Shown one piece after another: positions 1 through 64,000 of a DNA stretch of 64,000 nt. This DNA is from Patescibacteria group bacterium (GTDB lineage: Bacteria > Patescibacteriota > Patescibacteriia > Magasanikbacterales > UBA922). Numbering within the stretch: position 1 is the stretch's first letter; each line of letters opens with the position of its first letter. Where the stretch lies: NCBI GenBank assembly GCA_041651535.1, contig JBAZIZ010000005.1, positions 26,188 through 90,187 on the forward strand, given 5' to 3'. The position numbers and the translations under genes were made by a program. The notes beneath the pieces were generated by a model. The model was not told the DNA's origin. It searched no databases and was given only the letters and a program-made list of their open reading frames with translations.

Positions 1-192
1 CCAAAAAAACCAGAGATAAAAAATTCTTTAGAAGAATTAAATGATAATTACGATTTTAATCGCAATAGACAAGATAATAATTTACATCATGATGATTTTT
101 CTACAAAAGTTCAAACAAAAACTGACAAAGAAAAAGAAGATACTGAAGATTTGGAAATCCCAGCTTTTTTGAGAAAAAAAATGGACATGTAA
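1..192 (+). CDS. ftsZ: FtsZ C-terminal fragment (gene begins upstream of window)
   Basis: The frame is open from base 1 to TAA at 190-192. The tail ...DLEIPAFLRKKMDM matches the conserved FtsZ C-terminal peptide (D-I-P-x-F-L-R-K), preceded by a low-complexity linker. Confidence 0.55.
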   Translation, partial: PKKPEIKNSLEELNDNYDFNRNRQDNNLHHDDFSTKVQTKTDKEKEDTEDLEIPAFLRKKMDM

Positions 193-229
193 TAAAAAAA
201 GTCAAAATTCAAAATTAAAAAGTAAAAAA

Positions 230-256
230 CCTGCATAGAGCGGGTTTTTTATTTTA
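230..256 (+). terminator. Putative intrinsic terminator after ftsZ
   Basis: Short stem cctgc...gcggg (one G.U pair) followed by a T-run at 245-256. Confidence 0.35.
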
Positions 257-269
257 TAAGTTTTTTTTC

Positions 270-728
270 TTGATTATTTATTATTTTAAAAATCTTATTA
301 CATCATTTTTTTTGTTTTTTACTTTTGACCATATTTTGTGCTATAATATAGACAATAAAATTTATACTATGTATTTATTAGTGTTGCAAAGAATATTATT
401 ATCATTTATTTGGGATTTTTTTTATTTCCCTCTTTGGTGGTATAGTTCGGGAACAAAAAAAGCTATAATTTATTGCTATCATTTTTTTGAATGTGGAAAT
501 GAATTTTTAGCCCCATGGATTTGGTTAAAAAATATTTTTGTACCAATGTTTGGACAATATGATTTTCAAGGACGTCTAGTAAGTTTTTTTGTCAGATTTT
601 TTAATGTATTTTTTAGACTACTGGCTTTATTTTTTTGGTTTTGGTTTGTACTTCTTTTATTTATTTTATGGTTTATTTTGCCGATTTTTGTTTTTTTTAT
701 GTTTTATATTTCGGTTTTTAAAAAATAA
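270..728 (+). CDS. Hypothetical Trp/Phe-rich membrane protein
   Basis: 152-aa ORF with several hydrophobic segments. It ends 2 nt before the next ATG. No recognisable motif. Confidence 0.3.
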   Translation: MIIYYFKNLITSFFLFFTFDHILCYNIDNKIYTMYLLVLQRILLSFIWDFFYFPLWWYSSGTKKAIIYCYHFFECGNEFLAPWIWLKNIFVPMFGQYDFQGRLVSFFVRFFNVFFRLLALFFWFWFVLLLFILWFILPIFVFFMFYISVFKK

Positions 729-730
729 TT

Positions 731-3493
731 ATGCAGTTTAAAAGTAATGAAAAATTAAATTTATTAGCTTGCACTGACTGTAATCGTCCAGATAACAAAG
801 ATAGTAAAGTTTGTAAAATTTGTAAGACAAAAAGTCTAGGTCTTTTTTACGATAATAAGTTTTATTTTTTTCCAGTTATTTTTTCTGATTTTCACGTAAA
901 GTTAAAAAAAGCTACTAGAATTTTAAATAAATTTAGATTTATTTTTTCTTTTTTATTTTCTATTTTATTTTTTACTTTATTTTTTTTAGAAATTTACAGA
1001 AATAATTTATTTTTAGAATTATTTTCAGCTGAATTTTGGTTTAGTGAAGACTATGTTTTTCAAGGATTTTTTTGGTTAGCCATATTTTTTGTAATGTATT
1101 TTTGGTACAGACTGATTATGAGAGAAAAAAAGACATATTTTATAAATTATGAAAGAGGAATTGAAAAAAAAGAAGGAATATATAGTAAAACTTTAGAAAA
1201 AGATTTAACTTGGAATGATTTACCTAATTATTCAAAAAAAAATCAAATAAATATTTCTAAATTTTTAACTCCTGATGCTTGGAATGCTTTGCAAAATGCT
1301 TATGAATTGGCTAGAAAATTTAATAGTAGGGAAGTTAATATTGATCATCTTTTTATTAGTCTTTTAGATTTTCCAGCTATTCAAAATATTTTTATTAGAC
1401 TAGGCATTCCAGCTAAAATTTTACAAGCTAGATTTGTTCAGAGATTAAAAAAAGAAAAATACAAAAGTCAAATTCTTTTTAATGAAGATTTAAACCAAAT
1501 TTTATTTCACGGATTTTTTATTTCTAAAGAATTAAAAGATAATCGTTATCGTTTGACAGCTATTTTACTTTCTACAGTACAACAGTCAGAATTTTTACAA
1601 GAAGTCTTGTATGACTTAAAAATTGACAGTGAAAAATTAAAAAATGTAATTGAATGGGTAAGAATTAATGAAAAACTTTGGGAAAATTATCATGAATTTA
1701 GAAAAGCAGCTAGCGGAATAAATAAATATGGCATGGATCGAGCTATGACAGCTGTGGCTACACCTTATTTAAATAATTTTAGTCGTGATATTACAATTGC
1801 TGCTAAATATGGAAATTTAGATGCCTGTGTGGCTAGAGAAAAAGAAATTGAAGAAGTTTTTAGAATTTTAGAAGGCGGAAAAAACAATGTAGTTTTAGTA
1901 GGTGATCGGGGAGTTGGTAAATTAGCTCTTATCCAAGGTATAGTCCAAAAAATGATCAATGGCGATGCACCAAAAAAACTTTTGGATAAAAGATTTGTCC
2001 AAATTTCTACTTCGTCATTGATGGCCGGAACTACAATTGCTGGTGCTCAAGAAAGGATGATCAGAATAATGAATGAAGTTGCCAGAGCTGGAAATATAAT
2101 TTTGTTTATAAAAAATCTTCAAGATTTACTCACTGTTTCTGAAGGACAAAAAGAAGGTTTAGATGTCTCAGAAACTTTGGCAGAATATTTGTCTAGTGGT
2201 AGATTTATTATGTTTGCAACAACGACAAAAGAAGCTTATAACCAGTTTTTGACAAATACAGAAATCGGTTCAGTTTTTAGTAAGGTTGATGTTGAAGAAA
2301 TGAATATTAACCAAGCTATTCAAGTTTTAGAATCTAGAGTTTCTGTGGTTGAGTATAAAAATAGTGTATTTTTTTCTTATGAAGCAGTTGAATCTTGTGT
2401 AAATTTTGCAGATAAATTTTTTTATGATCAAAATTTACCAGAATCAGCTATATCACTTATGATGGAAGTTGCTAGTTATGTAAAAAGTAAACGTGGAAAA
2501 AATCAATTAGTGACAAAAGAAGATGTAGCTATAGTAATCAATGAAAAAACTGGAATTCCGGCTACTACTGTTTCTGAAGATGAAGGACAGAAATTATTAC
2601 GTCTGGAAGAAGAAATGCATAAACGTGTTGTGGGTCAAGATTTGGCTGTTTCTATGATTGCTAATGCTTTGCGTCGTGCTCGAGCTGAAATTAGATCTGT
2701 AAAAAAACCAATTGCCAACTTTTTATTTTTAGGTCCGACTGGAGTAGGAAAAACTGAATTAGCCAAAACTATCGCTGAAGTTTATTTTGGTGGTGAAAAA
2801 CAAATGATCAGAATTGATATGAGTGAGTTTCAAGATAAATCTTCAATTTATCGATTGATTGGTGAGCCAAATGTTCAAGGGACTGGAATTTTAACTGAAG
2901 CAGTCAGACAGAATCCTTTTTCTTTAGTTTTACTTGATGAACTTGAAAAAGCTGATCAAAATGTTTTAAATTTATTTTTACAAGTTTTTGACGACGGACG
3001 TCTTACTGATAGTGTAGGCAGAACAATAGATTTTACAAATACAATTATTATTGCGACTTCAAACGCTGGTTCTAGTTTTGTTCAAGATCAAGTTTCTAAA
3101 GGAATTGATTTAGAATCAGTTCGTGATATTTTATTAAAAAGTGAATTAAAAAATTATTATAAGCCAGAATTTTTAAATCGTTTTGACGGAGTTATTTTAT
3201 TTAAGGCTTTAAATAAAGAAGAAATAAAAATTATTGCCAGTTTAATGTTAAAAAGAGTTGCAAAAGATCTAGAAAAACGAGGTATAGAATTAAAAGTTGA
3301 AAATAGTGCTTTAAATTATTTAGCTGAAATTGGTTTTGATCCAGAATTTGGGGCTAGACCAATGCGACGAGCTATCCAAGATAAAGTTGAAAATAAATTA
3401 GCTGAAATAATTTTGAAAGGTGCTTTAAAAAGAAGAGATATTATTGTTTTAGGAGAAAATTGTGAGATAGAAATAAAATCAGCAAATAAATAA
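731..3493 (+). CDS. Clp/Hsp100-family AAA+ ATPase (ClpC/ClpA-like) with an N-terminal zinc-ribbon plus two TM helices and a degenerate D1 domain
   Basis: Clp_N-like repeats around aa 180-330. D1 P-loop reads GDRGVGKL (T/S replaced by L) and the D1 Walker B reads FIKNLQ (DE lost). D2 is canonical: GPTGVGKTELAK, LLDELEKA, sensor GARPMRRAI. The N-terminal about 150 aa has CTDCN...CKICK and two hydrophobic helices. Confidence 0.85.
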   Translation: MQFKSNEKLNLLACTDCNRPDNKDSKVCKICKTKSLGLFYDNKFYFFPVIFSDFHVKLKKATRILNKFRFIFSFLFSILFFTLFFLEIYRNNLFLELFSAEFWFSEDYVFQGFFWLAIFFVMYFWYRLIMREKKTYFINYERGIEKKEGIYSKTLEKDLTWNDLPNYSKKNQINISKFLTPDAWNALQNAYELARKFNSREVNIDHLFISLLDFPAIQNIFIRLGIPAKILQARFVQRLKKEKYKSQILFNEDLNQILFHGFFISKELKDNRYRLTAILLSTVQQSEFLQEVLYDLKIDSEKLKNVIEWVRINEKLWENYHEFRKAASGINKYGMDRAMTAVATPYLNNFSRDITIAAKYGNLDACVAREKEIEEVFRILEGGKNNVVLVGDRGVGKLALIQGIVQKMINGDAPKKLLDKRFVQISTSSLMAGTTIAGAQERMIRIMNEVARAGNIILFIKNLQDLLTVSEGQKEGLDVSETLAEYLSSGRFIMFATTTKEAYNQFLTNTEIGSVFSKVDVEEMNINQAIQVLESRVSVVEYKNSVFFSYEAVESCVNFADKFFYDQNLPESAISLMMEVASYVKSKRGKNQLVTKEDVAIVINEKTGIPATTVSEDEGQKLLRLEEEMHKRVVGQDLAVSMIANALRRARAEIRSVKKPIANFLFLGPTGVGKTELAKTIAEVYFGGEKQMIRIDMSEFQDKSSIYRLIGEPNVQGTGILTEAVRQNPFSLVLLDELEKADQNVLNLFLQVFDDGRLTDSVGRTIDFTNTIIIATSNAGSSFVQDQVSKGIDLESVRDILLKSELKNYYKPEFLNRFDGVILFKALNKEEIKIIASLMLKRVAKDLEKRGIELKVENSALNYLAEIGFDPEFGARPMRRAIQDKVENKLAEIILKGALKRRDIIVLGENCEIEIKSANK

Positions 3494-3494
3494 T

Positions 3495-4571
3495 ATGTTT
3501 TTAGCTTATTTTTTATTTAGTTTTTTATTAAGTTGTATCACAACTTTTTTTGTGATTGTTTTGATGAGAAAAATGGCTATTTTTGATAAAGCAAAAAAAC
3601 AAAGTAGAAAAATTCATAAAAAAAATATCCCTCTTGGTGGTGGTTTAGCAATTTTTATTTCTGTGTTTTTACTTATTTTTTCATTGCTTTTAAGTAAAAG
3701 TCATTTTTTTTACATTGATATATTGCCAAGACAAATTTTAGGATTATTTATTGGTTCAATTATAATTATGATTGGTGGTTTTTTGGATGATAAATATGAT
3801 TTGCGACCACGATATCAAATTTTGTTTCCAATTTTAGCGAGTTTATCAATAATTTTTTTTGGTATCGGACCACATTTTATAACTAATCCTTTTGGTTTAG
3901 GAACTATAGATTTGAGTCGTTTTACTTTTAAAATATTTAATTTCGGTAATTTTGTACTTTTAGCTGATTTGTTAGTTTTTGTATGGTTAATGCTTATGAT
4001 GTACGCTACAAAATTTTTAGATGGTTTAGATGGTTTAGCTTCTGGAGTTTCTTTTATTGGTTCAATTGTTATCTTTTTTTTGTCATTGCAAGATAAATGG
4101 TATCAGCCAGATGTGGCCATGCTTGCAATTATTTTTGCTGGAGCTTGTCTGGGTTTTTTGTTATGGAATTGGTCCCCAGCAAAAATTTTTTTAGGTGAAG
4201 GTGGAAGTATTTTTTTGGGATTTTTCTTAGGAGTTTTAGCAATAATTTCTGGTGGCAAAATAGCAACAACTATGTTAGTTATGGCAATACCAATTTTAGA
4301 TATTTTTAGAGTTATTATTATCAGATGGAAAAAAGGACAAGCAATTTATAAAGGAGATAACGAACATATTCATCATAAATTATTAAAAATTGGTTTTAGT
4401 CAAAAACAAACAGTCTTAATTTTATTTTTTTTCAGTTTTTTGTGTGGCATGGGAGCACTATTTTTTCAAACTGGTGGTAAAGTTTTAACTTTTATATTTT
4501 TATCCATTGTGATGTTAATGATATTATTTTTTTCTTCTGTTAAAAATAAAAAATATGAGTTTAAAAAATAA
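3495..4571 (+). CDS. Polyprenyl-phosphate sugar-1-phosphate transferase, glycosyltransferase family 4 (MraY/WecA-like)
   Basis: Multi-pass membrane protein with DDKYDLRPRYQ and FLDGLDGLASG motifs characteristic of the MraY/WecA family. 358 aa. Confidence 0.75.
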   Translation: MFLAYFLFSFLLSCITTFFVIVLMRKMAIFDKAKKQSRKIHKKNIPLGGGLAIFISVFLLIFSLLLSKSHFFYIDILPRQILGLFIGSIIIMIGGFLDDKYDLRPRYQILFPILASLSIIFFGIGPHFITNPFGLGTIDLSRFTFKIFNFGNFVLLADLLVFVWLMLMMYATKFLDGLDGLASGVSFIGSIVIFFLSLQDKWYQPDVAMLAIIFAGACLGFLLWNWSPAKIFLGEGGSIFLGFFLGVLAIISGGKIATTMLVMAIPILDIFRVIIIRWKKGQAIYKGDNEHIHHKLLKIGFSQKQTVLILFFFSFLCGMGALFFQTGGKVLTFIFLSIVMLMILFFSSVKNKKYEFKK

Positions 4572-5016
4572 TAAACAAAAAATTTATTTGCTTGTATTTA
4601 TATTTTTTTTATTTTTTGCTTTTTTTTGGCAAAGATTTTATTTTCAAAAAATTGAAATCAATCTAGCTAATCAAGAATTAAAAGTTTTAGTAGCTAAAAG
4701 TATTTACCAACAAAAAAAAGGTTTGGGTGGTAGAAAAGAAATGAAAAATTTTGATGCCATGCTTTTTCCTTATAATTCTTTAGCTAGACATGGAATAGTC
4801 ATGCGAGATATGAATTTTGCGATTGATATTATCTGGCTAAAAAATACTGAAATAGTTGATATGGCACCACATGTTGATCCAGAACCAGGCGTAGATGAAG
4901 CAAAATTACATATTTATTACCCAAGAACAGTTGCAAATATGGTTTTGGAACTCCCAGCTGGTTTTATAGAACAAAATCAGTTAAAAATAGGTGATAAAAT
5001 TTTGATTGTGGAGTAA
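4555..5016 (+). CDS. DUF192-family protein (secreted or membrane-anchored)
   Basis: N-terminal hydrophobic segment. The central region MLFPYNS...MRDMNFAIDIIWL...ELPAGFIE resembles DUF192 (COG1430). It overlaps the upstream gene by 17 nt. Confidence 0.45.
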   Translation: MSLKNNKQKIYLLVFIFFLFFAFFWQRFYFQKIEINLANQELKVLVAKSIYQQKKGLGGRKEMKNFDAMLFPYNSLARHGIVMRDMNFAIDIIWLKNTEIVDMAPHVDPEPGVDEAKLHIYYPRTVANMVLELPAGFIEQNQLKIGDKILIVE

Positions 5017-5088
5017 AAACTTGACTTTTTAGTGATGATAAGATAAAATAGAGCTGTTTCCCATTAATTTAATAATAATCATTTAAAT

Positions 5089-5403
5089 ATGTTCGCAGTC
5101 ATTGAAACAGGCGGTAAACAATATTTGGTCAAAAAAGGCGACAAAATAAAAATAGAAAAATTAAACGCCGAAGTTGATTCGGAAGTAAGTTTTGACAAAG
5201 TTTTGCTTACTAGCGAAGAAGACGGAAAAAATACTAAAATTGGAACTCCTTATTTAGTAGGAACACAAGTTGTTGCTAAAGTTTTGGAAAATTCACGTAG
5301 TAAAAAAATTAGAGTGATCAAATACAAAAGAAAAGTTAGATACAAAAGAGCTAATGGTCATCGCCAACATTATACAAAAGTTTTGATAGAAAATATAAAA
5401 TAA
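5089..5403 (+). CDS. rplU: 50S ribosomal protein L21
   Basis: MFAVIETGGKQYLVKKGDKIKIEKL... is the typical L21 N-terminus. 104 aa with a basic C-terminus. Confidence 0.9.
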   Translation: MFAVIETGGKQYLVKKGDKIKIEKLNAEVDSEVSFDKVLLTSEEDGKNTKIGTPYLVGTQVVAKVLENSRSKKIRVIKYKRKVRYKRANGHRQHYTKVLIENIK

Positions 5404-5458
5404 TCCGCACTAAGCGGGTTTTTTATTTATTAAAAAATCCACTTATTTGAGTGGATTT
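5404..5458. terminator. Bidirectional terminator pair between rplU and the convergent gene
   Basis: Hairpin ccgcactaagcggg plus T-run (5404-5426), and hairpin atccacttatttgagtggat (5437-5456) flanked by A/T runs. Confidence 0.5.
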
Positions 5459-5475
5459 TATTTTAAAATAGTTTA

Positions 5476-7233
5476 TTAATTTTTTAGTATTAAATTTTCG
5501 TTTACTTTTTTTATTTCTTTTTCTATAAAAGTATCAACAGCTGCCAAAGAATTATTTTTTAAAATAAGTAAATTTTTGGTTTCTTCTATATTTTTTGGAG
5601 TAAAAGCAACTTCAAAATAAACACCAACTTTTTCATGAGGATTTAAAGCTGTTGTTTCCCAATGAATATTATTATTTTTTTCATTAAAAATTATATTGTT
5701 TCCTTTGCTCACACTAGTTTTGCCAGTAAAAGAAATGTTAGCTGATAAATTTGTATCTAAAATTAAATTTTTTATACGACTACTGCCATTTTCAATTTCA
5801 AGAAAAACCCAATATTTGCTTTCTTTGTTAATTTCTGGTGGATTTGGTCCACGTCCGATTTGGTCTCCTTCGTTTGTGTAATATTTTAAACTTTGGTCAA
5901 AAATAATATTTGTGCCTATTTTAACTTCAGAAGTTTGACTATCAATTTCAAAAATATCCAAACTATTTTCAACTTCAGATTTAATTACCGGAGTTAAAAC
6001 TAATTTTATGTCAGTTCCTTGTGGATAAGTTAAAATTGGTAAGATAATTTCAATATTTTTTTCTTCGTTTTGAACCAATTTATTTATAATATTAATTTTT
6101 AAATTTTTATTGTTATAAGTAGCAATAGAATTTAAGTCTTTTATTTTATTACTATCAATTAAGGTTGTATCAATCGGAATATTTATTTCTAGGTTTTTTA
6201 AATCAGTGTCACCAGAATTTTTTAAATTTAAGTTTAATTTTAAATTTTCAGCTGGAGAAACTGAATTGATATTGTTTTGCCAATTGCTAGTTAAAATTAA
6301 GTCTGGATGTAAAATCACAAAATTATGAGAGATAGTATTTTGTTTTATTACTGTTTGATTAATTTCTAAACTAGGTGTGATAGAATAATTTATTTGCTTT
6401 GACTCAAAAGAATTTTTTAATTTTAAAATTACGGAAAATAATTGTTCTGTTTGTGGTTTAAGTTCGGAAATTTTTATAGTTGGCTCACCATAAATTACTG
6501 AAAAATTTTCATTTTCTAAATTGATTTCTATGTTATTTAAAATTAATTCACCATCATTTTTTATTTTCAATTTGATCGGAGTACTACCGTAGTCTAGGAT
6601 ATTATTATTAGCAATAATTTCAGTTTGTAATACTGAACCACGTGGTATAGTGATAAGTGGAATATATTTTTCTTCAATTCTAGATTTGTCTTCTTGTTTA
6701 TAAACCAATTTAGCATGAATAAAGTGGTGTTCGTCAGGAGTGCCGTAAAACCAACCAGAAATCATCACTGAACCACATTCACCAGCTTTGATATCTAACA
6801 AAGAGAATTCATTAGTTTTTTTATCAAAATTTTCTGGCAAAGTTTTATCAAGCATAAAACCTTGAGGTAATTCAATTTTTAAAATTGAATCTTCCATTTT
6901 TACCGTACTTTCATTTTTATAACTAATTTTGTAAGTGATATAATCACCACTTTTAATTTTTGTATTTGGTTGTTCAATATTTATGTAAACTAAATCAGTA
7001 ATTGTTGGGTCATAAGTCCACCAAAAAATTGTGGTAAATCCAATAAAAAAAATACTAATTAAAAGACATAAATCAAAAATAAAAAGTTTTTTGGCATGAA
7101 CATAATTTAGATGATAAACTTTTTTATAATGTTTTTCTGCTAAATGAATAGGGTAGATAATTGTAGCCAAAAACCATTTTAGAGGTGAATGACGTAAATG
7201 ATGCAGAGTAAAATAAGTTTCAAAAAATTTCAT
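5476..7233 (-). CDS. Hypothetical membrane-anchored protein with a large beta-rich extracytoplasmic region
   Basis: 585-aa ORF. N-terminal TM helix (FIFDLCLLISIFFIGFTTIFWW), then a long Asn/Ile/Lys-rich region. No recognised catalytic motif. Confidence 0.5.
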   Translation of the reverse strand: MKFFETYFTLHHLRHSPLKWFLATIIYPIHLAEKHYKKVYHLNYVHAKKLFIFDLCLLISIFFIGFTTIFWWTYDPTITDLVYINIEQPNTKIKSGDYITYKISYKNESTVKMEDSILKIELPQGFMLDKTLPENFDKKTNEFSLLDIKAGECGSVMISGWFYGTPDEHHFIHAKLVYKQEDKSRIEEKYIPLITIPRGSVLQTEIIANNNILDYGSTPIKLKIKNDGELILNNIEINLENENFSVIYGEPTIKISELKPQTEQLFSVILKLKNSFESKQINYSITPSLEINQTVIKQNTISHNFVILHPDLILTSNWQNNINSVSPAENLKLNLNLKNSGDTDLKNLEINIPIDTTLIDSNKIKDLNSIATYNNKNLKINIINKLVQNEEKNIEIILPILTYPQGTDIKLVLTPVIKSEVENSLDIFEIDSQTSEVKIGTNIIFDQSLKYYTNEGDQIGRGPNPPEINKESKYWVFLEIENGSSRIKNLILDTNLSANISFTGKTSVSKGNNIIFNEKNNNIHWETTALNPHEKVGVYFEVAFTPKNIEETKNLLILKNNSLAAVDTFIEKEIKKVNENLILKN

Positions 7234-7315
7234 ATTTAAGTATTAAAACTAGTTATAGTATATAGAAAAAACCATAAAAATTCAATTTATTTTTAAAATT
7301 TTAGTAAAAAAATAT

Positions 7316-7344
7316 TTGACAAAGATAAAAAAATTTATTATTAT
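7316..7344 (+). promoter_or_regulatory. Sigma-70-like promoter (TTGACA-17-TATTAT) with AGGAGG RBS for the gene at 7386
   Basis: ttgaca at 7316-7321, a 17-nt spacer, tattat at 7339-7344. aggagg at 7375-7380 lies 5 nt before the ATG at 7386. Confidence 0.5.
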
Positions 7345-7385
7345 GTTTGGCAAATTGCCCTTTTTATTTTTTTTAGGAGGAAAAA

Positions 7386-7823
7386 ATGTACAAGTTGAAA
7401 AGTGTTTTTTATGTTTTAGGTTGGATTGCTGGAATCGCAGCTGTGATTTCGGCGGGCATGACAGCTTATTTGGCTGTTGAGAGTCCAAGTATACCTTTTT
7501 ATAGGTATGCTGTGGATCCAATTGCAGGTTCGTTGGTTTTTATGTTTTTTGTTTGGAGGATAAAGAAATCTTGGAGAAAGATTCTTCTCCTTAAAATAAA
7601 GGACTTGTCGGTCGTGATTTTTTTGCCGATAATGTCTCTTGGATTTCTTTACGGGATTATAACTCATAAAGGAATTCTTGTGAGTTTACAGACTGGGCTT
7701 ATTTGGATCTGTTGGCTTGTATTTGTTTTTTTTGTGTTGTTTGTTGCACTTTTGATTGTTTTGGCGGCAATAACAACCAAAGAATATAACAAGCAGAGGA
7801 GGAAATCCTACTCGGCGGATTAA
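7386..7823 (+). CDS. Hypothetical multi-pass membrane protein
   Basis: 145 aa with four hydrophobic helices. It has a strong promoter and RBS upstream. Confidence 0.55.
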   Translation: MYKLKSVFYVLGWIAGIAAVISAGMTAYLAVESPSIPFYRYAVDPIAGSLVFMFFVWRIKKSWRKILLLKIKDLSVVIFLPIMSLGFLYGIITHKGILVSLQTGLIWICWLVFVFFVLFVALLIVLAAITTKEYNKQRRKSYSAD

Positions 7824-7856
7824 AAAATAAGAGAGCCACTTTATTACCGGAACCCT

Positions 7857-9017
7857 GTGTTCCGGTTGTTTTTTTATACAGAAAATGTTAAGATAAACAA
7901 AAATATGAATAAAAATATTTTTTCATTTTTAATATTTATTTTTTTAATTTGTTTAATATTTTTAAGCGGATTTTTTGTCCGTAAATATTTTTTTCTTACA
8001 AAAAATGATTTGGTAAAAAATGATAAATTAATTCCTTTAAATATAAATAAAGCTGATTTTTTAAATAAAAAAAATGATAAGGTTTTTGCCTATCCTCAGA
8101 AAAAATTTTCTTTGTTTATTGCTGGTGATATTATGCTTGATCGGAGTGTGCAAGAAAAAATTACTAGTAGCGGAAAAGGGGATTATTCTTTTCCTTTTGC
8201 CTTTATCAATGAAGATTTAAAAACATACAATATTAAACTCGCAAATTTGGAAGGTCCTATTACTGATTTCAAATCCATTGCTGAACCAAATAAACCAATT
8301 TTTACCTTTTCAACGCAGTTTTTACCGATATTATCAGAAAATTTTGATTTGTTTAATTTGGCAAATAATCATACTTATAATTTTGGTTTTAATGGTCTTT
8401 TGCAGACTCGTGATTATTTATCTAAAAATAATCTAAATTATTTTGGAGACCCAAATAATGAACAGCAAAATCTTTCTTTTGTGATAAAACAAAATGATTT
8501 GAAAATTGGGGTTATTTCTTATAATGATTTAATTGATTTTGATTTTAATATTGTTTTGGATGAAATTGAAAAAATAAAATCAGATCAAGTTAATTTTATA
8601 ATTGTTTTTCCGCATTGGGGGACAGAATATGTTTATCGTCCAAATAGTAAACAAATTGAAGAAGCTCATTTACTGATTGATGCTGGGGCTGATTTGATTG
8701 TCGGTGGTCATCCACATGTGATTCAATCAATTGAAAAATACAAAGAAAAATTTATTTTTTATAGTTTAGGAAATTTTGTTTTTGATCAATATTTTGCTGA
8801 TGACACTATGACAGGTTTGACTTTAGTTTTAAATTTTTGGCAGGAAAAAAATGAAATAAAAAATGAGATTGAAATTAAACCAATAAAAATAAATAAAGAT
8901 TGTCAGGTGTTTTTTGCTGATCAAATTCAAAATGAAGAGACTTTAAAATTTTTGATAGACAATTCAGATATTGATATTATTTTACAAAATCAAATTTTGT
9001 CAGGAATTTTAAAATAA
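7857..9017 (+). CDS. CapA/PgsA-like metallophosphatase (poly-gamma-glutamate synthesis family)
   Basis: N-terminal signal or TM segment, GDIMLDRSV, ANNHTYNFG and GGHPHVIQ motifs of the CapA family. The true start is probably the internal ATG giving MNKNIFSFLIFIF. Confidence 0.6.
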   Translation: MFRLFFYTENVKINKNMNKNIFSFLIFIFLICLIFLSGFFVRKYFFLTKNDLVKNDKLIPLNINKADFLNKKNDKVFAYPQKKFSLFIAGDIMLDRSVQEKITSSGKGDYSFPFAFINEDLKTYNIKLANLEGPITDFKSIAEPNKPIFTFSTQFLPILSENFDLFNLANNHTYNFGFNGLLQTRDYLSKNNLNYFGDPNNEQQNLSFVIKQNDLKIGVISYNDLIDFDFNIVLDEIEKIKSDQVNFIIVFPHWGTEYVYRPNSKQIEEAHLLIDAGADLIVGGHPHVIQSIEKYKEKFIFYSLGNFVFDQYFADDTMTGLTLVLNFWQEKNEIKNEIEIKPIKINKDCQVFFADQIQNEETLKFLIDNSDIDIILQNQILSGILK

Positions 9018-9045
9018 AAAAATTCCGCCAGCCAGCGGATTTTTA
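9017..9045. terminator. Bidirectional intrinsic terminator
   Basis: ttccgccagccagcggattttt hairpin with flanking A and T runs between convergent genes. Confidence 0.5.
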
Positions 9046-9390
9046 TTTATTTTTTTCTTTATTACCCAGACTTTTTTTGCTAGGGGAATATAATGTATTT
9101 TTTATTTTCCATTTATCTACATATTGACCTATACCAAATTGGTCAGATTTATTTTTTACAGTTGTCTTTTTTTGTGACCATTTAACTAAACTTTCAAAGT
9201 TTATTTTGTATCTATCAGCAACTACAACATAAGTTAAATCTTGATTTTTTATAGCACGACGAATAGTCTGTGGATTTACACCAAATAATCTAGCAGCTTC
9301 AGATATTGAAACTCGTATTATTTCTTTTTTTTCTTCACTTTTATTATCAATATTTTTTTGATTGTCGGTTTGGTTTATGTTTAGTTCCAT
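9043..9390 (-). CDS. Small HTH DNA-binding protein (HTH_17/excisionase-like fold)
   Basis: ISEAARLFGVNPQTIRRAIKNQDL is a helix-turn-helix segment. Acidic N-terminus, basic C-terminus. Confidence 0.5.
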   Translation of the reverse strand: MELNINQTDNQKNIDNKSEEKKEIIRVSISEAARLFGVNPQTIRRAIKNQDLTYVVVADRYKINFESLVKWSQKKTTVKNKSDQFGIGQYVDKWKIKNTLYSPSKKSLGNKEKNK

Positions 9391-9842
9391 AAAACTTTTT
9401 ACACAAGAAACATACCATAAAAATATCTGTTTGTCAAGATAAAAATATTTTTTTGTCTACAATACTCTATACAAAAATCATAAAAAAGGTTTAATTTATC
9501 TTTAAAATAATGGTTTTTGTATACAATAGTCTATACAAATTATAATTTAAGATTTATGATTTTAGAATTTTTATTATTAAAAAATTAGTTTTTTAGAATA
9601 TTAATTTAAAATTTAGACTAATAATTATTATATATAAAATTATTAAGAAAAACTATTCTGAAATCTTAATTCTTAATTCTAAAATTGTTTGTGGATAAGT
9701 TTTTGAAAAAAAAGAAATAATGTGTTATTATTTTTTGTAATAAAAGGGGCAAATCTAAAGCAATTTAGATTCACAAATAAAGGCTATACAGTAGAGTGTG
9801 CATTAAAAGTGTAACACTTTTTTAATTTATACGTCTTCTATT

Positions 9843-10418
9843 ATGAAAGCAATTTCTAAATACAAAGAAAAGATACTACTACATAAAGTGAGAGAAAACG
9901 GAGATACACAAGCTTTCGCAGAACTTTATGATCTTTACATTGAAAAAATATATCGCTTCGTATTTTTGAAAGTATCAAATAAAGAAGAAGCAGAAGATAT
10001 AACAAGTGAAGTTTTTTTAAAGGTTTGGAATTATTTAATAAGTGAAAATGCTTCACAAAAAAAAATAAAAAGTTTCAGTGGACTTATTTATTCAATAGCC
10101 AGAAATTTAGTGATTGATTTTTATAGAAAAAAAATAAATAAAAACGAATGTCTGATAGAAAAAATAGAAGAGATGAATCCAGAAGAATTAGTTGGAGAAA
10201 ATAAAATTGAAAATACTTTGGATTTGAAATATGACATAAATAAAGTAATGATTGCGATTCGTGAATTAAAAAAAGAATATCAAGAATTACTTTTATTAAA
10301 ATATATTGAAGAATTATCAGTGATAGAAATTTCTGAAATAACTGGTAAAGGACAAACTAACATTAGAGTTACTTTACATCGAGCTTTAAAAATTTTAAAA
10401 AAAGAATTGGAAAAATAA
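9843..10418 (+). CDS. ECF-family RNA polymerase sigma factor (sigma-24 type)
   Basis: Region 2 AFAELYDLYIEKIYRFVFLKVSNKEEAEDITSEVFLKVW and region 4 ELSVIEISEITGKGQTNIRVTLHRALKILKKEL. Confidence 0.8.
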   Translation: MKAISKYKEKILLHKVRENGDTQAFAELYDLYIEKIYRFVFLKVSNKEEAEDITSEVFLKVWNYLISENASQKKIKSFSGLIYSIARNLVIDFYRKKINKNECLIEKIEEMNPEELVGENKIENTLDLKYDINKVMIAIRELKKEYQELLLLKYIEELSVIEISEITGKGQTNIRVTLHRALKILKKELEK

Positions 10419-10430
10419 AATTGTTTTTTT

Positions 10431-11735
10431 ATGCGAGAACTTAAAAGACAACTTAAAATGATGAAACAAATAAAAAACGGAATAAATCCCGATTCTTTTT
10501 GGATGCAAAAAAATAAAGAAGATCTTTTAAATAGAATTGCTAATACAAATGTTGGAAATGAGAAAAAAATTGAAGTTTATGGAAAAAATTTAAGTTTAAT
10601 AATGAAATTTGAAAGAAATATTGAAGCCTTTATTCCACATAATTTCAAAAATGGTTTTAAACCAGCATTAATTGTATTTTTAGCTTTATTTTTTACTAGT
10701 GGTGGTTGGATAGCTAGTGCTTATGCTGAACCAGGAGATATGCTCTGGAGTACAAAAGTAGCTTTAAATAATGTTGTAGAAAAAAGTCAAATTGCTTTAG
10801 CTAATGAAGATGATGAAGCAGAATTACATCTAAAATTTGCTACTAAAAAAGCTGATGTAATCAAACAAGTTTCAGAAAAAACTGAAGTAGAAAAAGAAGA
10901 CAAAGCTAAAATTATAAAAGATACAAAAGATAAAATGAAAGAAAATTTAAATAGTGCAAATGAAAGTTTGAAAAAGATTTCGCCAGAAAAGGCTGGAGAA
11001 ATGGTAAAAGAAGTAAGTTTAAAAACAACCGAAATAACTAATTCTGTAAAAGCTTCTGCAGAAAAAATAGCTGAATCAGACATTGATTTAGCAAAAGATT
11101 TAGATGAAACTGCAAACGAAACTCAAAAAACAAGTTTGGAAATGGTAGAGGTCGTTTTACAAAAAAAAGTTGATGCTAATAATGAAATAACTGAAGAAGA
11201 AAAAAATATAGTTAGTGAACATATCGCAAACATAGTAACAAATTTAGAAACACATATTGATTCTTTAAAAACAGAAAAAGAAAAACAAGAAACTGAATTA
11301 AACAATATTAACCAATCAACCAGTACTTTAAATATAAATTCAAATATAGGAAATTCATTAAATAATTCAGTGACCACTGGTACTATAAATATTTCTGCTA
11401 ATAATAATATTGTAACTGGCACTTTAAATTTAAATGCCAATAGTACCACAATCAATTTAACTACCAGTACTATTTTAAATGCAGAAAAAATAATTGAAGT
11501 AAAAAATATTTTAGATCAGACAAGACAAGAATTAGAAAAAGGAAAAGATGAAGCAACAAATTTAATACAAGATGATGTCCTTGGAGCAATTCAAAAAACA
11601 AAACAAATAACTAATGTAGCAAAAGAAGCAGAAATAAAAATAGATATTATAGTAAAAAATACAGCGACAGAAACAGTTCAAACAAATATTGTTAGTAGTA
11701 CTGAAGCAATAAAAACTGAAGAAATTAAAAATTAA
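10431..11735 (+). CDS. Putative single-pass anti-sigma factor or membrane protein cotranscribed with the ECF sigma
   Basis: It starts 13 nt after the sigma gene. Cytoplasmic N-terminus of about 75 aa, TM helix (LIVFLALFFTSGGWIASAYA), then coiled-coil and Asn/Thr-rich low-complexity repeats. Confidence 0.45.
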   Translation: MRELKRQLKMMKQIKNGINPDSFWMQKNKEDLLNRIANTNVGNEKKIEVYGKNLSLIMKFERNIEAFIPHNFKNGFKPALIVFLALFFTSGGWIASAYAEPGDMLWSTKVALNNVVEKSQIALANEDDEAELHLKFATKKADVIKQVSEKTEVEKEDKAKIIKDTKDKMKENLNSANESLKKISPEKAGEMVKEVSLKTTEITNSVKASAEKIAESDIDLAKDLDETANETQKTSLEMVEVVLQKKVDANNEITEEEKNIVSEHIANIVTNLETHIDSLKTEKEKQETELNNINQSTSTLNINSNIGNSLNNSVTTGTINISANNNIVTGTLNLNANSTTINLTTSTILNAEKIIEVKNILDQTRQELEKGKDEATNLIQDDVLGAIQKTKQITNVAKEAEIKIDIIVKNTATETVQTNIVSSTEAIKTEEIKN

Positions 11736-11759
11736 AAATCAAAAAGCGTTCTTTAAAGA

Positions 11760-12065
11760 TTTATTTATTCAAGCCTAAAATTACTGTGTGGCCAGGGGGA
11801 AGTTTGTTTGTTTATTAAAACAAAAAAACTTTTTCCAATGCCATACAGTAAGCCTGTTTTTTAACACAGGCCACCTGTCTATCAAAAATAGACTGTTTGG
11901 TGAAAGGGCAATCACTTATGGATTGTAATGTTTAAACATTCTTTTCATAAGGACCCCACTAGACAAGAAAGGTCGTGACTCAATCTTGAGTCGTCAGTGG
12001 TAATTTATAAAGTTTATTGTTACGACCTAAAAAATAGCGCGCGTAACAATAAAAAAGGTTTAATT
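11760..12065 (+). promoter_or_regulatory. Structured, relatively GC-rich leader upstream of the large surface-protein gene
   Basis: Hairpins gactcaa-tc-ttgagtc and ttgttacg...cgtaacaa, and inverted segments ctgtgtggcc / ggccacctgt. Composition is distinct from flanking AT-rich DNA. Confidence 0.4.
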
Positions 12066-12070
12066 AATTT

Positions 12071-15000
12071 ATGAACGATGTATTAAAATTCGGTAAAAAA
12101 TTATTTACCTTTTCTGTTGTCGCTTTGACAATCGCTTGGAGCATGGGTCTTGCTACTCTTGTACCAACAGTTGTAAAAGCTGAAGAATGTCCAGCTTTAG
12201 AAGCTGGAGATTTGTACAAAGTTCCAGGAAGCAATTCAGTTTATTACTTGAATTCTGAAATGGAATCAATGTACTTCCCAACAGAAGAAGTATTCAATTC
12301 ATGGGGATTTAGTTTTTCTGATGTAAAAACTATCCCAAACACTTGTTTCGACATGTACGAACAAGCTACACCTGCTGGTTTAAATTTCCGCCCTGGTTCA
12401 CGTCTTGTTAAAAGAGTAGAATCACCTACGGTTTATGCCGTATTGCCTGGAAATACTAGAGCAGCTATCGGAAGCGAAGCTGTTGCCAAAGCTCTATATG
12501 GTGAAAACTGGGCTAAATTGGTAAGAGATCTTCCTGGTGTATTTATGTCAAATTTCTTGAGTACTGGTGCAGCACTTGATGAATCAGTACCTCATAACGG
12601 ACAATTCGTAAAAGAAACCGGTTCAGACAAAGTTTACTTTGCTATGGACGGTAAATTATACGAAGTTGACGGTGACGTAACTGCTGATGTTAGAACAGTT
12701 TCTGCTACTGTACTAAGTAAATTAGACAAGAGCACTGAAACAGTAACTTTAGCTTCAACAATGGAAGACCCAGCACAATTGGGTGAAACTTCAGGTGACA
12801 CAACTACAGTAGTAGGTGGTGATTTAGCTGTATCTTTATCAGCTAATAGTCCTGAAGCTGCTACAGTACCTATCAATATCGACAATGTAGAATTTGCAAA
12901 AGTTATCTTCAAAGCTTTAGATGAAGATGTAGTTGTAAACTCTATCAAAATTGGTCGTAGAGGTTTAGGTTCTGATTCAGATTTTGCTTCTGTAACTCTT
13001 TATGATGAAAATAATGTAAAATTGGGTAATACCAAAACATCTTGGACATCAGATGGTTACATGAACTACAATATTTCTGGTGGTTGGACAATCCCTGCTG
13101 GAAAATCAAAAACTCTTACAATCACTGCAAAATTGGATACAGCAGGAACATACAATGCTCTTGGTGTTGAAGATGTAACAACAAAAGGTAGTGATGTAAA
13201 TGGATTACCTGTTTATGGTAACAAAATGAACGGTGTTAATGTAACCGTTGGACAAGTTACTATTACAGATGAAGGTACTCCAGCTACAAAGAAAATCGGT
13301 GAAACAGATGTAAAATTAGCTAAATTTAAATTAGCTATGTCTCCAACAGAAGATGCAGAATTATACTCTGTAACATTGAAAAACAGAGGTACAGCTAGTG
13401 ATGGCGACATTGCTAATATGTACTTAATGGTTGGCGCAACAGAATTAGCTGCTGACGCTACAATGGAATCTGATTATGTAACATTCGTTTTAGAAGAACC
13501 ATATTTGATTGAAAAATCAAAAAATGAAACTTTCACAGTTTATGGTGATATCGTAAACGGAGACGGTAATACAGTTGAATTCACATTAAAAGATACAACC
13601 GATTTAAAAATGATTGGTGAAAGCTATAATTCTCAAGTTACAGTTGTAAATACAGATTACAATGACGCTGGAGACGGTTCTGTTATCACTATGGATGGAG
13701 CTGAATTAAATATCAGTTTCTCAAGTACAGCTATTGATACAATGGATGATCAAACAGATGTAGAATTTGGTACTTTAACTTTAAGTGCTGGAAGTACAGA
13801 TGTAAACATCACTTCATTGGTAATGTCAATGGTTGAAGTAAATGGTGATGGAAGTGCTGCAAATAACTGGGATATTGATGAATTAGAAATCGTTGATACA
13901 AAAACAGGCGCAGCTTATTCTGGAACAATGACATTGGGTGATTTGCCTGATGACACTTCAGCAGATGCTGATGCAGAAACTTGGACTTTTGATGATGAAA
14001 TCTATTTAGAAGCTGGAAAAACTTATACATTCACTGTTCGTGGTGATGTTCCAGCTAATGTAGGTAATGGTGATGAATATTATTTAACCATGACCGTTAA
14101 TACAACAAATTTACAAGCTGAAACACAACCTGAAGGTGATACTGTTGATAATTTCTCAATCGGATCATTCACAGGTAAAAAAGTTACTGTTAAAACTCCT
14201 TCTTTGAAAGTAAGATCAACCAACTTGTCTAGCATTGATGTAGTAGAAGACCAAGAAAACGTAGTAGTTTTCGAAGGTACAATGGAAGCTGTTGCTGGTG
14301 ATGTAAGAGTAGAAAGAGCAATCTTCCGTGCTACAACAACAAATGCTTATTTTGACACAGATAACTGGTCTGAAATAGGTCTTTATGTAAATGGTACAAA
14401 AGAACAACTTCTTACTAACTCTCAATTAGATGAAGGTTCAATCGATTTTGATACTGTTGATTTCACTGTTACAAAAGGTAGCAAAGTTACCTTTAAAGTA
14501 ATGGGTAAAATCGCTTCTACTGCTGATGATACAAACAAAGATACAAAAATTGAATTGTATTCTATGACAGTAAAAGATGATGATAATGATACAGTTACAG
14601 CTACAAATAGTGCTGGTACAGAAATTGATGAAAACAACGTAATTTCTACAGCTAGAACAGTTTCAGTTAGAACTACAGGTATTTTGTATGTTCAAATGAG
14701 AAACAACGATACTGGCTTTAATAAAGACAGAATCGTATTAGCTGGTTCAGAATCAACAGTTGGTAAATTAAGAATAAGAGCTGATTACGAAGATATTAAA
14801 ATCGAAGATTTAGTTCTTACAAATGCTAATGCTACTTCAAATGATTCAGTAGAATCAGTATGCTTATTAGAAGGTACTACAGAAGTAGCTTGTACAACTT
14901 TAGATGGTTCAACAGCTACCTTTACAGACTTGAATAAAGTTATAACAAAAGGTACACATGATTGGACAATCAAAGTTAAATTCAACAATATCGGTAAAGA

Positions 15001-15790
15001 TTATACCGGTGATACTCATGATTCAGTTGCATTCAAAGTTGCTAACACTGGAGTTACTGCTCGTGGTGTAGACAGCGGAGATGCATTAGCTTATGCTAAT
15101 GACGGAGCTTCTGCTGGAGAAATCGTATTTGACTTAGGTCTTAACGATACATTCGGTGAAGCAGGTGATACTGAAACAGCAAGTTCAAAAGCTTTCTATT
15201 TATCAGCTTCAAGATTATCAGCAGTTTCTACTGTAAGTTCTTACGGTGGTGAAACAGTTGATACAGCTATCAGCGCTGAAGGTCAATATACAGCTATGAT
15301 TATTTCTGTAACTGCAGAAAATAATACAAATACTGATTTAAACGGTAATGCTGTAAAAACTCTTTTAGATGCTATTAGATTAGATGTTGCTAAAAATGCA
15401 AGTACAACATTCTCTGGTGCTACAATCAAGAGAATCAATGGTGCTGTAGCAGCAAAAGCTTTGACAGTTTCAGATTCTGGCGCAACAGCCACATTAGTAA
15501 CTTCAAGTTTGTCTACTGTTTTAGGCGATGATGCAAAAATCAACGCTGGTGAAACAGCTTACTATGTAGTAAAGGTAACCGTAAATGGTTTATCTACAGC
15601 TACAAACGTAGTAAACTGGTTCCAAGTAAACATGGATGATTTGAAAGGTGCTGGTACTGGTGCTGATGCCGACAATAACATCGATTGGTATGATGGTTAT
15701 AACGGCGTAAGCAACACAGTATTTAATGGTTTATTGCTTGATACAGAAACTATTACTGGTACAAAATTATCAGCTCCAAAGAATAACTAG
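12071..15790 (+). CDS. Large secreted Thr/Asp/Gly/Val-rich cell-surface protein (S-layer-like or adhesin-like); probably highly expressed
   Basis: Signal peptide MNDVLKFGKKLFTFSVVALTIAWSMGLATLVPTVVKAEE. 1239 aa, acidic, beta-rich and repetitive. Codon usage (GCT/GGT/GAC/ACA bias, higher GC) differs from neighbouring genes. Confidence 0.7.
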   Translation: MNDVLKFGKKLFTFSVVALTIAWSMGLATLVPTVVKAEECPALEAGDLYKVPGSNSVYYLNSEMESMYFPTEEVFNSWGFSFSDVKTIPNTCFDMYEQATPAGLNFRPGSRLVKRVESPTVYAVLPGNTRAAIGSEAVAKALYGENWAKLVRDLPGVFMSNFLSTGAALDESVPHNGQFVKETGSDKVYFAMDGKLYEVDGDVTADVRTVSATVLSKLDKSTETVTLASTMEDPAQLGETSGDTTTVVGGDLAVSLSANSPEAATVPINIDNVEFAKVIFKALDEDVVVNSIKIGRRGLGSDSDFASVTLYDENNVKLGNTKTSWTSDGYMNYNISGGWTIPAGKSKTLTITAKLDTAGTYNALGVEDVTTKGSDVNGLPVYGNKMNGVNVTVGQVTITDEGTPATKKIGETDVKLAKFKLAMSPTEDAELYSVTLKNRGTASDGDIANMYLMVGATELAADATMESDYVTFVLEEPYLIEKSKNETFTVYGDIVNGDGNTVEFTLKDTTDLKMIGESYNSQVTVVNTDYNDAGDGSVITMDGAELNISFSSTAIDTMDDQTDVEFGTLTLSAGSTDVNITSLVMSMVEVNGDGSAANNWDIDELEIVDTKTGAAYSGTMTLGDLPDDTSADADAETWTFDDEIYLEAGKTYTFTVRGDVPANVGNGDEYYLTMTVNTTNLQAETQPEGDTVDNFSIGSFTGKKVTVKTPSLKVRSTNLSSIDVVEDQENVVVFEGTMEAVAGDVRVERAIFRATTTNAYFDTDNWSEIGLYVNGTKEQLLTNSQLDEGSIDFDTVDFTVTKGSKVTFKVMGKIASTADDTNKDTKIELYSMTVKDDDNDTVTATNSAGTEIDENNVISTARTVSVRTTGILYVQMRNNDTGFNKDRIVLAGSESTVGKLRIRADYEDIKIEDLVLTNANATSNDSVESVCLLEGTTEVACTTLDGSTATFTDLNKVITKGTHDWTIKVKFNNIGKDYTGDTHDSVAFKVANTGVTARGVDSGDALAYANDGASAGEIVFDLGLNDTFGEAGDTETASSKAFYLSASRLSAVSTVSSYGGETVDTAISAEGQYTAMIISVTAENNTNTDLNGNAVKTLLDAIRLDVAKNASTTFSGATIKRINGAVAAKALTVSDSGATATLVTSSLSTVLGDDAKINAGETAYYVVKVTVNGLSTATNVVNWFQVNMDDLKGAGTGADADNNIDWYDGYNGVSNTVFNGLLLDTETITGTKLSAPKNN

Positions 15791-15811
15791 TTTATTCTCT
15801 TGAGTAAAAAT

Positions 15812-15870
15812 AGTTCTTATCTTAAAAATAAGAACAGATAAAACCAAGACCCGCTTTTAGCGGGTTTTTG
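15812..15870 (+). terminator. Tandem terminator hairpins after the surface-protein gene
   Basis: gttcttatcttaaaaataagaac hairpin, then agacccgcttttagcgggttttt hairpin with a T-run. Confidence 0.55.
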
Positions 15871-16033
15871 GTTGTTTAAAAAATAAAACCAAACTGACAA
15901 ATTTAAATAAACTAAAAAAAATATTAACAATCACTTTTGTCAACGAATTACCTAACATCTATAGGAATTACAAAATGACAAAATGTATGTGGAGTTTTTT
16001 AAAGACGTTTAAAAATAATTGAACAAAAAGATT

Positions 16034-16262
16034 AAACAGACAGACTAAAAAACAATTGCACTCTCACTTTGTCATCCCGACTAAGTCGGGATCCCTTAAA
16101 TAGTGAATTACCGCTATTGGAGACGAAGGATCCCTTAGACAATGAATTATCACTAAACACTTTTAATTCAATAATAAGTGGATTAAAAAGTCTAAGGGAT
16201 TCTTCACCTCCGACGTCACGTCGGAGGACTCAGAATGACAAAAAAGTAAGTTTTGACTATTT
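16034..16262. repeat. MITE-like inverted-repeat element (TTTGTCAT...ATCCCTTA // TAAGGGAT...ATGACAAA family), locus 1a
   Basis: Left arm ctttgtcat-cccgactaagtcggg-atcccttaaatagtgaattaccgcta (16066-16116). Inverted partner ctaagggattcttcacctccgacgtcacgtcggaggactcagaatgacaaaaaag (16190-16248). Internal palindromic hairpins. Confidence 0.6.
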
Positions 16263-16337
16263 TAATTTGTTAATTTTTTAGTGTTTAATTTTTGTTTTAA
16301 ATTTATTTTTAAAATAAAAAAACATCCTGATAAGTTT

Positions 16338-16512
16338 AAACAGACTAAAAAACAATCACACTCTCACTTTGTCATCCCGACTAAGTCGGGATCCCTTAAA
16401 TAGTGAATTACCGCTAATCATTTTAAAAATATTCAAACCTACACTTTGTCATGTTGAACCGAACGAAGTGAGAGTGAAGCATCCCTTAGACAATGAACTA
16501 TCGCTAATTATT
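16338..16512. repeat. Direct repeat copies of the same element family, locus 1b
   Basis: A 79-nt near-identical copy of 16034-16116 at 16338-16416. A second direct variant ctttgtcat-gttgaaccgaacgaagtgagagtgaagc-atcccttagacaatgaactatcgcta at 16443-16506. Confidence 0.6.
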
Positions 16513-16627
16513 TTTTAAACACTCAACAAAACATTTTCTTAAACAAACATTCAAAAAATATATTTATTGACTTTAATCATTTTTTTAGCTATAATTATCT
16601 AAATTTAGAAATAAAAAAAATTTTAGT

Positions 16628-18064
16628 ATGCAAAAACAAACAAAAATTCTCTGCACGCTTGGACCTTCCACTGAAAGTTTTGAAATTATAGAAAAATTAG
16701 TTAAATCAGGGATGAATGTTGCTCGACTGAATTTTTCTCATGGTACACATGAAAACCATAAAAAATTACTTGATACTGTTAGAGAAGTGGAAAAAAAGAC
16801 TGGTGAAACTGTGACAGTTTTACAAGATTTACAAGGACCAAAAATAAGAATTGGAAAATTGCCAGATGAAGGAATTGAATTAAAAGCTGGTGAAGAATAT
16901 CTTTTTTCTACTGATTTGAATAATAAAAAAGCTATCCCAATTGGTTTTGAAAGATTGCATGAATTTGTTTCTGTTGATGATGTTTTACTTATGGATGATG
17001 GAAAATTAGAAGTAAAAGTTTTGGAAGTTAATGGTAAAGATATAAAAACAAAAGCAGTTTTAAATGGAATTTTAAAATCAAACAAAGGAATAAATTTACC
17101 AAAAACTGATTTTTCCGAATTAGAAGTTTTGACAGCAAAAGATAAAGAAGACATTGTATTTGGCGTAAGAGAAAGAGTTGATATGATTGCAATTTCTTTT
17201 GTTATGAAAGCTAAAGATATTTTGGATCTAAAATTTTATATAAAAGAAATAGAAAAAAAATTAGGTATTACAGATTTACCAGAAATAAAAATAATTGCTA
17301 AAATAGAAAAACCAGAAGCAGTAAAAAATATTGATGAAATATTAGATGTGGTGGATGCTATTATGATTGCGAGAGGTGATTTGGGTGTAGAAATTCCAGC
17401 CGAAGATGTACCAATAGTTCAAAAAGAACTTATCAGCCGAGCTTTACATCATGCAAAACCAGTTATTGTTGCAACTCAGATGCTTGATTCTATGAGTGAA
17501 CGCCCACGTCCAACTAGAGCAGAAGTTTCTGATGTTTCTAACGCTGTTTTGGACGACACTGATGCTGTTATGCTTTCTAATGAAACTTCTACAGGAAAAT
17601 ATCCAGTTGAAGCTGTAGAAACAATGACAAAAATAATTTGTCGTGCAGAAAAATCACATCGAGAAGATTTGCCATTACAAGAACCAACTAATAAAACTCA
17701 CAAAATAGACGATACAATCAGTGGTTTATCAAAAATGGTTGCTCAAAAAGTTAATGCTAAATTAATTTTAGCTGCTTCTATATCTGGAGAAACCGCTAGA
17801 CTTATCAGTCGTTATCGTCCATCATTTCCAATTGTTGTGGCTACAAGTACTGATAGAGTAAAGAGACAATTAAATTTAGTTTGGGGAGTAAAACCTTTTA
17901 TTTTGGAACCATGCGATTCTATAGAAGAATTAGTAGAAAAATCAGTTGTAGAATTAAAAAGAAAAAAAATGGTAACTAGCGGAGATAAAATAATAGTAGT
18001 TGCTGGTGAACCTGTCGGAGAAGCTGGAAATGTAAATTTACTTGAAGTTAGAGAAATAGAATAA
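16628..18064 (+). CDS. pyk: Pyruvate kinase
   Basis: KILCTLGPSTES, MNVARLNFSHGTHENH, and the C-terminal allosteric domain. 478 aa. Confidence 0.9.
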   Translation: MQKQTKILCTLGPSTESFEIIEKLVKSGMNVARLNFSHGTHENHKKLLDTVREVEKKTGETVTVLQDLQGPKIRIGKLPDEGIELKAGEEYLFSTDLNNKKAIPIGFERLHEFVSVDDVLLMDDGKLEVKVLEVNGKDIKTKAVLNGILKSNKGINLPKTDFSELEVLTAKDKEDIVFGVRERVDMIAISFVMKAKDILDLKFYIKEIEKKLGITDLPEIKIIAKIEKPEAVKNIDEILDVVDAIMIARGDLGVEIPAEDVPIVQKELISRALHHAKPVIVATQMLDSMSERPRPTRAEVSDVSNAVLDDTDAVMLSNETSTGKYPVEAVETMTKIICRAEKSHREDLPLQEPTNKTHKIDDTISGLSKMVAQKVNAKLILAASISGETARLISRYRPSFPIVVATSTDRVKRQLNLVWGVKPFILEPCDSIEELVEKSVVELKRKKMVTSGDKIIVVAGEPVGEAGNVNLLEVREIE

Positions 18065-18065
18065 A

Positions 18066-18100
18066 ATATCAATTTAAAAATCCGTTTTAATAAAGCGGAT
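18066..18100 (+). terminator. Intrinsic terminator after pyk
   Basis: atccgttttaataaagcggat hairpin followed by a T-run. Confidence 0.5.
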
Positions 18101-18158
18101 TTTGTTTTTTTGAAGATTTTTTATAAAAAGTATTAAACACTTTAATTTTTTTGGTATT

Positions 18159-18359
18159 TTGTGTTATAATATAAATATAAATTTTATCCAAAAAAATATG
18201 GGCGATAAATTTTTGCGACATTTAATTTCATTAATAGTTTTAGTAATTTTAATTATTGTTTGGACAGCAGGTTATTTTGCTGGTGTCCGTTCTTGGTGGC
18301 CGTTAATTTTCGGTTTTGTTATTTTGTATCCTTTGATTTTTAAATTGATTGACGTCTAA
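18159..18359 (+). CDS. Small hypothetical membrane protein
   Basis: 66 aa with two hydrophobic helices. It overlaps the next ORF by 11 nt. Confidence 0.35.
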   Translation: MCYNININFIQKNMGDKFLRHLISLIVLVILIIVWTAGYFAGVRSWWPLIFGFVILYPLIFKLIDV

Positions 18360-19782
18360 ATTTATGAATTGGTTAAATTATGCAATTCAATTTTTAAATA
18401 TTTTTTTAAATCAATCTTCAACAGAAATAGTTAAAGAAATTTTTGCGATTTTTGGTTGGATAGTTTTGGTTTGGTTTTTGTTTTTTGCTGGAATTGAACT
18501 TTATACTGATTATGTAAAAGATAAAAAGAATAAAAATTGGAAAAATATAGTTTTAGCTATAGATATTCCACAGTTAAATTTACAAACTCCAAAAGCTGTA
18601 GAACAGATTTTTTCAAATTTATCCGGAGCTTTTGATAAACCAGATTTGATTGGTAAATTTCGTGAAGGTTATAAACAAAAATGGTTTAGTTTAGAAATTG
18701 TGAGTATAGAAGGTTATATTCAATTTGTGATTTGGACTGAAGAAACTTATCGAGATTTAGTAGAAGCTTCAATTTATGCACAATATCCAGAAGCAGAAAT
18801 TACTGAAGTTGAAGATTATGTAGATTATATTCCAAGTGTTTATCCAAATAATGAATATGATATTTGGATGGCTGACTTTTCTTTAGCAGAAAACTCTGCT
18901 TTTCCAATTCGTTGTTATGATGAATTTGTTTACAATATTACAAAAGAAGATGTTTTGAAAGATCCAATGAGTTCTTTTTTGGAATCTTTTGCTAGAATAG
19001 GTCATGGTGAACAGATGTGGTTTCAGATTTTGATTCAGCCTATAGACAATTCTTGGAAAGAAGGAGTTATTGAAAAAATCAAAGATATAATTGGTGAGAA
19101 AAAAGCAAAAAAAAGTCTCTTGTCTGATTCTAAAATTGTTCAAGAAATTGGGTCAAGTTTATCAGAAATCAAAAGACAAATTTTTGGTTTTGGATTTGAT
19201 GACGCATCTTCTAGTTCTGATAACGGGCCAAAAAATAATTTACAGTTTTTAACTCCTGGTCAAAGAAAATTAGTTGAATCAATGGAAAGAAAAATTGAAA
19301 AAATTGGTTTTAAAACAAAAATGCGAGCTGCTTATATAGCAAGAAAGGAAATTTTTAATCCAGATCGTGGAGTAAAATCTTTAGTTGGTGCTATCAATCA
19401 ATTTAATAATCCAAGTTCAAATTCATTAGTTGTCCAAAGTACAACAATTGATCGAGACCCAAAAAAATCTGCAATTAAAAAAACAGATTTCTTTAAAGCT
19501 TATAAAAAAAGAAAAATTGGTTTTGCGGCTAATCCATTTATTTTAAATATAGAAGAATTAGCTTCAGTTTGGCATTTCCCAATGTCAAATGTTAGGGCAC
19601 CACTTTTACAAAAATCTAGCAACAAAATGGCCGAACCTCCAGCAGGTTTGCCTATTGATTATTTATCAGATAATTTGATTTCTGATTATACAGCTGAAAA
19701 TAAAGAAATAAAAAATACAGAAGAAGAAACAGTAAAAAATTCTTATAAAACAGATACTGGCGAAACAATTAATTTTGAATAA
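18349..19782 (+). CDS. Hypothetical protein with N-terminal TM segment
   Basis: 477-aa ORF with coding-like composition. N-terminal helices, no motif I can place. Confidence 0.5.
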   Translation: MTSKFMNWLNYAIQFLNIFLNQSSTEIVKEIFAIFGWIVLVWFLFFAGIELYTDYVKDKKNKNWKNIVLAIDIPQLNLQTPKAVEQIFSNLSGAFDKPDLIGKFREGYKQKWFSLEIVSIEGYIQFVIWTEETYRDLVEASIYAQYPEAEITEVEDYVDYIPSVYPNNEYDIWMADFSLAENSAFPIRCYDEFVYNITKEDVLKDPMSSFLESFARIGHGEQMWFQILIQPIDNSWKEGVIEKIKDIIGEKKAKKSLLSDSKIVQEIGSSLSEIKRQIFGFGFDDASSSSDNGPKNNLQFLTPGQRKLVESMERKIEKIGFKTKMRAAYIARKEIFNPDRGVKSLVGAINQFNNPSSNSLVVQSTTIDRDPKKSAIKKTDFFKAYKKRKIGFAANPFILNIEELASVWHFPMSNVRAPLLQKSSNKMAEPPAGLPIDYLSDNLISDYTAENKEIKNTEEETVKNSYKTDTGETINFE

Positions 19783-19787
19783 ATAGT

Positions 19788-20717
19788 ATGGATTTGTTTG
19801 CCAAATATAAATCAAGAATTTTTTTGGCTCCAATGGTTGATCTGACTGACAGCCCTTTTTGTTTTATTTGCAGAAAAGTTGCTGGTAAAAATTTTGTAAT
19901 TTTTCGTGAAATGCTTAGTGCTGAAGCTATTGCACGTCGCAATGAAAAAACATTAAAAAAATGTGGATATCAAAAAATTGAAAGACCAATAATTCATCAA
20001 ATTTTTGGTTCTAATCCAAAAACTTTAGTCACAGCTGCAAAAATTATTGTTAATGAATTTGGAACTGACGGTATAGATATCAATATGGGTTGTCCAGTAC
20101 CAAAAATAACAAAAAAAAATAAAGCCGGTGCTTCTTTGATGAAAGATCCAAAATTAGCTGGAGAACTTATAAAAAAATTAAAAGAAGCAAATTTAGGAGT
20201 TCCAATAAGTGTTAAAACTAGACTTGGTTGGTCAGATAAAAATGAAATATTAAATTTTGGAAAAGAATTACAAAAAGCAGGAGTTGATTTTTTGTCAGTG
20301 CATGGACGAACAAAATCGCAAGCATATAGTGGAAAAGCTGATTGGGAAATGATTAAAAAAATAAAAGAAGAATTAGTAATTCCAATAATTGCCAATGGCG
20401 ATATAAAAAATAAAGAAGATATAAAAAAATGTTTTGATATTACAAAAGCAGACGGAGTGATGATCGGTAGAGGAGCACTTGGTAATCCGTGGATTTTTTC
20501 TGATAAAGATAAAACTTTAAAAGAAATAAAAAAGATTGTTTTATTACATGCTAAGAAACATCAAAAATTTTATGGTAAAGAAAATGGTTTGAAAACTTTT
20601 CGTAAACATTTACTTTTTTATTTTAAAGGAATAAACAATATAAAAGAAATAAAATTAGAATTAGTAAAAGTCGAAAATATTAAACAATTAAAAAAAGTTT
20701 TAAAGAAAATAAATTAA
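19788..20717 (+). CDS. dus: tRNA-dihydrouridine synthase
   Basis: LAPMVDLTDSPFCFICRK, GIDINMGCPVPKI and the TIM-barrel Dus family pattern. 309 aa. Confidence 0.85.
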   Translation: MDLFAKYKSRIFLAPMVDLTDSPFCFICRKVAGKNFVIFREMLSAEAIARRNEKTLKKCGYQKIERPIIHQIFGSNPKTLVTAAKIIVNEFGTDGIDINMGCPVPKITKKNKAGASLMKDPKLAGELIKKLKEANLGVPISVKTRLGWSDKNEILNFGKELQKAGVDFLSVHGRTKSQAYSGKADWEMIKKIKEELVIPIIANGDIKNKEDIKKCFDITKADGVMIGRGALGNPWIFSDKDKTLKEIKKIVLLHAKKHQKFYGKENGLKTFRKHLLFYFKGINNIKEIKLELVKVENIKQLKKVLKKIN

Positions 20718-20856
20718 TTTTAGAATTATGATCTATGATCTATGATTTTAGATTTTTTAAATATATTTTTGTTTTTTTATTTAAAATCAAAGTTAATAAA
20801 ATAATTGACAAAATAGTTATTTTATGTTACATTAGATCATTAGTTCTTTACAAAAA

Positions 20857-20958
20857 TCTCCAAAAAATTTATATACAAAACTTTCATTTAGATAAATAAA
20901 ATTATTTGTTTAAATGAAGGTTTTGTGGATTTAATTATTTTTTTTGTTGGAGATTAAA
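20857..20958 (+). promoter_or_regulatory. Conserved cis-regulatory leader, copy A (second copy at 32922-33026)
   Basis: About 100 nt, nearly identical to the region upstream of 33027. Internal inverted repeat aaactttcatttaga-N18-tttaaatgaaggttt. The 5' ctccaaaaaa is complementary to tttttgttggag just before the ATG, so it could sequester the GGAG RBS. Confidence 0.45.
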
Positions 20959-21123
20959 ATGAAAGAAATTAAAAAACATCTTTCCAAATTTGTATTGAGT
21001 TATTTATGGGCCACAGTAAGTGTGTGCCCTTTGACTTTGATGGTAGTGTATTCGGAACTTTTGTCAGTTACGAATTTAATCGGGTTCTTGTATTTTATTT
21101 TTTTATTTTTTTTGTTCCATTAA
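20959..21123 (+). CDS. Small hydrophobic peptide ORF downstream of leader copy A
   Basis: The ATG is 8 nt after GGAG in the same arrangement as the gene at 33027. 54 aa, MKEIKKHLSKFVLSYLWATVSVCPL.... It is below the ORF-track length cut-off. Confidence 0.3.
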   Translation: MKEIKKHLSKFVLSYLWATVSVCPLTLMVVYSELLSVTNLIGFLYFIFLFFLFH

Positions 21124-21419
21124 TAATGGATTTGAAATTACGGGAAGATGATCTCGCTATGAAGTATTTAAAGTCATCATACTTTTGGTACTTATTCGGG
21201 ATGTGTCCAACTTTTTATTTGGGAAATTGGCTCGTAATTTCCATTAATAGAAGGATAACAGAAGAAATTTTCTTTTCTTCTTTCCTATTCGTATTATTTT
21301 TTTTGGTCAGTAAAGTTCCTTTTTATTTAAAAATTTTTGAAATAAAGCAGGGGGAGTTTACTATCGTAAAATACGATAGCATGGGTAATCCGATGATTAC
21401 CCAAAGGACTAAACTTTGA
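21006..21419 (+). CDS. Hypothetical ORF; doubtful; overlaps the small ORF in another frame
   Basis: 137-aa ORF. Its 3' part contains hairpins (tatcgtaaaatacgata, gggtaatccgatgattaccc), suggesting an RNA structure rather than coding sequence. Confidence 0.2.
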   Translation: MGHSKCVPFDFDGSVFGTFVSYEFNRVLVFYFFIFFVPLIMDLKLREDDLAMKYLKSSYFWYLFGMCPTFYLGNWLVISINRRITEEIFFSSFLFVLFFLVSKVPFYLKIFEIKQGEFTIVKYDSMGNPMITQRTKL

Positions 21420-21424
21420 TATGT

Positions 21425-21455
21425 TATCTTTTTTTGAGCCGGCTCACGTCGGCTC
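21425..21455. terminator. Intrinsic terminator
   Basis: gagccggctcacgtcggctc hairpin followed by a T-run. Confidence 0.45.
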
Positions 21456-21664
21456 TTTTTTATTTAAAAATTTTTTAAAAACAAAAAACTCCCTTATAAG
21501 GAGTTTAATTTTTTATAAACAGAATTCTAAAATCTAGCTATGTCTGTCGACAGGCAGGAATCAAAAATCTTAAATAAAAAAATAACCTTGTTCAGGTTAT
21601 TTTTTACTTTTTCCTTTTAAAATTAGACTTTTAACTAATAAAAAAAACTCCTTAGGCGTTTTTT

Positions 21665-23218
21665 TTATTTTGCGTATTCTATAACTCTAGTTTCACGAAT
21701 AACATTTACTTTAATTTCACCAGGATATTGTAATTCATTTTCAATTTTTCTAGCAATATCTTTAGCTAAATTATATGCTTCGTAATCATCAACTTCTTCT
21801 GGTTTGACAAAAATTCTAACTTCACGACCTGCTTGAATTGCATAAACTTTGTCAATTCCTGGAAAATCTTTTGCAGTTGCTTCTAATTCTTCTAATCTAG
21901 TAACATATTGTTCATAAGTATCACGTCTAGCTCCAACTCGAGAACTAGAAATCGCATCAGCTGCTTTTACTATTTGAGTAATAAGTGATTCAGGTTTATC
22001 TTCGTGGTGTTCTAAAGCTGCTTTTACTATTTCTTCTGCTAAACCATATTTTTTTAAAATTGTAGCTCCGATTTCAGGATGAGAACCTTGAGTTTCTTGG
22101 TCTACTGATTTTCCAATATCATGGAAAAAACCAGCTTTTTTTGCCAAGTTTGGATCTATTCCTAACTCTTCGGCCATAAGTGCTGATAATTGAGCAACTT
22201 CAATTGAATGATTTAAAATATTTTGGCCATAGCTAGTTCGATATTTTAATCTACCAACAATAGAAACCAATTTTGGATCAATACCAGCAATACCAAGTTT
22301 ATATAAAGATTCTTCGCCAGCTTGTTTTATATCAACAGCTAATTCTTTTTTTGCTTCTTCAATAAATTCTTCTATTCTAGCTGGTTGGATTCTACCATCT
22401 TTAATCAATTTTTCTAAAGCAATTTGAACTACACGACGACGAATAGGGGAAAAACCTGAAATTAAAATAATGTCTGGTGTATCATCAATGATAAGTTCAC
22501 ATCCAGTCATTTTTTCTATAGTTTTTATATTGCGTCCATCTTTACCAATAATTCTACCTTTCATTTCGTCATTTGGTAAACTCACTGCAGTTGAAGTAGT
22601 TTCGCTAGAATGGTCAGCTGCGCATCTTTGGATTGAGTTTAAAATAATTTCTTTAGCCTTTTGTTCGTATTTTTCACTGTGGCTTTTTTCAATTTTTTGA
22701 ATGCGACCATAAAGTTCCTCAGCTGATTCTTCTTCAACAACTTTGATAATTTCATCTTTTGCTTCTGCTTTTGAATAACCTGAAACTGATTCTAATTTTT
22801 TTTCGGTTTGAATTTTTAAATCATCAATCTTGGCTTTGATGGCATGAATTTCATCAGCTTTTTTTTGTAAAGCGGTTTTTCTTTCTTCAATCTCCATTAA
22901 TTTTTGATCAAACATAGCTTCTCTTTTTTCCAAACGAGATTGTGTATTTTGAATTTCATGTCGTCTTTCGTTTTCTTCTTTTTTTGCTTGGTCTATGATT
23001 TTTATAGCTTGTTCTTTAGCTTGTAAAAGCAATTCTTTTTCTTTGTTTTTTGCTTCCACAATCATTTTTTCGGCTTTTGCTTCAACCGAATTGGCTTTAG
23101 CTTGACCGACTTGTTTACGAATAAAATATCCCAGTCCTATGCCTAATCCAAGTCCGGCTAAGGCTGAAAATAATATAAATAATTCTGACATATAAATAAA
23201 AAAACTCATAACTATCAA
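21665..23218 (-). CDS. rny: Ribonuclease Y
   Basis: N-terminal TM helix, coiled-coil, KH domain (GRIIGKDGRNIKTIEKMTG) and HD domain (FFHDIGK). 517 aa. Confidence 0.9.
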   Translation of the reverse strand: MIVMSFFIYMSELFILFSALAGLGLGIGLGYFIRKQVGQAKANSVEAKAEKMIVEAKNKEKELLLQAKEQAIKIIDQAKKEENERRHEIQNTQSRLEKREAMFDQKLMEIEERKTALQKKADEIHAIKAKIDDLKIQTEKKLESVSGYSKAEAKDEIIKVVEEESAEELYGRIQKIEKSHSEKYEQKAKEIILNSIQRCAADHSSETTSTAVSLPNDEMKGRIIGKDGRNIKTIEKMTGCELIIDDTPDIILISGFSPIRRRVVQIALEKLIKDGRIQPARIEEFIEEAKKELAVDIKQAGEESLYKLGIAGIDPKLVSIVGRLKYRTSYGQNILNHSIEVAQLSALMAEELGIDPNLAKKAGFFHDIGKSVDQETQGSHPEIGATILKKYGLAEEIVKAALEHHEDKPESLITQIVKAADAISSSRVGARRDTYEQYVTRLEELEATAKDFPGIDKVYAIQAGREVRIFVKPEEVDDYEAYNLAKDIARKIENELQYPGEIKVNVIRETRVIEYAK

Positions 23219-23543
23219 AGTTTGAGTCTAAGTTATCAAAAAATAATTAGTAAAAATTTTCCCTATTTTAAAAAACAAAAAAGTAAGCTTAACTCAGCTC
23301 TATCTTTGTTTTTTTGTCTAAAATAAGGGATTTTTTCATAAAAATAAGATTTTTTACTATTTATTTTATTTCATTCTTAAACTAACTTTACTGATAGTAT
23401 TTTTAATTAAATCTAAAAACATCTTATCAAAAAAAATGTTTTTTGTCAATTATGCCATTTTTTAGCCATTTTTTAATTATGTTTTTTTACTTTTTATTGT
23501 TTTTATTTTATAATATGTTAATTACTTTAAAATAAAAATATAT

Positions 23544-25364
23544 ATGAAAAATAAAGAACTAAAAAATATTGCTAAACTTTTGCGATATTATATTTTATCT
23601 TCTACAACTGTAGCTGGTTCTGGACACCCAACTTCATCTTTGTCAGCTGTAGAAATTATGACAGCTTTGTTTTTTAATGGTTTTTTTAAAACTGATTTAA
23701 ATGATCCAAGTAATAAAAATAATGATCGACTAGTTTTTTCCAAAGGACATGCTGCACCTTTACTTTATTCTTTGTATACAGTTTTGGGAGTTTTATCCGA
23801 AAAAGAACTTTTAACTTTACGAAAATTTGATTCAAAATTAGAAGGTCATCCTACAATGAATTTTAAATATACAGAAGCAGCTACTGGATCTCTTGGCCAA
23901 GGATTATCAATCGGAGTCGGCACAGCTTTAAATGCAAAAATTGATAGTTTAAATTATAAAACTTATGTTTTATTAGGAGACAGCGAAATTGCGGAAGGTT
24001 CAGTTTGGGAAGCTGTCCAATTAGCTAGTTATTATAAATTGAATAATTTGGTTGCTATAATAGATATCAATAGTTTAGGACAAAGAGGCAAAACAATGTT
24101 AGCTTATGATTTAAAAACTTACAAAAAAAGATTCAAAAGTTTTGGTTGGAAAACTTTTATTGTTGATGGTAAAAATATTTGTCAATTAAAAAAAGTTTTT
24201 GCGCGTGCCACTAAAGAAAAGAATAAACCAGTTTGTATTTTAGCTAAAACTAAAAAAGGACAGGGAATTAGTTTTTTGGAAAATAAAGAAAATTGGCATG
24301 GAAAAACTTTAAATGAAAATGAACTTAAATCAGCTTTAAAAGAACTTGGGGTTATAAATAAAAATATAAAATATACAATAAAAAATCCAGATTTTTTTTC
24401 TCCAGCCAAAAAAGAAAAAAAACGTTTTGATTTAAAAATATATAAAATCGGAGAAAAAATTTCACCACGACAAGCCTATGGTTATGAATTGATAAATTTG
24501 TTTCAAGCTCACCCAGATTTTTTGGTTTTAGATGCTGAAACAGGTAATTCAACTTGTGCAAAAGTTTTTGCTGAAGCTTACCCACAAAATTTTTTTGAAA
24601 TGTTTATAGCTGAACAAAATATGGTCGGCACTGCTTTAGGTCTGTCTAGTCGTGGCAAAAAAGTTTTTGCTTCTACTTTTTCTGCTTTTTTAACTAGAGC
24701 TTTTGACCAAATTCGAATGGCGGCCTACTCCAAAGCAAATATCAGTTTTGTTGGTTCACACGCTGGAGTTTCAATTGGTCCTGATGGTGTTTCTCAAATG
24801 GGATTAGAAGATATTGCTATGTTTAGAACAATTTTTAATTCAGTAATTTTTTATCCAGCCGACGCTGTCAGTTTGGGAAAAATTTTGAAATTGATGATTG
24901 ATTATTCAAATATTTCTTATTTACGCACAACCAGACAAGATTTACCTGTAATTTATGATTATGATGAAGAATTCAAAATTGGTGGTTCAAAAATTTTGCG
25001 TTCAAATAAAAAAGATACTGTGTCTTTAGTTGGTGCTGGAATAACTTTGCATGAGTGTCTTAAAGCTTATGAAATTTTAAAAGAAAAGAAAATTTATGCT
25101 AGAGTAATTGATTTGTATTCAATAAAACCGTTAGATATAGAAACTTTAAAAACAGCTTTAAAAGAAACAAAAAAAATAATTGTAGTTGAAGATCATTATA
25201 AACAAGGTGGAATTTATGAAGCGATTTGTACAGAACTTGCAAATGAAAAAGGGGAGATAATAAGTTTAGCTGTAAATAAAATGCCACATTCTGGAACGTC
25301 GGAAGAATTATTGAATTATGAAGAGATAAATGCAGAGAATATTGTTGATAAAGTAAAAAGTTAA
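23544..25364 (+). CDS. tkt: Transketolase (single-chain, short form)
   Basis: GSGHPTSSLSAVEIM, GSLGQGLSIGVG (ThDP motif), and the C-terminal pyrimidine-binding domain. 606 aa. Confidence 0.85.
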   Translation: MKNKELKNIAKLLRYYILSSTTVAGSGHPTSSLSAVEIMTALFFNGFFKTDLNDPSNKNNDRLVFSKGHAAPLLYSLYTVLGVLSEKELLTLRKFDSKLEGHPTMNFKYTEAATGSLGQGLSIGVGTALNAKIDSLNYKTYVLLGDSEIAEGSVWEAVQLASYYKLNNLVAIIDINSLGQRGKTMLAYDLKTYKKRFKSFGWKTFIVDGKNICQLKKVFARATKEKNKPVCILAKTKKGQGISFLENKENWHGKTLNENELKSALKELGVINKNIKYTIKNPDFFSPAKKEKKRFDLKIYKIGEKISPRQAYGYELINLFQAHPDFLVLDAETGNSTCAKVFAEAYPQNFFEMFIAEQNMVGTALGLSSRGKKVFASTFSAFLTRAFDQIRMAAYSKANISFVGSHAGVSIGPDGVSQMGLEDIAMFRTIFNSVIFYPADAVSLGKILKLMIDYSNISYLRTTRQDLPVIYDYDEEFKIGGSKILRSNKKDTVSLVGAGITLHECLKAYEILKEKKIYARVIDLYSIKPLDIETLKTALKETKKIIVVEDHYKQGGIYEAICTELANEKGEIISLAVNKMPHSGTSEELLNYEEINAENIVDKVKS

Positions 25365-25365
25365 A

Positions 25366-25390
25366 AGTAAACCTGCCTGCCGGCAGGCAG
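25366..25390. terminator. GC-rich perfect palindrome after tkt
   Basis: cctgcctgccggcaggcagg is a 10-bp-arm perfect palindrome directly after the stop codon. Confidence 0.45.
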
Positions 25391-25472
25391 GAAGTCAAAA
25401 GATTTCGTTAAATAAGACAGTCTGAGATATGGCTGTTTTTATTTAAGATTTATGATTTTAGATTTAAGAGTT

Positions 25473-26020
25473 AAAACAAATTTTAAACAATGAATAAACA
25501 CTGGGAAATTTAACAAATTAAAATAAACAAAACTTACTCTTTTGTCATTTCGTAGCGAAGCGGAGAAATCCCTTAGACTTCTTAAAACATTATATTTTGT
25601 TTTAAAGAAAAATTAGTGGCAACTCACTGTTTAAGGGATGTTTCACCCTCACTTCGTTCGGTTCAACATGACAAAAGTGGTTGTGAATTTGTTTTTTAGC
25701 TAGGATATTTGTTTATGATTGGTTTATTTTATAAAACAAATTTTAAACAATGAATAAACACTGGGAAATTTAACAAATTAAAATAAACAAAACTTACCCT
25801 TTTGTCATTTCGTAGCGAAGCGGAGAAATCCCTTAGACTTCTTAAAACATTATATTTTGTTTTAAAGAAAAATTAGTGGCAACTCACTGTTTAAGGGATG
25901 TTTCACCCTCACTTCGTTCGGTTCAACATGACAAAAGTGGTTGTGAATTTGTTTTTTAGCTAGGATATTTGTTTATGATTGGTTTATTTTATAAAACAAA
26001 TTTTAAACAATGAATAAACA
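25473..26020. repeat. Tandem 260-bp repeat (2 full units plus a 28-bp partial), each unit carrying a MITE-like element
   Basis: Units 25473-25732 and 25733-25992 are near-identical. Each contains ttttgtcat-ttcgtagcgaagcggagaa-atcccttagac ... gtttaagggat-gtttcaccctcacttcgttcggttcaac-atgacaaaag (25540-25677 and 25800-25937). Confidence 0.8.
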
Positions 26021-26121
26021 CAAAAAGAATAGTAAATTAAAGTAGATAAAATTTATTTTTTCCTTTTTAATTTTTATTTTTGAATTTGTAAAGTTATCCA
26101 CTTTTTTTATTTTTGAATTAT

Positions 26122-26150
26122 TTGACACTTTTTTCTGTTCATGTTATATT
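26122..26150 (+). promoter_or_regulatory. Sigma-70-like promoter of the hrcA operon (TTGACA-17-TATATT)
   Basis: ttgaca at 26122-26127, a 17-nt spacer, tatatt at 26145-26150. It overlaps the CIRCE-like operator. Confidence 0.5.
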
Positions 26151-26175
26151 ATCACTCGTAAGTATAGAGTGATAA
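26149..26175 (+). promoter_or_regulatory. CIRCE-like HrcA operator (TTATCACTC-N9-GAGTGATAA)
   Basis: Perfect 9-bp inverted repeat with a 9-nt spacer, one position off the canonical TTAGCACTC-N9-GAGTGCTAA. It sits immediately upstream of hrcA. Confidence 0.65.
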
Positions 26176-26180
26176 AACAT

Positions 26181-26858
26181 ATGAATAATCGTCAAGATAA
26201 AATTTTACAGTTTATCATAGAAAATTATATTAAAGATGCTGAACCAGTTGGTTCAAAATTTTTGATATCTAATTTTGATTTGGAAATAGGTGAAGCCACT
26301 GCTAGAAATGAAATGCGTTCTTTGGAAGAACAAGGTTTTTTGTCGCATCCACACACTTCATCAGGTAGAATTCCAACTGAAACTGGTTATAAATATTATA
26401 TAAACAATTTAATGAAACCAAAGAAAATTTCCACTCGTGATAGTGAAGATATAATAAAAATTTTAGCAGAAAAAGATGAAGAAAATAGATTAAAACTTTT
26501 AGGCAAAATTTTAGCAGAAAAAACTGGTTTGGCTGTGATAGTTAATATCAAAAAAGATTTTATTTATTATACTGGACTTTCTAATTTATTTTCTCAGCCA
26601 GAATTTAGAGATTATAATTTAACGATTAATGTTTCAGGAATTTTTGATCGTTGTGAACATCGAATTTGTGATTTGAATAATAAAATGAAGACCAAAGAAA
26701 TCCAATGTTTTCTAGGAAAAGAAAATCCTTTGGATGCTACTTGTTCACTTTTTGGTTTAAAAATTTCTGACCATAAAATAATCACTGTTTTAAGTCCACT
26801 GCGTACTGATTATAAAAAAGTATTTTCTTATTTCAATTATTTAAAAGAATTATTTTAA
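26181..26858 (+). CDS. hrcA: Heat-inducible transcription repressor HrcA (short form)
   Basis: MNNRQDKILQFIIENYIKDAEPVGSKFL winged-helix N-terminus. The start is set at the ATG after the operator; the ORF-track start 26169 overlaps CIRCE. Confidence 0.75.
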   Translation: MNNRQDKILQFIIENYIKDAEPVGSKFLISNFDLEIGEATARNEMRSLEEQGFLSHPHTSSGRIPTETGYKYYINNLMKPKKISTRDSEDIIKILAEKDEENRLKLLGKILAEKTGLAVIVNIKKDFIYYTGLSNLFSQPEFRDYNLTINVSGIFDRCEHRICDLNNKMKTKEIQCFLGKENPLDATCSLFGLKISDHKIITVLSPLRTDYKKVFSYFNYLKELF

Positions 26859-26864
26859 TTTTAT

Positions 26865-27377
26865 ATGACAGAAGAACAAATAAAACCAAAAACAAAAATA
26901 CGGCAAATAAAAATTTCAGAAACCGAATTGGATAAATTAAAAAATGAAACAGCTGAATATAAAAGTGGCTGGCAAAGAGCTCGAGCAGACTATGAAAATC
27001 TTTTAAGAGAAACTGAAATAAAAAGAAAAGAATATTTAGATTGGAGTCGAGCACAAATTTTGGAAGAATTTATTCCAATATATGATAATTTTAAAAAAGC
27101 TTTTAGTGTAGAATTTGGGGAAATCGATCAAAAAACAGAAAATTGGAAAAAAGGAATAGAATATATTATGAAGCAGTTTCGTTCAGTCTTAGCTAATAAT
27201 AATATTGAAGAAATAAAAACTGTGGGAGAAAAATTTGATGCTAATTTGCATGAAGCAGTTTCAGAAGAAGAAGGACAAAATGGTGAAGAGAGTGGAATAA
27301 TTTTAAAAGAAATTGAAGCTGGGTATCTCATGAATGGAAAAATTATAAAAGTAGCCAAAGTAATAACATCTAAATAA
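26865..27377 (+). CDS. grpE: Nucleotide exchange factor GrpE
   Basis: GWQRARADYENLLRETE and the C-terminal beta domain. 170 aa. Confidence 0.85.
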   Translation: MTEEQIKPKTKIRQIKISETELDKLKNETAEYKSGWQRARADYENLLRETEIKRKEYLDWSRAQILEEFIPIYDNFKKAFSVEFGEIDQKTENWKKGIEYIMKQFRSVLANNNIEEIKTVGEKFDANLHEAVSEEEGQNGEESGIILKEIEAGYLMNGKIIKVAKVITSK

Positions 27378-27401
27378 AAATAAATTTTAATTTTAAAATA
27401 T

Positions 27402-27830
27402 ATGTCAATTATAAAATATAATAATGCGCCTAATCCTTTTCAAGAAATGGAAGAATTAATGAAAGATTTTCCATTAATGAAAGAAAATCATTTATTAAAA
27501 TCTTTTGTCCCAGCAATGGATATCTACGAAACAGAAAAAGATGTAATAGTAGAAGCTCCTTTGGCAGGTGTAAAAATTGAAGATATTGAAGTAAGTATTG
27601 AAAAAGGAATTTTATCAATTCAAGGACAAAATAAAAAAGAACATGAAATTGATGAAAAAAATTATTATCGTAAAGAAATTAGAAGTGGATCATTTTTTAG
27701 ACAAATTACTTTGCCAACTCCAGTTGTTGAAGAAAAAATTAATGCTGAATTTGAAAATGGAATTTTAAAAATCACTTGTCCAAAAAAAGAAAAAACTACT
27801 GCTAAAAAAATAAGCATTAAAATAAAGTAA
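27402..27830 (+). CDS. Hsp20/alpha-crystallin small heat-shock protein
   Basis: FVPAMDIYETEKDVIVEAPLAGVKIEDIEV...ENGILKITCPK alpha-crystallin domain pattern. Confidence 0.8.
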   Translation: MSIIKYNNAPNPFQEMEELMKDFPLMKENHLLKSFVPAMDIYETEKDVIVEAPLAGVKIEDIEVSIEKGILSIQGQNKKEHEIDEKNYYRKEIRSGSFFRQITLPTPVVEEKINAEFENGILKITCPKKEKTTAKKISIKIK

Positions 27831-28040
27831 AAAGCAAAAAGGAAAAAGTCAAAAATTTTCAATAAGAATGGATAAAATATAAAATTTGTTTATCTAAAAA
27901 AACAAAGTTTATATAAAAAACTTTCTTTAAAAAATGACTTTAGACTTTTGACTTTTGACTTATAACATTTAAATCAAAATAAACACAGCAAATTACAAAA
28001 ATTTACTAAAAAAATTTAATCATTAATTAATATAAAAATT

Positions 28041-29954
28041 ATGTCAAAAATATTAGGTATAGATCTTGGAACTACAAACAGTTGTATGGCAATTGTTGAA
28101 GGTGGCCAAGTAAAAGTTTTGGAAAATAAAGAAGGAAACAGAACAACTCCTTCAATGATTGCTAATACAAAAATTGGCGAAATTTTAGTTGGTCAATTAG
28201 CAAAAAGACAAGCAATTACCAATCCAAAAAATACTCTTTATTCAATAAAAAGATTGATCGGTAGAAGACCAAATGATCAAGAAGTTGCTGAAATGAAAAA
28301 ACATTCTCCTTTTGAAATCGTAGCTGAAGGCGAAAAAATAAAAGTAAAAATGGGAGAAAAAACTTATAGCCCACAAGAAATTTCTGCAATGATACTTAGA
28401 AAATTAAAAGAAGATGCAGAAGCTAAATTGGGTGAAAAAATAACTGAAGCTGTGATTACAGTTCCAGCATATTTTGATGATTCTCAAAGACAAGCTACTA
28501 AAGATGCTGGACAAATTGCAGGTTTAGAAGTAAAACGTATTATTAACGAACCAACAGCAGCAGCTTTTGCTTATGGTTTTGACAAGAAAAAAGATCAACA
28601 AATAGCAGTTTATGATTTAGGTGGTGGTACTTTTGATATTTCTATTTTGGAAATTACTCATGATAACGAAGAAAATAATTCTACAGTTGAAGTAAAATCT
28701 ACTAATGGTAATACTTATCTTGGTGGTGATGATTTTGATCAAAAAATTATTGAATGGATTTTAGCAGAATTTAAAAAACAAGAAGGAACTGACTTGGGGA
28801 CAGATCCTTTAGCTTTGCAAAGAGTAAAAGATGCAGCTGAAAAAGCAAAAATTGAACTTTCAAGTACTCCAGAAACAGAAATCAATGAACCGTTTATCAC
28901 TGCTGGAGCTGAAGGTCCAAAACATTTAAATTTAAAATTAAATCGCGCTAAATTAGAAGAATTAGTTGGTGATTTAGTAGAAAAAACTTTGATTCCAGTT
29001 CAAAAAGCTTTAGATGATGCTGGATTTAAAAAAGAAGATATTGATGAAGTAGTTTTGGTTGGTGGTATGACTCGTATGCCTTTAGTTCAAAAGAAAGTTG
29101 AAGAATTTTTTGGTAAAAAACCAAATTCAAGTGTTAACCCAGACGAAGTTGTGGCTGCTGGTGCAGCTATCCAAGCTGGACAACTTCAAGGTGATCTTGG
29201 AAAAGATATATTACTTTTGGATGTAACACCACTTTCACTTGGACTTGAAACTTTAGGCGGTGTATCGACTAAAATTATTGAACGAAATACTACAATTCCA
29301 ACCAGTAAATCACAAGTATTTTCTACAGCAGCTGATAATCAACCAGGAGTAGAAATTCATGTTTTACAAGGTGAAAGAGAAATGGCTGCTGATAATAAAT
29401 CTTTAGGAAGATTTATGCTTGAAGGAATTCCACCAGCACCACGTGGTGTTCCACAAGTTGAAGTTACTTTTGATATTGATGCAAATGGTATTTTAAATGT
29501 TAAAGCTGTTGATAAAGCTACTAATAAAGCACAATCAATTAGAATAGAAGCTTCTTCTGGATTAAGTAAAGAAGAAATTGAAAAAATGAAAAAAGATGCT
29601 GAAGCTAATGCCGAAGTTGATAAAAAGAAAAGAGAATTGATTGATATAAAAAATACAGCTGAAACTCTTGCGTACACTTCAGAAAAAATGTTAAAAGAAG
29701 TAGAAGAAAAGAAAATTGAAATTACTGCTGATGAAAAGAAAAAAGTTGAAGATGGAATAAAAAATTTAAAAGAAATTTTAAAAGGAGATGATCTTGAAGC
29801 TATAAAAAAAGCTAGTGAAGAACTTTCTCGTGATGCCCAAGTTGTTGGCCAAAAAATGTATAAAACTAATTCTGATAATAAAACAGCAGAATCACAAGCT
29901 GAAGATAACAAAAAAAATGATGGTGAATCAGTTGAAGGAGAAGTTGTAAAATAA
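28041..29954 (+). CDS. dnaK: Chaperone DnaK (Hsp70)
   Basis: [41 protein letters not shown]. 637 aa. Confidence 0.95.
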
Positions 29955-30051
29955 AAATTATTTCAATAAAGTTAAGGATAAGTTTTTTTAGACTTGTCCT
30001 TAATCATTATTAAAATATTCTTGCTTAATTAGCAGGTTAAAATAAAAAAAT

Positions 30052-30366
30052 ATGGAAGAGAAATCCTCTCCAAATATCTTGGAAAATAATAATAAAATTC
30101 AAATAAAAGCTAAAGATGAAATATTACATGGTAATTATGCAAATGCACTTCAAATTCAATATTCGCAAGAAGAATTTATTTTGGATTTTTTAACAATGTT
30201 TTCTCCAATGGCAAATCTAAATAACAGAATTATAACTTGTCCAATGCATTATAAAAAAATGATTAAAGCAATGGAAGAAAGTTTAAAAAAATATGAAAAT
30301 AAATTTGGTGTAATAAAAAATTCTGGCAATGATGTAGAAACTATAAATGGTTTTCCAATAAAATAA
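30052..30366 (+). CDS. Small conserved protein between dnaK and dnaJ (DUF3467-like)
   Basis: ILHGNYANALQIQYSQEEFILDFLTMFSP resembles DUF3467. Confidence 0.35.
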   Translation: MEEKSSPNILENNNKIQIKAKDEILHGNYANALQIQYSQEEFILDFLTMFSPMANLNNRIITCPMHYKKMIKAMEESLKKYENKFGVIKNSGNDVETINGFPIK

Positions 30367-30374
30367 TTTAATTT

Positions 30375-31484
30375 ATGTCAAAAGATTATTATAAGATTTT
30401 AGGTGTAGAAAAAAATTCTTCGGAAGAAGAAATTAAAAAAGCTTTTCGTAAATTAGCTCATAAATATCATCCTGATAAACAAGGTGGCGATGAAAAAAAA
30501 TTTAAAGAGATAAATGAAGCTTATCAAGTTTTAGGTAATGCGGAAAAAAGAAAAAAATATGATCAGTTTGGAGCTGACTTTGATAAACAAGGCGGTTTTG
30601 GTGGTGGAATGAATTGGGAAGATTTTATGCGTAGTGCTCGTGGTGGAGCTGGTGGATTTGAAAATATGAATTTTGGTGGTGTAGATTTGGGTGATATTTT
30701 TGGTGATATTTTTTCAGGTTTTGGGGGAGGTTCTTCGACAAGAGGTCGCCGTCAAAAAATAGGAAATGATGTTCAAGTTGATATTGAAATTTCTTTTCGT
30801 GAAGCTATTTTTGGGGTTGAAAAAGAAATTAGACTTATGAAAAATAATCCTTGTGAAGTTTGTCATGGTACAGGGGCAGAACCAAATTCTAAAATGAAAA
30901 AATGTCCAACTTGTAATGGTCAAGGAAAAGTTCGACAAGTTAGCCAAAGTTTTTTTGGTGCTATAGAACAAATAGTAATTTGTAGTGCTTGTCATGGTAA
31001 AGGAGAAATTCCAGAAAAAATGTGTCATCATTGCGGTGGTGATGGTATGGTTCGCAGTGAATCAAAATATAAAATAAAAATTCCAGCTGGAATTAGTGAT
31101 GGCGAAGCAATTCGTTTAAAAGAAAAAGGAGAAAGTGCTGGTGTTGGCAGTTTAATTGGAGATTTGTATGTACGAATACATGTTGAAACGGAAAAAGGTT
31201 TTGAAAGAGTAGATGATGATATTTATACTGAAATAAAAATTTCTTATCCCCAAGCAGTTTTGGGAGACACAGTAGAAATCAATACTTTAGATGGAATTAA
31301 AAAATTAGTAATTCCTGCTGGAACAGTTTCACAACAAAAATTTAAGATTAAAGGACTTGGCTCTTTTCATCTTCATTCTAGTGGACGTGGTGATCAATAT
31401 GTAAAAGTGATTATTGATGTACCAAAAAAAGTTGATAGAAAAACAAAAAAATTATTAGAAGAGTTACAAGAAATTTTAAAATAA
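30375..31484 (+). CDS. dnaJ: Chaperone DnaJ
   Basis: J-domain HPD motif (KYHPDKQ), Gly-rich linker, four CxxCxGxG zinc-finger repeats, C-terminal domain. Confidence 0.9.
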   Translation: MSKDYYKILGVEKNSSEEEIKKAFRKLAHKYHPDKQGGDEKKFKEINEAYQVLGNAEKRKKYDQFGADFDKQGGFGGGMNWEDFMRSARGGAGGFENMNFGGVDLGDIFGDIFSGFGGGSSTRGRRQKIGNDVQVDIEISFREAIFGVEKEIRLMKNNPCEVCHGTGAEPNSKMKKCPTCNGQGKVRQVSQSFFGAIEQIVICSACHGKGEIPEKMCHHCGGDGMVRSESKYKIKIPAGISDGEAIRLKEKGESAGVGSLIGDLYVRIHVETEKGFERVDDDIYTEIKISYPQAVLGDTVEINTLDGIKKLVIPAGTVSQQKFKIKGLGSFHLHSSGRGDQYVKVIIDVPKKVDRKTKKLLEELQEILK

Positions 31485-31488
31485 TTTT

Positions 31489-31851
31489 ATGTTTATCTTT
31501 GAAAATATAATTGAAGATAAAGGAAGTAAATATAGTGTTTCTGGTTTAGAAGTTAAAAGTGTTGAAGAAGTAAATGAATTTTTAAAAAAATTAAAACAAA
31601 ATAAGAAATATAGAAAAGCGACTCATAATACTTTTGCTTATAGAATTAAAAAAGATAATAAAATTATTGAAGTAAAAAATGATGACGGCGAAAGTGGAGC
31701 GGGGAATATTGTTTTAGAAATTTTAAGAAATAATAATGTAGAAAATTTAATTATTTGTGTGACTAGATGGTTTGGTGGTAAAAAACTTGGTGGTGATAGA
31801 TTTAGACATGTCAAAGATGCGACGATTTATTTTTTGGAGAAATATAAATAA
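31489..31851 (+). CDS. IMPACT/YigZ family N-terminal domain protein (UPF0029)
   Basis: IEDKGSKYSVSG...ATHNTFAYRI...DDGESGAGNIVLEIL...ICVTRWFGGKKLGG matches the YigZ/IMPACT N-domain. Confidence 0.7.
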   Translation: MFIFENIIEDKGSKYSVSGLEVKSVEEVNEFLKKLKQNKKYRKATHNTFAYRIKKDNKIIEVKNDDGESGAGNIVLEILRNNNVENLIICVTRWFGGKKLGGDRFRHVKDATIYFLEKYK

Positions 31852-31968
31852 GTTGAAAGCTTAATGTCTAAAGTCTTTTACTAAAAAGCAATCTGAAATA
31901 TGATTGTTTTTTTAATTAGATAAACAAATTGAGGAAATATTTTTTTCTTTAAAACAAATCTCCGTTCA

Positions 31969-32126
31969 TTTTGTCATACCGTAGCCCCGACGTATCGTCG
32001 GGGCGAAGGTATCCCTTAAATAGCGAATTATTACTATTTTTTCTTTAAAACAAAATATAATGTTTTTAAGATGTCTAAGGGATTTCTCCATCCCGACTTA
32101 TCGTCGGGATTACGAAATGACAAAAG
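31969..32126. repeat. MITE-like inverted-repeat element, locus 3
   Basis: ttttgtcat-accgtagccccgacgtatcgtcggggcgaaggt-atcccttaaatagcgaatta...tctaagggat-ttctccatcccgacttatcgtcgggattacgaa-atgacaaaag. Same termini and architecture as 25540-25677. Confidence 0.7.
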
Positions 32127-32240
32127 TTTATGTTAATTGTTTTTTAAGTTTATATAAATTCATCAGTCTGTTCTTATTTCCTAAAATAGTTTTTAAAAAG
32201 ATTTTGAATTTTTAATTTGTTTTTGTTATAATAAAAATGT

Positions 32241-32750
32241 ATGGATTTTATAAACTTATTTCCAAATATCGATTTATTTATTATAGTATTATTTTTTATA
32301 ATATTATTTTTACATCTGATATTTATTAAAAAATCAAAATTGTTTATTGATTTTATTTCAGTTTATACAAGTTTTTTATTTGTTGTTATTTTACCACTGT
32401 TAGATCATAGAATTAGAGATTTTGTTTTTTCTAATATTTATATCAGAGTTATTTTATTTGGATTATTTTTTGTTTTGATTCATATACTCTTAAATCATAG
32501 TAATATCAAAGAATTTTCAGCTAGAGTAAGTCCAAGTGATTTTTCTACTTCATTTGCTTACAGATTTTCTATTACAGCATTGTTTTTTACAATCGCTTTA
32601 TTATTTTTGCCTGATGAAATAAAAAATAATTTTGGTCAGATAATAAATATTTTATTTACAAATTTTATAGCGCTTCTAATTTGGTTTTGTTTGCCACTTT
32701 TGTTTATCTTTGCATATAGATTTAAGACTAGGAGAGGGTGGATCGAGTAA
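32241..32750 (+). CDS. Hypothetical multi-pass membrane protein
   Basis: 169 aa with about 5 hydrophobic helices. Confidence 0.5.
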   Translation: MDFINLFPNIDLFIIVLFFIILFLHLIFIKKSKLFIDFISVYTSFLFVVILPLLDHRIRDFVFSNIYIRVILFGLFFVLIHILLNHSNIKEFSARVSPSDFSTSFAYRFSITALFFTIALLFLPDEIKNNFGQIINILFTNFIALLIWFCLPLLFIFAYRFKTRRGWIE

Positions 32751-32921
32751 TTTAGGATTTTAGATTTAAGAATTTAGAATAAAATAGTCTGGGATAGGGC
32801 TGTTTTTTTGTTAAAATTTAGCTAAAATAAGGGAAAAAGGTGATTAAAAGCTTGACAAAGTGATAAAAATGTGATATTATGGTTTGTTATTTAAAATAAT
32901 AACAAAAGTTCTTTAAAAAAA

Positions 32922-33026
32922 ACTCCAAAAAAGTTTATACACAAAACTTTCGTTTAGATAAATAAAATTATTTGTTTAAATGAAGGTTTTGAGTTTACTT
33001 TATTATTTTTTAGTTTGGAGATTAAA
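32922..33026 (+). promoter_or_regulatory. Conserved cis-regulatory leader, copy B
   Basis: actccaaaaaagtttatacacaaaactttcgtttagataaataaaattatttgtttaaatgaaggttttg...tttggagattaaaatg, nearly identical to 20857-20958. Confidence 0.45.
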
Positions 33027-33413
33027 ATGAAATTATTGACAACAGAAGAAATTAAGAAAGAATTCATGTCCTTTAAAGGGACAAAACTCAGAATTTTCTG
33101 GGGACAAGAGCACGGTCATTTACCTTGTTCACAGATATCTGAAGAAGGTTCTGTCAAGTTTTATATACTTGGCAAAGGAAAGGTAATGATTGAATGCCGT
33201 GTTGGCGATGAAATTACCTGGACAAAACCCCATAATCTTTCGGAAGAAGAAATGGAAATGCTCGAGGAGCGTTTTCATGAAGATTATCCAGAAGGTTGGG
33301 AAAAGTCAGCTGATGATTGGACTAAAATTGCCAATGAGTGCCACGAGCAATTGCTTTATGGCAAATGGCTTGACGATGGTCTGGAAAACTGGTATGCCAA
33401 TCATCCGGTATAA
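33027..33413 (+). CDS. Hypothetical cytoplasmic protein (acidic, Trp-rich C-terminus)
   Basis: The ATG follows GGAG by 8 nt; the ORF-track TTG start at 33015 is less likely. 128 aa. Slightly higher GC than neighbours. Confidence 0.5.
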   Translation: MKLLTTEEIKKEFMSFKGTKLRIFWGQEHGHLPCSQISEEGSVKFYILGKGKVMIECRVGDEITWTKPHNLSEEEMEMLEERFHEDYPEGWEKSADDWTKIANECHEQLLYGKWLDDGLENWYANHPV

Positions 33414-33565
33414 TATAAAAAAAAGTCCCGTCACTTTCTAGTGATAATGGTTTTTTCTCTGCTGAACATTCTGTTCGGCGGGAAAAACCAACTTTTTTAC
33501 AGGTCGGCAGCAATGTCGACCTTTTATTTTACAAAAAAACTCGCCTTATAGTGAGTTTGTTTTTT

Positions 33566-33643
33566 TTAAAGTTCCTCCTCCTAATAGGAGGAGGTCAGGA
33601 GGAGGTTATTTAAAAAAAATTTTTTAAAAAATAACCCCACCCT
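33566..33643. repeat. GGAGG/CCTCC-rich palindromic element, copy 1
   Basis: aaagttcctcctcctaataggaggaggtcaggaggaggttatttaaaaaaaattttttaaaaaataaccccaccct, with two nested hairpins. It lies between convergent genes. Confidence 0.6.
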
Positions 33644-33697
33644 AACCCCTGCCTATCGGCAGACAGGCTCCCCTAATAGGGGAGGGAAATCTTAAAT

Positions 33698-34099
33698 CTA
33701 AATTCTGGAATCTAAAATCTTATTTACTTCAGCATCTGCCTCTTTATTTCCTTCACGATAAGTGTGTTTTATATTTACTTTTTTAAATTTTTGCATCAAA
33801 TTATAAGCTTCGATAAAAAGTTTTTGTAGAGTCGGTTCTTTTACTTTCCAGCGTCTATTTAATTGTTCACAAACAAGTTTACTATCCACAAAAATTTCTA
33901 GTTCATCAGCTTTTAATTCTAAAGCTTTTTTAAGACTGGAAATAAGAGCAGAATATTCAGCAAAATTATTTGTCTGTTTTCCTAAATATTCTCCGTAATT
34001 AGCTAAAGTTTTTCCTGTTTCATTTTTAATTACGATTCCGGTTGCGGCTGGACCAGGATTTCCTCTGGCACCACCGTCGGTAAAGATTATTAATTTCAT
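33698..34099 (-). CDS. rnhA: Ribonuclease HI
   Basis: IFTDGGARGNPGPAATGIVI...FAEYSALI...HTYREGNKEAD with the DEDD catalytic pattern. 133 aa. Confidence 0.85.
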   Translation of the reverse strand: MKLIIFTDGGARGNPGPAATGIVIKNETGKTLANYGEYLGKQTNNFAEYSALISSLKKALELKADELEIFVDSKLVCEQLNRRWKVKEPTLQKLFIEAYNLMQKFKKVNIKHTYREGNKEADAEVNKILDSRI

Positions 34100-34157
34100 A
34101 TAAGTATAGTTGATAATTAAATTTTTTTAAAATATTTTTTATAATTTGTTTGTTTAT

Positions 34158-35930
34158 TTAGATATTCGACTTCTTAAGATCAATTATTGTATGTTGAATT
34201 TCTTTATTACCGTTCCAAACATTTTTATCAATTTCAAAAACAATATCAATTTTATCACCAACTTTTATATTTCCACACCAATTTGTTTTGTCATTTTTTT
34301 CATTACATAAATTCCAGCCAATAAATTTTTTTATTTTGCCATCTTTTCTTAGCATCATTTTTAAATGTTTACTGTCTTTGCCGACTCCCTGAAAACTAAA
34401 AATTTCTAGATTTTTTGCTAAAAATTTTGGTTTTTCATTATCTTTGCCAAAAGGTTTAAATTTTTCTAATAAAGTAAATAAATGAGCATCAATTTCATTG
34501 ATGTCAATTTCCATATCAATATTTAAAACCGGAGACATATCAAGTCCAACTGTTTTTTCTTGATATTTTTTTAGCATTTTTTGTTCAAAATCAACTAGAT
34601 TATCTTTTGTTTTTAAACTAAAACCACAAGCCATTGGGTGTCCACCAAATTTAGTAAATAATTCATTCATTTCTTGTAAAGATTCAATAATATTAAATCC
34701 ATCAATACTTCTACCTGAACCAGTTATTTCGCCATCATTTTCTGCCATGACAATAGTCGGTTTATAATATTTTTCTTTGATTTTACTAGCAATTAAACCA
34801 ACTATCCCTGTTGACCATTTTTGTCCAAGAAAAAAAATTATATCTTTGTTTTTTTGTTTTTTTTCTATATCTTTGATAACTTGATTAACTAATTCGTCAG
34901 TCAATTTTTGTCTTTCTAAATTATTTTGGTCAAGTTCAAAAGCCAAATCAACAGCTTCCGTAGCTTTTTTGGTAACAAGTAAATTATAAGCAACATTAGC
35001 ATGATTCATCCGACCAGCCGCATTTAAGCGTGGTGCAATCTGGAAACTAATCATTTCTGATGTTATCTCTTGTTTTTTTGTTCCATCTTCTTCTGCTAAT
35101 CGTGATTCTAATAAAAGTTTTTGTAGTCCAACTCTTTTTGTTCTATTTAAAATTATCATGCCAAATTGAGTCAGAGTTCGAGATTCGTTTAAAAGTGGAA
35201 CCATGTCAGCAATTGTACCGATAGCTACTAAATCCAAAAGCCATTTTTCAAAATATTCATGACTGTTCCCGTCATTAAGTTTATTATTTTTTTGTTCTTT
35301 GTGTGTTTTGAGAAGTCCTTGGGCAAGTTTAAAAGCAGTGGCGCAACCAGCAATATCTTTGCTTTTAAATTTTTTTTCCAGTTTGGCATGAATTATTGCA
35401 TAGGCATTAGGAATTTTTTCTGGAATTTCATGATGGTCAGTAATAATAACATTAATATTTTTTTCATTTGCTAATTCAATTTCTGTAAAATTACTAATTC
35501 CGCAATCGCAAGTAATAATTAAGTTTGTTTTTTCATTAGAAAGATTTTCAATAGTTTTTAAATTTAATCCATAACCTTCAGTTTCACGATGGGGGATATA
35601 AATATCCAAATTTTCAGCACCAATATTTTTTAAAGTCAAAAAAAGTATAGCTGAGGAAGTAACACCGTCAGCATCATAATCTCCATGAATTATTATTTTT
35701 TCTTTTTTTTCTATAGCTGTAAAAATTCTTTTACAAGCTTTTTTCATGTCTGAAAAAATAAAAGGATCTTGAACATGTTTTTCGTAATCTGGATTTAAAA
35801 ATTCCCCAATTGTTTCTTTGGTAAAAATTTTTCTATGAAAAAGTAGATTAGCCACAATAATGGGCAAATCTTTGTTTTCTTCTAAAAAAGTTTTAGGAGC
35901 TTCGGGCAAGACTTTCCAGATTTTTTGCAT
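34158..35930 (-). CDS. recJ: Single-stranded-DNA-specific exonuclease RecJ
   Basis: DHH motifs IIIHGDYDADGVTSSAIL, ITCDCGIS, ITDHHE, and the DHHA1 region. 590 aa. Confidence 0.85.
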   Translation of the reverse strand: MQKIWKVLPEAPKTFLEENKDLPIIVANLLFHRKIFTKETIGEFLNPDYEKHVQDPFIFSDMKKACKRIFTAIEKKEKIIIHGDYDADGVTSSAILFLTLKNIGAENLDIYIPHRETEGYGLNLKTIENLSNEKTNLIITCDCGISNFTEIELANEKNINVIITDHHEIPEKIPNAYAIIHAKLEKKFKSKDIAGCATAFKLAQGLLKTHKEQKNNKLNDGNSHEYFEKWLLDLVAIGTIADMVPLLNESRTLTQFGMIILNRTKRVGLQKLLLESRLAEEDGTKKQEITSEMISFQIAPRLNAAGRMNHANVAYNLLVTKKATEAVDLAFELDQNNLERQKLTDELVNQVIKDIEKKQKNKDIIFFLGQKWSTGIVGLIASKIKEKYYKPTIVMAENDGEITGSGRSIDGFNIIESLQEMNELFTKFGGHPMACGFSLKTKDNLVDFEQKMLKKYQEKTVGLDMSPVLNIDMEIDINEIDAHLFTLLEKFKPFGKDNEKPKFLAKNLEIFSFQGVGKDSKHLKMMLRKDGKIKKFIGWNLCNEKNDKTNWCGNIKVGDKIDIVFEIDKNVWNGNKEIQHTIIDLKKSNI

Positions 35931-36068
35931 AACAATTCATTTTGACTTTTAATAAAATAAAGGCAAAATGGTAAAAAATAACATAGCAAAAACCCCAATG
36001 AAAGTAATGATTGTCCAAAGGATTTTCATTTTTTTTGATCCGTACATATAAAATAATAAAATTATTGT

Positions 36069-37850
36069 TTATCTTTTTAAAACTGCTAAATAAGCTTCGG
36101 AAGGAATATCTACTTTTCCTTTGCCTAAAGAAAGCATTTTCTTTTTTCCTTTCTTTTGTTTTTCTAACAATTTTCTTTTTCTAGTAACATCTCCACCATA
36201 TAATTTAGCAGTAACATCTTTTCGAAGAGCTGATAATCTTTCGGCAGCAATTACTTTTCCTCCGATTGCTGCTTGAATTTTTATCATAAATTGTTGTTTT
36301 GGCAAAGTTTCTTTTAAAGAATTAACAATTTTTTTCCCGATACGAAAAGCTTCATCACGCCACACTAGAGTAGCTAGAGCTTCTACTGCTTCTTCAGCAA
36401 TTAAAATATCCATTTTTACGACATCTGATTTACGATATTCTTTATATTCATAATTAAGTGAAGCATAACCACTAGTAACTGTTTTTAATTTGTCATAAAA
36501 ATCAGTGATAAGAGAAGCTAATGGCATTTCATAATGAAGCATCGCACGTTGTCCAGCTCCGGTACTTAAATATTCAGTATTTTTGTATAATCCTTTTCGT
36601 TCAGCCACTAATCCCATTACATTACCAATAAAAATTTCTGGAGTAATAATATCCACATTCATCCATGGTTCCTCAATCATTTCAATATATTGAGTTTCTG
36701 GTAAACTTTGTGGACTTTTGACAATAATTTTTTCTCGATTTGTTTTATAAACATGATAAGCTACACTAGGAACAGTTGCGATAATATGTAAACCAAATTC
36801 TCTGACTAATCTTTCTTGAAAAATTTCTAAATGAAGCATTCCTAAAAAACCACAACGAAAACCAAAACCTAAAGCTTGGGATTGCTCTGGTTCGTAAAAT
36901 AAAGCAGAATCATTTAATTTTAACTTATCCATGGCATCACGAAGTGCATTGTAATCATCACCTTCTTGAGGAAAAATTCCAGCAAAAACCATTGGCTTAA
37001 CTTCTCGATAACCTGATAAAGGAGTGTCGCTAGGATTTTCTTTATGAGTTATTGTATCACCAACTTTGACATCACCAAGTTCTTTTAATCCTGTAACTAC
37101 ATAACCAACTTGTCCATTTTCTAGTTTTGGATCAGAAATCATTTCTGGAGAATAATGTCCTAAATCTAAAATTTCTGCTTCGGTTTTTGTACCCATGAAA
37201 TAAATTTTGTCACCTTTTTTTAATTCACCATCAAAAACTCTAACCGAAGCAACTACACCACGGTAATCATCATAAAAAGAATCAAAAATCATTGCTCGAG
37301 TTTTAGCATCTTTATTTATTTTTGGTTCAGGTACAAGTTCTATAACTTTGTCTAAAATTTTATCAATGTTTTCTCCAGTTTTTGCTGAACAACTAAGAAT
37401 TTCTTCTTTTTTACAACCAAGCAAATTGATAATTTCTTCGCTTACTTTTTCAATTTCGGCATTTGGTAAATCAATTTTGTTTAAAACTGGAATAATTGTT
37501 AAGTCTTGTTCTAAAGCTAAATATAAATTACCAATTGTTTGAGCTTGGACACCTTGTGTTGCGTCAACCAAAAGTATAGCGCCTTCTACTGCAGCGAGTG
37601 AGCGAGACACTTCGTAAGTAAAATCAACATGTCCCGGAGTATCAATTAAATTTAAAATACAGTCTTTATATTTCATTCTGACTGGTTGTAATTTTATAGT
37701 GATACCACGTTCTTGTTCAATATCCATTTGGTCTAAAAGTTGAGAACGCATTTTTCTTTTTTCAACAGTATTTGTAATTTCAAGAAATCTATCAGCCAAA
37801 GTTGATTTTCCGTGATCAATGTGAGCGATGATACAAAAATTTCTAATCAT
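36069..37850 (-). CDS. lepA: Translation elongation factor 4 (LepA)
   Basis: IRNFCIIAHIDHGKSTLADR, DTPGHVDF, and the LepA C-terminal domain. 593 aa. Confidence 0.95.
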   Translation of the reverse strand: MIRNFCIIAHIDHGKSTLADRFLEITNTVEKRKMRSQLLDQMDIEQERGITIKLQPVRMKYKDCILNLIDTPGHVDFTYEVSRSLAAVEGAILLVDATQGVQAQTIGNLYLALEQDLTIIPVLNKIDLPNAEIEKVSEEIINLLGCKKEEILSCSAKTGENIDKILDKVIELVPEPKINKDAKTRAMIFDSFYDDYRGVVASVRVFDGELKKGDKIYFMGTKTEAEILDLGHYSPEMISDPKLENGQVGYVVTGLKELGDVKVGDTITHKENPSDTPLSGYREVKPMVFAGIFPQEGDDYNALRDAMDKLKLNDSALFYEPEQSQALGFGFRCGFLGMLHLEIFQERLVREFGLHIIATVPSVAYHVYKTNREKIIVKSPQSLPETQYIEMIEEPWMNVDIITPEIFIGNVMGLVAERKGLYKNTEYLSTGAGQRAMLHYEMPLASLITDFYDKLKTVTSGYASLNYEYKEYRKSDVVKMDILIAEEAVEALATLVWRDEAFRIGKKIVNSLKETLPKQQFMIKIQAAIGGKVIAAERLSALRKDVTAKLYGGDVTRKRKLLEKQKKGKKKMLSLGKGKVDIPSEAYLAVLKR

Positions 37851-37998
37851 ATTTTTTTAATTTTATTTGTCTATAATATCAAAAAAAAATGTTTTTAGCA
37901 AGAAAATGAAAAGCGAGTAAATGAGTAGGGTTAGTAAACGGGTAAGAAATTTTAGAATTTAAAAAACCTCGCATATACTCAGCGGGGTTTTTGTTTTC

Positions 37999-38065
37999 TT
38001 TAAAGTTCCTCCTCCTAGTAGGAGGAGGACAGGAGGAGGTTATTATTTAAAATAACCCCACCCTT
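37999..38065. repeat. GGAGG/CCTCC-rich palindromic element, copy 2
   Basis: tttaaagttcctcctcctagtaggaggaggacaggaggaggttattatttaaaataaccccaccct, near-identical to 33566-33643. Confidence 0.6.
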
Positions 38066-38126
38066 TTTAATAAGGAAAATTTTTTTAATTTATTAAGCTT
38101 ACAAACTTATCTACTTACTCGCTTAT

Positions 38127-39047
38127 TTAAAACCACTTTCGTCTTTTGAGTATTAAAATAAGAGAAATAATAAAAGTTGCTAAGAGAAAAAAGAAAAACC
38201 AAACCATTTTTGGATTATCAGCGTGAGGTAAACCATCAATATTCATACCATAAATTCCAGATAATAAAGTCAAAGGAAGCAAAGCTACAGAAATTACAGT
38301 TAGAGCGCCAATAACTCTATTTGTTTTTTGGTTAATTATTGATTCCACGGTAAGATGTAAGCCATCGATTGTTTCTTTGAAAGTATCAACTATAACCCAA
38401 GTTTTGTCTAAATTATCTTTGATATCGTCAAAATAAAGACTAAGAGATTCATCAAGAAAATCTTTTCGGATATGAGATAGAGTTGCAATAATATATCTTT
38501 GAGGGTCAATTATTCTTAAAGAATTTAAAACATTACGTCGATGAATAGCTAATTCTTGAATAATTCTCAAATCTTGTTCTCCAGAAAAAATTTCATTTTC
38601 TACACTACTAATTTGTTTACCAAGATTATTTAAAATCTGACGACTTTGACTAAATAAAGATTCTAAAAGTTTATAAAGTAAATAACCAGAATTTTTGCTC
38701 ATCCAATTTTCTTTAGTTTTTTTATTATTCATACAACGATAAAAGAAATTTTTTATTTCTTTGTTTTTGCCGTGTTGAATAGTTACTAAATAATTTTCTC
38801 CAATAAAAAAATCAACTTCATGGGGGCTAATTTTTTTTCCGTGATGACGCCAATTTAAAAAATGTAAAATTAAAAAAACATAATTTTTATAAACGTCTAA
38901 TTTTGGGATCTGGCTTTCTGATTTTATGTCATCTAAATCTAAATGATGAAATTTATAATTTTTCTTTAAAAAATTTATAGATTCTTCATTTATAGAACTA
39001 ATATTAACCCAAGTCAATTGTCCATATTTTATTTCTTTGATAGACAT
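38127..39047 (-). CDS. corA: CorA-family magnesium/cobalt transporter
   Basis: Two C-terminal TM helices with the YGMNIDGLP (GMN) signature. 306 aa. Confidence 0.8.
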   Translation of the reverse strand: MSIKEIKYGQLTWVNISSINEESINFLKKNYKFHHLDLDDIKSESQIPKLDVYKNYVFLILHFLNWRHHGKKISPHEVDFFIGENYLVTIQHGKNKEIKNFFYRCMNNKKTKENWMSKNSGYLLYKLLESLFSQSRQILNNLGKQISSVENEIFSGEQDLRIIQELAIHRRNVLNSLRIIDPQRYIIATLSHIRKDFLDESLSLYFDDIKDNLDKTWVIVDTFKETIDGLHLTVESIINQKTNRVIGALTVISVALLPLTLLSGIYGMNIDGLPHADNPKMVWFFFFLLATFIISLILILKRRKWF

Positions 39048-39061
39048 ATTTTAAAATTATT

Positions 39062-39742
39062 TTATAAATCAACACTTATTGAGACGAAATCTGTAAAATT
39101 AGTAGTGGCATCATCATCTGAATAAAAAATTCCTTCTATTTCAGCTTCTTTTTGACTGAAAATAAAACTTTTTATATTATCACGTTGTATTTCATTTTTT
39201 ATTTGAAAATCTTTTTTTCTTAATTCGTTTTTGTAATAATCAAAAATAAAACTTTGTTTAGCTGGTAAATTTTTCCATTCAATAATATAAGTATCTTTGT
39301 GATCCATGATTGGTTTAAATAAAAATCTTTTAAATTTATCCCATTTAGTAAGTTTTGCTAAATCTTCTTTATTTTTTATATCTTCAATTGGAATAAATTT
39401 GTATTCTTTGTCAAAATAAATTACAAAAGGGGATAAAACTAATTTTGGAATATAAGCAATTCTTTCAGCTTTTTTGCTTTTTTCTTGCCCAGGAGTATAA
39501 GTAATTGATTCTAAACTATCTATATCGTAAAGTGGTATTTGTTTTATAAAAACATCAGGTAAATCTTTTAATTCTCTAGAACGAGGACCAGCTGTAAATT
39601 TTAAAATTGTTAAAGAAACAATGAAAAGAAAAACAAAAAAAATGAAACTAGTAAAACAAGCGTGTTTGACGCAAGATCTTTTTTTGTTTAATTCTTCGAT
39701 TGGTGGTTCTTTTATTTCTATTTTGTCTATTTCTTGACGCAT
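39062..39742 (-). CDS. Hypothetical membrane-anchored protein
   Basis: 226 aa with one N-terminal TM helix. Confidence 0.45.
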   Translation of the reverse strand: MRQEIDKIEIKEPPIEELNKKRSCVKHACFTSFIFFVFLFIVSLTILKFTAGPRSRELKDLPDVFIKQIPLYDIDSLESITYTPGQEKSKKAERIAYIPKLVLSPFVIYFDKEYKFIPIEDIKNKEDLAKLTKWDKFKRFLFKPIMDHKDTYIIEWKNLPAKQSFIFDYYKNELRKKDFQIKNEIQRDNIKSFIFSQKEAEIEGIFYSDDDATTNFTDFVSISVDL

Positions 39743-40024
39743 AATATATTTGAGTTTATTATAGCACAGTTGTCTTATTATTTCAAAATAGTTTTTAGTA
39801 AGAATTTATTTTACATTTCAAGATAGTTTATTTTATATTGAGTCTAAAGTCTAAAGCCAAAAAATAATTTTAGATTTCTGATTTTAGATTTAAGATTTAA
39901 CAATTAATTCATAAATCAAAAATCTAAAATCGAGAATAACCAGACTTTTGACTTATTGTAATATCTGCTATAATAAAATAATTAGATTAAGTATTTATTT
40001 TAATAAAATAATTAATTATATTTT

Positions 40025-41377
40025 ATGAAAATTAAATTTTGTGGAGCGGATAAAGAAGTGACCGGATCTTGCCATTTGTTAGAAACTAATAATAAAAAAA
40101 TTTTGATAGATTGTGGCATGTTTCAAGGCACTGATTTTAGTGAAGGAAAAAATTTTGATCATTTTCCATTTGATCCAAAACAAATAGATTTTGTTTTATT
40201 AACTCATGCTCATCTAGATCATTGTGGGCGTATACCAAAATTAGTCAAAGAAGGTTTTTCAGGAAAAATATATACGACAAAAGCAAGTAAAGAATTAGCA
40301 CCACTTATTTGGAAAGACGCTTATAATATCATGAAATATGATAATAAAAAATTTTCTTATCCGATTTTGTATGATTTAACTGATATAAAAAATGCAAAAA
40401 GTCTTTTGACTGGTATTGATTATGATAAAAAAATAAAATTAGCACCAGATTTGGAAATAGAATTTCAAGATGCTGGACACATTTTTGGTTCAGCTTTTGT
40501 TTCTATTTTTACAGAAAATAAAAAAATTGTTTTTTCCGGAGATATTGGAAATGAAAATGTGCCTATCATAAAAGAGACAGAAAAATTAATTGAAGCTGAT
40601 TATTTAGTTTGCGAATCAACTTATGGTGATAGATTTCATGAAAAAAGTGAAGAAAGAAAAGATATAATTTTACGTTTGATAAAAGATGGAGTACAAAAAG
40701 GTGGTACAATTATGATCCCAGCTTTTTCTTTGGAAAGAACCCAAGAATTTTTGTATGAATTAAATCGTTTATCTGAACATGAAAAAACTTTACCAAAAAT
40801 TCCAATTTATTTAGACAGCCCTTTATCGATTGATGCGACAAAAGTTTATAATAAATATCCAGAATATTATGATGAAGAAGCAAAAAAACTTCATATGATC
40901 GGCGATGATTTTTTACATTTTCCAAATTTAGAATTGACTTACACCAAAAGAGATTCAAAAAAAATAAACAAAATTAAAGGACCAAAAATGGTCATTGCTG
41001 GAGCTGGTATGATGAATGGTGGAAGAATTTTGCATCATGCCGCACGTTATCTTTCAGATCCAAATTCAACTTTAATCATTGTTGGTTATCAAGCGCAGGG
41101 AACTTTAGGTAGAAAACTTTACGAAGGAGAAAAAGAAGTAAATGTCATGCACCAAAAAATAGAAGTAAAATGTCAAATTCAAGCGATCGGAGCTCTATCA
41201 GCTCATGGTGATCAAAATAAAATTTTAAATTGGATTGGTAATTCAAAAAATAGTTTACAGACAATATTCTTTGTTCACGGTGAAGACAAAGCATTAACAA
41301 CTTTGGCTGAAAAAACAACTAAAGATTTTAAAATAAAAACAATAATACCAAGCGAAGGCGAAGAATTTGAAATTTAA
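40025..41377 (+). CDS. MBL-fold beta-CASP ribonuclease (RNase J/CPSF-like)
   Basis: HAHLDHCGRIP (HxHxDH), the beta-CASP region, C-terminal His motif SAHGDQ. 450 aa. Confidence 0.65.
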   Translation: MKIKFCGADKEVTGSCHLLETNNKKILIDCGMFQGTDFSEGKNFDHFPFDPKQIDFVLLTHAHLDHCGRIPKLVKEGFSGKIYTTKASKELAPLIWKDAYNIMKYDNKKFSYPILYDLTDIKNAKSLLTGIDYDKKIKLAPDLEIEFQDAGHIFGSAFVSIFTENKKIVFSGDIGNENVPIIKETEKLIEADYLVCESTYGDRFHEKSEERKDIILRLIKDGVQKGGTIMIPAFSLERTQEFLYELNRLSEHEKTLPKIPIYLDSPLSIDATKVYNKYPEYYDEEAKKLHMIGDDFLHFPNLELTYTKRDSKKINKIKGPKMVIAGAGMMNGGRILHHAARYLSDPNSTLIIVGYQAQGTLGRKLYEGEKEVNVMHQKIEVKCQIQAIGALSAHGDQNKILNWIGNSKNSLQTIFFVHGEDKALTTLAEKTTKDFKIKTIIPSEGEEFEI

Positions 41378-41414
41378 AAATAAAAAAACAGCTTAATTAA
41401 AAGTTGTTTTTTTG

Positions 41415-41488
41415 TGTCAGGGGGGAGAATCGAACTCCCGACCTCCGGGTTATGAATCCGACGCTCTAACCGTCTGAGCTACCCTGAC
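41415..41488 (-). tRNA. tRNA-Met/fMet/Ile2 (anticodon CAT)
   Basis: The reverse complement gives a cloverleaf: acceptor gtcaggg/ccctgac, anticodon loop tcATAac (CAT), T-loop ttcgatt. 74 nt. Confidence 0.8.
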
Positions 41489-41505
41489 TTTTTTCGATTT
41501 TTTTG

Positions 41506-41577
41506 TACCGCCACGGGGAATCGAACCCCGATTACCAGGATGAGAACCTGGCGTCCTAGCCGTTAGACGATGGCGGC
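41506..41577 (-). tRNA. tRNA-Glu (anticodon CTC)
   Basis: The reverse complement is gccgccatcgtctaacggctaggacgccaggttCTCatcctggtaatcggggttcgattccccgtggcggta. 72 nt. Confidence 0.75.
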
Positions 41578-41770
41578 GTCTGAACGCGGTTTTATTGTGT
41601 TAAAATTATATACTTTTTTTTTGCTAATGTCAATAAATAAATTAAAAATCAAAAATGTAAAATTAAAAATATGTATTTTTTAGAAGCGTCATTTTTTGAA
41701 TTTTTCATTTTGAATTTTTCGTTGATTGTGGTATTATTATAATAAGAAAAGTTTAAAATTAAATAAAATT

Positions 41771-42775
41771 ATGAAAACAATAAAAAAATTTTTTGATGAA
41801 GCTATAAAGAAAAAAGCTTCAGACATACTTTTAGCAGCTGGTGAAAAACCTTTTTTGCGAATCGAAGGTGATTTGGTAGCGATAGATGATAAAGAATTAA
41901 ATAAAAAAGATTTAGAATTAGAACTTTTTTCTATTTTAAATGCTGAACAAAAAAAGAAATTTCAAGAAAATTTGGAATTAGATTTTGCTTATGAACATAA
42001 TAAAAATCGTTTCCGAGTAAATTTTCATTATCAAGAAGGTGGAATTGCTATGTCTGGTCGTTTGATTCCACAAGAAATTCCAACTCCAGAAGATATAAGA
42101 CTTGAAGAAAATTTATTAGAATTAGTAAATTTGGAAAGTGGATTAGTTTTGGTTGTCGGTGCAACTGGAAATGGAAAATCAACAACAATTGCGACTATTT
42201 TAGAAGAAATCAATAAAAATAAAAAAGAACATATTATTACAATTGAAGATCCGATCGAATTTTTGTTTAATAGTAAACAAAGTATGGTAGAACAAAGAGA
42301 AATTGGAATTGACACAAAAAGTTTTGCTGAAGCATTAAAACATGTTTTACGTCAAAATCCAGATATTATTTTTATCGGAGAAATGCGTGATCCAGAAACT
42401 ATTGCGACAGCTCTTACTGCTGCCGAAACTGGTCATTTGGTTTTTTCTACTTTACACACTTTTAATGCCGCGGAAACTATAAAAAGAATCGTGGATGTAT
42501 TTGAAGGACCAAAACAAAAACAAGTTTTATCGCAATTATCTTCAGTTTTGCGAGTTGTTGTTGCTCAAAAATTATTAAAATCAAAATCTGGGAAGCAAGT
42601 TGTCGCCAGAGAAATTTTAGTAAATAATTCAGCTATAGCAAATATGATAAAAGAAAATAATTTATCACAAATTGTTAGTGCTATGCAAACTGGTGCTAAA
42701 GATGGCATGAAGACAATGGATACCTCATTAAAAGAATTAATTAAAAGTGGTGAAATAGATAAAGAGAAAAAATAA
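41771..42775 (+). CDS. pilT: Type IV pilus retraction ATPase PilT
   Basis: Walker A GATGNGKSTT, Asp box IITIEDPIEF, His box. The start is taken at MKTIKK; the ORF track extends to 41726. Confidence 0.8.
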   Translation: MKTIKKFFDEAIKKKASDILLAAGEKPFLRIEGDLVAIDDKELNKKDLELELFSILNAEQKKKFQENLELDFAYEHNKNRFRVNFHYQEGGIAMSGRLIPQEIPTPEDIRLEENLLELVNLESGLVLVVGATGNGKSTTIATILEEINKNKKEHIITIEDPIEFLFNSKQSMVEQREIGIDTKSFAEALKHVLRQNPDIIFIGEMRDPETIATALTAAETGHLVFSTLHTFNAAETIKRIVDVFEGPKQKQVLSQLSSVLRVVVAQKLLKSKSGKQVVAREILVNNSAIANMIKENNLSQIVSAMQTGAKDGMKTMDTSLKELIKSGEIDKEKK

Positions 42776-42782
42776 ATTTTTT

Positions 42783-44552
42783 ATGTATTTGCGGACAAAT
42801 AATCCCGGTAATATAAAAAAATATGCGATTGATCCTCGAATCAGAATTGCTAGTTTGTTTTTTTCTGCTTGTATTTTAATAATAATTGCTAGATTGTTTT
42901 TGCTCATGATTATTGATCACTCTTTTTATTCCTCAGTAGCTTCAGGTAATCAAGAATTATATAAAAAACTTTATCCAAATCGCGGTTCAATTTTTTTACA
43001 ATCTGTAAATAGTGAGATGGTTTATCCTTTAGTAATAAACAAAGAACTTTATAATTTATATTTAAATACCAAAGAAATTTTAGATGATGAAAGTGCCGAA
43101 AAAGTGGCGACAAAATTAGCTGAATTTTTTTCTTATGATGATGAAAAAAAATTAACCATTTATTTAAAAGCTAATAAAAGAACTGATCCTTACGAACCAA
43201 TTGAAAATAAAATTGAAACTGATAAAAAAGAAGAAATTGAAAAAATGGAATTACCTGGAGTACATTTTGTCGAATTGCCAAGTCGTTTTTATCCAGAAAA
43301 TAATTTACTTGCACAAGTAATTGGTTTTTTAGGAAAAGATGATGAAGGAAATGATGTAGGTCATTATGGACTAGAAGGTTATTGGAATAAAGAATTAAGT
43401 GGTAAAGGTGGATTTTTGGAAGGATTAAAAAGTGCCAAAGGTAGTATTATTGCTGGAGCAGAAAAATCTTTTGAACCAGCTGAAGATGGTGTTGATTTAT
43501 ATTTAACAATAGATCGAACTTTACAATCTGAAACCTGTGCAATTTTAAAAAGAAGAATGGAATTATATGAAGCCCAAGCAGCTTCACTGATTATTATGAA
43601 TCCGAAAACTGGGGCAATACTCACCATGTGTTCTTTTCCAGATTTTGATCCAAATAATTATGGAAAAGTTGATTCAGTAGCAGTTTATAATAATTTAAAT
43701 ATTTATGAACCTTATGAACCTGGATCAATTTTTAAACCGATTGCAATGTCCGCAGCTTTAAATGAAGAAATACTTAGTCCTGATTCATATTTTCATGATA
43801 GTGGTTCAGCTGAAGTTGGTTGTACAAAACCAATAAAAAATGCTGATGGCAAATCATATGGCGACCAAACCATGACTGGAGTTTTGGAAAATTCTATTAA
43901 TACTGGCATGGTTTATGTTGTAAATAAATTAGGTAAAGAAAAATTTGTTGATTATATCCAAAAATTTGGTTTTGGTGTAAAAACTGGTTTAGAATTAGAT
44001 ACTGAAAATACTGGGACTTATGAATCTTTACTTAGAAATGATATGACAAAAGTTGATTGTTACACAGCCACAGCTTCTTTTGGTCAAGGAATTACAGCAA
44101 CGCCGATTCAAATGATTAGTGCTTTTGCTGCTATTGCTAATGGGGGAAAACTTATGAAACCATATATTATTGCGAAAAAAGAATATTTTGATGGTAGAAT
44201 TGAAGAAACAAAACCTTTAGTTGTCCGTGATGTTTTAACAAAAAAAACTTCAGCACTTTTGTCAGGAATGTTAGTCAGGGTTATTGATAAAGGACAAGGA
44301 GTTTTGGCAAAAGTAAATGGTTATTATTTAGCAGGAAAAACTGGTACAGCACAAATTGCTGGTCCAAATGGTTATACAGATGAGTATAACCATTCGTTTA
44401 TTGGTTTTGGACCAGTGGACGATCCAAAATTTATTGTGATGATTAGACTTGAAAAACCAAAATTAATTTATTCTTCAACTACAGCTGCACCGACTTTTTC
44501 AGAAATAGCTAATTATATTTTAAAATATTATAAAATACCAAAAAATTATTAA
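42783..44552 (+). CDS. Penicillin-binding protein (class B transpeptidase, FtsI/PBP2-like)
   Basis: N-terminal TM helix. SxxK (GSIFKP), SxN (ENSINTG), KTG (AGKTGTAQ). Confidence 0.85.
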   Translation: MYLRTNNPGNIKKYAIDPRIRIASLFFSACILIIIARLFLLMIIDHSFYSSVASGNQELYKKLYPNRGSIFLQSVNSEMVYPLVINKELYNLYLNTKEILDDESAEKVATKLAEFFSYDDEKKLTIYLKANKRTDPYEPIENKIETDKKEEIEKMELPGVHFVELPSRFYPENNLLAQVIGFLGKDDEGNDVGHYGLEGYWNKELSGKGGFLEGLKSAKGSIIAGAEKSFEPAEDGVDLYLTIDRTLQSETCAILKRRMELYEAQAASLIIMNPKTGAILTMCSFPDFDPNNYGKVDSVAVYNNLNIYEPYEPGSIFKPIAMSAALNEEILSPDSYFHDSGSAEVGCTKPIKNADGKSYGDQTMTGVLENSINTGMVYVVNKLGKEKFVDYIQKFGFGVKTGLELDTENTGTYESLLRNDMTKVDCYTATASFGQGITATPIQMISAFAAIANGGKLMKPYIIAKKEYFDGRIEETKPLVVRDVLTKKTSALLSGMLVRVIDKGQGVLAKVNGYYLAGKTGTAQIAGPNGYTDEYNHSFIGFGPVDDPKFIVMIRLEKPKLIYSSTTAAPTFSEIANYILKYYKIPKNY

Positions 44553-44561
44553 ATAAAAAAT

Positions 44562-45920
44562 ATGAAAGAAGAAACAATTAAAAAAATAAAAAAACAAGCT
44601 GAAAAAGATTTTAGTTATACTATAAATGAAACTGGAGAATATCGTGAATCTTGGCGAATATTTAGAATCATGTCTGAATTTGTAGAAGGTTACCAATTTT
44701 TATCTTCTCTACAAAAAGAAGTAACAATTTTTGGGTCAGCACGATTAGATGAAAATACTAAAGAATACAAAATTGCTCGTGAACTTGGTTATCTGCTTGG
44801 TCGAGATGGTTTTACTGTGATTACTGGCGGTGGTCCTGGAGTGATGGAAGCAGCAAATCGTGGAGCTTATGAAGCTGATGGTAAATCAGTTGGTTTAAAT
44901 ATTCAATTACCATTTGAACAAAGAATAAATCCTTATGTAAAAGAATCGACAGCTTTTTATTATTTTTTTACTAGAAAAGTAATGCTTACTTCACCAGCTA
45001 ATGCTTTTGTTTATTTTCCGGGTGGTTTTGGAACAATGGATGAATTTTTTGAAGTGGTGGATTTGATGGAACTTGGCAAAATGCATCATGCTCCAGTTAT
45101 TTTAGTTGGCAAAGATTTTTGGCAACCGATTTTAGATTTTTTGAAAAAAAATTCAGTTGAAGTTGGTTCAGTAGAAAAAAAATATATTGATAGTTGGCAT
45201 GTTGTAGATAGTGCTACTGAAGCTTATGAATTTATTAAAGATGCAAAAGATTTAACTTATTCATCTTGCGAATTATCACCAAACAGTTTTAGATGTGATC
45301 AACAAAAAACTGATTGGAAAATTTTTAAAATCATGGCTGAATTAGTGGAAGGTTTTGATTTTTTGACTGGACTTATCGAAGATGTAACAGTGCTTGGTAC
45401 AAAAGCGATAAAATCAGATTCACCATATTACAAACAAGCAGAAGAATTTGGTAAAAGATTAGCTGAAGAAAAAATTACTGTGGTTAATGGTGGTGGACCT
45501 GGAATTATGGAAGCAGTTTCCAAAGGAGCTTTTGAAAATGGGGGAGAAACAATTGGTATTAATATGGAAATCGGCACTAAACAACGGGCTAATCCTTATT
45601 TAAAAAAATCAATTGGTTTTAAATTTCCTTTTACTCGTAAAATGATTTTAACCGCACCATCAAAAGCTTTCATTTTTTTTCCTGGAGGTTTTGGAACTCT
45701 TCACCAACTTTATGAAATTTTAACTTTGATTCAGACTGGTAAAATGCAAAAAATTCCAATAATTTTATTTGATCATAAATTTTGGGAACCTCTTCATGCT
45801 CATATCAAGAAAATTTTTGTGCATGAATATGAAACGATTGGGGATCTTGATGATGAGTTATATCAAATCGTAGATGATGTAGAGAGCGCAATAAAAATTA
45901 TTAAAGAATTTAGAAAGTAA
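44562..45920 (+). CDS. Tandem double LOG-family (TIGR00730, Rossmann-fold nucleotide-binding) protein
   Basis: Two complete repeats, each with GGGPG(V/I)MEA and PGGFGT(M/L) motifs: aa about 40-200 and 265-430. Confidence 0.75.
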   Translation: MKEETIKKIKKQAEKDFSYTINETGEYRESWRIFRIMSEFVEGYQFLSSLQKEVTIFGSARLDENTKEYKIARELGYLLGRDGFTVITGGGPGVMEAANRGAYEADGKSVGLNIQLPFEQRINPYVKESTAFYYFFTRKVMLTSPANAFVYFPGGFGTMDEFFEVVDLMELGKMHHAPVILVGKDFWQPILDFLKKNSVEVGSVEKKYIDSWHVVDSATEAYEFIKDAKDLTYSSCELSPNSFRCDQQKTDWKIFKIMAELVEGFDFLTGLIEDVTVLGTKAIKSDSPYYKQAEEFGKRLAEEKITVVNGGGPGIMEAVSKGAFENGGETIGINMEIGTKQRANPYLKKSIGFKFPFTRKMILTAPSKAFIFFPGGFGTLHQLYEILTLIQTGKMQKIPIILFDHKFWEPLHAHIKKIFVHEYETIGDLDDELYQIVDDVESAIKIIKEFRK

Positions 45921-45929
45921 AAATAAATT

Positions 45930-46496
45930 ATGTATTATATTGCTGGTAAAAAGCAGAAGAGAATTACTTTAATAACTTTGTTTGCTGATGATATTCTAGA
46001 AAAAATAAAAAAAATTGTGGCTGATAAAGAAAATTTAATTTGTAAAATTCCTTATGGAATAGATGATGATAATAGAAAACAAATGGATACTTTGCCGTAC
46101 CATTTTACGATTTCTAGTTGGGATAATAAATTTGAAAGACAAGTTGTAGAAATTTTAAAAGAATTAAATTTTTCAAATTTTGTTTTGAAAATTGATAAAG
46201 TAAAAATTATGTCGGGAAAAGAAAACAGCCATATTCTTTATTTTTTTGCAAAAAATGATGATAAATTAAGAAAAATACAAAAAAGTATTTTTGAAAAAAT
46301 TCCTAATGAAAAATATAATCCAGCTAATTTTGAATTTCATATAACTTTGGCTATTGATAAAGATCAAAATAATATTTTGAAATTAAAAGAAAAAATAGAA
46401 AAAAATTTTGAAGCTTTTGAAATTAGAATAGATAAATTGGCTTTATTTTCTATTTATCCTGCTAGAAAAATTTTTGAAAAAGCTTTGAAAGAATAA
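45930..46496 (+). CDS. 2H phosphoesterase superfamily protein (LigT/ThpR-like)
   Basis: Two H-x-T/S-x motifs (HFTIS and HITLA) at the spacing expected for a 2H fold. 188 aa. Confidence 0.5.
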   Translation: MYYIAGKKQKRITLITLFADDILEKIKKIVADKENLICKIPYGIDDDNRKQMDTLPYHFTISSWDNKFERQVVEILKELNFSNFVLKIDKVKIMSGKENSHILYFFAKNDDKLRKIQKSIFEKIPNEKYNPANFEFHITLAIDKDQNNILKLKEKIEKNFEAFEIRIDKLALFSIYPARKIFEKALKE

Positions 46497-46552
46497 TTTT
46501 TTGTTTATTATAGACAAAAATATTTTTTTATTGTATTATACTGTTTAAAAAT

Positions 46553-46639
46553 GGAGAGTTCGCATAGTGGTCGAGTGCGCTGCCTTGGAAAGGCAGTATA
46601 TCCGAAAGGGTATCGAGGGTTCGAATCCCTCATTCTCCG
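46553..46639 (+). tRNA. tRNA-Ser (anticodon GGA), class II
   Basis: Acceptor ggagagt/attctcc, anticodon stem-loop ctgcc-ttGGAaa-ggcag, long variable arm, T-loop ttcgaat. 87 nt. Confidence 0.8.
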
Positions 46640-46853
46640 CGAACGAAGTGAGCGAAAATGAGCGAGCAAATAGTTTTTCTCGCGTAGGGATGAGAACGCC
46701 GGAGTGATGTTTAGCGAGTTTGCTGACGAGCTAAACCGCGAGGTGGTGACTAGCCCGAGGTGGCGGAAGCCACTGAGAGGCGAAGTAGAATCCCTCATTC
46801 TCCGCAAAAATGTTTTTCTTTTTGTTGATAAATAGAATCCTTCATTCCTCGCC
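46623..46853 (+). repeat. Three direct copies of the tRNA-Ser(GGA) 3'-end 18-mer flanking a GC-rich 148-bp insert (att-like scars)
   Basis: gaatccctcattctccgc at 46623-46640 and 46788-46805. Degenerate agaatccttcattcctcgc at 46834-46852. The intervening 46641-46787 is about 55% GC and hairpin-rich. Confidence 0.55.
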
Positions 46854-46865
46854 AAATTTTAATTT

Positions 46866-49412
46866 ATGGAAAATATTTATAAATATAAAGGACTTTCTGA
46901 AAGTGAAGTTCAACAATTGTTAAAAAAAGAGGGCTATAATGAACTTCCTTCTCAAAAAAAACAAAGTTGGTTTTCTATTTTGATTAGTGTTCTGTCTGAA
47001 CCGATGCTTCTTTTATTAGTTGGTAGTGGTGTGATTTATTTGTTCATGGGAGAAGTTAAAGATGCTTTAATGCTTCTTTTGTTTGTTTTTGTGGTGATTG
47101 GTATTACTTTTTTTCAAGAAAGAAAAACAGAAAAAACTCTTGAAGCTTTACGTGATTTATCAAGTCCTCGAGCCTTAGTTATTCGTGATGGTGTACAAAA
47201 AAGAATTGCGGGTAGAGAAGTAGTTCGTGGGGATATTCTTATTATACGTGAAGGAGATCGAGTGCCAGCAGATGCTTTTATCCTTGCTGGTGAAAATTTA
47301 AATGTTGATGAATCACTTTTGACTGGAGAATCTGTGGCAGTCAGAAAATCTATTTGGGATGGAAAGACAGAAAAAATGAGACCAGGTGGGGATGATCTTC
47401 CATTTATATATTCTGGTTCATTGATTATTAGTGGCCATGGTTTGGCACAAGTAAGTCAAATCGGTTCAAAGACTGAGATTGGTAAAATTGGTAAAAGTTT
47501 AGAAGGAATAAAAGACGAGGATACATTATTACACAAAGAAACAGAAAAAATAGTTCGCTACGTTGCTGTCAGTAGTATTATTCTTTGTATTTTTGTAGTA
47601 GTAGTTTATATTTTGATTAAGGGTAGTATTATTGGTGGTTTATTAGCTGGTCTTACTTTGAGTATGGCGATGTTGCCAGAAGAATTTCCTATGGTACTTT
47701 TGATATTTTTAACTCTTGGAGCTTGGAGAATTTCTAAAAAAAAGGTGTTAACAAGACGAGCTGCAGCTATTGAAACATTAGGAGCAGCGACTGTACTTTG
47801 TACTGATAAAACTGGGACATTAACTCAAAACAAAATGGAATTAGCTTGTTTGTACTCAGAAGGTTCTTTTTTTGAATTAAATGATTTAGCTTCAATAGAA
47901 TTACCTGATAAGTTTAAAAAACTTTTAGAATATGGAATTTTAGCTAGTCAAAAAGATCCTTATGATCCAATTGAAAAAGAATTATGTGCAATGGGAAAAA
48001 TATATTTAAAAGAAAATAAGATAGATGATGAAAATTTTTCTTTAAAAAAAGAATATCCGCTCACTAAAGAATTTTTGGCTCTGTCTCGTGTCTGGTCTGT
48101 AAAAAATAAACAAGAATTAGTTATTGCTTCAAAAGGAGCACCAGAAACAATTCTTGATTTATGTCATATTGAAGGCAAAGAAAAAGAAAATATTCTTCAA
48201 AAAGTAAAAGAAATGGCTGACAAAGGTTTGCGAGTTTTAGGATCAGCCGAAGCTGTTTATTATTCAGATAATTTACCAAGCATTCAGCATGATTTTAATT
48301 TTGAATTTGTTGGTTTACTTGGTTTTATTGATCCAATCCGTCCAAATGTTTCTAGTGCAGTTGCAGAAGCTCAAGAAGCTGGCATAAGAGTGATAATGAT
48401 CACTGGAGATTATCCTGGCACAGCACAATTTATTGCTAAAAAAATTGGTTTAAAAAATCCTGATGAATATTTAACTGGAGAAGATTTAAATAAAATTTCT
48501 TTTAAAGAATTAGAAGAAAAAATTAAAACTGTAAATATTTTTGCTAGAGTTTTGCCAGAACAAAAACTTTTGATTGTCAAAGCTCTCAAAGCTACTAAAG
48601 AAATAACAGCCATGACTGGTGATGGAGTAAATGATGCTCCAGCATTGAAAGCTGCTAACATAGGAATTGCTATGGGTGAAAGAGGAACTGATGTTGCGCG
48701 TGAAGCTTCATCTCTTGTTTTATTAAATGATGATTTTTCTTCGATTGTCTCAGCTGTCAGATTGGGACGCAGAATTTATGATAATCTAAAAAGAGCAATG
48801 GGTTATGTTTTAGCTGTACATGTACCTATTGCTGGTATGTCTATTTTACCTTTGGTTTTTGATTTACCGATTGTACTTTTTCCAGCTCATATTGCTTTTT
48901 TGGAATTGATTATTGATCCAGCTTGTTCTACAGTTTTTGAATCAGAAAAAGAAGTAGAGGGTATAATGAAAAAATCACCTAGAAATATTCAGCAGTCAAT
49001 GTTTAATTTCAAAACAGTAGCAATTAATATGTTGCAAGGTTTGACGGTTTTAATAGTTTCTTTTGCTTTGTATTTTTTTATTATAAAATTAGGTCGGGGT
49101 GAAATTGAAGCAAGATCTTTTGCTTTTGCTTCATTAGTTTTATCTAATTTAATGTTAATTGTTACCAATCTTTCTTGGAGTCAAAACTTTTTTCAAATAT
49201 TACGCTCGGCAAATAGAATTTTATTTTCTGTGATTTTTGGAGCAATATTTTGTTTAATAGCTGTTTTGTATGTACCATTTTTGTCTGGTTTATTTCATCT
49301 AGCGCCATTACATCTAAATGATTTTATTTTAATTTTTTTGGCAATGTCGATCAGTTTAGTTTGGTTTGAAATATTAAAAATATTTAATAATAAATATCAT
49401 TATTTAAATTGA
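46866..49412 (+). CDS. Cation-transporting P-type ATPase (type II, Ca2+/Mg2+-like)
   Basis: DKTGTLT phosphorylation site, TGDGVNDAPAL hinge, 10 predicted TM helices. 848 aa. Confidence 0.85.
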   Translation: MENIYKYKGLSESEVQQLLKKEGYNELPSQKKQSWFSILISVLSEPMLLLLVGSGVIYLFMGEVKDALMLLLFVFVVIGITFFQERKTEKTLEALRDLSSPRALVIRDGVQKRIAGREVVRGDILIIREGDRVPADAFILAGENLNVDESLLTGESVAVRKSIWDGKTEKMRPGGDDLPFIYSGSLIISGHGLAQVSQIGSKTEIGKIGKSLEGIKDEDTLLHKETEKIVRYVAVSSIILCIFVVVVYILIKGSIIGGLLAGLTLSMAMLPEEFPMVLLIFLTLGAWRISKKKVLTRRAAAIETLGAATVLCTDKTGTLTQNKMELACLYSEGSFFELNDLASIELPDKFKKLLEYGILASQKDPYDPIEKELCAMGKIYLKENKIDDENFSLKKEYPLTKEFLALSRVWSVKNKQELVIASKGAPETILDLCHIEGKEKENILQKVKEMADKGLRVLGSAEAVYYSDNLPSIQHDFNFEFVGLLGFIDPIRPNVSSAVAEAQEAGIRVIMITGDYPGTAQFIAKKIGLKNPDEYLTGEDLNKISFKELEEKIKTVNIFARVLPEQKLLIVKALKATKEITAMTGDGVNDAPALKAANIGIAMGERGTDVAREASSLVLLNDDFSSIVSAVRLGRRIYDNLKRAMGYVLAVHVPIAGMSILPLVFDLPIVLFPAHIAFLELIIDPACSTVFESEKEVEGIMKKSPRNIQQSMFNFKTVAINMLQGLTVLIVSFALYFFIIKLGRGEIEARSFAFASLVLSNLMLIVTNLSWSQNFFQILRSANRILFSVIFGAIFCLIAVLYVPFLSGLFHLAPLHLNDFILIFLAMSISLVWFEILKIFNNKYHYLN

Positions 49413-49413
49413 T

Positions 49414-49550
49414 AAAATAAATTATGGAGAGCCCCGCCGAGTCGGGGTAAACCCCGTCAAGGCGGGGTAAAGTGGCTGGGCTTATCCCGCCTCGGTGGGT
49501 TGAAGTTGAAAGTGAAAAATTGTTTGTATTTTTAAATAAATTATGGAGAG
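49414..49550 (+). repeat. 17-bp direct repeat (aataaattatggagag) duplicating the tRNA-Ser(CGA) upstream region and 5' end, flanking a GC-rich hairpin-rich 103-bp segment
   Basis: Copies at 49414-49430 and 49534-49550. Between them is ccccgccgagtcggggtaaaccccgtcaaggcggggtaaagtggctgggcttatcccgcctcggtggg, which is not tRNA-like. Confidence 0.5.
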
Positions 49551-49634
49551 ATGTCTGAGTTGGTTGAAAGTACCGCTCTCGAAAAGCGGCAGGGTGAATA
49601 GCCCTCGCGGGTTCGAATCCCGCTCTCTCCGCCA
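49545..49634 (+). tRNA. tRNA-Ser (anticodon CGA), class II, CCA encoded
   Basis: ggagagatgtctgagttggttgaaagtaccgctctCGAaaagcggcagggtgaatagccctcgcgggttcgaatcccgctctctccgcca. Long variable arm, T-loop ttcgaat. Confidence 0.85.
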
Positions 49635-49799
49635 AGACAATTTAGTATCGGTTTGACCCGAATGCCCAGCTTTTGCTGGGTTTTTTCGTTTCTAATCTCT
49701 ACTACTCGACTAAGTGGGATTTTGGAACTAAAAGCAGGATTTTTATATCCTGTTTTTTTGTCCTTTTACTTTACTTTTATGGGTATTTAAGCTATATTT

Positions 49800-49965
49800 T
49801 AAATGCGAAACAGTAATAAATAAACGTGAGGATTAGCCAAATCATATTTTTTGGCATTTTCCTATTTACGTACAGGAACGGACATCCCGACCGAACGTAA
49901 GTAGGATCCTCACGGACACCTTTTACTGTTTCGCAACTAGGTCGGGTGTCCGTTTTTGTTTTATA
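49800..49965 (+). ncRNA. Candidate structured small RNA at the island boundary
   Basis: Nested and interleaved inverted repeats (cgaaacagtaa/ttactgtttcg; cgtgaggat/atcctcacg; ggacatcccgacc/ggtcgggtgtcc) ending in gtttttgtttt. No ORF. Confidence 0.3.
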
Positions 49966-50004
49966 AAACTGATCCCGATAGTACTAATATAATAATTAAA
50001 AACT

Positions 50005-50451
50005 ATGGACTATCAAAAAATCTGGGATAAAACCCTAAGTAAAGGAGAAGAAGTTAAATATAGCTTCTCTATTGGCGATCGGTATATAAAATTTAATCTC
50101 ATAGCCTGGGGCGTTGTAAGCGTATTTTTATTACCAGCTATGGGATTTGGTGTTTTAACTTTTCTCATAGCACTCTTTTATTATAAATTCTATTTAAGAG
50201 TAGCTAATGCTTATGCTTTCACCAACAAAAGAGTGCTGATTCATACAGGCTGGCTTTCTACCCATTCAACTAGTATTGATTATTCTAAAATTACTGATGT
50301 GCATGTTAGAGAGCCATTCTTTGATAAGGTGGTGACTAAGACTGGCGACATTGCTATAAACACAGCTGGTTCTGGCGCTATCGAAGTAATTTTAAGGCAC
50401 ATTGAGAAACCATATGAGATTAAGAAGCAATTAGATGAAATGAAAGATTAA
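50005..50451 (+). CDS. Bacterial PH-domain (bPH_2, YdbS/YdbT-like) membrane protein
   Basis: Two N-terminal TM helices followed by ...FTNKRVLIHTGWLSTHSTSIDYSKITDVHVREPFFDKVV..., typical of bPH_2. Confidence 0.6.
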   Translation: MDYQKIWDKTLSKGEEVKYSFSIGDRYIKFNLIAWGVVSVFLLPAMGFGVLTFLIALFYYKFYLRVANAYAFTNKRVLIHTGWLSTHSTSIDYSKITDVHVREPFFDKVVTKTGDIAINTAGSGAIEVILRHIEKPYEIKKQLDEMKD

Positions 50452-50560
50452 TTTAAAATATTTGTATATACAAAAAGAGCGGGTTGTTTCCGTTCTTTTT
50501 GTTTACAAATCAATGAAAATCTGGTAAAGTTATAGATGTAAAGTTTTATATATTCGTATT

Positions 50561-50776
50561 ATGAACAATAAAAAAAATCAATCAAAAATTGGTGAAAATA
50601 TAAGGAGACTTCGTCTATATAATAAAATGTCACAAGATGGTTTGTCGAAAAAAGCTGATTTGGCTTTTTATACCATTTCAAAAATAGAAGCAGGGTCTAC
50701 CCCTAATCCCACAATCGAAACAGTAAAGAAAATCGCAGACGCTCTCAGTGTTTCGCTTGATGAACTTTTAAAATAA
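50561..50776 (+). CDS. XRE-family HTH protein; likely controller (C) protein of the downstream RM gene
   Basis: IGENIRRLRLYNKMSQDGLSKKADLAFYTISKIEAGSTPNPTIETVKKIADALSVSLDEL. 71 aa. It ends 5 nt before the RM gene. Confidence 0.7.
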   Translation: MNNKKNQSKIGENIRRLRLYNKMSQDGLSKKADLAFYTISKIEAGSTPNPTIETVKKIADALSVSLDELLK

Positions 50777-50781
50777 TCTAT

Positions 50782-53463
50782 ATGAAAAAAGAAGAGGCAA
50801 AAATACAGATAACAAAACTCATTGAAAAGTATCAACGAGTTGTTGAGGCTGGGAAATTAAAAGATTACAACGAGGCCCAAACAAGAAATGAATTCATTGA
50901 GCCTTTTTTTGAATTCCTTGGATGGGACATGAGAAATTTAACTAATGACAATGAGGTTACCACCGAAGAAAATGTATCTGGAGGTAGAGTCGACTTAGCT
51001 TTTAGACTTAATAATATACCAACATTTTTCTTGGAAGCAAAAGCGATGAAGGTTGATTTGGATGAGTGGAAATGGGCAGAACAAGCTATAAATTACAGTT
51101 GGAACAAGAATGTAACTTGGGCGGTTTTAACTGACTTTGAAAGTATAAAAATTTTTAATGCTGAGATGCCACCAAAAAGCATTTCTCAGAATCTTTTTAT
51201 AGAAATAAAATGCCAAGATTATATTAATCGTTTTGATCAAATTTGGCTTTTATCAAAAGAGAGTTTTGAACAGAAACTCTTAGATAGAGAAGCTCAAAAA
51301 TGGGGTAAGCTTACGCAAAGAAAACAGGTTGGAGAAAAACTTTTTGAAGATTTAATGACTTGGCGCATTTTATTGACTAACGATTTCAAAAAACAGAATA
51401 ATTTATCAGGTGAAGAATTGGATGAAGGAGTACAAAGAATTCTTGATCGTCTCATTTTTATACGAACAGCCGAAGATAGAAAAATTGAACCTAATATACT
51501 CATTGGCATTCCTCGAGGTGGAAGATCAGAGCAGTATAAACAATTAATAAAAGTATTTCGTGATTTTGATGATGGTTTTAACTCTAAACTTTTTGCTCCG
51601 CATTATTGTGAGGAATGGAAAATAAGCGACAAGGTGGTTAGTGAAGTTATTAACGGACTTTATGAAACTAAAGATGGTTATCGATATGATTTTTCTGTAA
51701 TTTCCGCAGATGTATTAGGGGGAATTTATGAACAATATTTAAGTTTTGTTCAGGTTCGTAAAGGCGAAGACAAAACAAAATCAAAGAGAAAATCTCAAGG
51801 GATTTATTATACGCCGAAACATGTTGTGGAGTTTATTATAAAGGAAACTTTAGGGGAAGTTTTAAAGAAAACTAAACCAAAAGATTTTTCAAAAATTAGA
51901 ATTTTAGATCCTGCTTGCGGGTCAGGCTCATTTTTAGGAGCTGCATATGATAAGATTTTGGATACACTAACAAAACAAAGTCCGCAAACTTCACTTTTTG
52001 CTAAATTTAACATCTTAAAAGACAATATTTTTGGAGTTGATCTTGATGTTCAGGCTGTTGAAATAGCTCAACTTAATTTATTGTTAAAAGTGTTATCGCA
52101 AAAAACCAAGCTACCAACATTGCAACATAATTTAGCTTCTGGTAATTCACTTGTTTCTGGAGAAAATGAAAAAATCGAACAATATTTTGGTTTAAATTAT
52201 CGAGAACAAAAACCATTTAACTTTGAGCTGGAATTTAATAACGTTTTTGGTCAAGGTGGCTTTGATGTCGTAATAGGAAATCCGCCATATGTAAGAAATC
52301 GTGAATTGCCTGGTAATCTAAAATCTTTTTACGATAATAACTTCGTTACCGCATCTGGCCAATATGATATTTATCAGTTATTTTTTGAAAAGGCTATAAC
52401 GCTACTTAAAGAAAATGGGTATCTTGGTTTTATTACCTCGAATAAATATGCAATTGCTAATTATGGCGAGAAACTTCGGGAATATATTTTAAAGAATTGT
52501 GAAATTATAAAAATTATTGATGTATCCAATGTTGATGTATTTAAGGATGCTGCAACATATCCCTATATAATAATTCTTCAGAAAAAGAAAAAAATAAACA
52601 AAAAACATAAAATAAAAATAAAGAAGGTCGCAGATCTATCGGAATTATCAGACGGAAAATATGAAGAAATTGAACAGGTTGCGTTTGAAAATAATAAAGG
52701 GAAAACGTTTACTTTAAAAACTTTTCCGACTTTTTTTGATAAAATTGAAAAAGTATCAACAAAACTTGGTGAAATTGCAACGATTAAAGAAACTATACAC
52801 ACTGGAAATGTTAGAAACAAATTAATTGTAGATGAAAAAATTGATAATAACTGTAAGAAGTTGCTGGCTGGCAAAGATTGTCATAGATATAGTTTTGAGT
52901 GGCGAGGAAAATATATTCGTTATGATAAAACTTTAATAGATAAAACCAAGGGAGAATACGGCAACCTTTGTGATTCGAAATATTTTGATAATCCAAAGAT
53001 TCTTTTAAGAGAAATTGCTAACAAAATAGAGTGTTGTTTTGATGAAAATAAATATTATACGCTTAATAAAGTTTATGCAGTGTTGTTAAATGAAAATAAT
53101 TATTCATATCTATACTTATTGGCGCTATTAAACTCAAAATTGCTAACATATTATTTTAGAGAAAAGTTCGAAGAGACTCATGTTAGGGGTGGATATTTGC
53201 AATTTAAAAAAGTTTATACATCTCAAATTCCGATAGCCATAATCAATTTCAAAAATAAAGAAGAAAATAATATCTACAACAAACTTGTCAAGTTGTCGGA
53301 GCAGATGGTAAATCTTCATAAGGAGTTGCAATCTGTGGCTGTTAATACCGACAAATATAACTACTTGAAAGTCGAAATAGAAAAAGTTGATAAAGAAATA
53401 GATGAAGTAGTCTATAAGATTTATGGAATTACTGACGACGAGAAACGTGTAATTGAAAAATAA
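50782..53463 (+). CDS. Type IIG restriction-modification enzyme (MmeI-like: N-terminal PD-(D/E)xK nuclease, gamma-class N6-adenine methyltransferase, C-terminal target-recognition domain)
   Basis: Nuclease motif VDLAF...FLEAKAM. MTase motif I ILDPACGSGSFLGAA and motif IV GNPPYV. 893 aa, the size of MmeI-family enzymes. Confidence 0.75.
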   Translation: MKKEEAKIQITKLIEKYQRVVEAGKLKDYNEAQTRNEFIEPFFEFLGWDMRNLTNDNEVTTEENVSGGRVDLAFRLNNIPTFFLEAKAMKVDLDEWKWAEQAINYSWNKNVTWAVLTDFESIKIFNAEMPPKSISQNLFIEIKCQDYINRFDQIWLLSKESFEQKLLDREAQKWGKLTQRKQVGEKLFEDLMTWRILLTNDFKKQNNLSGEELDEGVQRILDRLIFIRTAEDRKIEPNILIGIPRGGRSEQYKQLIKVFRDFDDGFNSKLFAPHYCEEWKISDKVVSEVINGLYETKDGYRYDFSVISADVLGGIYEQYLSFVQVRKGEDKTKSKRKSQGIYYTPKHVVEFIIKETLGEVLKKTKPKDFSKIRILDPACGSGSFLGAAYDKILDTLTKQSPQTSLFAKFNILKDNIFGVDLDVQAVEIAQLNLLLKVLSQKTKLPTLQHNLASGNSLVSGENEKIEQYFGLNYREQKPFNFELEFNNVFGQGGFDVVIGNPPYVRNRELPGNLKSFYDNNFVTASGQYDIYQLFFEKAITLLKENGYLGFITSNKYAIANYGEKLREYILKNCEIIKIIDVSNVDVFKDAATYPYIIILQKKKKINKKHKIKIKKVADLSELSDGKYEEIEQVAFENNKGKTFTLKTFPTFFDKIEKVSTKLGEIATIKETIHTGNVRNKLIVDEKIDNNCKKLLAGKDCHRYSFEWRGKYIRYDKTLIDKTKGEYGNLCDSKYFDNPKILLREIANKIECCFDENKYYTLNKVYAVLLNENNYSYLYLLALLNSKLLTYYFREKFEETHVRGGYLQFKKVYTSQIPIAIINFKNKEENNIYNKLVKLSEQMVNLHKELQSVAVNTDKYNYLKVEIEKVDKEIDEVVYKIYGITDDEKRVIEK

Positions 53464-54350
53464 TGAACATTTTATCTCTTATTGCTAGTGAGTTGAATGG
53501 TAGAGAAATGGCTGTTTTGGTTTGGCTTTTGCTTTTTATTTGTTATGGCGTTTTTCAAAAAAATTTTCGTAGTTCATTTTTAGCTGTTTTAAAATCGTTT
53601 TTTCAAATTAAAATAATTGCCGTTTTCGTAGCAATGTTGTTTTATGTTTCCTTAATTCTGTGGGGCTTATATATTATTAAAATCTGGGATTTATATTTAG
53701 TAAAAGATACTATATTTTGGCTATTTGGTTCAGCCTTTATTCTTCTTTTAAATAGCAATAAAGCTATTCAGAATGATAACCATTTCAAAAATGTTTTAAA
53801 AGACAACATTAGATTAGTGATCTTTCTTGAATTTATTCTCACATTTTACTCCTTTGGTTTTTTAGTTGAAATGATCTTTGTTCCAATAATGTTTATTATT
53901 GTGTCTATGGGTATTTTAGCAGATATTAAAACAGAATATTCACAAATTAAAAAAATTATTGGTTCATTCTTGTCTATAATTACTATACTCCTTATTGTAT
54001 TTTTTGTTTACAAAGTAATTGATGATTATCAAAGCTTCTTATCATTAAATAATTTACGTTCATTTTTCATCCCGTTAATTCTTTCCTTTCTGTTTATGCC
54101 ATTTTTATATTTGTTTGCTGTAGTTATGGCTTATGATGATTTTTTTAGTCGATTAAAATTATTTTTAAGGAGTGACCAGATAATATACCAATATACAAAA
54201 AAACAAGTTATTAGATTATGCTTTTTTAATTTAAGCAAGCTTAATAAATTTTCTAGAAAAAATTCATCGGAGTTACAAAAAATCAAAAATAAGAGTGATG
54301 TAGAAAATATGATTTATCAATTTAAGATCGAATATTCGGATAGAATATAA
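53463..54350 (+). CDS. Hypothetical multi-pass membrane protein translationally coupled to the RM gene
   Basis: ATG overlaps the RM stop by 1 nt. 295 aa with about 6 TM helices. Confidence 0.4.
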   Translation: MNILSLIASELNGREMAVLVWLLLFICYGVFQKNFRSSFLAVLKSFFQIKIIAVFVAMLFYVSLILWGLYIIKIWDLYLVKDTIFWLFGSAFILLLNSNKAIQNDNHFKNVLKDNIRLVIFLEFILTFYSFGFLVEMIFVPIMFIIVSMGILADIKTEYSQIKKIIGSFLSIITILLIVFFVYKVIDDYQSFLSLNNLRSFFIPLILSFLFMPFLYLFAVVMAYDDFFSRLKLFLRSDQIIYQYTKKQVIRLCFFNLSKLNKFSRKNSSELQKIKNKSDVENMIYQFKIEYSDRI

Positions 54351-54372
54351 GATATTGTATAGCATTTAATTT

Positions 54373-55710
54373 TTATTCTTCTAACAGTGTCAACCTCTTT
54401 TCTTTTAGTACAATCCTACTTCTTAAATTAGCCAGCAGTTCTCGTTTCTCAATAGCACTGCCTTCCTTGAGGACATATTTGGCGTAGTCTTTCATATCCA
54501 CATCTTGTCTTTTGGATTTAATCGGCTTCTCGCCGAAGACTATGCCTTGAAATTTATTAAACCTCTCAACTTCCAGCTCTAACTTATTAAGCATACCCAG
54601 TTCGTTAATACTGACCCTATCTATTATCCTCAGCAGTTCAGCAATCAATTCTTCTTCTCTTATGTATTTATTTTTGCAGAATCTGTCTTTGCCCCGTGAG
54701 CATCCATAATAAATATAATGAGCAGTTGTACCGTCTTTTAGTTGTTTGTATTTGCTTTCCGCTGATATACCTGATCCGCAGAGTCCGCAAGTTATTAATT
54801 TAGTGAAGGCAAACTCTTTGCTTTCTCTTTGAATATTATCTCTCTTTAACTGCGCCTTAGCTTTCTCGAATAGTTCTTGAGTAATAATTGGCTTATGCTT
54901 TCCTTGATACCAATTACCACTGCCAGTCGGTCGTTCAAAGACGCCGTAGTAGAAAGTGTTATCTAACACTCTGTATATTCCGCTTAGAGTTAGAGGCTTA
55001 TTACCTCTGGTATAGAAGTTTAATTCATGGGTTAGCCAGTGATATAATCTTCGTCCGCTGTATTTTTCATAAGCAACTTTTTCAAACATCTGTTTAATAA
55101 CAGGCGCTCGTTTAGGATCAATAATCACTTGGCATTTTTTGTCATTGCGGTTTTGGTTTAAGTATCCCAGAGGTGCTACTCCAACCCATAACCCCATTTC
55201 CGCTCTAGTCCTTAATCCTCGTCTAACATTAACGCCCCTGTTGTCGTTTTCTAACTTAGCTTGCGATCCTAGAATCATCAGTAAGAATTTTTCATTAGGG
55301 TTATTAGAAAACTTCTGGCCGTAGGTTCTAATTTCTTTTAACACCCCTTGATCCATTAAATCGACAATAGCGCCAAGGTCGCCAGCGTTTCTACTGATAC
55401 GATCAGGCGCCCAAGTAAGGATGGCATTGAATTTGCCTTGCCTGATGTCGCCGATCAGCTCATTAAAAACCTGGCGTTGACCAGTCTCTTTGGCGCTATG
55501 GGATTCACGCTTAATTTCGACCACATTCAAGTTTTCTTTGACCGCCAAATCCAACATCTCTTTGACTTGGCTGTCTATTGAAAGAACTTGCCGTTCTTCC
55601 GATTCCGTCGACTTTCTGGCATAGAGGCAGTATTTCGGCGGTTCCTCGGGCTTTTGATTTGTTGTTGGAGCTTGTAGCCCGCCCAGCCCCGGGTAATTTA
55701 CGTTTATCAT
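54373..55710 (-). CDS. Large serine recombinase (integrase)
   Basis: Resolvase catalytic domain with YARKSTESEE (nucleophilic Ser), recombinase domain, zinc-ribbon CGLCG...YYGC, coiled-coil C-terminus. 445 aa. Confidence 0.8.
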   Translation of the reverse strand: MINVNYPGLGGLQAPTTNQKPEEPPKYCLYARKSTESEERQVLSIDSQVKEMLDLAVKENLNVVEIKRESHSAKETGQRQVFNELIGDIRQGKFNAILTWAPDRISRNAGDLGAIVDLMDQGVLKEIRTYGQKFSNNPNEKFLLMILGSQAKLENDNRGVNVRRGLRTRAEMGLWVGVAPLGYLNQNRNDKKCQVIIDPKRAPVIKQMFEKVAYEKYSGRRLYHWLTHELNFYTRGNKPLTLSGIYRVLDNTFYYGVFERPTGSGNWYQGKHKPIITQELFEKAKAQLKRDNIQRESKEFAFTKLITCGLCGSGISAESKYKQLKDGTTAHYIYYGCSRGKDRFCKNKYIREEELIAELLRIIDRVSINELGMLNKLELEVERFNKFQGIVFGEKPIKSKRQDVDMKDYAKYVLKEGSAIEKRELLANLRSRIVLKEKRLTLLEE

Positions 55711-55795
55711 ATACTACAATGAATGACGCAAAGAACCCAGGGCGTCTAGACCACTAGCTGTTGGTAACTAAAGCCCTTAAAAGTCTTAAGATTCC

Positions 55796-57298
55796 TTATA
55801 TATAATCCCAATCATATTTATTACCTTGCTGTCCAGTAATTCTAATCGCTCGTCCTTCATTAGGATCTCTACCTATCCTTGCTTCACCGCTTAAGTCATC
55901 AATTACTCCTAATATGGCATAAACAAAGGCATCAGCTAAATCATCATGTTTCTCGGCACCCATGGCTACTATTTGCCTGATTAAAATATCGCTACCTTCT
56001 TTAGGGAAGAGTATAGTGCCATTTTTGATCAAATGAGTAATTGATCTAAGTCTAGCAATCTTACTTAAACCGCCAGGCTTCATTTCCTTTACTGGGATGT
56101 TTTTGCTTTTTAAGTGTTGGGACAAGGCTGTTTGATAATTAACACTCTCAATACATAGTTTAGTCGGACTTGATGATAAAGCATTTGATCTTATCATACA
56201 AGCTTCAACTTGTGCTGGAAAATCTAGCCTTTCGTTTAACATGTCTGGCAACACATATATTCTTCTTGATTCTCCGTACCCATAAACCTTTACAGATACA
56301 AACGCCGTAAAATCGCCTTCTTCAGAAATCGCTAAATCTACTCCAGTCAATATCCTTTTGCAATCTTCGTATCCAGGAATTGAATCATAATAATGTATCC
56401 AGTCTGGTTTAACTACCCAGTCTTCGCCTGGAATTATTTTTAACATAAACTCTCTTTGATAAGCCGCCTCATTGGCGGTTTTCTGGTGTTCTAGTTCTAT
56501 ATCGTCCATACTTCGATATTTACCAGGCCAAATGATTTCTTCATTTTCACCAAGAAGAGGATATTGTTTATATATACCATTCATTTTATTATTTTCAATC
56601 ATTTTTCTAATGCGCATCAGGAGAGAATCTTCATGTAGCAAGTTGCCGACAAATATGAATTGAGCGCCTTTGTCTCCGATAGACATTACTTCGCTCATTA
56701 CCCAGTTAAATGTTTTGTCTCGCATCTCTTGAGTTTTAACTGAATGCAAATCTTCTACATCATCTAGAATTACTAAGTCGGGACGATGAGAACCGTGTTT
56801 CATTCCTCTAATGCTTTGGTCAATCGAGGCGGCAGTGATCCTGGCGTTATATTTAGGAATAACCAAAGAAAAGGAGCGCCATTCGTCACTTTCTTCCTGA
56901 AATGGTCCAAGGTCATTTCTCAATAGCTCATTTCGCTCAAGTTCTTCCTTTATGTTTTTTAGGTGTTGTTTGGCCTGGGGCATTGTTTGTGCGAGTATCA
57001 AGATGAACTTTCTTTGTTTTTTGCCAAGTATCGACCAAATAGGCATTGATGTCGTCATGATCGTACTTTTACCACTACCTCTAAAAGCAACAAATACAGC
57101 CGTTGTCCAATTGTCACGTTCTGTAATATCAAACATTTCATAATGGAAAGGAGCAACCTCATAAGTTACGTGTTGAGCTAAGTAAATAAGAAAAAACCAA
57201 AGATGACTATTTTTAGTTACCTCACGTCGGACAACCCGACGTTTAATAATTTCTGGCGTAATACCTAAAATACTGTTTGTCTTATTTAAAGTGTTCAT
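55796..57298 (-). CDS. Phage terminase large subunit
   Basis: Walker A FRGSGKST, Walker B DLVILDDVED, C-terminal RNase-H-like nuclease region. 500 aa. Confidence 0.7.
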   Translation of the reverse strand: MNTLNKTNSILGITPEIIKRRVVRREVTKNSHLWFFLIYLAQHVTYEVAPFHYEMFDITERDNWTTAVFVAFRGSGKSTIMTTSMPIWSILGKKQRKFILILAQTMPQAKQHLKNIKEELERNELLRNDLGPFQEESDEWRSFSLVIPKYNARITAASIDQSIRGMKHGSHRPDLVILDDVEDLHSVKTQEMRDKTFNWVMSEVMSIGDKGAQFIFVGNLLHEDSLLMRIRKMIENNKMNGIYKQYPLLGENEEIIWPGKYRSMDDIELEHQKTANEAAYQREFMLKIIPGEDWVVKPDWIHYYDSIPGYEDCKRILTGVDLAISEEGDFTAFVSVKVYGYGESRRIYVLPDMLNERLDFPAQVEACMIRSNALSSSPTKLCIESVNYQTALSQHLKSKNIPVKEMKPGGLSKIARLRSITHLIKNGTILFPKEGSDILIRQIVAMGAEKHDDLADAFVYAILGVIDDLSGEARIGRDPNEGRAIRITGQQGNKYDWDYI

Positions 57299-57690
57299 AC
57301 GTTTTCTTTTGGATTGTTTTTAAAGGAAGCCAGCTCAAGAGCTTTTTTAACGAGTTCTTCTTGTTCTGGAGTCAGTTGATCACTGACACTTAGATTGCCA
57401 CTCAGCTCTATCTTATTGGCATAAGCCTTATGATGGTGCTTGAGCCAAAACATTACCGCTGTAATGTTTCTTTCTTTAATAGCTTGGAGTAGTTGACTTT
57501 CGGCAATATCAGTGATTAATCCGCTTCCTTCAGTGACTGCCTCGTCGACTTCGAGAGCAAAGACTGGATCTTCCTTCTTCCAGCGGTACAGCGAGGCTCG
57601 GGATATTCCCGAGCGCTCGCAGGCCAGCTGAATGATTGGAGTTTTACGCAATATCTCCAAAAAGCGCTTTCTGGCTTCTTTGCTAATCAT
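57295..57690 (-). CDS. Phage terminase small subunit (HTH type)
   Basis: HTH GISRASLYRWKKEDPVF followed by ...AVMFWLKHHHKAYANKIEL, typical of P27-type TerS. It overlaps the TerL start by 4 nt. Confidence 0.6.
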   Translation of the reverse strand: MISKEARKRFLEILRKTPIIQLACERSGISRASLYRWKKEDPVFALEVDEAVTEGSGLITDIAESQLLQAIKERNITAVMFWLKHHHKAYANKIELSGNLSVSDQLTPEQEELVKKALELASFKNNPKENV

Positions 57691-57697
57691 ATAAGTC

Positions 57698-59026
57698 CTA
57701 ATTAATTTTTTTAGCTTTAAGCCCAGTTAACTTTTCCCAACGCTTGCGGATTACTTCGGCATAGACAGGAGATTTTTCCATAATAAAACAGCGCCTGCCA
57801 AGTTTAGTTGAGGCGATAAGAGTCGATCCACTACCACCGAACGGCTCAACAACGATATCATTTCTTTTGGTTAAGACTTTGATATATGGAATAAGGATCT
57901 CAATTGGCTTAGTGCCAAAGATAATTCCTTGGCCTGATGATTTCTCATCAGAAGCATTAAACTCAATGAAGTCGGTTGGACAATATTTTTTGCCCTTCTC
58001 ATATGATTCCCAATTAGGCCTACCAGAAGTAGCATAAAGAGCCGCCATAAATTCATTCTGCAGTAGTTCATCGTCTTCTGGCTCATCATTCATCTTGAAA
58101 TCAGGCGTTGATCCTAGCATGGCAAAATCATACTTGTTAAAAAACTTATATTTAGAAGCAAACCCTTGGACTCGGTTAGGTAAATGCCAAATAATGAGAT
58201 TCCGTATCTTCCAGCGCTTAGCTACTTCTGCCCACATGATCGGCAGATTTTTCCAACATTCATATGACAGGATGGAAAAATCTTCTTTAGCAACTTCTTG
58301 GATATTATCCATCCATAGCTCAACAAAGTTATCGGGTAAACTATCAGTTTCTAAGTATTTACGATCACGCTTCAAACCGAAGCCTTCTGTCGGTTGCCCG
58401 TTTTTCTTCTTGCCATGCAAGTAATCCAAAATATATGGTTCATCGGTACAGCACATATCCGCCTTTTCTCCATCCATGAGCTTGAGCACGTCGACTTCAA
58501 TAGTACTATCACCGCACATTAGTCTTGATCCGTTTAGGTCATAGACATCGCCTTTCTGAATCTCAATATTTTTAATATCCAGCTTTTCCAATTCTTTCTT
58601 CAGGTCGAATACTTCAGGAACATCTTCGATATCAAAAATGTCATCCAACTCCTCGGAAGAGAAGCCGACATCTTTAAGGAAGTTTTCATCAAATTTAGCT
58701 AGCAGTTCAAAATCAAAATCACCAGTATTTTTGTTCAGACGGATATTGAGTTCTTTTTCTTTCTCAATATCGGAAATATGAACATAGACGACTGGTACTT
58801 CTTGATAGTTTAGTTCTTTAAGAACTTCCAAGCGGAAGTGTCCACCTATGAGAATATTTTTTCGTTCATCGGCACTATTGGCGATGAGCGGATCTACACA
58901 ACCATATTTCTTAATGGATTCTTTGAGCTGATCCATTTGTTCTTGGCTGTGCTTGCGAGGATTGTATTCGCTCGCTTTCAAGTCCATGATCGGGACTTGG
59001 ACGATTTGCAACGTGTTGCTTGTCAT
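57698..59026 (-). CDS. ParB-like nuclease domain fused to a DNA N4/N6 methyltransferase
   Basis: N-terminal ParB/Srx motif (KASEYNPRKHS...DPLIAN). C-terminal MTase with TDEPY (DPPY-like) and VVEPFGGSGSTLIAS motif I. Confidence 0.7.
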   Translation of the reverse strand: MTSNTLQIVQVPIMDLKASEYNPRKHSQEQMDQLKESIKKYGCVDPLIANSADERKNILIGGHFRLEVLKELNYQEVPVVYVHISDIEKEKELNIRLNKNTGDFDFELLAKFDENFLKDVGFSSEELDDIFDIEDVPEVFDLKKELEKLDIKNIEIQKGDVYDLNGSRLMCGDSTIEVDVLKLMDGEKADMCCTDEPYILDYLHGKKKNGQPTEGFGLKRDRKYLETDSLPDNFVELWMDNIQEVAKEDFSILSYECWKNLPIMWAEVAKRWKIRNLIIWHLPNRVQGFASKYKFFNKYDFAMLGSTPDFKMNDEPEDDELLQNEFMAALYATSGRPNWESYEKGKKYCPTDFIEFNASDEKSSGQGIIFGTKPIEILIPYIKVLTKRNDIVVEPFGGSGSTLIASTKLGRRCFIMEKSPVYAEVIRKRWEKLTGLKAKKIN

Positions 59027-59418
59027 ACATTTTAAAGTTAGTTAATTAGCTTGGCGTTAATAAAAAAGACGCCCGTCTTATCGACTGCGTCTTATACATA
59101 AAAACGTATAGACAAGTTGTTGGTAAAAAATAACCAATAACTTTCAGTCAAAAAGACTAAAACGGACAATAGTGTTTGTCCTGACAGTGGTTATTTTTTT
59201 ATTAGCATTTCGCTAATTGCCAACTTTCAAGAACTATTTTAGCACTTACTGAAATAGCGGTCAAATCTTGGAAGTCGATTTTTTGGCTAAAGTAAGGGGT
59301 AATTTGTCAAGACGGTAAATGATTTTGCTCATTTTTTCTTTATATTTTAGCCATTTTCTATCTTTACATTATGTAAAAAATAGTGTAAAGTAGTGTTAAG
59401 TTAAGATTATTATATTTT

Positions 59419-59610
59419 ATGACCAAAAATAGCAAAGATGAGATAATAACTTTAAGCCAGGCTTGTGAATTATTACACTGCCACCCCAACACTCTGCGCA
59501 AGTGGGATAACAAGGGATTTTTAAAAGCGATAAGGTTCGGCGTGCGTGGTGATAGAAGATATCACAGGGTTGATATCGAAAAATTAATTTTGGAAATGAA
59601 GAATAAATAA
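59419..59610 (+). CDS. Excisionase-like/MerR-type HTH protein (candidate recombination directionality factor)
   Basis: ITLSQACELLHCHPNTLRKWDNKGFLKAIRFGVRGDRRYHRVDIEKL fits the HTH_17/excisionase pattern. Divergent from the recombinase-terminase operon. Confidence 0.5.
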   Translation: MTKNSKDEIITLSQACELLHCHPNTLRKWDNKGFLKAIRFGVRGDRRYHRVDIEKLILEMKNK

Positions 59611-59654
59611 ATGCAATGTTAAAATAATAAGAATGTAGACAGTTAAGTTTTAAT

Positions 59655-60824
59655 ATGCCTCAGATAACAAAAAAACAACTAAGAGAAAAAGTGGTTACTG
59701 TTTTAAAAAAACAGGGATATAAAGTTGGCGACCACGGTTTTTCGTTAAAAGATAATACGAGAGAAACAAAAAGAGATGTTCATTCTTTAGCCAAGAAAGA
59801 AAGAATAATTAAAAGCGAAAAGTTTATTTTGAATAATATTGATTTTATAAGCGCTAATATGGTTAGTGGCGCTGATTTAGACATAGAAAAAATAGAGCCA
59901 AAAATTATTGAAGTTAAAGAAGGTTCAAAATACGAAAAATTATTTCGATGGTGGAATTTGGTTTGGTGGAGCTTGCCCTATGAACACGCCTATGGTCGAC
60001 AGATGAGATTTGTTGTTTGGGACAAATATCATAAAGCGCCAATAGGGTTGATTGGTTTGCAGAGTCCGATTTTAAGTTGGAGCGTAAGAGATGAACATCT
60101 TGGTATAAATAAACAAGATAGGGATTATTGGGTCAATCAGTCTATGAGTGCACAAAGATTGGGAGCTTTACCACCTTATAACTATATTCTCGGCGGTAAA
60201 TTAGTGGCATCGTTAATGACAACGGATATCATTAGAAAGAAATTTGAGAAAAAGTATTCTGGCAAGAAAACTATTTTAAAAAATAGAAAATTACCATCAA
60301 AATTGCTTTTTATAACAACCACAGGAGCATATGGTAAAAGCAGTGTTTATAATAGATTAAAATATAATGGTGATGTTATTTCTAAATTTATTGGTTACAC
60401 TAAAGGTAGTGGCTCCTTTCATATCCCAAATACATTATTTGAAGACTTTATTAAATATTTGAAAAAAAGAAATTACGATGTTAAAAGAGGTTATGGTAGT
60501 GGCCCTTCAAGAAAAATGAGACTTATAAATCAAGCTATGGATTGTTTAGGAATATCAAATGGATCTAATCATGGAATACAGAGAGCTGTTTATTTGTTTC
60601 CGATGGCTAAAAATTTAGAAGATGTGATTCAAAAAGGTAAAAAACCAGCTTGGGTAAACAGGTCAATTAATGAAATAACTGAATACTGGAAAGAACGATG
60701 GATAATGCCAAGAATATCACAAAGAGAAAATTATAAAGATTTTTCCGCTAAACGTTTCATCGATGAAACTCGATTAGAAGTAGAATCTTTCTGTAAAAAT
60801 AAGGGGAAAATAAAGAAAAAATAA
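59655..60824 (+). CDS. Unknown protein, first gene of a coupled operon with NurA-like and HerA-like genes
   Basis: 389 aa. Basic N-terminus, Trp-rich core (FRWWNLVWWSLPYEHAYGRQMRFVVWDKYH). No motif I can assign. Stop is 2 nt before the next ATG. Confidence 0.5.
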   Translation: MPQITKKQLREKVVTVLKKQGYKVGDHGFSLKDNTRETKRDVHSLAKKERIIKSEKFILNNIDFISANMVSGADLDIEKIEPKIIEVKEGSKYEKLFRWWNLVWWSLPYEHAYGRQMRFVVWDKYHKAPIGLIGLQSPILSWSVRDEHLGINKQDRDYWVNQSMSAQRLGALPPYNYILGGKLVASLMTTDIIRKKFEKKYSGKKTILKNRKLPSKLLFITTTGAYGKSSVYNRLKYNGDVISKFIGYTKGSGSFHIPNTLFEDFIKYLKKRNYDVKRGYGSGPSRKMRLINQAMDCLGISNGSNHGIQRAVYLFPMAKNLEDVIQKGKKPAWVNRSINEITEYWKERWIMPRISQRENYKDFSAKRFIDETRLEVESFCKNKGKIKKK

Positions 60825-60825
60825 T

Positions 60826-62034
60826 ATGGACGTTAATAGCCAAGACAAAAAAAATTATGCCTATCTGCCAGATGATTTATTAGTTCAAATACTGGACAAA
60901 GTCCCAGACACTGTTGGAAAGATGAATAGAATGTTTGATACTCAGGATGAGCCAATAAAAGAAGGGATAGAAGATCTAAGACGCAAAAATTTAATTAATA
61001 AATTAACGAGCTTGGATTATTGTTATTCTCTTATTGCTGTAGATGGTAGTAATATTGTAGAAAAAATGACTGGTACTGATATATTGTTGGCTATGGGTGT
61101 TGGCGTTGAAGGATTATCAGAAGACAAAAACACTGAATGGGGAGAAAAAAATAATCAGTATTATAGTTGGCAAACAGTTCTTCCTCACGGAGAGGCAAAT
61201 GCTAGATTAATTCAGGGAATTATGTTTTTGATGGAATCAAGCGTATTGGCTCAATCTAATCATGAAATAAGAATAATGGATGGCAGTCATTTAAATCCAA
61301 TTATCAAAATAAATAGCATGCTTAGTGCCAGTGATGAAAACGCCGGCAAAGAGTATTGTGAAGCTTTAAAGGAATTTTTAAAAGAAAAATATAATAAGAT
61401 TATACCAGACATACCAGACATAGTATCTTCTGCCTTAAATAACGATCATATTATTGCAATGGTAAAATATAGCTCCTCTAGAGATATGCTAGATAGTCAT
61501 CTAAAAGAACACAAGGATATTAGATTGGATGATAAAACATTCTTTTCTTTGGGGCTTAACGAAGATGAATATACTACGCCATTACCTGTTGGGCAAAGTA
61601 AGGATGAGCGGCAGACATGGGGAGATCTTCATATGAGCTGTAACCTTGTTGCAATTGAGGAAAAAGATGCTTTGAATAAAGCGTTGAAGCAGTCATTAGA
61701 CCCTATAAAAACCAGAGACTCCAAGGGTCAAGAGAAAGAGTCTATCATTTATTTCACTTATTATAAACCATATCAAGATGGACCAGCTTACAGAATTGAA
61801 ATAAAAAAAACATTAGCACAAGATAAAGCCAGGCTAGAAAAATATTTACTTAGTATTAAAAAACAAATAATATTTCCAGAAATTAGAGAACCATATCCGC
61901 AATACTTAGTTGATTTAATGGCTAAAAGTATTGCAATGGGATTATTTTCAATACAAGAAGCAATTAGACTATCGCCTGATTTGAAGATAGATAGAGGTAA
62001 ATTTAATTTATTATTTAATTATAGAACTAAATAA
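60826..62034 (+). CDS. NurA-like nuclease-domain protein
   Basis: LDYCYSLIAVDGSNIV places a DGS Asp motif near aa 70, as in the NurA 5'-3' nuclease family. 402 aa. Directly precedes a HerA-like ATPase. Confidence 0.45.
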   Translation: MDVNSQDKKNYAYLPDDLLVQILDKVPDTVGKMNRMFDTQDEPIKEGIEDLRRKNLINKLTSLDYCYSLIAVDGSNIVEKMTGTDILLAMGVGVEGLSEDKNTEWGEKNNQYYSWQTVLPHGEANARLIQGIMFLMESSVLAQSNHEIRIMDGSHLNPIIKINSMLSASDENAGKEYCEALKEFLKEKYNKIIPDIPDIVSSALNNDHIIAMVKYSSSRDMLDSHLKEHKDIRLDDKTFFSLGLNEDEYTTPLPVGQSKDERQTWGDLHMSCNLVAIEEKDALNKALKQSLDPIKTRDSKGQEKESIIYFTYYKPYQDGPAYRIEIKKTLAQDKARLEKYLLSIKKQIIFPEIREPYPQYLVDLMAKSIAMGLFSIQEAIRLSPDLKIDRGKFNLLFNYRTK

Positions 62035-62042
62035 ATAAAAAT

Positions 62043-63878
62043 ATGTCAGAAACAACTAATTCAAAAACTGTCCTTGATGTAATTAATGGCAAGAACGAGC
62101 CAATTGGTATTACTAGTTCTCCTAGTAATACTTTGGATATAGTAATTGATATAACAGAAGCAAAGAAGGCGGAAAGAGCTCTGGGCCAAATGGTTTATGT
62201 TGCTTTGAAAGAAGATGGTAAGGACATTGTTGTTATCGGACAAATTATTTCTATCGAAACTCAAAATAGGTGGCATGAAGATCCGTCTTTTAAGGGCGTT
62301 ATAAAAAGACATGGAAAATTGCCACATTTAAGTGGAACTGCTGATAATAGAATTGCTACTATTAGCGTACAAGCGTGCTATCTGTTAGATAAGAATGATC
62401 CCGAGGGATATATACTCGGTACATCACCTTCTACTGGGGAGAGTGTGCAGAAAATGGATAATGATGTAATGACTGCATTAATGAAAAATCATGAAAAGCA
62501 TATAACCTATATGGGTAAAGTTTATGGGACTGACGTTGATTTACCGTTTTGGTTTAAGCATTTTGATAAAACTAATGGTGATGAATTGGGTGCCGGTGAT
62601 GCGTACCATATAGGCGTGTTTGGTAAAACTGGTTCAGGAAAAACCGTGACGTCAGCTTTTATGCTTCTTGGTTATTTGAAAAATAAAAGCAACTTAAGTA
62701 TTTTAGTTTTAGATCCTCAAAAGCAATTTTATTTAGATGCAGATTGTTTACCCGATAAAGCTAAAATTGAAGACAAAGTTAAAGCCTCGGGCTTTAGTTA
62801 TGAGAGATACAGTATATTAGATGATGTTTGTTTGCCTGGTAATTTATATGAACTTTTTGTCGAGTTATTAGTTAGTAACGGTTTTATAAAGAAAGCTTTT
62901 TATCCGATATATACTGATGAAAAAATTGAAGCTGCAAAGTTGGCAATTTTAGATTATTTAATTGGAAGGAGTAATCATCCAGCATTTTCTTTAAATAATA
63001 TTATTAATGGATCAGGAACTAAGATTGGTCGTCAAGATTTATTAAAAGATATGCTAACTAATTTTTCTTCAGTTGATGAGATTGATGAGACGAAGGGTAG
63101 TAAAACTGTTAAAAAAATAAAATATTCAACTTTTGTAACAAATATTTATGGCACTCCGACAACACAGGAGAGGCTTGTTAATAGAATTAATACAGCCTTA
63201 GGTAGATTTGATAAAGAAACTGATATGATTGAAAGATGGGAGTCTGCCTTGGAAATTTTTTCGACTAAGAAAAAAGACGGAAGTAGTAATAAAGTACAGG
63301 TTGACGATATAGTTGATAAAACTGTAAATAAAAACGGCAATTTTATTGTTCTAGATTTGAGTCCAAAGGATGGTGGGATTGAAAATGAGAATTTACAGGC
63401 TTTATTTGTAAAAATCATTGAATCTTCAATAGTTGAAGCTGGTGCAAAATTATATGCTCAAGGGAAGAAAGCTAATTGTTTGATAGTTATGGATGAGGCT
63501 CACAGATTTATTTCAAAGGAATCTCCTGATTCAAGAATTAAAGAATTGACCAATGAGATTATTGGCTCTGTCAGAACAACCAGAAAATATGGAATTGGTT
63601 ATATGTTTATTACTCAAACTATAGAATCTTTGGATGAAGAAATATTAAGACAAATGAGAATATTTGGTTTTGGTTATGGCTTAACAGCGGGAAGTGAGTT
63701 AAGAAAAATAAGCGAGATAGTTAATAACCCATCAGCTATCCAGTTGTATAAGTCATTTATTGATCCAAGTAGCAATAATAAATTTCCTTTTATGTTTTTT
63801 GGACCGATCTCTCCATTATCATTTACCGGGTCGCCGTTGTTTATGGAAGTTTATAAAGAAATTGCAAAATTTAAATAA
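62043..63878 (+). CDS. HerA/FtsK-superfamily ATPase (DUF87/HerA-like, with N-terminal HAS-barrel-like region)
   Basis: Walker A GVFGKTGSGKT and Walker B CLIVMDEAHRF (hhhhDEAH) at HerA-like spacing. 611 aa. Confidence 0.7.
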   Translation: MSETTNSKTVLDVINGKNEPIGITSSPSNTLDIVIDITEAKKAERALGQMVYVALKEDGKDIVVIGQIISIETQNRWHEDPSFKGVIKRHGKLPHLSGTADNRIATISVQACYLLDKNDPEGYILGTSPSTGESVQKMDNDVMTALMKNHEKHITYMGKVYGTDVDLPFWFKHFDKTNGDELGAGDAYHIGVFGKTGSGKTVTSAFMLLGYLKNKSNLSILVLDPQKQFYLDADCLPDKAKIEDKVKASGFSYERYSILDDVCLPGNLYELFVELLVSNGFIKKAFYPIYTDEKIEAAKLAILDYLIGRSNHPAFSLNNIINGSGTKIGRQDLLKDMLTNFSSVDEIDETKGSKTVKKIKYSTFVTNIYGTPTTQERLVNRINTALGRFDKETDMIERWESALEIFSTKKKDGSSNKVQVDDIVDKTVNKNGNFIVLDLSPKDGGIENENLQALFVKIIESSIVEAGAKLYAQGKKANCLIVMDEAHRFISKESPDSRIKELTNEIIGSVRTTRKYGIGYMFITQTIESLDEEILRQMRIFGFGYGLTAGSELRKISEIVNNPSAIQLYKSFIDPSSNNKFPFMFFGPISPLSFTGSPLFMEVYKEIAKFK

Positions 63879-63885
63879 CTATTTA

Positions 63886-64000
63886 TGGGGACTGAAATGG
63901 GCGTTAAAGAATATCAACAATATTGTAAAGACAAACTTTTGAGTTTATATGATTCAGTTGATGTTGAATGGAATCCATTTAAAAAATTTAATGTAGGCAA
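63886..64000 (+). CDS. Hypothetical protein, 5' fragment (continues beyond window); likely fourth gene of the same operon
   Basis: ATG 8 nt after the HerA-like stop. MGTEMGVKEYQQYCKDKLLSLYDSVDVEWNPFKKFNVGK... Confidence 0.3.

What the first reader, a model, noticed from the sequence alone, without database searches (positions are those of the whole stretch)
731..3493. Clp/Hsp100 ATPase with a catalytically degenerate D1 ring and an N-terminal zinc-ribbon plus membrane anchor
D2 has canonical GPTGVGKT and DELEKA motifs. In D1 the P-loop reads GVGKL, so the Mg-coordinating Thr/Ser is lost, and the Walker B acidic pair is replaced by KN (FIKNLQ). D1 probably binds or senses but does not hydrolyse ATP. 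The first about 150 residues add CTDCN...CKICK and two hydrophobic helices before the Clp_N repeats, implying a membrane-tethered unfoldase. No clpP was seen in the window. That combination is unusual for ClpC/ClpA/ClpB.
Basis: seen in the sequence. Interest (0 to 1): 0.55.

Follow-up and report, generated by a model that had tools for sequence, protein, structure and literature searches.

The report
Membrane-anchored Clp-like ATPase, dead first ring
This is a real, strongly conserved Patescibacteria-specific cousin of the ClpA/B/C protein-unfolding machines: it is membrane-tethered, has lost catalysis in its first ATPase ring, lacks the usual substrate-gripping tyrosines and the ClpP-docking loop, always sits next to a small unknown membrane protein, and no published description was found.

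Summary
ORF 731..3493 (920 aa) is a two-ring Clp/Hsp100 protein. D2 has all its catalytic residues. D1 has lost the P-loop Thr (GVGKL) and both Walker-B acidic residues (IKN).

D1 has also lost its pore-loop Tyr and its Arg fingers. The D2 pore loop is four residues shorter and has no aromatic residue. There is no M-domain and no ClpP-docking loop.

The N-terminus is genuine. Four invariant Cys form a zinc ribbon, followed by a two-helix membrane hairpin and a true Clp N-domain fold (AF2 pLDDT 89.6).

All of this holds in the 120 closest homologues. About 200 clusters at 50% identity share the N-terminal module; every one with a source name is Patescibacteria. None of 69 diverse full-length members keeps the D1 catalytic Glu.

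A 119-aa membrane protein with no family match (369..728) lies directly upstream in 80/80 species-representative loci and in all seven distant loci inspected. The usual order is mraZ-rsmH-ftsL-partner-ATPase-WecA-like GT4-DUF192-rplU.

Best reading: a ClpP-independent, D2-driven, membrane-tethered remodelling ATPase that works with its partner in envelope or division biology. This function is inferred, not shown. It is a new variant of a known kind.

The parts
219..255 (+). Terminator-like hairpin downstream of the end of the upstream ftsZ gene
   Evidence: Consensus scan, 16-bp stem followed by a T run. ftsZ lies upstream in the contig (L005).
318..347 (+). Best sigma-70-like promoter match (TTTACT-18-TATAAT, with a TG extended -10), 21 nt before the partner ATG
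   Evidence: 10/12 match. This is a consensus match only; promoter-like sites are not enriched over shuffles in the region.
369..728 (+). Partner gene: a 119-aa hydrophobic protein with no family match. Motifs YFP(L/I)WWY and LKNIFVPMFGQxDxQGR.
   Evidence: Identical to NCBI hypothetical protein WC414_03385 (P0271). No Pfam or NCBIfam hit. AF2 pLDDT 92.5, helices 2-47, 49-54 and 66-117. No PDB fold match. The ATPase gene lies immediately downstream in 80/80 species-representative loci and in 7 distant loci.
731..3493 (+). Clp/Hsp100-like ATPase, 920 aa. Its ATG starts 2 nt after the partner stop codon.
761..871 (+). N-terminal C4 zinc ribbon (C14, C17, C28, C31) plus a beta hairpin (res 35-47)
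   Evidence: The four Cys are invariant in 78 aligned homologues. All four are kept in 52/69 distant representatives. AF2 strands 35-40 and 43-47. Only a sub-threshold Pfam DZR hit, E 0.1.
920..1120 (+). Membrane hairpin: TM1 at about res 64-89, a short acidic loop with the F102-W103 motif (W103 invariant; nt 1034-1039), TM2 at about res 110-130. K/R-rich flanks on both cytoplasmic sides.
   Evidence: Hydropathy of the query and the family average. AF2 helices 53-91, 100-104 and 111-130 with pLDDT above 90. W103 120/120, F102 109/120.
1271..1615 (+). Clp N-domain (res 181-295)
   Evidence: Weak Pfam Clp_N hit. Foldseek against PDB: ClpC, ClpC1, ClpB and Hsp104 N-domains, TM-score on target 0.7-0.85, E about 1e-6.
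1628..1711 (+). Conserved long helix (res 300-327) between the N-domain and D1. ClpC has only a short N-domain-to-D1 linker at this point.
   Evidence: AF2 helix. K302 and W309 invariant.
1763..2560 (+). D1 AAA+ module, catalytically degenerate. Walker A GDRGVGKL (1901-1924), pore loop AGTTIAGAQER (2024-2056, no Tyr), Walker B ILFIKN (2099-2116), Arg-finger site IGSVFSKV (2264-2287, RR lost), AAA_lid_9.
   Evidence: Mean pairwise identity 0.65 (large subdomain) and 0.61 (small subdomain).
2561..3445 (+). D2 AAA+ module with all catalytic residues. Walker A GPTGVGKT (2732-2755), Walker B LVLLDE (2924-2941), sensor-1 N778, Arg finger R817, sensor-2 R876. The pore loop is shortened and non-aromatic, GEPNVQGTG (2861-2887). 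The site where ClpA/ClpC carry the ClpP-docking loop (3056-3130) has no such loop.
3495..4571 (+). GT4 polyprenyl-phosphate sugar-phosphate transferase, closer to WecA/TagO than to MraY. Its ATG starts 1 nt after the ATPase stop codon.
   Evidence: Pfam Glycos_transf_4, 3.6e-30. NCBIfam wecA 4.3e-29 against mraY 4.2e-15, both below their cut-offs. Found downstream in 53/66 evaluable loci.
4555..5016 (+). DUF192 protein; overlaps the end of the GT4 gene by 17 nt
   Evidence: Found downstream in 56/66 evaluable loci.
5089..5420 (+). rplU (ribosomal protein L21), followed by a terminator-like hairpin at 5402-5420
   Evidence: L21 is downstream in 53/66 evaluable loci.

Best explanation
**What it is (shown).** The gene encodes a full-length member of a Patescibacteria-restricted branch of class-I (two-ring) Clp/Hsp100 AAA+ proteins. 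A cytoplasmic C4 zinc ribbon is followed by a two-helix membrane hairpin that returns the chain to the cytoplasm. Then come a genuine Clp N-domain, a conserved linker helix, a D1 module that cannot hydrolyse ATP, and a D2 module with every catalytic residue intact. It lacks the M-domain that couples ClpB to DnaK or ClpC to MecA, and it lacks the loop that docks ClpA/C/E onto ClpP. It is co-transcribed and probably translationally coupled with a dedicated 119-aa membrane protein. In most genomes the pair sits at the head of the division/cell-wall cluster, followed by a WecA-like lipid-carrier glycosyltransferase and a DUF192 protein.

**How it probably works (inferred).**
- It assembles as a hexamer held against the inner face of the membrane by twelve TM helices.
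- The conserved but dead D1 ring serves as an assembly, nucleotide-binding or regulatory ring. This is the role D1 mainly plays in ClpA and the role the inactive ring plays in NSF or Pex1/6.
- D2 alone supplies ATP-driven work.
- The zinc ribbon, the N-domain and the partner's conserved cytoplasmic loop form the client or adaptor site at the membrane.
- The machine acts without ClpP, remodelling or extracting one or a few dedicated membrane or envelope/division clients. It is not a general unfoldase.
- In this clade both pore loops are non-aromatic, so the grip is probably weak or non-canonical.
For: **Architecture and motif registration.**

**D1 is dead but under selection.**
- In the 120 closest homologues the Walker-A Thr position is M98/V6/L5, the catalytic-Glu position is N109, the pore Tyr is absent and the RR finger is absent. 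Walker-A Lys is kept in 116/120 and sensor-1 Thr in 118/120.
- The catalytic Glu is absent in 0/69 diverse representatives.
- D1 pairwise identity is 0.65, against 0.47 for the N-domain.

**D2 is competent.** D736 and E737 (Walker B), N778, R817, R876 and R879 are invariant in 120/120. The D2 Walker A GxxGxGKT motif is found in all 120 (119 as GPTGVGKT/GPTGTGKT-type with minor P/S/A variation).

**No M-domain and no ClpP loop.**

**The N-terminus is real and confidently modelled.**. The N-domain fold is confirmed.

**Partner linkage.** 80/80 species-representative loci, plus 7/7 distant loci whose wider context differs.

**Operon signals.** Gene junctions are gaps of 2 and 1 nt and a 17-nt overlap, with a promoter-like site upstream and terminator-like hairpins on both sides.

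**Division/cell-wall context.** mraZ+rsmH upstream in 66/71 evaluable loci, ftsL in 52/71, GT4 downstream in 53/66, DUF192 in 56/66. ftsA-ftsZ lie upstream in this contig.

**Restricted N-terminal module.** phmmer of residues 1-340 against 1.84 billion representatives gives 200 hits. All 150 listed are about 850-960 aa (one 1231 aa) or shorter, probably fragments. Every hit that carries a source name is Patescibacteria or Parcubacteria.
Against: - No experiment or expression data exist. Hexamerisation, D1 nucleotide binding, partner binding and the client are all inferred.
- The lack of aromatic pore-1 residues in both rings is hard to reconcile with any translocation-type mechanism, so even 'remodeller' may be wrong in detail.
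- Division/cell-wall linkage is clade-specific. In other Patescibacteria lineages the pair follows tgt and precedes glyS, an M16 peptidase and an AI-2E transporter. A division-specific role is therefore not universal.
- I could not scan whole genomes, so the presence of ClpP, or of a second canonical ClpB/ClpC, is unknown.
- TM topology rests on hydropathy, the positive-inside pattern and AF2, not on a dedicated predictor.
Confidence: 0.55

Rival explanations
1. It is an ordinary ClpC/ClpA-type unfoldase subunit of a ClpP protease, as public annotation says ('ATP-dependent Clp protease ATP-binding subunit'), merely diverged in a fast-evolving lineage.
For: Best sequence matches are ClpC, ClpB and ClpA. 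It has a Clp N-domain fold. Source names call it ClpC.
Against: - The ClpP-docking tripeptide loop is deleted: a 7-residue gap falls exactly at S. aureus ClpC 'RFAGFGG', and there is no IGL as in ClpA. It is absent across the broad family.
- D1 is catalytically dead and both pore tyrosines are missing.
- All NCBIfam equivalog scores are less than half of their cut-offs.
- No ClpP was found in the window or in 1.13 Mb of related loci.
Confidence: 0.05
2. It is a ClpB-like disaggregase that cooperates with the DnaK system, here simply tethered to the membrane to clear aggregated membrane proteins.
For: It has no ClpP loop, like ClpB. The highest NCBIfam score is to ClpB. An hrcA-grpE-hsp20-dnaK-dnaJ operon lies in the same window.
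Against: - The roughly 120-residue M-domain that mediates DnaK coupling is completely absent.
- Both pore-loop tyrosines, which by established knowledge are needed for ClpB threading, are absent.
- D1 is inactive.
- The gene is not in the heat-shock operon. It sits in a division/envelope operon with a dedicated partner.
Confidence: 0.12
3. It is not a translocase at all. It is an ATP-driven switch or clamp, whose D2 hydrolysis toggles the conformation or oligomeric state of the partner membrane protein or a divisome or envelope complex. This would resemble Torsin or the way FtsEX transmits ATP hydrolysis across the membrane.
For: - In this clade no aromatic pore-1 residue exists in either ring, yet the replacement loops are themselves highly conserved: AGTTVSGAQER in D1, GQPGQQGTG in D2.
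- There is an obligate membrane partner with a highly conserved cytoplasmic loop.
- The short extracytoplasmic loop carries an invariant Trp.
Against: 12 of 69 distant family members still carry an aromatic residue in the D2 pore loop, several as GAPPGY or GAPPGF. They have the same partner and, in one case, the same GT4-DUF192 neighbours. This suggests the ancestral mechanism was pore-based. There is no direct evidence for a switch.
Confidence: 0.23
4. It is an artefact: a mis-called start, a gene fusion from misassembly, or a decaying pseudogene.
For: None, apart from the unusual motifs and the existence of a small ORF directly upstream.
Against: - The ORF is intact.
- The same architecture and length (880-930 aa) recur in the 120 closest cluster representatives listed (of 1,212 clusters at E <= 1e-20) from NCBI, JGI, ENA and Logan assemblies.
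- Conservation starts at M1.
- AF2 models residues 1-345 at pLDDT 89.6.
- The upstream ORF is a separate conserved gene.
Confidence: 0.01

Closest known systems
ClpA (E. coli type)
   Same: Two AAA+ rings with no M-domain: Walker A to Walker A spacing is 277 aa here against 281 in ClpA. It has a Clp N-domain. By established knowledge, ClpA D1 mainly supports assembly and D2 does most of the work.
   Different: ClpA D1 is catalytically active and has a pore Tyr. ClpA has the IGL ClpP-docking loop and is soluble. The TIGR02639 score is 461 against a cut-off of 993.
ClpC / ClpE (Firmicutes)
   Same: These are the best PDB sequence matches: ClpC 6em9 at E 6e-131, ClpE 29hb at E 5e-121. It shares the N-domain fold of ClpC. 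ClpE also starts with a C4 zinc ribbon (established knowledge).
   Different: Both have active D1 and D2 rings, a short M-domain, pore tyrosines and a ClpP-docking loop, and both are soluble. None of these features is present here. The Pfam ClpX-type zinc-finger model does not match.
ClpB / Hsp104 disaggregases, and single-ring Skd3/CLPB
   Same: They have no ClpP loop. This gives the highest NCBIfam score (ClpB, 543 bits). Skd3 shows that a ClpB-D2-type ring can work alone (established knowledge).
   Different: ClpB needs its long M-domain and both pore tyrosines. Skd3 keeps its pore Tyr. Here the M-domain and the tyrosines are absent.
Double-ring AAA+ proteins with one inactive ring (NSF D2, Pex1/Pex6 D1); plant SMAX1/D53 Clp-like proteins
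   Same: One ring is retained as a conserved, non-hydrolysing structural or regulatory module. SMAX1 appears as a weak PDB hit (9kkx).
   Different: They belong to a different AAA+ clade (NSF, Pex) or are eukaryotic signalling repressors (SMAX1). None has the zinc ribbon, TM hairpin and membrane-partner arrangement.
Membrane-anchored or membrane-docked AAA+ machines: FtsH, Msp1/ATAD1, Plasmodium PTEX HSP101
   Same: An AAA+ ring is held at a membrane to act on membrane or translocating clients. HSP101 is itself a ClpB-type Hsp100 docked on a membrane pore, and its N-domain appears among the fold hits (4irf and 4iod).
   Different: FtsH carries a protease domain. Msp1 is single-ring. HSP101 is soluble and docks through partner proteins. 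All keep aromatic pore loops (established knowledge).

Membership tests
Clp/Hsp100 class I (two-ring) superfamily | Two tandem AAA+ modules with an AAA_lid_9 D1-small domain and a ClpB_D2-small C-terminal domain | tested here: met
   Pfam AAA_lid_9 at 526-610, AAA_2 at 659-819, ClpB_D2-small at 827-905. Full-length alignment to ClpA, ClpB and ClpC.
Clp/Hsp100 class I (two-ring) superfamily | Clp N-domain (double Clp_N repeat fold) | tested here: met
   AF2 model plus Foldseek: ClpC, ClpC1, ClpB and Hsp104 N-domains, TM-score 0.7-0.85. The Pfam Clp_N hit is weak, 24 bits.
ClpC | Catalytically competent D1 (GxxGxGKT and hhhhDE) | tested here: not met
   GDRGVGKL and ILFIKN; conserved across 120 homologues.
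ClpC | Short coiled-coil M-domain (the MecA / resting-state contact) | tested here: not met
   No insertion between D1-small and D2; the spacing equals that of ClpA.
ClpC / ClpA / ClpE | ClpP-docking (I/V)G(F/L) loop in D2 | tested here: not met
   A 7-residue gap falls at ClpC 'RFAGFGG'. There is no IGL as in ClpA. The loop is absent in all broad-family representatives inspected.
ClpA | NCBIfam TIGR02639 equivalog cut-off (993 bits) | tested here: not met
   460.7 bits.
ClpA | Works with the ClpS adaptor and ClpP | tested here: inconclusive
   No ClpS or ClpP in the 64-kb window or in 1.13 Mb of related loci. Whole genomes could not be scanned.
ClpB | Long M-domain (about 120-aa coiled coil) inserted in D1-small | tested here: not met
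   The region is gapped in all family members in the MAFFT alignment with E. coli ClpB.
ClpB | Pore-1 loop tyrosines in D1 (KYRG) and D2 (GYVG) | tested here: not met
   D1 has TTIAGA. D2 has EPNVQG with a 4-residue deletion. No aromatic in 120/120 close homologues.
ClpB | NCBIfam TIGR03346 equivalog cut-off (1232 bits) | tested here: not met
   543.2 bits.
ClpE | N-terminal ClpX-type C4 zinc finger directly preceding D1, with no Clp N-domain | tested here: not met
   A C4 ribbon is present, but a TM hairpin and a Clp N-domain follow it. There is no match to a ClpX-type zinc-finger model, only DZR at E 0.1.
ClpV / TssH | TIGR03345 cut-off (885 bits) and a type VI secretion gene context | tested here: not met
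   428.8 bits. No T6SS genes among the neighbours.
FtsH-type membrane AAA+ protease | C-terminal M41 peptidase domain | tested here: not met
   No peptidase domain in the Pfam scan.
Anti-phage defence Clp-like proteins (Dodola DolB, PDC-M37B) | Specific match to the PADLOC model and a defence-island context | tested here: not met
   Only generic D2-level hits (DolB 4.5e-33, against ClpB 1e-162). The context is housekeeping and conserved across the lineage.

The most novel reading that the evidence does not exclude
The 119-aa membrane protein and the zinc-ribbon/TM Clp-like ATPase together form a previously unrecognised, Patescibacteria-specific membrane machine of the division/envelope operon. 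Its only active ring has given up the aromatic pore loops. It would then use ATP to switch or extract a dedicated envelope or divisome component by a non-threading mechanism, a new working mode for an Hsp100-type protein. It might stand in for divisome or envelope functions that these reduced genomes lack.
Probability: 0.25. Interest if true: 0.8.

Novelty: new variant of a known kind. Interest (0 to 1): 0.6.

Why it matters
Patescibacteria (the Candidate Phyla Radiation, CPR) make up a very large share of bacterial diversity. Their cell biology is almost unknown because few can be cultured.

This two-gene module is found in hundreds of species-level genomes (362 loci among GTDB species representatives). 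In many of them it sits at the head of the division/cell-wall cluster, in the position between ftsL and a lipid-carrier glycosyltransferase. That points to a lineage-specific component of envelope or division biology.

For AAA+ mechanism it is a natural experiment. It is an Hsp100 protein with a permanently dead D1 ring, and in one large clade it has no aromatic pore loops in either ring. Related lineages keep a D2 pore tyrosine or phenylalanine with the same partner. That gives a ready-made comparison for asking what the pore loops and the D1 ring are needed for.

Public annotation as 'Clp protease ATP-binding subunit ClpC' is misleading, because the ClpP-docking loop is absent.

Tried and rejected
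- **ClpP, ClpX, ClpS.** tblastn with the E. coli proteins against the window and against 88 related loci totalling 1.13 Mb found nothing beyond the D2-level ClpX similarity. This does not settle presence genome-wide.
- **Partner protein.** Pfam, also at E up to 10, and NCBIfam gave no family. Foldseek against PDB gave no match.
- **N-terminal 180 residues.** Only sub-threshold DZR and DUF6249 hits.
- **afdb50 fold library.** Not available on the machine, so no search for the zinc-ribbon/TM/Clp_N architecture among AlphaFold models.
- **PADLOC.** Only generic ClpB-like hits (DolB, PDC-M37B). A defence role was rejected because of the lineage-wide housekeeping context.
- **Literature.** Six full-text searches found no description of a membrane-anchored or D1-dead Clp protein in Patescibacteria.
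- **Pseudogene or mis-start.** Considered and rejected.
- **GT4 as MraY.** The position in the division/cell-wall cluster suggested MraY, but the HMM scores favour a WecA/TagO-like enzyme, and both are below their cut-offs.
- **Tyr707.** It is conserved in 115/120 and replaces a Ser of ClpA/B/C nine alignment positions before the lost pore Tyr. I considered whether it could substitute for the pore Tyr. This could not be tested without a hexamer model and is left open.


Full report
**1. The observation**

The ORF at 731..3493 (+) encodes 920 aa. Pfam finds a weak Clp_N (190-234), AAA_lid_9 (526-610), AAA_2 (659-819) and ClpB_D2-small (827-905). No AAA model passes its cut-off on D1.

NCBIfam scores against ClpB, ClpA, ClpG, ClpK and ClpV are all less than half of their curated cut-offs. 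The best solved relatives are S. aureus and B. subtilis ClpC, ClpB and ClpE.

These are phmmer against ClpC and MAFFT with E. coli ClpA and ClpB, fetched.
- D1 Walker A is GDRGVGKL, against GEPGVGKT.
- D1 Walker B is ILFIKN, against ILFIDE.
- D2 has GPTGVGKT and LLDELEKA.
- Coordinates were re-translated.

The two CxxC pairs (14-17 and 28-31) and two hydrophobic segments (about 64-89 and 110-130) are present.

**2. It is a conserved family, not an accident**

The protein is identical to an NCBI MAG protein from a 'Patescibacteria group bacterium'. The 120 best cluster representatives are 52-77% identical and mostly full length (880-934 aa). They are named Magasanikbacteria, Parcubacteria or Patescibacteria where named at all.

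In these 120:

| Feature | State in the 120 closest homologues |
|---|---|
| D1 P-loop Thr position (398) | M98 / V6 / L5; Thr in 2 by motif scan |
| D1 Walker-B Asp position (461) | N52 / K31 / D18 |
| D1 catalytic-Glu position (462) | N109 / G6 / A2 |
| D1 pore loop | AGTTVSGAQER instead of AG(A/T)KYRGEFEER; no Tyr |
| D1 double Arg finger (RRF) | replaced by (T/S)VF |
| D1 Walker-A Lys | kept in 116 |
| D1 sensor-1 Thr | kept in 118 |
| D2 Walker A | GxxGxGKT in all 120 |
| D2 Walker B (D736, E737), N778, R817, R876, R879 | invariant |

D1 is more conserved than the N-terminal domains. Mean pairwise identity is 0.65 and 0.61 for D1, 0.79 and 0.70 for D2, 0.47 for the N-domain, 0.36 for the TM hairpin and 0.42 for the zinc ribbon. 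D1 is therefore a selected pseudo-ATPase module and not a decaying one.

**3.

(a) The D2 pore-1 loop GAPPGYVGY is replaced by a loop four residues shorter with no aromatic residue. It is GEPNVQGTG here and GQPGQQGTG in most homologues, in 120/120. Its glycines are invariant, so the loop is itself under selection.

(b) There is no M-domain. The family aligns gap-free with ClpA across the ClpB insertion.

(c) The ClpP-docking loop is missing. A 7-residue gap falls exactly at ClpC 'RFAGFGG', and there is no IGL as in ClpA.

(d) A conserved long helix (300-327) links the N-domain to D1.

**4. The N-terminus**

Conservation starts at Met1. C14, C17, C28, C31 and W103 are invariant in 78 aligned homologues.

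AlphaFold2 on residues 1-345 with this alignment gives pLDDT 89.6 and pTM 0.84. The model contains:
- a ribbon and beta hairpin (35-47);
- a helix at 53-91;
- a short helix at 100-104 carrying the F102-W103 motif;
- a helix at 111-130;
- a helical domain at 181-295;
- a long helix at 300-327.

Foldseek against the PDB matches residues about 181-320 to ClpC, ClpC1, ClpB and Hsp104 N-domains (TM-score on target 0.7-0.85, E about 1e-6).

Lys and Arg cluster before TM1 and after TM2, and the loop between them is acidic. This fits an N-in/C-in hairpin with the zinc ribbon and the whole ATPase in the cytoplasm. That topology is inferred.

It fails for the N-terminal extension, although a separate upstream gene does exist (section 5).

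**5. A dedicated partner and a conserved operon**

The ORF listed as 270..728 really starts at 369 (MYLLVLQR...). It is identical to NCBI hypothetical protein WC414_03385, 119 aa. It has no Pfam or NCBIfam family.

Its motifs YFP(L/I)WWY and LKNIFVPMFGQxDxQGR are almost invariant. AF2 gives pLDDT 92.5 with helices 2-47, 49-54 and 66-117, and there is no PDB fold match.

I scanned GTDB species-representative genomes with the partner alignment. This found 362 loci, and the best 80 were kept. Counts over those 80:

| Neighbour | Found / evaluable loci |
|---|---|
| Clp-like gene immediately downstream, same strand | 80 / 80 |
| mraZ + rsmH upstream | 66 / 71 |
| ftsL-like gene upstream | 52 / 71 |
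| GT4 transferase downstream | 53 / 66 |
| DUF192 downstream | 56 / 66 |
| rplU downstream | 53 / 66 |

In the window's own contig the genes upstream are ybeY-dgkA-ftsA-ftsZ.

Within the window:
- A terminator-like hairpin (219-255) follows the end of ftsZ.
- The best promoter-like site (318-347) precedes the partner.
- The gene junctions are gaps of 2 nt and 1 nt and an overlap of 17 nt.

The GT4 scores better as WecA/TagO-like (4.3e-29) than as MraY (4.2e-15), and both are below their cut-offs.

**6. The wider family**

phmmer of residues 1-340 against 1.84 billion representatives gives only 200 hits at E below 1e-3. All 150 listed are about 850-960 aa (one 1231 aa) or shorter, probably fragments. 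Those that carry names are Patescibacteria or Parcubacteria.

In 69 full-length representatives:

| Feature | Count out of 69 |
|---|---|
| D1 catalytic Glu | 0 |
| D1 Walker-A Lys | 56 |
| D1 Walker-A Thr/Ser | 30 |
| D1 RR Arg finger | 6 |
| D1 pore-loop aromatic | 5 |
| D2 GKT (Walker A) | 68 |
| D2 DE (Walker B) | 65 |
| D2 pore-loop aromatic (several as GAPPGY/F) | 12 |
| All four zinc-ribbon Cys | 52 |

No representative inspected has a ClpP loop.

I inspected seven distant members. One keeps the mraZ context, and one keeps GT4-DUF192-rplU after tgt. The others sit between tgt and glyS, an M16 peptidase and an AI-2E transporter, or elsewhere. All seven have a partner homologue directly upstream, including one that the source annotation did not call (L094).

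The invariant core is therefore partner plus ATPase. The division/cell-wall position is clade-specific. Loss of D1 hydrolysis is family-wide. Loss of the D2 aromatic is derived in this clade.

**7. Mechanism**

*Shown:* the architecture, the motif states, the conservation and the gene linkage.

*Follows from established AAA+ knowledge:*
- Without the Walker-B Glu and the Arg fingers, D1 cannot hydrolyse ATP.
- D2 has everything needed to hydrolyse ATP.
- Without the (I/V)G(F/L) loop the protein cannot dock on ClpP.
- Without an M-domain it cannot be coupled to DnaK the way ClpB is, or to MecA the way ClpC is.

*Inferred:*
- It forms a hexamer tethered by twelve TM helices.
- D1 is an assembly or nucleotide-sensing ring.
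- D2 is the sole motor.
- The zinc ribbon, the N-domain and the partner's cytoplasmic loop form the client or adaptor platform.
- The clients belong to envelope or division biology.

Whether the client is threaded is open. The non-aromatic but conserved pore loops argue for a weak-grip or non-threading mode in this clade. The aromatic D2 loops in sister lineages argue for an ancestral pore-based mechanism.

**8. Rivals**

- A conventional ClpC-ClpP subunit is contradicted by the missing docking loop, the dead D1 and the sub-threshold family scores.
- A ClpB-type DnaK-dependent disaggregase is contradicted by the absent M-domain and tyrosines and by the operon context, although a dnaK operon is present elsewhere in the window.
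- A pure ATP-driven switch remains a serious alternative.
- An artefact or pseudogene is excluded.

**9. Novelty**

Six literature searches found no description of this family. Databases call it 'ATP-dependent Clp protease ATP-binding subunit (ClpC)', 'AAA family ATPase' or 'hypothetical protein'.

It clearly belongs to the Clp/Hsp100 superfamily, but it fails the defining tests of ClpA, ClpB, ClpC, ClpE and ClpV. I rate it a new variant of a known kind and moderately high in interest. It is lineage-wide, mechanistically odd and uncharacterised, but it rests on sequence inference alone.

**10. Limits**

- Whole genomes could not be scanned for ClpP or other Hsp100 paralogues.
- No multimer modelling was possible.
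- The afdb50 fold library was unavailable.
- TM topology is not from a dedicated predictor.

Noticed in passing
window 26169-31484 (+): A heat-shock operon: hrcA-like (26169-26858), grpE, an Hsp20, dnaK (28041-29954), DUF3467 (30052-30366) and dnaJ (30375-31484). The DnaK system is therefore present. The Clp-like gene is not part of this operon.
   Followed up: partly
window 50782-63878: A probable mobile or defence island with raised GC (0.36-0.39 at 54-60 kb). It holds a type IIG Eco57I/MmeI-like RM enzyme (50782-53463), a serine recombinase (54373-55710, -), a weak terminase-large-like ORF (55796-57298, -), a ParB-N6/N4 methylase (57698-59026, -), then DruA (59655-60824), NurA (60826-62034) and a HerA-like ATPase (62043-63878).
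   Followed up: partly
window 12071-15790 (+): A 1239-aa ORF with no Pfam hit on record in the source's precomputed table and no NCBIfam hit; it was not scanned against Pfam here. It lies in a stretch of higher GC (0.34-0.36 against about 0.27 around it). The 434-aa ORF before it (10431-11735), next to an ECF-type sigma factor (9843-10418), also has no family hit.
   Followed up: no
window 41726-45920 (+): A PilT/T2SSE-type ATPase (41726-42775) is followed directly by a class-B PBP transpeptidase (42783-44552) and a tandem LOG / SLOG-cluster-4 protein (44562-45920). The PBP shows that the organism makes peptidoglycan, although the division/cell-wall-cluster position holds a WecA-like GT4.
   Followed up: no
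window 5476-7233 (-); L090 2679-4646; L093 2502-4424; L095 1620-3602: A large DUF11/CLIPPER-type (CARDB-like) predicted surface protein recurs within a few kb of the partner-ATPase pair. It does so both in this window and in distant Patescibacteria lineages whose context is otherwise different.
   Followed up: no
window 2849-2851 (Tyr707 of the ATPase): A Tyr conserved in 115/120 close homologues replaces the Ser of ClpA/B/C ('SVSRLVG' becomes 'SIYRLIG'), just before the shortened D2 pore loop. Only 13/69 distant representatives have it. Whether it compensates for the lost pore Tyr is unknown.
   Followed up: partly
loci L010, L011, L015, L021, L023, L058 and others: Many GTDB representative MAGs that carry this Magasanikbacteria-type operon are titled 'uncultured Gammaproteobacteria bacterium' in their records. 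This includes the 1.23-Mb chromosome OZ246405.1. It looks like a systematic mislabel by the submitter.
   Followed up: no
L005 1-3875 (contig upstream of the window): A gene for a 3059-aa protein with VWA and weak T4SS_pilin/TIG hits lies a few kb upstream of ybeY-dgkA-ftsA-ftsZ, which themselves precede the partner-ATPase operon.
   Followed up: no

Follow-up and report, generated by a model that had tools for sequence, protein, structure and literature searches.

Three intergenic loci in the genome of a Patescibacteria (Candidate Phyla Radiation, CPR) bacterium carry short conserved boxes enclosing hairpins of variable sequence, raising the question of whether these repeats are transposable elements, structured RNAs or something else, and of which protein might act on them. 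The window considered below is the whole stretch of DNA that was analysed (64,000 nt, with a GC content of 29.9%). Its host is a bacterium near Candidatus Magasanikbacteria, the group containing the next relatives of the pyruvate kinase encoded in the window (60-65% identity). A Bacteroidota promoter motif (TAnnTTTG) was among the candidate features considered, and was dropped given that the host is a Patescibacteria bacterium.

Organisation of the repeat units

The motifs named in a preliminary description of this DNA lie where it placed them, and they are over-represented relative to shuffled sequence: counted on both strands, TTTGTCAT is present in 18 copies in the window (6.5 +/- 2.5 in shuffles), and ATCCCTTA in 12 (2.3 +/- 1.4 in shuffles). 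The two are joined as TTTGTCAT-N15-33-ATCCCTTA in ten units, six on the + strand (16068, 16368, 16445, 25541, 25801 and 31970) and four on the - strand (ending at 16242, 25675, 25935 and 32124). All ten are intergenic, confined to three loci in 64 kb with none inside an ORF, and each is an oriented structure of the form (T)TTGTCAT – variable hairpin – ATCCCTTA. The sequence GTC, followed by a palindrome bounded by AT...AT and then by C, is found in every one of the ten, and a generalised scan of the window for this GTC/AT...AT/C frame returns 12 matches, against 3.5 in shuffles.

Convergent pairs of units form three composites (Table 1), which flank hrcA-grpE-dnaK-dnaJ. A common architecture had been proposed for all three loci, and this holds for the composites, which are homologous end to end and differ mainly in whether their arms carry GC-rich hairpin extensions; however, 16034-16512 is a cluster rather than a single element, in which three solo units accompany one rearranged composite and a remnant in degenerate form. 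The reported duplication of one composite was borne out, as 25472-26021 is a 260-bp tandem repeat with 2.1 copies that are 99% identical. In contrast, TTTTGTCAT and ATGACAAAAG cannot be upheld as termini, given that similarity between copies continues for about 25-30 nt outward from them. The 12-mer GAACGAAGTGAG, noted as recurring in an insert beside tRNA-Ser(GGA), does recur there (at 46641), yet the insert possesses neither GTCAT/ATCCC flanks nor a relative in any fetched locus, and its link to the repeats is consequently unproven.

Table 1 Repeat features in the window (positions refer to the window; ssnA denotes the putative nuclease gene of locus L251, and L123 a locus from a related genome)
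Feature	Position	Strand	Remarks
Degenerate remnant, TTTTGTCAA-N31-ATGACAAAA	15935-15983		Right half opens the block that has its paralogue on the 3' side of ssnA in L251; L251 alignment starts here
Solo unit of putative SRM type, with lead	16040-16116	+	77-nt direct repeat D1
Composite, left arm rearranged	16117-16246		Intact left arm seen in paralogue L251
Solo unit	16340-16416	+	97% identical to 16040-16116; orthologous to L123 unit at about 2016-2070
Solo unit, purine-rich arm gttgaaccgaACGAAGTgagagtgaagc (C-GAA-G mini-hairpin type)	16425-16512	+	Decayed copy at the same place in L123
Composite of two inverted units and a 56-nt core	25540-25677		Between transketolase gene and hrcA
Second copy of the 25540-25677 composite	25800-25937		Within tandem duplication 25472-26021
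Composite, orientation opposite to 25540-25677 and 25800-25937	31969-32126		Downstream of dnaJ and a UPF0029 gene; both ends homologous to ssnA cassette ends in L251

The anatomy of a unit is well illustrated by 16040-16116, in which GTC (16071-16073) precedes the palindrome ATCCCGAC-taa-GTCGGGAT, followed by C and CCTTA (ATCCCTTA at 16091-16098); folded as single-stranded DNA (ssDNA), this unit forms an 8-bp stem with a z score of -3.8. In the adjacent rearranged composite, a 3' unit piece (tggagacgaagg) is followed by ATCCCTTA (16130-16137), a 55-nt AT-rich core, TAAGGGAT (16193-16200) and a complete - strand unit ending in ATGACAAAAAAG, which folds at -11.6 kcal/mol (z -4.0). The composite at 25540-25677 folds as ssDNA at -22.5 kcal/mol (z -4.5), and the two units of 31969-32126 have z scores of -6.2 and -3.5. 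Overall, significant ssDNA folding is seen in four of seven window units, with z scores between -3.5 and -6.2 for GC-rich stems, while for units with mini-hairpin arms no fold is predicted with nearest-neighbour DNA parameters (z +0.5 to -0.4). These minimal arms contain C-GAA-G or C-GTA-G. DNA mini-hairpins of the type d(GCGNAGC) are very stable, and we take the resemblance of the minimal arms to them as a lead.

A scan of JGI metagenomes with a strict 24-base pattern recovered at least 120 loci, those listed comprising 102 distinct groups that total 729 kb and range in GC content from 21% to 61%. About 100 composites among the matches listed share one plan, consisting of a 5' part ((T/C)TGTCAT, then YCY-GA(S)CGA...GAG(Y)GGA-RGR, then A-TCCCTTA) and a 3' part (a loop varying from 9 to 45 nt, then TAAGGGA-T, then the complementary arm, then ATGACAA), with a length of 74-171 nt (median 103). 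The GTC, AT...AT and C frame is present in 210 distinct units from CPR loci among the matches listed, and these units reveal how the hairpin varies. In 87-89% of cases pairs 1-3, beside AT...AT, are Watson-Crick, with T-A and C-G replacing one another; a tandem G.A/A.G is conserved at pairs 4 and 5, and pair 6 varies among C-G, G-C and A-T. What had been described as a variable hairpin cargo is thus the motif's own stem, with closing pairs that covary, and the hairpin is under selection. Across the same 210 units the outer box TTGTCAT and the inner box TCCCTTA are invariant, without covariation, and there is no family-wide conservation upstream past three T's; the complementarity of outer and inner boxes within a composite simply reflects two copies of one oriented motif facing opposite ways. 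Hammerhead or kink-turn-like RNA motifs were also considered for the purine-rich arms, and were dropped because the arms are inverted DNA copies.

A looser scan of genome contigs (TTTGTCATN{10,40}ATCCCTTA, with 16 specified bases) returned at least 120 loci, most of them chance matches, among which L006, L061, L064, L092, L108 and L118 are genuine members. With the exception of L108, which is labelled Anaerolineae, these come from CPR MAGs or an unclassified bacterium (Komeilibacteria, Peribacteria, Paceibacterota). In viral contigs, two 24-base patterns gave one chance match each. As a separate observation, copies in metagenome loci lie immediately 5' of dnaK or groES, or in the gap that separates groES from groEL.

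A putative GIY-YIG nuclease gene between units

If the repeats were non-autonomous, an ORF-bearing version with matching ends might be expected, and such a version exists, with the same arms, in loci L251, L123, L126 and L142; what it encodes, however, is a GIY-YIG protein of ~90-100 aa, a putative ssDNA nuclease of the Ssn family, rather than a transposase. L123 derives from a relative of the host (pyruvate kinase 79% identical) and carries a 100-aa GIY-YIG gene between two units in the orthologous region upstream of pyruvate kinase, where the proximal unit is orthologous to the window unit at 16368. Used as a query against the loci of the strict scan (at least 120), the L123 protein detects eight more GIY-YIG homologues of 86-119 aa (two of these loci, L222 and L234, being the same sequence), and all but one of the eight lie within about 130 nt of a unit. 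Similarly, unbiased clustering of ORFs located 200 nt or less from units recovers GIY-YIG as the largest family among the matches listed. The fit is exact in L126 and L142, where a composite's loop is taken up by the ORF, whose ATG lies 4-8 nt past ATCCCTTA and whose stop is the TAA of TAAGGGAT.

The association also holds in reverse. Protein search retrieved homologues in L251, L252 (Gracilibacteria) and L253 (WS5), each of which has GTCAT...ATCCCTTA units no more than about 60 nt away, as established by scan for L252 and L253 and by inspection of the sequence for L251, and units therefore adjoin all four of the GIY-YIG homologues checked (L123, L251, L252 and L253). The partner proteins (86-100 aa) match the Pfam GIY-YIG family with E values of 1e-16 to 1e-18, NCBIfam holds no specific family for them, and their nearest relatives in the PDB are only UPF0213 proteins (E 1e-5). 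A closer resemblance exists elsewhere: the L126 protein is 49% identical to an ORF of Neisseria gonorrhoeae that sits among eight copies of NTS, the Neisseria repeat discussed below, and the L251 protein, P0121, is 40% identical to the same ORF (E 4e-22). On sequence grounds, the CPR partner proteins appear to belong with SsnA, the nuclease that recognises NTS.

Searches by tblastn and HMM located no GIY-YIG gene in the window, or in the adjoining contig 9.3 kb upstream and 3.2 kb downstream. The gene for P0121 (MFA5211146.1; 87% identity with the L123 protein) is located on contig k141_2647415, which shares its assembly (ERZ27247363) with the window contig, k141_1926505, and the P0121 accession lies 385 from that of the window pyruvate kinase (MFA5211531.1). 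Given this shared assembly and the proximity of the accessions, the P0121 contig and the window very probably belong to one MAG. The gene in L251 lies within a cassette of two inward-facing units (unit -> ssnA <- unit), with further units after it, and a block of roughly 460 nt in the window (15965-16425) is paralogous to its 3' flank. The two sequences are 86% identical outside the hairpin inserts and 59% inside them, match perfectly over one stretch exceeding 100 nt, and differ by a 20-nt GC hairpin present in L251 only.

Both ends of the L251 cassette can also be aligned to the ends of the composite at 31969-32126 (74% identity over 122 nt and 78% over 93 nt), in alignments that take in interior sequence together with about 25 nt beyond the GTCAT boxes. 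Consequently, the window composites look like internal-deletion derivatives of the ssnA cassette that have no ORF. The locus upstream of pyruvate kinase (16034-16512) looks like a former cassette site from which the gene was lost, and the remnant at 15935-15983 is probably the scar of a cassette minus its interior.

Probable relationship to the Ssn system and alternative readings

Identification of the repeats followed from a related string, GTCATTCCCGC, which was matched in the full text of Chenal et al. 2025 (PMC11893778). These authors describe the Neisseria repeat NTS (CGTCATTCCCGCGMAVGCGGGAATCYRG) and its relatives in other bacteria, termed Ssn-related motifs (SRM), to which SsnA, a single-domain GIY-YIG protein of 94 aa, binds when they form hairpins in ssDNA (PMC11893778). 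SsnA cuts a few nucleotides upstream of the motif and does not act on double-stranded DNA, RNA or the reverse strand; cleavage is controlled by GTC, three bases located 5' of the palindrome, while the palindrome governs binding and the C that follows it is the most important binding base (PMC11893778). Genes for SsnA are typically flanked by the motif, and in N. meningitidis the Ssn system lowers transformation by NTS-bearing DNA (PMC11893778). The same authors draw analogies to insertion sequences and REP/RAYT systems, raising the question of mobility without settling it, and make no mention of CPR or Patescibacteria (PMC11893778). A literature search for Ssn work after 2025 yielded nothing beyond that study (PMC11893778).

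The correspondence between the two systems is extensive. Both NTS/SRM with SsnA (Ssn family, CDD cd10448, known from Neisseria, Wolbachia, Rhizorhabdus and others) and the CPR repeats combine an oriented GTC with an AT...AT palindrome and a C, occur as many intergenic copies that are often in convergent pairs (about 60 nt separate + and - NTS copies in gonococcal locus L246), and flank the nuclease gene (NTS-ssnA-NTS in Neisseria); moreover, the CPR protein is likewise a single-domain GIY-YIG protein, of about 90-100 aa, and is 40-49% identical to the gonococcal one. There are also clear differences. The CPR stem is short (AT plus YCY) and continues into the tandem G.A/A.G, followed by a C-GNA-G mini-hairpin or a long GC-rich extension; the CPR unit has inserts of 9-61 nt, whereas the SRM pattern allows a loop of 0-5 nt; and at the 3' end the CPR box is longer, reading ATCCCTTA and pairing with its inverted counterpart. 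In contrast to the published Ssn hosts, the host of the putative system here is a CPR genome with 30% GC. The published SRM pattern (HGTCWYN(0-2)YYVSBRHN(0-5)WNVSBRGN(0-2)RNCYNB), which specifies a 6-7 bp stem of fixed composition in addition to the short loop, has no match in the window, and none in 208 distinct CPR-type units among the matches listed, although in a positive control this expression recovers 8 sites in the surroundings of the gonococcal gene. Membership therefore rests on anatomy and linkage, rather than on the operational definition.

On balance, we consider it probable that the window repeats are Ssn-related motifs of the NTS kind, that is, hairpin sites of an SsnA-type GIY-YIG endonuclease; as such, they are a divergent CPR subtype of a known system, one which the published census pattern misses. 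Under this reading a unit would be parsed as (T)TT-GTC, then AT-stem...stem-AT, then C-CCTTA, with the hairpin forming once the DNA becomes single-stranded, as could occur through DNA uptake, replication or repair. The small single-domain SsnA would then bind the hairpin and nick a few bases upstream, the host's own ssnA presumably being the gene on another contig inside the unit -> ssnA <- unit cassette, from which composites (unit -> short AT-rich core <- unit) would derive by ORF loss. Since units occur in inverted pairs, either strand, when exposed, carries one site in cleavable orientation. We infer that the CPR protein would cut the window units, and that the system may act on incoming or otherwise exposed ssDNA.

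Several other readings deserve consideration. The preliminary description favoured a non-autonomous transposable element or REP-like family, of which the second part is apt insofar as the repeats are a dispersed, intergenic, hairpin-forming and REP-like family, whereas no transposase and no target-site duplications were found among the matches listed. Classical MITEs, in the sense of copies of a DDE-type insertion sequence shortened by deletion, with TTTTGTCAT/ATGACAAAA as the terminal inverted repeats for cut-and-paste movement and with target-site duplications, would account for the inverted-repeat architecture, small size, multiple intergenic copies, and for an ORF-less form that shares its ends with an ORF-bearing one. 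However, in 86 distinct composites among the matches listed no target-site duplication of 2-8 nt was found at any offset (0-4), direct repeats being without excess at k=4-8 and marginal in count at k=2-3. Beside units among the matches listed the recurrent neighbour is GIY-YIG and not a transposase, solo units are common and conserved, the supposed inverted repeats hold covarying internal hairpins, and similarity reaches beyond the supposed ends, which are hence undefined; this reading is largely refuted and we regard it as extremely unlikely. The least probable of the readings weighed here is that of REP/BIME repeats maintained by a RAYT, an IS200/IS605-like Y1 transposase. Such systems likewise consist of clustered, mosaic ssDNA hairpins without target duplications and a small nuclease gene flanked by its own repeats, and some arms here have GTAG directly 5' of a GC-rich palindrome (e.g. 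accGTAGccccgacg at 31980). Yet the RAYT enzyme has an HUH/Y1 fold rather than GIY-YIG, no RAYT or other Y1-transposase-like family is present in ORFs 200 nt or less from units among the matches listed (the top cluster being GIY-YIG), and the conserved flanks GTC...C fit NTS and not REP. The mosaic intergenic arrays of dRS3 and NIMEs in Neisseria, in which short hairpin repeats bracket variable segments, offer a further parallel, and about half of dRS3 copies are NTS (PMC11893778); nevertheless, dRS3 is only ATTCCC-N8-GGGAAT, while the window arrays are much smaller and have cores homologous to ssnA cassette ends. We also judge it very unlikely that the repeats are structured RNAs (a small RNA, leader, thermosensor or terminator, with inverted pairs forming a four-way junction in the transcript), a role for which the preliminary description had allowed. 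Whole composites fold well and copies lie beside heat-shock genes, both in the window and in the metagenomes, but only tRNAs pass the Rfam gathering threshold and nothing credible appears at E <= 10 in 15800-16650. Copies point both ways with respect to co-directional genes; the outer stem (TTGTCAT/ATGACAA) and the inner stem (TCCCTTA/TAAGGGA) keep one sequence instead of covarying, and transcription would give the purine-rich sense form in one arm and the complement of that form in the other. Moreover, at 16034-16512 the actual terminator of the upstream gene (15846-15868) and the pyruvate kinase promoter (16567-16595) both lie outside the units, and SsnA ignores RNA (PMC11893778).

A more substantial alternative is that the ssnA cassette is an active mobile element that moves without target duplication, using the GIY-YIG protein as transposase or homing nuclease, with composites as MITE-like derivatives that it would have spread in trans. 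Both ends are common to the forms with and without the ORF, the cassette is present in L123 and absent from the window at the orthologous site upstream of pyruvate kinase, the 460-nt block with its identical stretch occupies two loci of what is probably one genome, the same unit sequence recurs in genomes of 21-61% GC, and the analogy with insertion sequences was raised by the authors of the Ssn study themselves (PMC11893778). Against this, no pair of empty and filled sites with clean boundaries was found among the loci compared, and proximal units have been kept in place between genomes with pyruvate kinases only 79% identical, which argues that they are old rather than recent insertions. Similarity running past the motifs leaves the ends of such an element undefined, single-domain GIY-YIG proteins have no known strand-transfer or ligation activity, and duplication, deletion and gene conversion explain the same data. 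We consider an active mobile cassette unlikely. It is likewise improbable, in our estimation, that the CPR cassette is a live selfish element with a new mechanism, in which GIY-YIG and ssDNA hairpin ends would operate without HUH or DDE enzymes and without target duplication, ORF-less composites would be MITE-like passengers, insertion or retention would favour heat-shock neighbours, and differences between inserts would be footprints of cleavage and repair.

Implications for CPR genomes

The first description of the Ssn system dates from as recently as 2025. With the repeats of the window read as a CPR form of Ssn-related motifs, the Candidate Phyla Radiation is rich in both the system and its repeats, and given that this form escapes the published SRM pattern, current counts of Ssn/SRM distribution are probably underestimates. 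For annotation, the consequence is that hairpins of this GC-rich kind, where they occur in AT-rich CPR genomes, ought not to be labelled small ORFs or novel RNAs. Cassettes with an ORF in the loop, together with their ORF-less derivatives, provide useful material for the question of mobility. CPR cells are thought to be heavily dependent on DNA uptake, and an ssDNA nuclease with landing sites in the genome could matter in cells with such a dependence.

tRNA-Ser genes, their GC-rich inserts and the downstream island

Directly after tRNA-Ser(GGA) comes a GC-rich insert, roughly 147 nt long (window 46553-46853), flanked by an 18-nt direct repeat, GAATCCCTCATTCTCCGC (46623-46640 and 46788-46805), which is identical to the 3' end of the tRNA gene and is present as a decayed third copy at 46835-46853. 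This arrangement resembles the scar of an integration event or else a small insertion. The preliminary description reported that a 12-mer of the composite hairpins, GAACGAAGTGAG, recurs beside this gene, and indeed it opens the insert; no SRM flanks were found there, and no relatives of the insert were found among the fetched loci. A further GC-rich insert, of about 100 nt, precedes tRNA-Ser(CGA) (window 49415-49550), with a 17-nt direct repeat, aaataaattatggagag, on both sides (49415-49431 and 49534-49550), the second copy of which takes in the first bases of the tRNA gene. Past the tRNA-Ser genes, on their downstream side, an island (50782-64000, L248) combines features of mobile elements with features of defence systems.

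This AT-rich genome also carries a second type of small GC-rich palindrome (cctcctcctaataggaggagg, cctgcctatcggcagacagg, ctcccctaataggggag). In the paralogue on a second contig of the same assembly (L251), the TAAGGGAT box (about 1730-1755) holds an inserted hairpin of similar kind, cctgcctgccggtaggcagg, 20 nt long, which the window copy (16190-16200) lacks.

Coordinates of the features discussed (window positions unless a locus is named)
Feature	Position	Strand	Context
tRNA-Ser(GGA)	46553-46640
tRNA-Ser(CGA)	starts 49545
Small GC-rich palindromes, second type	33560-33695; L251 about 1730-1755
Large serine recombinase	54373-55710	-	island
MmeI-like methyltransferase/restriction protein			island
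ParB-like methyltransferase			island
DruA, NurA, DUF87-type proteins			island
Tandem repeat, 260 bp, 2.1 copies, 99% identical	25472-26021		upstream of hrcA
ssnA cassette	L126 2360-2726
ssnA cassette	L142 4185-4575

Composites beside heat-shock genes

Heat-shock genes adjoin composites (paired inverted units) both in the window (25472-32126) and at metagenome loci. In the window, composites upstream (25540-25937) and downstream (31969-32126) bracket the hrcA-grpE-dnaK-dnaJ-UPF0029 block, and the tandem repeat, which includes an entire composite with its flanks, reflects either duplication in the recent past or an artefact of assembly. Among the matches listed (102 distinct metagenome loci), four distinct dnaK neighbourhoods (L130, L161, L173, L230) and four distinct groESL neighbourhoods (L134, L162, L175, L223) lie next to composites, against none or one for the control genes pyruvate kinase, FtsZ, PheT and transketolase, these being raw counts from a small sample. 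Frequent positions are directly upstream of dnaK or groES, or in the groES/groEL gap.

Placement of ssnA between inverted units

In the two homologue loci with an ORF inside the composite loop (L126, L142), the TAA of the TAAGGGAT box doubles as the stop codon of the probable Ssn-family nuclease gene ssnA, and its start codon lies 4-8 nt past ATCCCTTA; two inverted recognition units therefore exactly enclose ssnA. Directly 3' of the ssnA homologue in a WS5 MAG (L253 4387-4824) is a ComEA-like helix-hairpin-helix (HHH_3) gene, a single case in which this neighbour may possibly link the homologue to DNA uptake.

Follow-up and report, generated by a model that had tools for sequence, protein, structure and literature searches.

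What could two almost identical leaders be doing in front of two genes that have nothing in common? The question arises from a 64 000-nucleotide stretch of DNA (the window; G+C content ~28%), in which an earlier note had picked out such leaders ahead of the genes that begin at 20959 and 33027. The repeat is borne out by alignment. Positions 20842-20964 and 32907-33032 are 88.9% identical over 126 nt (blastn), the two leaders, designated A and B, have a mean column identity of 94% (MAFFT) and the window contains a 46-nt core exactly two times, against none in 100 shuffles. The limits of the repeat had to be redrawn, since the conserved block begins at 20842 and not, as had been proposed, at 20857, and the CTCC of copy A begins at 20858. 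A looser similarity reaches into the promoter region, with 81% identity over 180 nt. When a covariance model built on both copies (R1) was run over the window and a further ~12 kb of the contig, it located these two and nothing more, which leaves two copies, in the same orientation, within ~76 kb of the source contig, a 93-kb metagenomic contig (ENA ERZ27247363, k141_1926505). An independent Logan assembly (SRR8542065_5186; L060) is 100% identical to positions 32962-36837 and the sequence is therefore not an artefact of one assembly. That contig ends at 32962, in the middle of hairpin B, as would be expected if the leader is a repeat with several copies at which de Bruijn assemblies break off.

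Each leader lies between signals that could define a transcription unit of its own (Table 1). The promoters of both cassettes are strong and of the sigma-70 type. In cassette A the predicted transcription start, at about 20839-20842, coincides with the first conserved base. In cassette B it is placed at ~32887, with a weaker promoter-like site ending at 32900, and the conserved block starts ~20 nt further downstream. The two promoter regions align loosely and require an 18-nt insertion in B, which carries the -10 element of that copy. The 3' ends of the cassettes are also alike, with a terminator followed in both by a AAAAACTC..CTTATA..GAGTTT hairpin. On this arrangement, each leader would represent the 5' untranslated part of an independent promoter-to-terminator cassette.

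Table 1. Coordinates of the predicted features of cassettes A and B and of the heptad arrays beside them.
Feature	Position	Strand	Details
Left heptad array, slot A	20716-20762	+	ATGATCT, GATTTTA units; inverted partner 21517-21536
Promoter A	20805-20833	+	TTGACA, 17-nt spacer, (TG)TACATT; 10/12 consensus matches, extended -10
Leader copy A, conserved 5' UTR block	20842-20958	+	Similarity to B extends through ATGAAA to 20964
Anti-SD arm A, CTCCAAAAAA	20858-20867	+	Pairs with 20942-20952
AU-rich hairpin A, 25 bp	20874-20927	+	Loop AAAU 20899-20902; G.U pairs, no mismatch on +
Outer-helix 3' arm A	20942-20961	+	GGAG 20949-20952, 6-nt spacer, ATG 20959
Cargo A	20959-21419	+	54-aa hydrophobic ORF 20959-21123 and 97-aa ORF 21126-21419; ORFans, GC3 0.36
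Two terminator-like hairpins closing cassette A	21436-21506	+	
Left heptad array, slot B	32753-32783	+	Inverted partner 33692-33722, 84% complementary
Promoter B	32852-32880	+	TTGACA, 17-nt spacer, (TG)TATTAT; 11/12 consensus matches, extended -10
Leader copy B, conserved block	32907-33026	+	Similarity extends through ATGAAA to 33032
Anti-SD arm B, CTCCAAAAAA	32923-32932	+	
Hairpin B, 23 bp	32942-32991	+	AAAU loop; G32952 for A20885 of copy A: A-U to G.U
Outer-helix 3' arm B, TTTGGAG	33014-33029	+	GGAG 33017-33020, spacer, ATG 33027
Cargo B	33027-33413	+	128-aa soluble acidic ORFan, GC3 0.36
Two terminator-like hairpins closing cassette B	33501-33558	+	Second resembles second hairpin of A

The genes downstream are indeed unrelated to each other. 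Neither the 97-residue protein of cassette A nor protein B has a homologue besides itself among 5.8 billion proteins, and a full phmmer search with protein B gave no homologue among 1.8 billion representatives. The sole hit in that search (P0123), to a subtilisin-like protein, was inflated by repeats and was discarded as an artefact. Comparison of the cargo proteins with Pfam, PHROGs and PADLOC gave nothing significant, marginal matches only, and exact-protein look-ups for strain variants of slot B returned only the identical sequence or contigs that break off within the leader or short of it. An AlphaFold model of protein B, with a pLDDT of 42, was unusable. The two cargos are without a common function that would explain co-regulation. 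In base composition, GC3 is 0.36-0.38 for both ORFs of A, for B and for a gene at 7386-7823, and 0.10-0.18 for the core genes; by this measure the cassette cargo is foreign.

Both leaders are predicted to adopt a common fold, in which an outer helix and a hairpin nested inside it constitute the minimum free energy (MFE) structure and also the centroid. The sequence CTCCAAAAAA is complementary to TTTTGTTGGAG in A and to TTTGGAG in B, both of which end 6 nt before the ATG, so that the proposed match between a 5' CTCC motif and the SD region holds in both copies. In the outer helix CUCCAAA(AAA) pairs with (UUUUG)UUGGAG in copy A and with UUUGGAG in copy B. An inverted repeat of 15 bp had been described for the leaders; the repeat is present, but its actual stems extend to 25 bp in A and 23 bp in B. 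Uninterrupted in Watson-Crick and G.U pairs, they exceed every other perfect stem on either strand of the window; the next longest measure 15-16 bp and the maximum in block shuffles is 12-18 bp. The z-scores of the folds are -6.9 (A) and -5.4 (B). According to the partition function, a thermodynamic prediction, the probability that GGAG is unpaired does not exceed 0.11 at 25, 37, 45 or 55 °C in either copy, and the AUG is about half open in the model. A conserved upstream ORF or leader peptide was also considered and rejected. The ATG in the 3' arm opens six codons in A and 16 in B, and because these ORFs differ in length and frame no leader peptide is conserved.

The reading that we prefer, tentatively and at somewhat less than an even chance, is that the leader is a cis-acting translation lock, a module that a few replaceable ORFan cassettes of one small family have in common and that controls their expression. 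The suggestion that a structure pairs the GGAG is supported in silico by the z-scores, the pairing of GGAG itself, the stability of the plus-strand hairpin and the pattern of substitutions. That the SD is paired says little in itself, since GGAG is paired in the MFE structure of 29-42% of shuffled leaders. The sequence CTCCAA arises by chance in 0.25-0.35% of composition-matched shuffles of the 5' part of the leader.

The most serious competitor is that the leaders are passive duplicates. The promoter-leader-terminator backbone would then have been recently copied or recombined, the hairpin would be at most a generic stabilizer of the 5' end of the mRNA and the CUCC:GGAG match would have no regulatory role. 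There are just two copies, at 94% identity, a weaker resemblance reaches upstream into the promoters, the cassettes are alike at their 3' ends and the genome has many other intergenic repeat families, all of which is in line with simple copying. Common descent alone does explain much of the leader similarity. The count of compensatory changes between the copies is zero, with a single one-sided change, because there are only two copies and they are 94% identical.

The leader also lacks conservation in the other collections and loci that we searched, as a passive duplicate might. Two exact patterns, one covering the 3' arm of the hairpin together with its loop and the other the 5' arm, each gave 0 matches in JGI metagenome contigs, from which it follows that the source contig itself is absent from that collection. 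Among viral contigs there were 0 matches to an anti-SD...SD pattern and to a two-arm pattern, and an 18-mer matched an IscA-like coding sequence only. The INPHARED phages gave no leader match with blastn or tblastn, and model R1 detected no copy, with E values of about 1 or more, in 36 distant transketolase-anchored loci and ten RNase Y-anchored loci of Magasanikbacteria.

Neutral decay of a duplicate would not, however, give the observed distribution of differences. The copies differ in 14 columns, just one of which is among the 78 columns of the anti-SD arm, the hairpin and the segment from the SD to ATGAAA; the other 13 are in the 5' tail and the two linkers, which together make up 48 columns (Fisher p = 1.1 x 10^-5). 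The sole change within the stem keeps the pairing, and chance seldom yields a perfect CUCCAA complement to the SD. Such uneven placement of substitutions is the pattern that constraint on the paired elements would give. We regard passive duplication as rather unlikely.

Alternatively, the unit could be a DNA element, whether palindromic and mobile or recombinogenic (of the MITE, Correia or ERIC type), a site for cassette recombination or an operator for a symmetric protein. The palindromic core would suit such an element, as would the other palindromic repeat families in the window, the inverted heptad arrays that flank both cassettes, the presence of a different gene in the dus-rny slot of a relative and the end of the independent assembly within hairpin B, such as is typically seen at repeats. 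The strands are not equivalent, however. All three or four imperfect positions of the stems are G.U on the plus strand (G.T as DNA) and A.C on the minus strand, and the hairpin is for this reason more stable on the plus strand (-25.4 kcal/mol in A and -23.4 kcal/mol in B) than on the minus strand (-13.6 and -7.4 kcal/mol, respectively). This two- to threefold asymmetry in energy, and the G.U pattern behind it, is unlike a DNA transposon end. Neither copy is bordered by a target-site duplication (flanks atcatt/.../gaaatt and aacaaa/.../ttattg) and the ends of the unit share an inverted repeat of only ~7 nt (AATCTCC/GGAGATT). The copies, only two in 76 kb, do not differ in orientation, nor in their register relative to promoter, SD and ATG. 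An operator for a dimeric regulator, which had been put forward for this site, is not supported. The symmetric half-sites of such an operator would overlap or adjoin the promoter; the palindrome, of at least 50 nt, begins ~33 nt past the predicted transcription start in A and ~55 nt past it in B, lies some 33-85 nt beyond the start overall and contains three or four mismatches as DNA. We judge a DNA element improbable. The G.U asymmetry, the A-U to G.U replacement and the placement of the substitutions instead favour a sense-strand RNA element, which would be under constraint.

The Correia/NEMIS sequences of Neisseria and the enterobacterial ERIC sequences are co-transcribed palindromic repeats, and PeSL are cassettes that combine a T4-type phage promoter with a stem-loop. 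The leader resembles all of these as a repeated intergenic unit of ~120 nt with a long hairpin, linked to ORFans in variable slots and predicted to be transcribed with its neighbours. It differs in its two copies, in their fixed orientation and SD/ATG register and in having no terminal inverted repeat or target-site duplication at the leader unit, and no phage match was found for the leader.

Among the earlier proposals was a sensor RNA, in which temperature (a thermometer) or a ligand (a riboswitch) would cause the SD to open, and we find it highly improbable. In the model the SD is occluded and copy B undergoes some rearrangement at 4-15 °C, as a sensor might. Nevertheless, between 25 and 55 °C the pairing of GGAG does not fall below 89% in either copy, copy A shows no predicted change at any temperature and the SD helix stays closed to 55 °C in the model, which argues against a thermometer. 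The helices of ROSE and fourU thermometers are short and marginally stable, with melting at ~30-42 °C. Both leaders share with them a cis helix over the SD, but differ in the persistence of that helix and in having no ROSE or fourU match. The proposal of a riboswitch fares no better, as the leader matches no Rfam family, consists of a plain hairpin in an outer helix with no multi-helix junction, binding pocket or conserved unpaired core, and has no copy beyond the source contig in the collections and loci searched. A search of the whole window with Rfam at the gathering score recovered four tRNAs only, and for both leaders at E <= 10 there was only generic long-hairpin (miRNA-precursor) noise, far below the gathering score.

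Barely plausible is a transcription attenuator, in which an A-tract, the hairpin and a U-rich tail would terminate transcription early unless an antiterminator acts; the hairpin is flanked by 5' CAAAA and 3' UUUUG and then a U-rich stretch, but the long U-run is 14-20 nt beyond the stem, no alternative antiterminator fold is predicted and a terminator scan passes over the leader hairpin yet flags the terminators of both cassettes, those flagged in the two regions being short G+C-rich stems directly before a T-run.

We return to the translation lock and how it might work. The leader RNA would first form the very stable, AU-rich hairpin of 23-25 bp. Once the ribosome-binding region has been transcribed, the upstream CUCCAAA(AAA) would pair with (UUU)UUUGGAG, so that GGAG is held in a helix clamped by the hairpin and the primary transcript would by default be closed to translation. 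Opening would have to be active since the helix is stable, most plausibly by cleavage of the long duplex by a double-strand-specific RNase of the RNase III type. After such a cut the anti-SD and SD arms would be on separate molecules, with only 7-9 intermolecular pairs between them. As an alternative, a trans-acting RNA or protein might capture the CUCC arm. From the sequence we infer the transcript, the role of GGAG as a ribosome-binding site, the repression of translation by the helix and the route of opening.

Perfect duplexes of such a length, 23-25 bp, are classic substrates of RNase III-type enzymes. Known leaders that depend on RNase III are the lambda N leader, the E. coli adhE 5' UTR and the 5' stabilizer of phage SP82. 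These leaders are marked by at least ~20 bp of uninterrupted double-stranded RNA, and the stems here, at 25 and 23 bp, have that and amount to at least two helical turns, with a 5' UTR structure that is predicted to occlude the ribosome-binding site as in the known cases. The present stem differs in being almost purely A-U and G.U, and cleavage is a prediction here. The 76 kb that we examined contain no RNase III (rnc) gene. In leaders of the rpoS type an upstream arm occludes the start region and the small RNAs DsrA, RprA and ArcZ open it via that arm. The present leaders likewise have a long hairpin and an upstream arm predicted to occlude the translation start region, but no candidate trans RNA was found in the sequence examined.

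A further comparison is with type I toxins. The tisB, zorO, dinQ and hok mRNAs have 5' UTRs that sequester the SD, and an inert primary transcript that is activated by processing. Similarly, the 5' segment of the leader is predicted to pair with the ribosome-binding site, and the first ORF of cassette A encodes a hydrophobic peptide that, at 54 residues, is below 60. The protein of cassette B is soluble and acidic and, at 128 residues, larger than that; no antisense or divergent antitoxin RNA was identified and there is no sequence relation to a known family. On the minus strand at the leaders there are only weak promoter-like sites (9/12 matches), which are as frequent as shuffles would predict and do not lie at corresponding places in the two copies. 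In its mechanism the proposed lock would belong to a known kind, but its sequence family is a new one, made up of two copies on one contig.

The lock presupposes that GGAG serves in initiation. SD sequences had been called rare in this genome, and a GGAG or AGGAGG precedes just three or four of 49 ORFs in the window (those starting at 7386, 20959 and 33027, and perhaps 57295). Three of these genes are also GC3 outliers. The pattern in the window is that the few genes bearing an SD are small accessory ORFans of foreign composition, each with a strong promoter of its own, and the core genes are without one. Part of the Parcubacteria is without the anti-SD of 16S rRNA (PMC9297842). Since SD sequences are nearly absent from the window and some Parcubacteria have no anti-SD, GGAG may not be a ribosome-binding site in this host. 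Elsewhere in the window, a 145-residue membrane protein (7386-7823, GC3 0.38) is encoded in a unit at 7317-7880 with its own TTGAC(A/T) promoter, a strong AGGAGG and a terminator, and the same set of signals accompanies a small ORFan gene at 1985-2449 of locus L052.

The closest named relatives by RNase Y are Candidatus Magasanikbacteria (Patescibacteria/CPR). In species-representative genomes the transketolase-anchored loci are at most 62% identical and there is therefore no close reference genome. A relative with 87% identity in RNase Y has a different small gene, of the 23S-rRNA-IVS protein family, in the dus-rny slot and no leader; at the nucleotide level it is homologous to the window up to 20725 and again from ~21565. 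In another, with 90% identity, a 132-residue ORFan with an AGGAGG site adjoins rny. These differences in slot content indicate that the leader is part of replaceable accessory cassettes and not of the conserved core.

The translation lock can be extended into a broader proposal, which we advance as a long shot. A CPR lineage with nearly SD-free translation would keep ORFan cassettes in heptad-bounded slots and express them through an SD-dependent, locked leader, a gate encoded by the host or by the element for foreign or toxic genes, which would be opened by processing of double-stranded RNA. If this is so, the leader would represent a new class of cis-regulatory RNA tied to the turnover of gene cassettes in Patescibacteria. 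Members of this group cannot be cultured on their own, and next to nothing is known of how they regulate their genes. The lock by itself, if real, would be among the first cis-regulatory RNA elements described for them and would bear on how SD-dependent and SD-independent initiation coexist where use of the SD has nearly vanished.

The intergenic regions of the window contain several other repeats. Arrays with a 7-nt period, of GATTTTA/GATTTAA/GAATTTA and GTCTAAA types, lie mostly just past stop codons and often form inverted pairs. In the window they occur at 9558-9690, 20716-20762, 21517-21536, 25441-25474, 27945-27965, 31866, 32753-32783, 33687-33722 and 39842-39962, and in a relative locus (L049) at 6150-6180, 6600-6640 and 9247-9380. 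The heptad motif is enriched, with 25 matches where seven are expected. Arrays bracket both leader cassettes, the array at 39842-39962 is a nested palindrome that is empty inside and in a relative GTCTAAT-type arrays bracket a different gene in the corresponding slot. The possibilities for these arrays include a 3'-end signal, an array for protein binding and cassette boundaries.

A second repeat family, with a unit of ~190-260 nt, comprises a tandem pair at 25472-26066 (94% identical) and diverged copies (72-81%) at 16040-16519 and 32011-32199, in the opposite orientation. Its core is an imperfect palindrome of ~135 nt that folds on both strands (z about -3.5), and it has no Rfam match and a MITE-like look. 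A repeat of ~85 nt is present at 33556-33643 and 37990-38064 (82% identical), in convergent or 3' intergenic regions in both cases; it consists of a CCTCCTCC-TAAT/TAGT-AGGAGGAGG hairpin followed by CAGGAGGAGG and a AACCCCACCC tail. A G+C-rich palindrome, CCTGCC(T)..(G)GCAGG or CTGTCGACAGG, is located downstream of genes and adjoins heptad arrays at 25373-25392, 21540-21560 and 33648-33670, and the relative has it too (L049, about 6190-6215).

Two further features of the window lie apart from the leaders. From about 50000 to 64000, and continuing in locus L046, a block of higher G+C content is found downstream of the tRNA-Ser genes at 46553 and 49545. It encodes a serine recombinase (54373-55710), ParB-like and N6 methyltransferases, an enzyme of the MmeI/Eco57I type, DruA, NurA and a DUF87 protein and is probably an integrated mobile or defence island. 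At 26100-26175 an inverted repeat, TATCACTCGTAAGTATAGAGTGATA, is situated at the start of hrcA, and it recurs upstream of hrcA in locus L052 as ATCACTCGAAAGCAAAGAGTGAT. This may be the lineage-specific counterpart of the CIRCE operator for the hrcA-grpE-hsp20-dnaK-dnaJ cluster.

What the first reader, a model, noticed from the sequence alone, without database searches (positions are those of the whole stretch)
49635..64000. Higher-GC integrative phage-like island beside tRNA-Ser(CGA), carrying RM, recombinase and packaging genes but no visible structural genes
Immediately after tRNA-Ser(CGA), composition and codon usage shift. The serine recombinase, terminase and ParB-MTase region is visibly richer in G+C than the core genes. 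The content is: C-protein plus MmeI-like type IIG RM, a large serine recombinase, TerS/TerL, a ParB-methyltransferase fusion, an Xis-like HTH, and the NurA/HerA-like operon. TerS/TerL adjacent to an integrase, without capsid or tail genes in 14 kb, resembles satellite/PICI-like or cryptic prophage organisation. Mobile elements with defence cargo are poorly described in reduced-genome lineages.
Basis: partly seen in the sequence, partly recalled or inferred. Interest (0 to 1): 0.75.

Follow-up and report, generated by a model that had tools for sequence, protein, structure and literature searches.

The report
Capsid-less terminase island beside tRNA-Ser
A 17-kb mobile island sits at a tRNA-Ser gene of a tiny-genome (Patescibacteria) bacterium; it has a serine integrase and a complete phage DNA-packaging enzyme but no capsid genes, carries anti-phage cargo, and belongs to a large family that I could not find described and that probably spreads in the capsids of a helper phage.

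Summary
tRNA-Ser(CGA) ends at 49634, and every gene after it has foreign codon composition: GC3 is 0.23-0.44, against 0.11-0.15 in the neighbouring host genes. Only a 4.7-kb block (54373-59026) is strongly G+C-rich (0.39 against 0.29). All the gene calls are confirmed.

The island is larger than the finding. It runs about 17.3 kb, to 2.9 kb past the window end. There two assemblies of the same element diverge exactly at a conserved terminal sequence.

More than 120 related loci, almost all labelled as Patescibacteria MAGs, share one backbone:
- a regulator, then ParB-methyltransferase, TerS and TerL;
- a cargo slot, then a large serine recombinase;
- a second cargo slot, then a tRNA whose 3' end faces the recombinase (31 of 31 loci).

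The cargo is defence genes. None of these loci has portal, capsid, tail, lysis or replication genes. Their TerL proteins form one clade. Its sister clade sits in real phages that do have portal, protease and capsid genes. One relative carries a junction that joins the two island ends.

Best reading: a phage-satellite-like integrative island that packages itself with its own terminase into a helper phage's capsids. Integration is well supported. Helper dependence is inferred. I found no published description.

The parts
49545..49634 (+). tRNA-Ser(CGA), the integration target. Its 3' end (CCGCCA, 49629-49634) is the shared core at both island junctions.
   Evidence: ARAGORN and Rfam tRNA at 53.7 bits. 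In 31 of 31 related loci the first tRNA beyond the recombinase points its 3' end at the island.
49635..49668 (+). tRNA-proximal terminal arm of the island (P'): AGACAATTTAGTATCGGTTTGACCCGAATGCC.
   Evidence: Conserved next to the tRNA in four loci of the same recombinase subfamily (alignment A4). The same arm is fused to the far-end arm at the end of the L021 contig.
49664..49757 (+). Two terminator-like hairpins just inside the island.
   Evidence: Consensus scan only.
49804..49935 (+). 130-nt nested hairpin of unknown role, lying inside the island.
   Evidence: Minimum free energy -62.7 kcal/mol, z -7.8. No Rfam family matches. It is single-copy in the window.
50005..50451 (+). Cargo: bPH_2 membrane protein.
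   Evidence: Pfam PF03703, E 5.5e-14. A homologue (201 bits) sits between TerL and the recombinase in L015-L017.
50561..50776 (+). Cargo: control (C) protein of the restriction-modification system.
   Evidence: HTH_3, E 4e-12. PADLOC Control_protein, E 5e-10.
50782..53463 (+). Cargo: type IIG restriction-modification enzyme (MmeI/Eco57I-like).
   Evidence: PADLOC REase_MTase_IIG, E 1e-136. Pfam Eco57I, TaqI_C, N6_Mtase and MmeI_Mtase.
53463..54350 (+). Cargo: 295-aa multi-pass membrane protein of unknown function.
   Evidence: No hit in Pfam, PHROGs or PADLOC.
54373..55710 (-). Backbone: large serine recombinase (integrase).
   Evidence: Resolvase + Recombinase + Zn_ribbon_recom. phrog_95 integrase, E 1.5e-63. 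The closest solved relative is SPbeta YokA (SprA). It lies downstream of TerL on the same strand in 95 of 121 island-clade loci.
55796..57298 (-). Backbone: terminase large subunit.
   Evidence: phrog_38, E 4.6e-77. Walker A K77, the Walker B D179/D180/E182/D183 cluster, and nuclease D321/D452/D453/D456 are invariant in 24 island TerLs. The island TerLs are monophyletic.
57295..57690 (-). Backbone: terminase small subunit (N-terminal HTH).
   Evidence: Hits to phrog_4044, 309, 4102 and 24579, all TerS families. Conserved in 67 loci.
57698..59026 (-). Backbone: ParB_N-DNA methyltransferase fusion.
   Evidence: ParB_N + N6_N4_Mtase. phrog_498, E 9e-80. It is the first gene of the packaging operon in about 75 loci.
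59027..59418 (.). Divergent regulatory region between the packaging operon and the HTH_17 gene.
   Evidence: Best promoter-like site on the - strand is at 59264-59236 (10 of 12 matches, TG-extended); a + strand site is at 59363-59391. These are consensus matches only.
59419..59610 (+). Backbone: HTH_17 (Xis/MerR/mad1-like) regulator. It occupies the position held by the S24 LexA/CI-like repressor in most relatives.
   Evidence: HTH_17, E 1.5e-9. Homologues lie divergent from ParB-methyltransferase in L011, L058, L066, L068, L070 and L081. GC3 is 0.44, like the backbone.
59655..64000 (+). Cargo operon DruA(DUF4338)-NurA-HerA. Beyond the window it continues with a 193-aa protein, DUF2779, a 225-aa sigma-like protein (f24) and the far-end arm, which ends at window-equivalent about 66,925.
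   Evidence: DruA, E 5e-66; NurA, E 2e-10; HerA/DUF87. Contig continuation. Breakpoint between L001 and L003. Conserved far-end module from alignment A3.

Best explanation
The region is one site-specifically integrated mobile island of about 17.3 kb. It belongs to a large family that, in the collections searched, is found almost only in Patescibacteria.

**Shown**
- A large serine recombinase has placed the island at the 3' end of tRNA-Ser(CGA). The crossover lies in or next to the CCGCCA tail.
- The backbone is a regulator (HTH_17 here, an S24 LexA/CI-like repressor in most relatives), a divergently transcribed operon ParB-methyltransferase > TerS > TerL > recombinase, and often a sigma-factor-like protein near the far end.
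- Three slots carry interchangeable defence cargo. Here they hold a C-protein-controlled type IIG restriction-modification system and a DruA-NurA-HerA-DUF2779 operon.

**Inferred**
- The regulator is relieved by SOS, or by infection with a helper phage of the sister TerL lineage.
- The recombinase then excises the island as a circle.
- TerS recognises a pac-like site on the island, and TerL cuts and pumps island DNA into procapsids made by the helper.
- The ParB-methyltransferase modifies the DNA so that it survives restriction in the next host.
- The recombinase integrates the island at the same tRNA.

The host gains defence genes and probably interference with the helper phage. The island gains transfer without encoding a virion.

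The confidence of 0.6 is for the whole statement, including helper-dependent packaging. For the part that says it is a discrete island integrated by a serine recombinase, with a conserved backbone and defence cargo, I would put it at about 0.9.
For: **Architecture**
- The same gene order occurs in about 80 genome loci and about 60 IMG/VR loci.
- The gap between TerL and the recombinase varies from 0 to 8 kb. It is filled with a type III restriction-modification system plus reverse transcriptase, SNase nucleases and Sie-like proteins, and no head genes.
- The slot behind the repressor holds CBASS, Thoeris and caspase-TIR genes.

**Ends**
- The tRNA orientation is the same in 31 of 31 loci.
- A copy of the tRNA 3' end is repeated at the far end in L027 (19 of 20 nt), L033 (25 of 30), L057 (17 of 20) and L060. 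Delimited element sizes are 11.4-17.3 kb.
- For this island, L001 and L003 are identical up to ...GAGTTGCCCGC and unrelated after it.
- The far-end module is conserved in 6 loci. The near-end arm is conserved in 4 loci.
- The L021 contig end carries the near-end arm joined to the far-end arm through TGGCGG. This is an attP-like circle or tandem junction.

**Origin**
- Island TerLs form one clade of 121 sequences, none with an adjacent portal or capsid gene.
- The sister clade has 16 sequences, 15 of them followed by a portal or capsid homologue. The portal-MuF, protease and capsid calls themselves were checked with PHROGs on L140 and L128.
- Catalytic residues of both TerL domains are invariant.

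**Composition**
- Backbone genes share one composition (GC3 0.30-0.44). Cargo genes share another (0.23-0.30). The neighbouring host genes are at 0.11-0.15.
Against: - Nothing shows packaging or a helper phage. No virome or read data could be examined, and no circular contig was found.
- No circle junction or empty site was found for this particular island. Both metagenome scans returned nothing.
- No replication module was found, so it is unclear how concatemers for headful packaging would arise.
- A TerL acting without its own portal must fit a foreign portal. The nearest phage TerLs are only 37-41% identical.
- The flank of the L003 type is not clearly host-like in composition (GC3 0.27).
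Confidence: 0.6

Rival explanations
1. A domesticated or defence-oriented module. The terminase pair is kept to sabotage the packaging of invading phages, or to start in-situ (lateral-transduction-like) packaging that mobilises the adjacent defence cargo and chromosome. It would not serve to propagate the island as a satellite genome.
For: - All three variable slots hold defence genes.
- There is no replication module.
- Packaging that starts at a pac site in terS would run through TerL, the cargo, the recombinase and the second cargo slot, and then across the tRNA into host DNA.
- Lateral transduction of defence islands by phages and PICIs is documented (PMC12829572, listed).
Against: - The island keeps an integrase, conserved att arms at both ends and an attP-like junction in a relative. 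Together these mark a discrete self-transferring unit.
- Interference and satellite transfer are not mutually exclusive.
Confidence: 0.15
2. Only the 4.7-kb G+C-rich four-gene cassette (ParB-methyltransferase, TerS, TerL, recombinase) is the mobile unit. It would have inserted into an older tRNA-linked defence island.
For: - The sharp G+C step lies at about 54.35 kb and 59.1 kb.
- The flanking cargo has a different GC3.
- The recombinase stop codon is only 22 bp from the neighbouring gene.
Against: - No conserved arms or repeats lie at the cassette edges. Conserved arms do lie at the tRNA and at the far end.
- HTH_17 and f24, which lie outside the cassette, share its composition and recur in relatives.
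- In relatives, cargo is inserted inside the cassette, between TerL and the recombinase. The cassette therefore behaves as a backbone interrupted by cargo slots, not as an insert.
Confidence: 0.1
3. A decayed (cryptic) prophage that has lost its structural, lysis and replication genes.
For: The packaging genes and the ParB-methyltransferase are of phage origin. Real phages carry the sister TerL clade with the same ParB...TerS-TerL order.
Against: - The identical capsid-less layout is found in more than 120 loci across many Patescibacteria lineages.
- The ORFs are intact and the TerL catalytic residues are invariant.
- The island TerL clade is monophyletic and contains no structural genes at all.
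- Independent decay would give varied remnants scattered among phage lineages.
Confidence: 0.05
4. A complete but unrecognised virus whose capsid and portal genes are too divergent to detect.
For: Several conserved families (f5/f6/f41, f9, f17) have no annotation.
Against: - This island has no unannotated gene apart from a 295-aa membrane protein and a 193-aa protein.
- The universally conserved set is too small for a virion. The unknown conserved genes are mostly 135-210 aa.
- Portals and capsids of the sister phages are readily detected by PHROGs.
Confidence: 0.03

Closest known systems
Phage-inducible chromosomal islands (PICIs, including SaPIs)
   Same: - 11-17 kb in size, site-specifically integrated, with the integrase at one end.
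- A repressor-controlled divergent regulatory region.
- A phage-derived terS to redirect packaging.
- No virion or lysis genes.
- Accessory slots filled with defence genes.
   Different: - The integrase is a large serine recombinase, not a tyrosine recombinase.
- The island also encodes TerL and a ParB-methyltransferase.
- No primase/replicase or origin module was found.
- The host is Patescibacteria.
- Helper induction is unproven.
Capsid-forming PICIs (cf-PICIs)
   Same: They encode both TerS and TerL of their own, so packaging does not depend on the helper's terminase.
   Different: cf-PICIs also encode the capsid, portal, protease and head-tail connectors. None of these is present here.
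Tycheposons of Prochlorococcus (bioRxiv 10.1101/2020.12.28.424599)
   Same: - tRNA-targeted integrative elements in a streamlined genome.
- Modular cargo.
- A PICI-like subset carries terS or a capsid gene.
- A minority use large serine recombinases.
   Different: - Tycheposons mostly use tyrosine recombinases and carry replication modules.
- According to that paper, the PICI-like ones carry no extra cargo.
- No TerL or ParB-methyltransferase backbone is reported for them.
SPbeta-type large serine recombinase (YokA = SprA) systems
   Same: It is the closest solved recombinase (E 4e-12), with the same three-domain architecture. It performs unidirectional integration, with excision expected to need a directionality factor.
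   Different: SprA belongs to a complete 134-kb prophage and targets spsM, not a tRNA. No directionality factor has been identified here.

Membership tests
PICI / SaPI-type phage satellite | Site-specific integrase and defined att sites | tested here: met
   A large serine recombinase is present. The tRNA-proximal and far-end arms are conserved. The breakpoint lies at the far end. A relative has an attP-like junction. The integrase type is serine, not tyrosine.
PICI / SaPI-type phage satellite | Own replication module (primase/replicase plus origin) | tested here: not met
   No replication protein was found in this island or among the conserved families by Pfam or PHROGs.
PICI / SaPI-type phage satellite | Packaging-redirection gene (terS or equivalent) with no virion or lysis genes | tested here: met
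   TerS and TerL are present. No portal, capsid, tail or lysis family was found in the window island genes searched (PHROGs, Pfam); DUF2779 gave only its own Pfam family, and the 193-aa protein and f24 gave no Pfam or PHROG hit. Among 87 cargo representatives, no head or packaging family was hit by two or more members.
PICI / SaPI-type phage satellite | Master repressor relieved by a helper phage, with helper-dependent excision, replication and packaging | not testable with these tools
   Only the layout is seen: a divergent regulator, which is HTH_17 here and an S24 repressor in 44 loci.
Capsid-forming PICI | Encodes the major capsid protein, portal, protease and connectors | tested here: not met
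Temperate tailed prophage | Portal, capsid, tail and lysis modules | tested here: not met
   They are absent here and in all 121 island-clade loci. They are present next to sister-clade TerLs.
Large serine recombinase family | Resolvase catalytic domain, recombinase domain and zinc-ribbon domain | tested here: met
   Pfam PF00239, PF07508 and PF13408 are all above their cut-offs.
Large serine recombinase family | Short crossover core without long direct repeats | tested here: met
   Only the CCGCCA (TGGCGG) core is shared by the two junctions. No long repeat lies within the island.
Type IIG restriction-modification (MmeI-like) | A single polypeptide with an N-terminal nuclease, a gamma-class N6 methyltransferase and a TaqI_C-like specificity domain | tested here: met
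Druantia | DruA together with DruB-DruE (or at least the DruE helicase) | tested here: not met
   Only DruA matches (E 1.7e-96). The neighbouring genes are NurA, HerA, a 193-aa protein and DUF2779.
MADS | The eight-gene mad1-mad8 set | tested here: not met
   Only weak mad1-like (HTH_17) and mad8-like (HerA) hits were found.

The most novel reading that the evidence does not exclude
These islands are a distinct, ancient class of phage satellite that is largely specific to Patescibacteria. Each keeps a complete terminase holoenzyme, a ParB-methyltransferase and often a sigma-like factor, but no capsid, portal or replication genes. The class would descend from a single capture of a phage packaging module. 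It would now serve as the main shuttle and storage platform for defence systems in these reduced genomes, using still-unknown Patescibacteria phages of the sister TerL lineage as helpers.
Probability: 0.4. Interest if true: 0.85.

Novelty: new variant of a known kind. Interest (0 to 1): 0.72.

Why it matters
- Patescibacteria are a large share of bacterial diversity, yet their mobile elements and phages are barely known. A recognisable, very common island family gives a handle on horizontal transfer and on immune-gene turnover in these symbionts. The TerL search gave 3,664 hits with E <= 0.001 among the 8,000 candidates scored, and 70 of the species-representative genomes were recovered with only six peptide patterns.
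- The sister TerL clade points to candidate helper phages.
- The island shows a satellite strategy not covered by current satellite classes: it brings the whole terminase and borrows the capsid.
- Its serine recombinases, with mapped tRNA attachment sites, could become integration tools for organisms that currently lack genetics.
- A relative of the island lies in Ca. Microsyncoccus archaeolyticus (L015), which to my knowledge is kept in co-culture, so the model may be testable.

Tried and rejected
- **Repeat of the tRNA 3' end.** I searched the window and the rest of the contig for a long direct repeat of the tRNA 3' end. None was found. This fits a serine recombinase with a very short core.
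- **Metagenome scans.** I scanned metagenome contigs for the far-end arm, and then for the tRNA itself, hoping for empty sites or circle junctions.
- **Empty site via the neighbouring gene.** I looked for an empty site through the neighbouring P-type ATPase. The exact protein occurs only in the same context. Homologues at 71-75% identity are not syntenic and have no tRNA-Ser nearby.
- **Circular contigs.** I looked for terminal overlaps in all fetched loci. None was found.
- **Rfam.** Scans of the window, the tRNA-proximal noncoding region and the far end returned only tRNAs.
- **Deposited phages.** The best TerL match in INPHARED is 26% identical, so no cultured helper or relative is available.
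- **Literature.** Seven full-text searches found no description of this architecture. Absence from that library is not proof of novelty.
- **Rejected readings.** Druantia and MADS were rejected for the DruA-NurA-HerA operon. 'Cryptic prophage' was also rejected (see rivals).

Full report
**1. Observation**

The window is AT-rich. Sequence 1-49544 has G+C 0.287. tRNA-Ser(CGA) lies at 49545-49634 on the + strand.
- a bPH_2 membrane protein;
- an HTH_3 control protein;
- an 893-aa type IIG restriction-modification enzyme;
- a 295-aa membrane protein;
- on the - strand, a large serine recombinase, TerL, TerS and a ParB_N-methyltransferase fusion;
- on the + strand, an HTH_17 protein, DruA (DUF4338), NurA and HerA.

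The G+C jump is confined to 54373-59026 (0.394). The cargo on either side is 0.30-0.32.

Third-position G+C separates three classes:
- the neighbouring host genes, 0.11-0.15;
- cargo genes, 0.23-0.30;
- backbone genes (recombinase, TerL, TerS, ParB-methyltransferase, HTH_17 and the f24 gene beyond the window), 0.30-0.44.

So the whole stretch after the tRNA is compositionally foreign, as claimed. The eye-catching G+C rise comes from one 4.7-kb block.

**2. True extent**

The window is part of a 93-kb contig (ERZ27247363 k141_1926505). HerA is followed by a 193-aa protein, a DUF2779 protein and a 225-aa protein that I call f24.

Two assemblies of the same element (L001 and L003) are identical up to ...TTAACCCGAGTTGCCCGC and unrelated after it. 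That point is window-equivalent position about 66,925, so the island is about 17.3 kb.
- L003 and L005 continue into an AT-rich flank that encodes a secreted protein.
- L001 and L002 continue into a G+C-richer unit with an f59-like ORF. In L060 that ORF follows a second serine recombinase (layout).
- A second small recombinase element therefore seems to sit in tandem in some strains.

**3. The family**

TerL has thousands of relatives. Context look-ups, a scan of species-representative genomes (70 loci, nearly all labelled Patescibacteria) and two IMG/VR scans gave about 150 loci. I annotated them by ORF calling, phmmer and clustering.

The recurring layout, in order, is:
- defence cargo slot A;
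- a DUF2188 protein and an S24 LexA/CI-like repressor, transcribed leftward;
- an unknown 135-210-aa protein, then ParB-methyltransferase, TerS and TerL, transcribed rightward;
- cargo slot B, 0-8 kb long;
- the large serine recombinase;
- cargo slot C;
- a tRNA.

In this island's subfamily an HTH_17 gene replaces the S24 repressor.

The cargo is defence-related:
- Slot A holds CBASS (SMODS + Cap15), Thoeris (ThsA, ThsB, 8xMP) or caspase-TIR genes.
- Slot B holds a type III restriction-modification system plus a reverse transcriptase, SNase nucleases and Sie-like proteins. A PHROG scan of 87 representative slot-B proteins gave helicases, methyltransferases and reverse transcriptase. No head or packaging family was hit by two or more members.
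- Slot C holds type IIG, type I or type III restriction-modification systems.

No replication protein was found anywhere.

**4. Ends and recombination**
- In all 31 loci with a tRNA beyond the recombinase, the first tRNA is on the opposite strand, with its 3' end facing the recombinase. The targets are Ser, Gln, Glu, Asn, His and Asp tRNAs.
- In four loci a copy of the tRNA 3' end recurs at the far side: L027 19 of 20 nt, L033 25 of 30, L057 17 of 20, and L060 15 nt.
- Delimited elements measure 11.4 to 17.3 kb.
- Within this island's recombinase subfamily, the tRNA-proximal arm (...GGGTnnnnCGATAAnAAATTGTCT|TGGCGG-tRNA) is conserved in four loci.
- A far-end module of about 170 nt is conserved in six loci. 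It starts exactly at TGGCGG and contains ATTATAAGGG, GGGTCGGGGTC and GAGACAAAT-AGACA...GTGTCTC motifs.
- The end of the L021 contig carries the tRNA-proximal arm (46 of 48 nt identical to L066's) joined through TGGCGG to the far-end arm. That is the junction expected from an excised circle or a head-to-tail tandem.
- Only the 6-nt core is shared by the two junctions. No long repeats exist inside the island. Both points fit a serine recombinase.
- The closest solved recombinase is SPbeta YokA, also known as SprA.

**5. Origin of the packaging module**
- The island TerL is at most 26% identical to any TerL in deposited phage genomes.
- In IMG/VR, TerLs that are 42% or more identical to ours always show the island layout.
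- Most TerLs at 37-41% identity (16 loci, listed, including L128, L131, L133, L135 and L137-L145) are followed by large co-directional head-module genes. PHROGs confirmed portal(-MuF), protease and major capsid protein in L140 and L128.
- In a neighbour-joining tree of 148 TerLs, the island TerLs form one clade of 121 sequences. Of these, 95 have a recombinase within 10 kb downstream, 13 have none in range, 13 are on contigs too short to tell, and none has a portal or capsid homologue.
- The sister clade has 16 sequences, 15 of them followed by a portal or capsid homologue.
- Walker A, Walker B and the nuclease aspartates are invariant across 24 divergent island TerLs.

This pattern argues for a single capture of a phage ParB...TerS-TerL module, followed by long-term evolution as a capsid-less element. 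It argues against repeated prophage decay.

**6. The f24 backbone gene**

f24 lies beyond the window, next to the far-end arm.
- It has backbone-like composition (GC3 0.40).
- It belongs to a tightly conserved family: 278 hits, and the 120 listed are 61-97% identical.
- It lies inside such islands in other genomes.

I read f24 as a possible phage-type sigma-like factor, with moderate confidence.

**7. Mechanism**

Shown:
- The island is a discrete unit integrated by a serine recombinase at tRNA-Ser(CGA).
- It has a conserved backbone and exchangeable defence cargo.
- It derives from a phage packaging module.

Inferred:
- The packaging operon is de-repressed.
- The island excises as a circle.
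- TerS recognises a site on the island, and TerL drives packaging into a helper's procapsids.
- The ParB-methyltransferase protects the DNA by methylation.
- The island re-integrates at the same tRNA in the next host.

Open points:
- How substrates for packaging are made without a replication module.
- Which portal the TerL docks on.
- What induces the HTH_17-type islands.

**8. Comparison and novelty**

The island works like a PICI in size, integration, regulatory layout, terS, absence of virion genes and defence hotspots. It fails the PICI replication-module criterion and uses a serine integrase. It also carries TerL and a ParB-methyltransferase. It shares own-terminase packaging with cf-PICIs but has none of their capsid genes. 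Tycheposons are the nearest ecological analogue, with different hallmark genes. Seven full-text searches found no description of this family. I rate it a new variant of a known kind, the phage satellite or integrative defence island.

**9. Caveats**
- The tree is neighbour-joining, without support values.
- Locus retrieval was seeded on TerL, so islands that have lost TerL are under-sampled. One such island, L171, was seen.
- MAG taxonomic labels are imperfect. A few loci are labelled Gammaproteobacteria or Methanoregula, and I assume these are mis-binned.
- The excision junction was seen in a relative, not in this island.

Noticed in passing
window 49804-49935 (+): A 130-nt nested hairpin: a 13-bp outer stem, a 9-bp inner stem and two hairpins. 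Minimum free energy is -62.7 kcal/mol and z is -7.8. It lies between the tRNA and the bPH_2 gene. It matches no Rfam family and is single-copy in the window. It could be an ncRNA, a MITE-like insert or a DNA-level site.
   Followed up: partly
window 49424-49500 (+): A G+C-rich pair of hairpins (CCCCG/CGGGG) lies directly upstream of tRNA-Ser(CGA). The 17 nt AAATAAATTATGGAGAG that open it are duplicated at the start of the tRNA (49534-49551), so it begins like the tRNA's 5' end. Neither ARAGORN nor Rfam calls it a tRNA (z -3.6).
   Followed up: partly
window 59655-63878, continuing in L001 11843-13928: A DruA(DUF4338)-NurA-HerA-193aa-DUF2779 operon. DruA occurs without the other Druantia genes and is coupled to a NurA/HerA end-processing pair. 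It is not a classified defence system, and no paper links DUF4338 with NurA/HerA.
   Followed up: partly
[not shown]
   Followed up: yes
L001 14884-15129 compared with L003 5375-6281: Strain-level polymorphism exactly at the island's far end. Some assemblies continue into a G+C-rich unit with an f59-like ORF, which in L060 follows a second 421-aa serine recombinase. Others continue into an AT-rich flank. This suggests a second small recombinase element stacked in tandem at the same site.
   Followed up: partly
L095, L101, L104, L105 and L106: Several islands carry two full-length TerL genes in tandem (about 520 aa each).
   Followed up: no
L171 1-5115: An island variant has ParB-methyltransferase, an extra methyltransferase and TerS next to a serine recombinase but no TerL. 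It is a TerS-only form closer to classical PICIs.
   Followed up: no
L026/L085, L108/L112, L099/L117 and L120/L122 (same contigs); L034/L083 (same MAG): Some genomes carry two terminase islands, sometimes only about 13 kb apart.
   Followed up: no
L001 14640-14700 (far-end noncoding region): Five close repeats of (A)GTCAGG(G/A)A follow the f24 stop codon. After them comes a hairpin with GAGACA/TGTCTC motifs that are conserved in six loci. These are candidate protein-binding sites (pac, operator or recombinase accessory sites).
   Followed up: partly
window 12071-15790 (+): A 1239-aa protein with no Pfam domain lies downstream of an ECF sigma factor gene. It accounts for the other moderately G+C-rich stretch of the window (0.34-0.36).
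   Followed up: no
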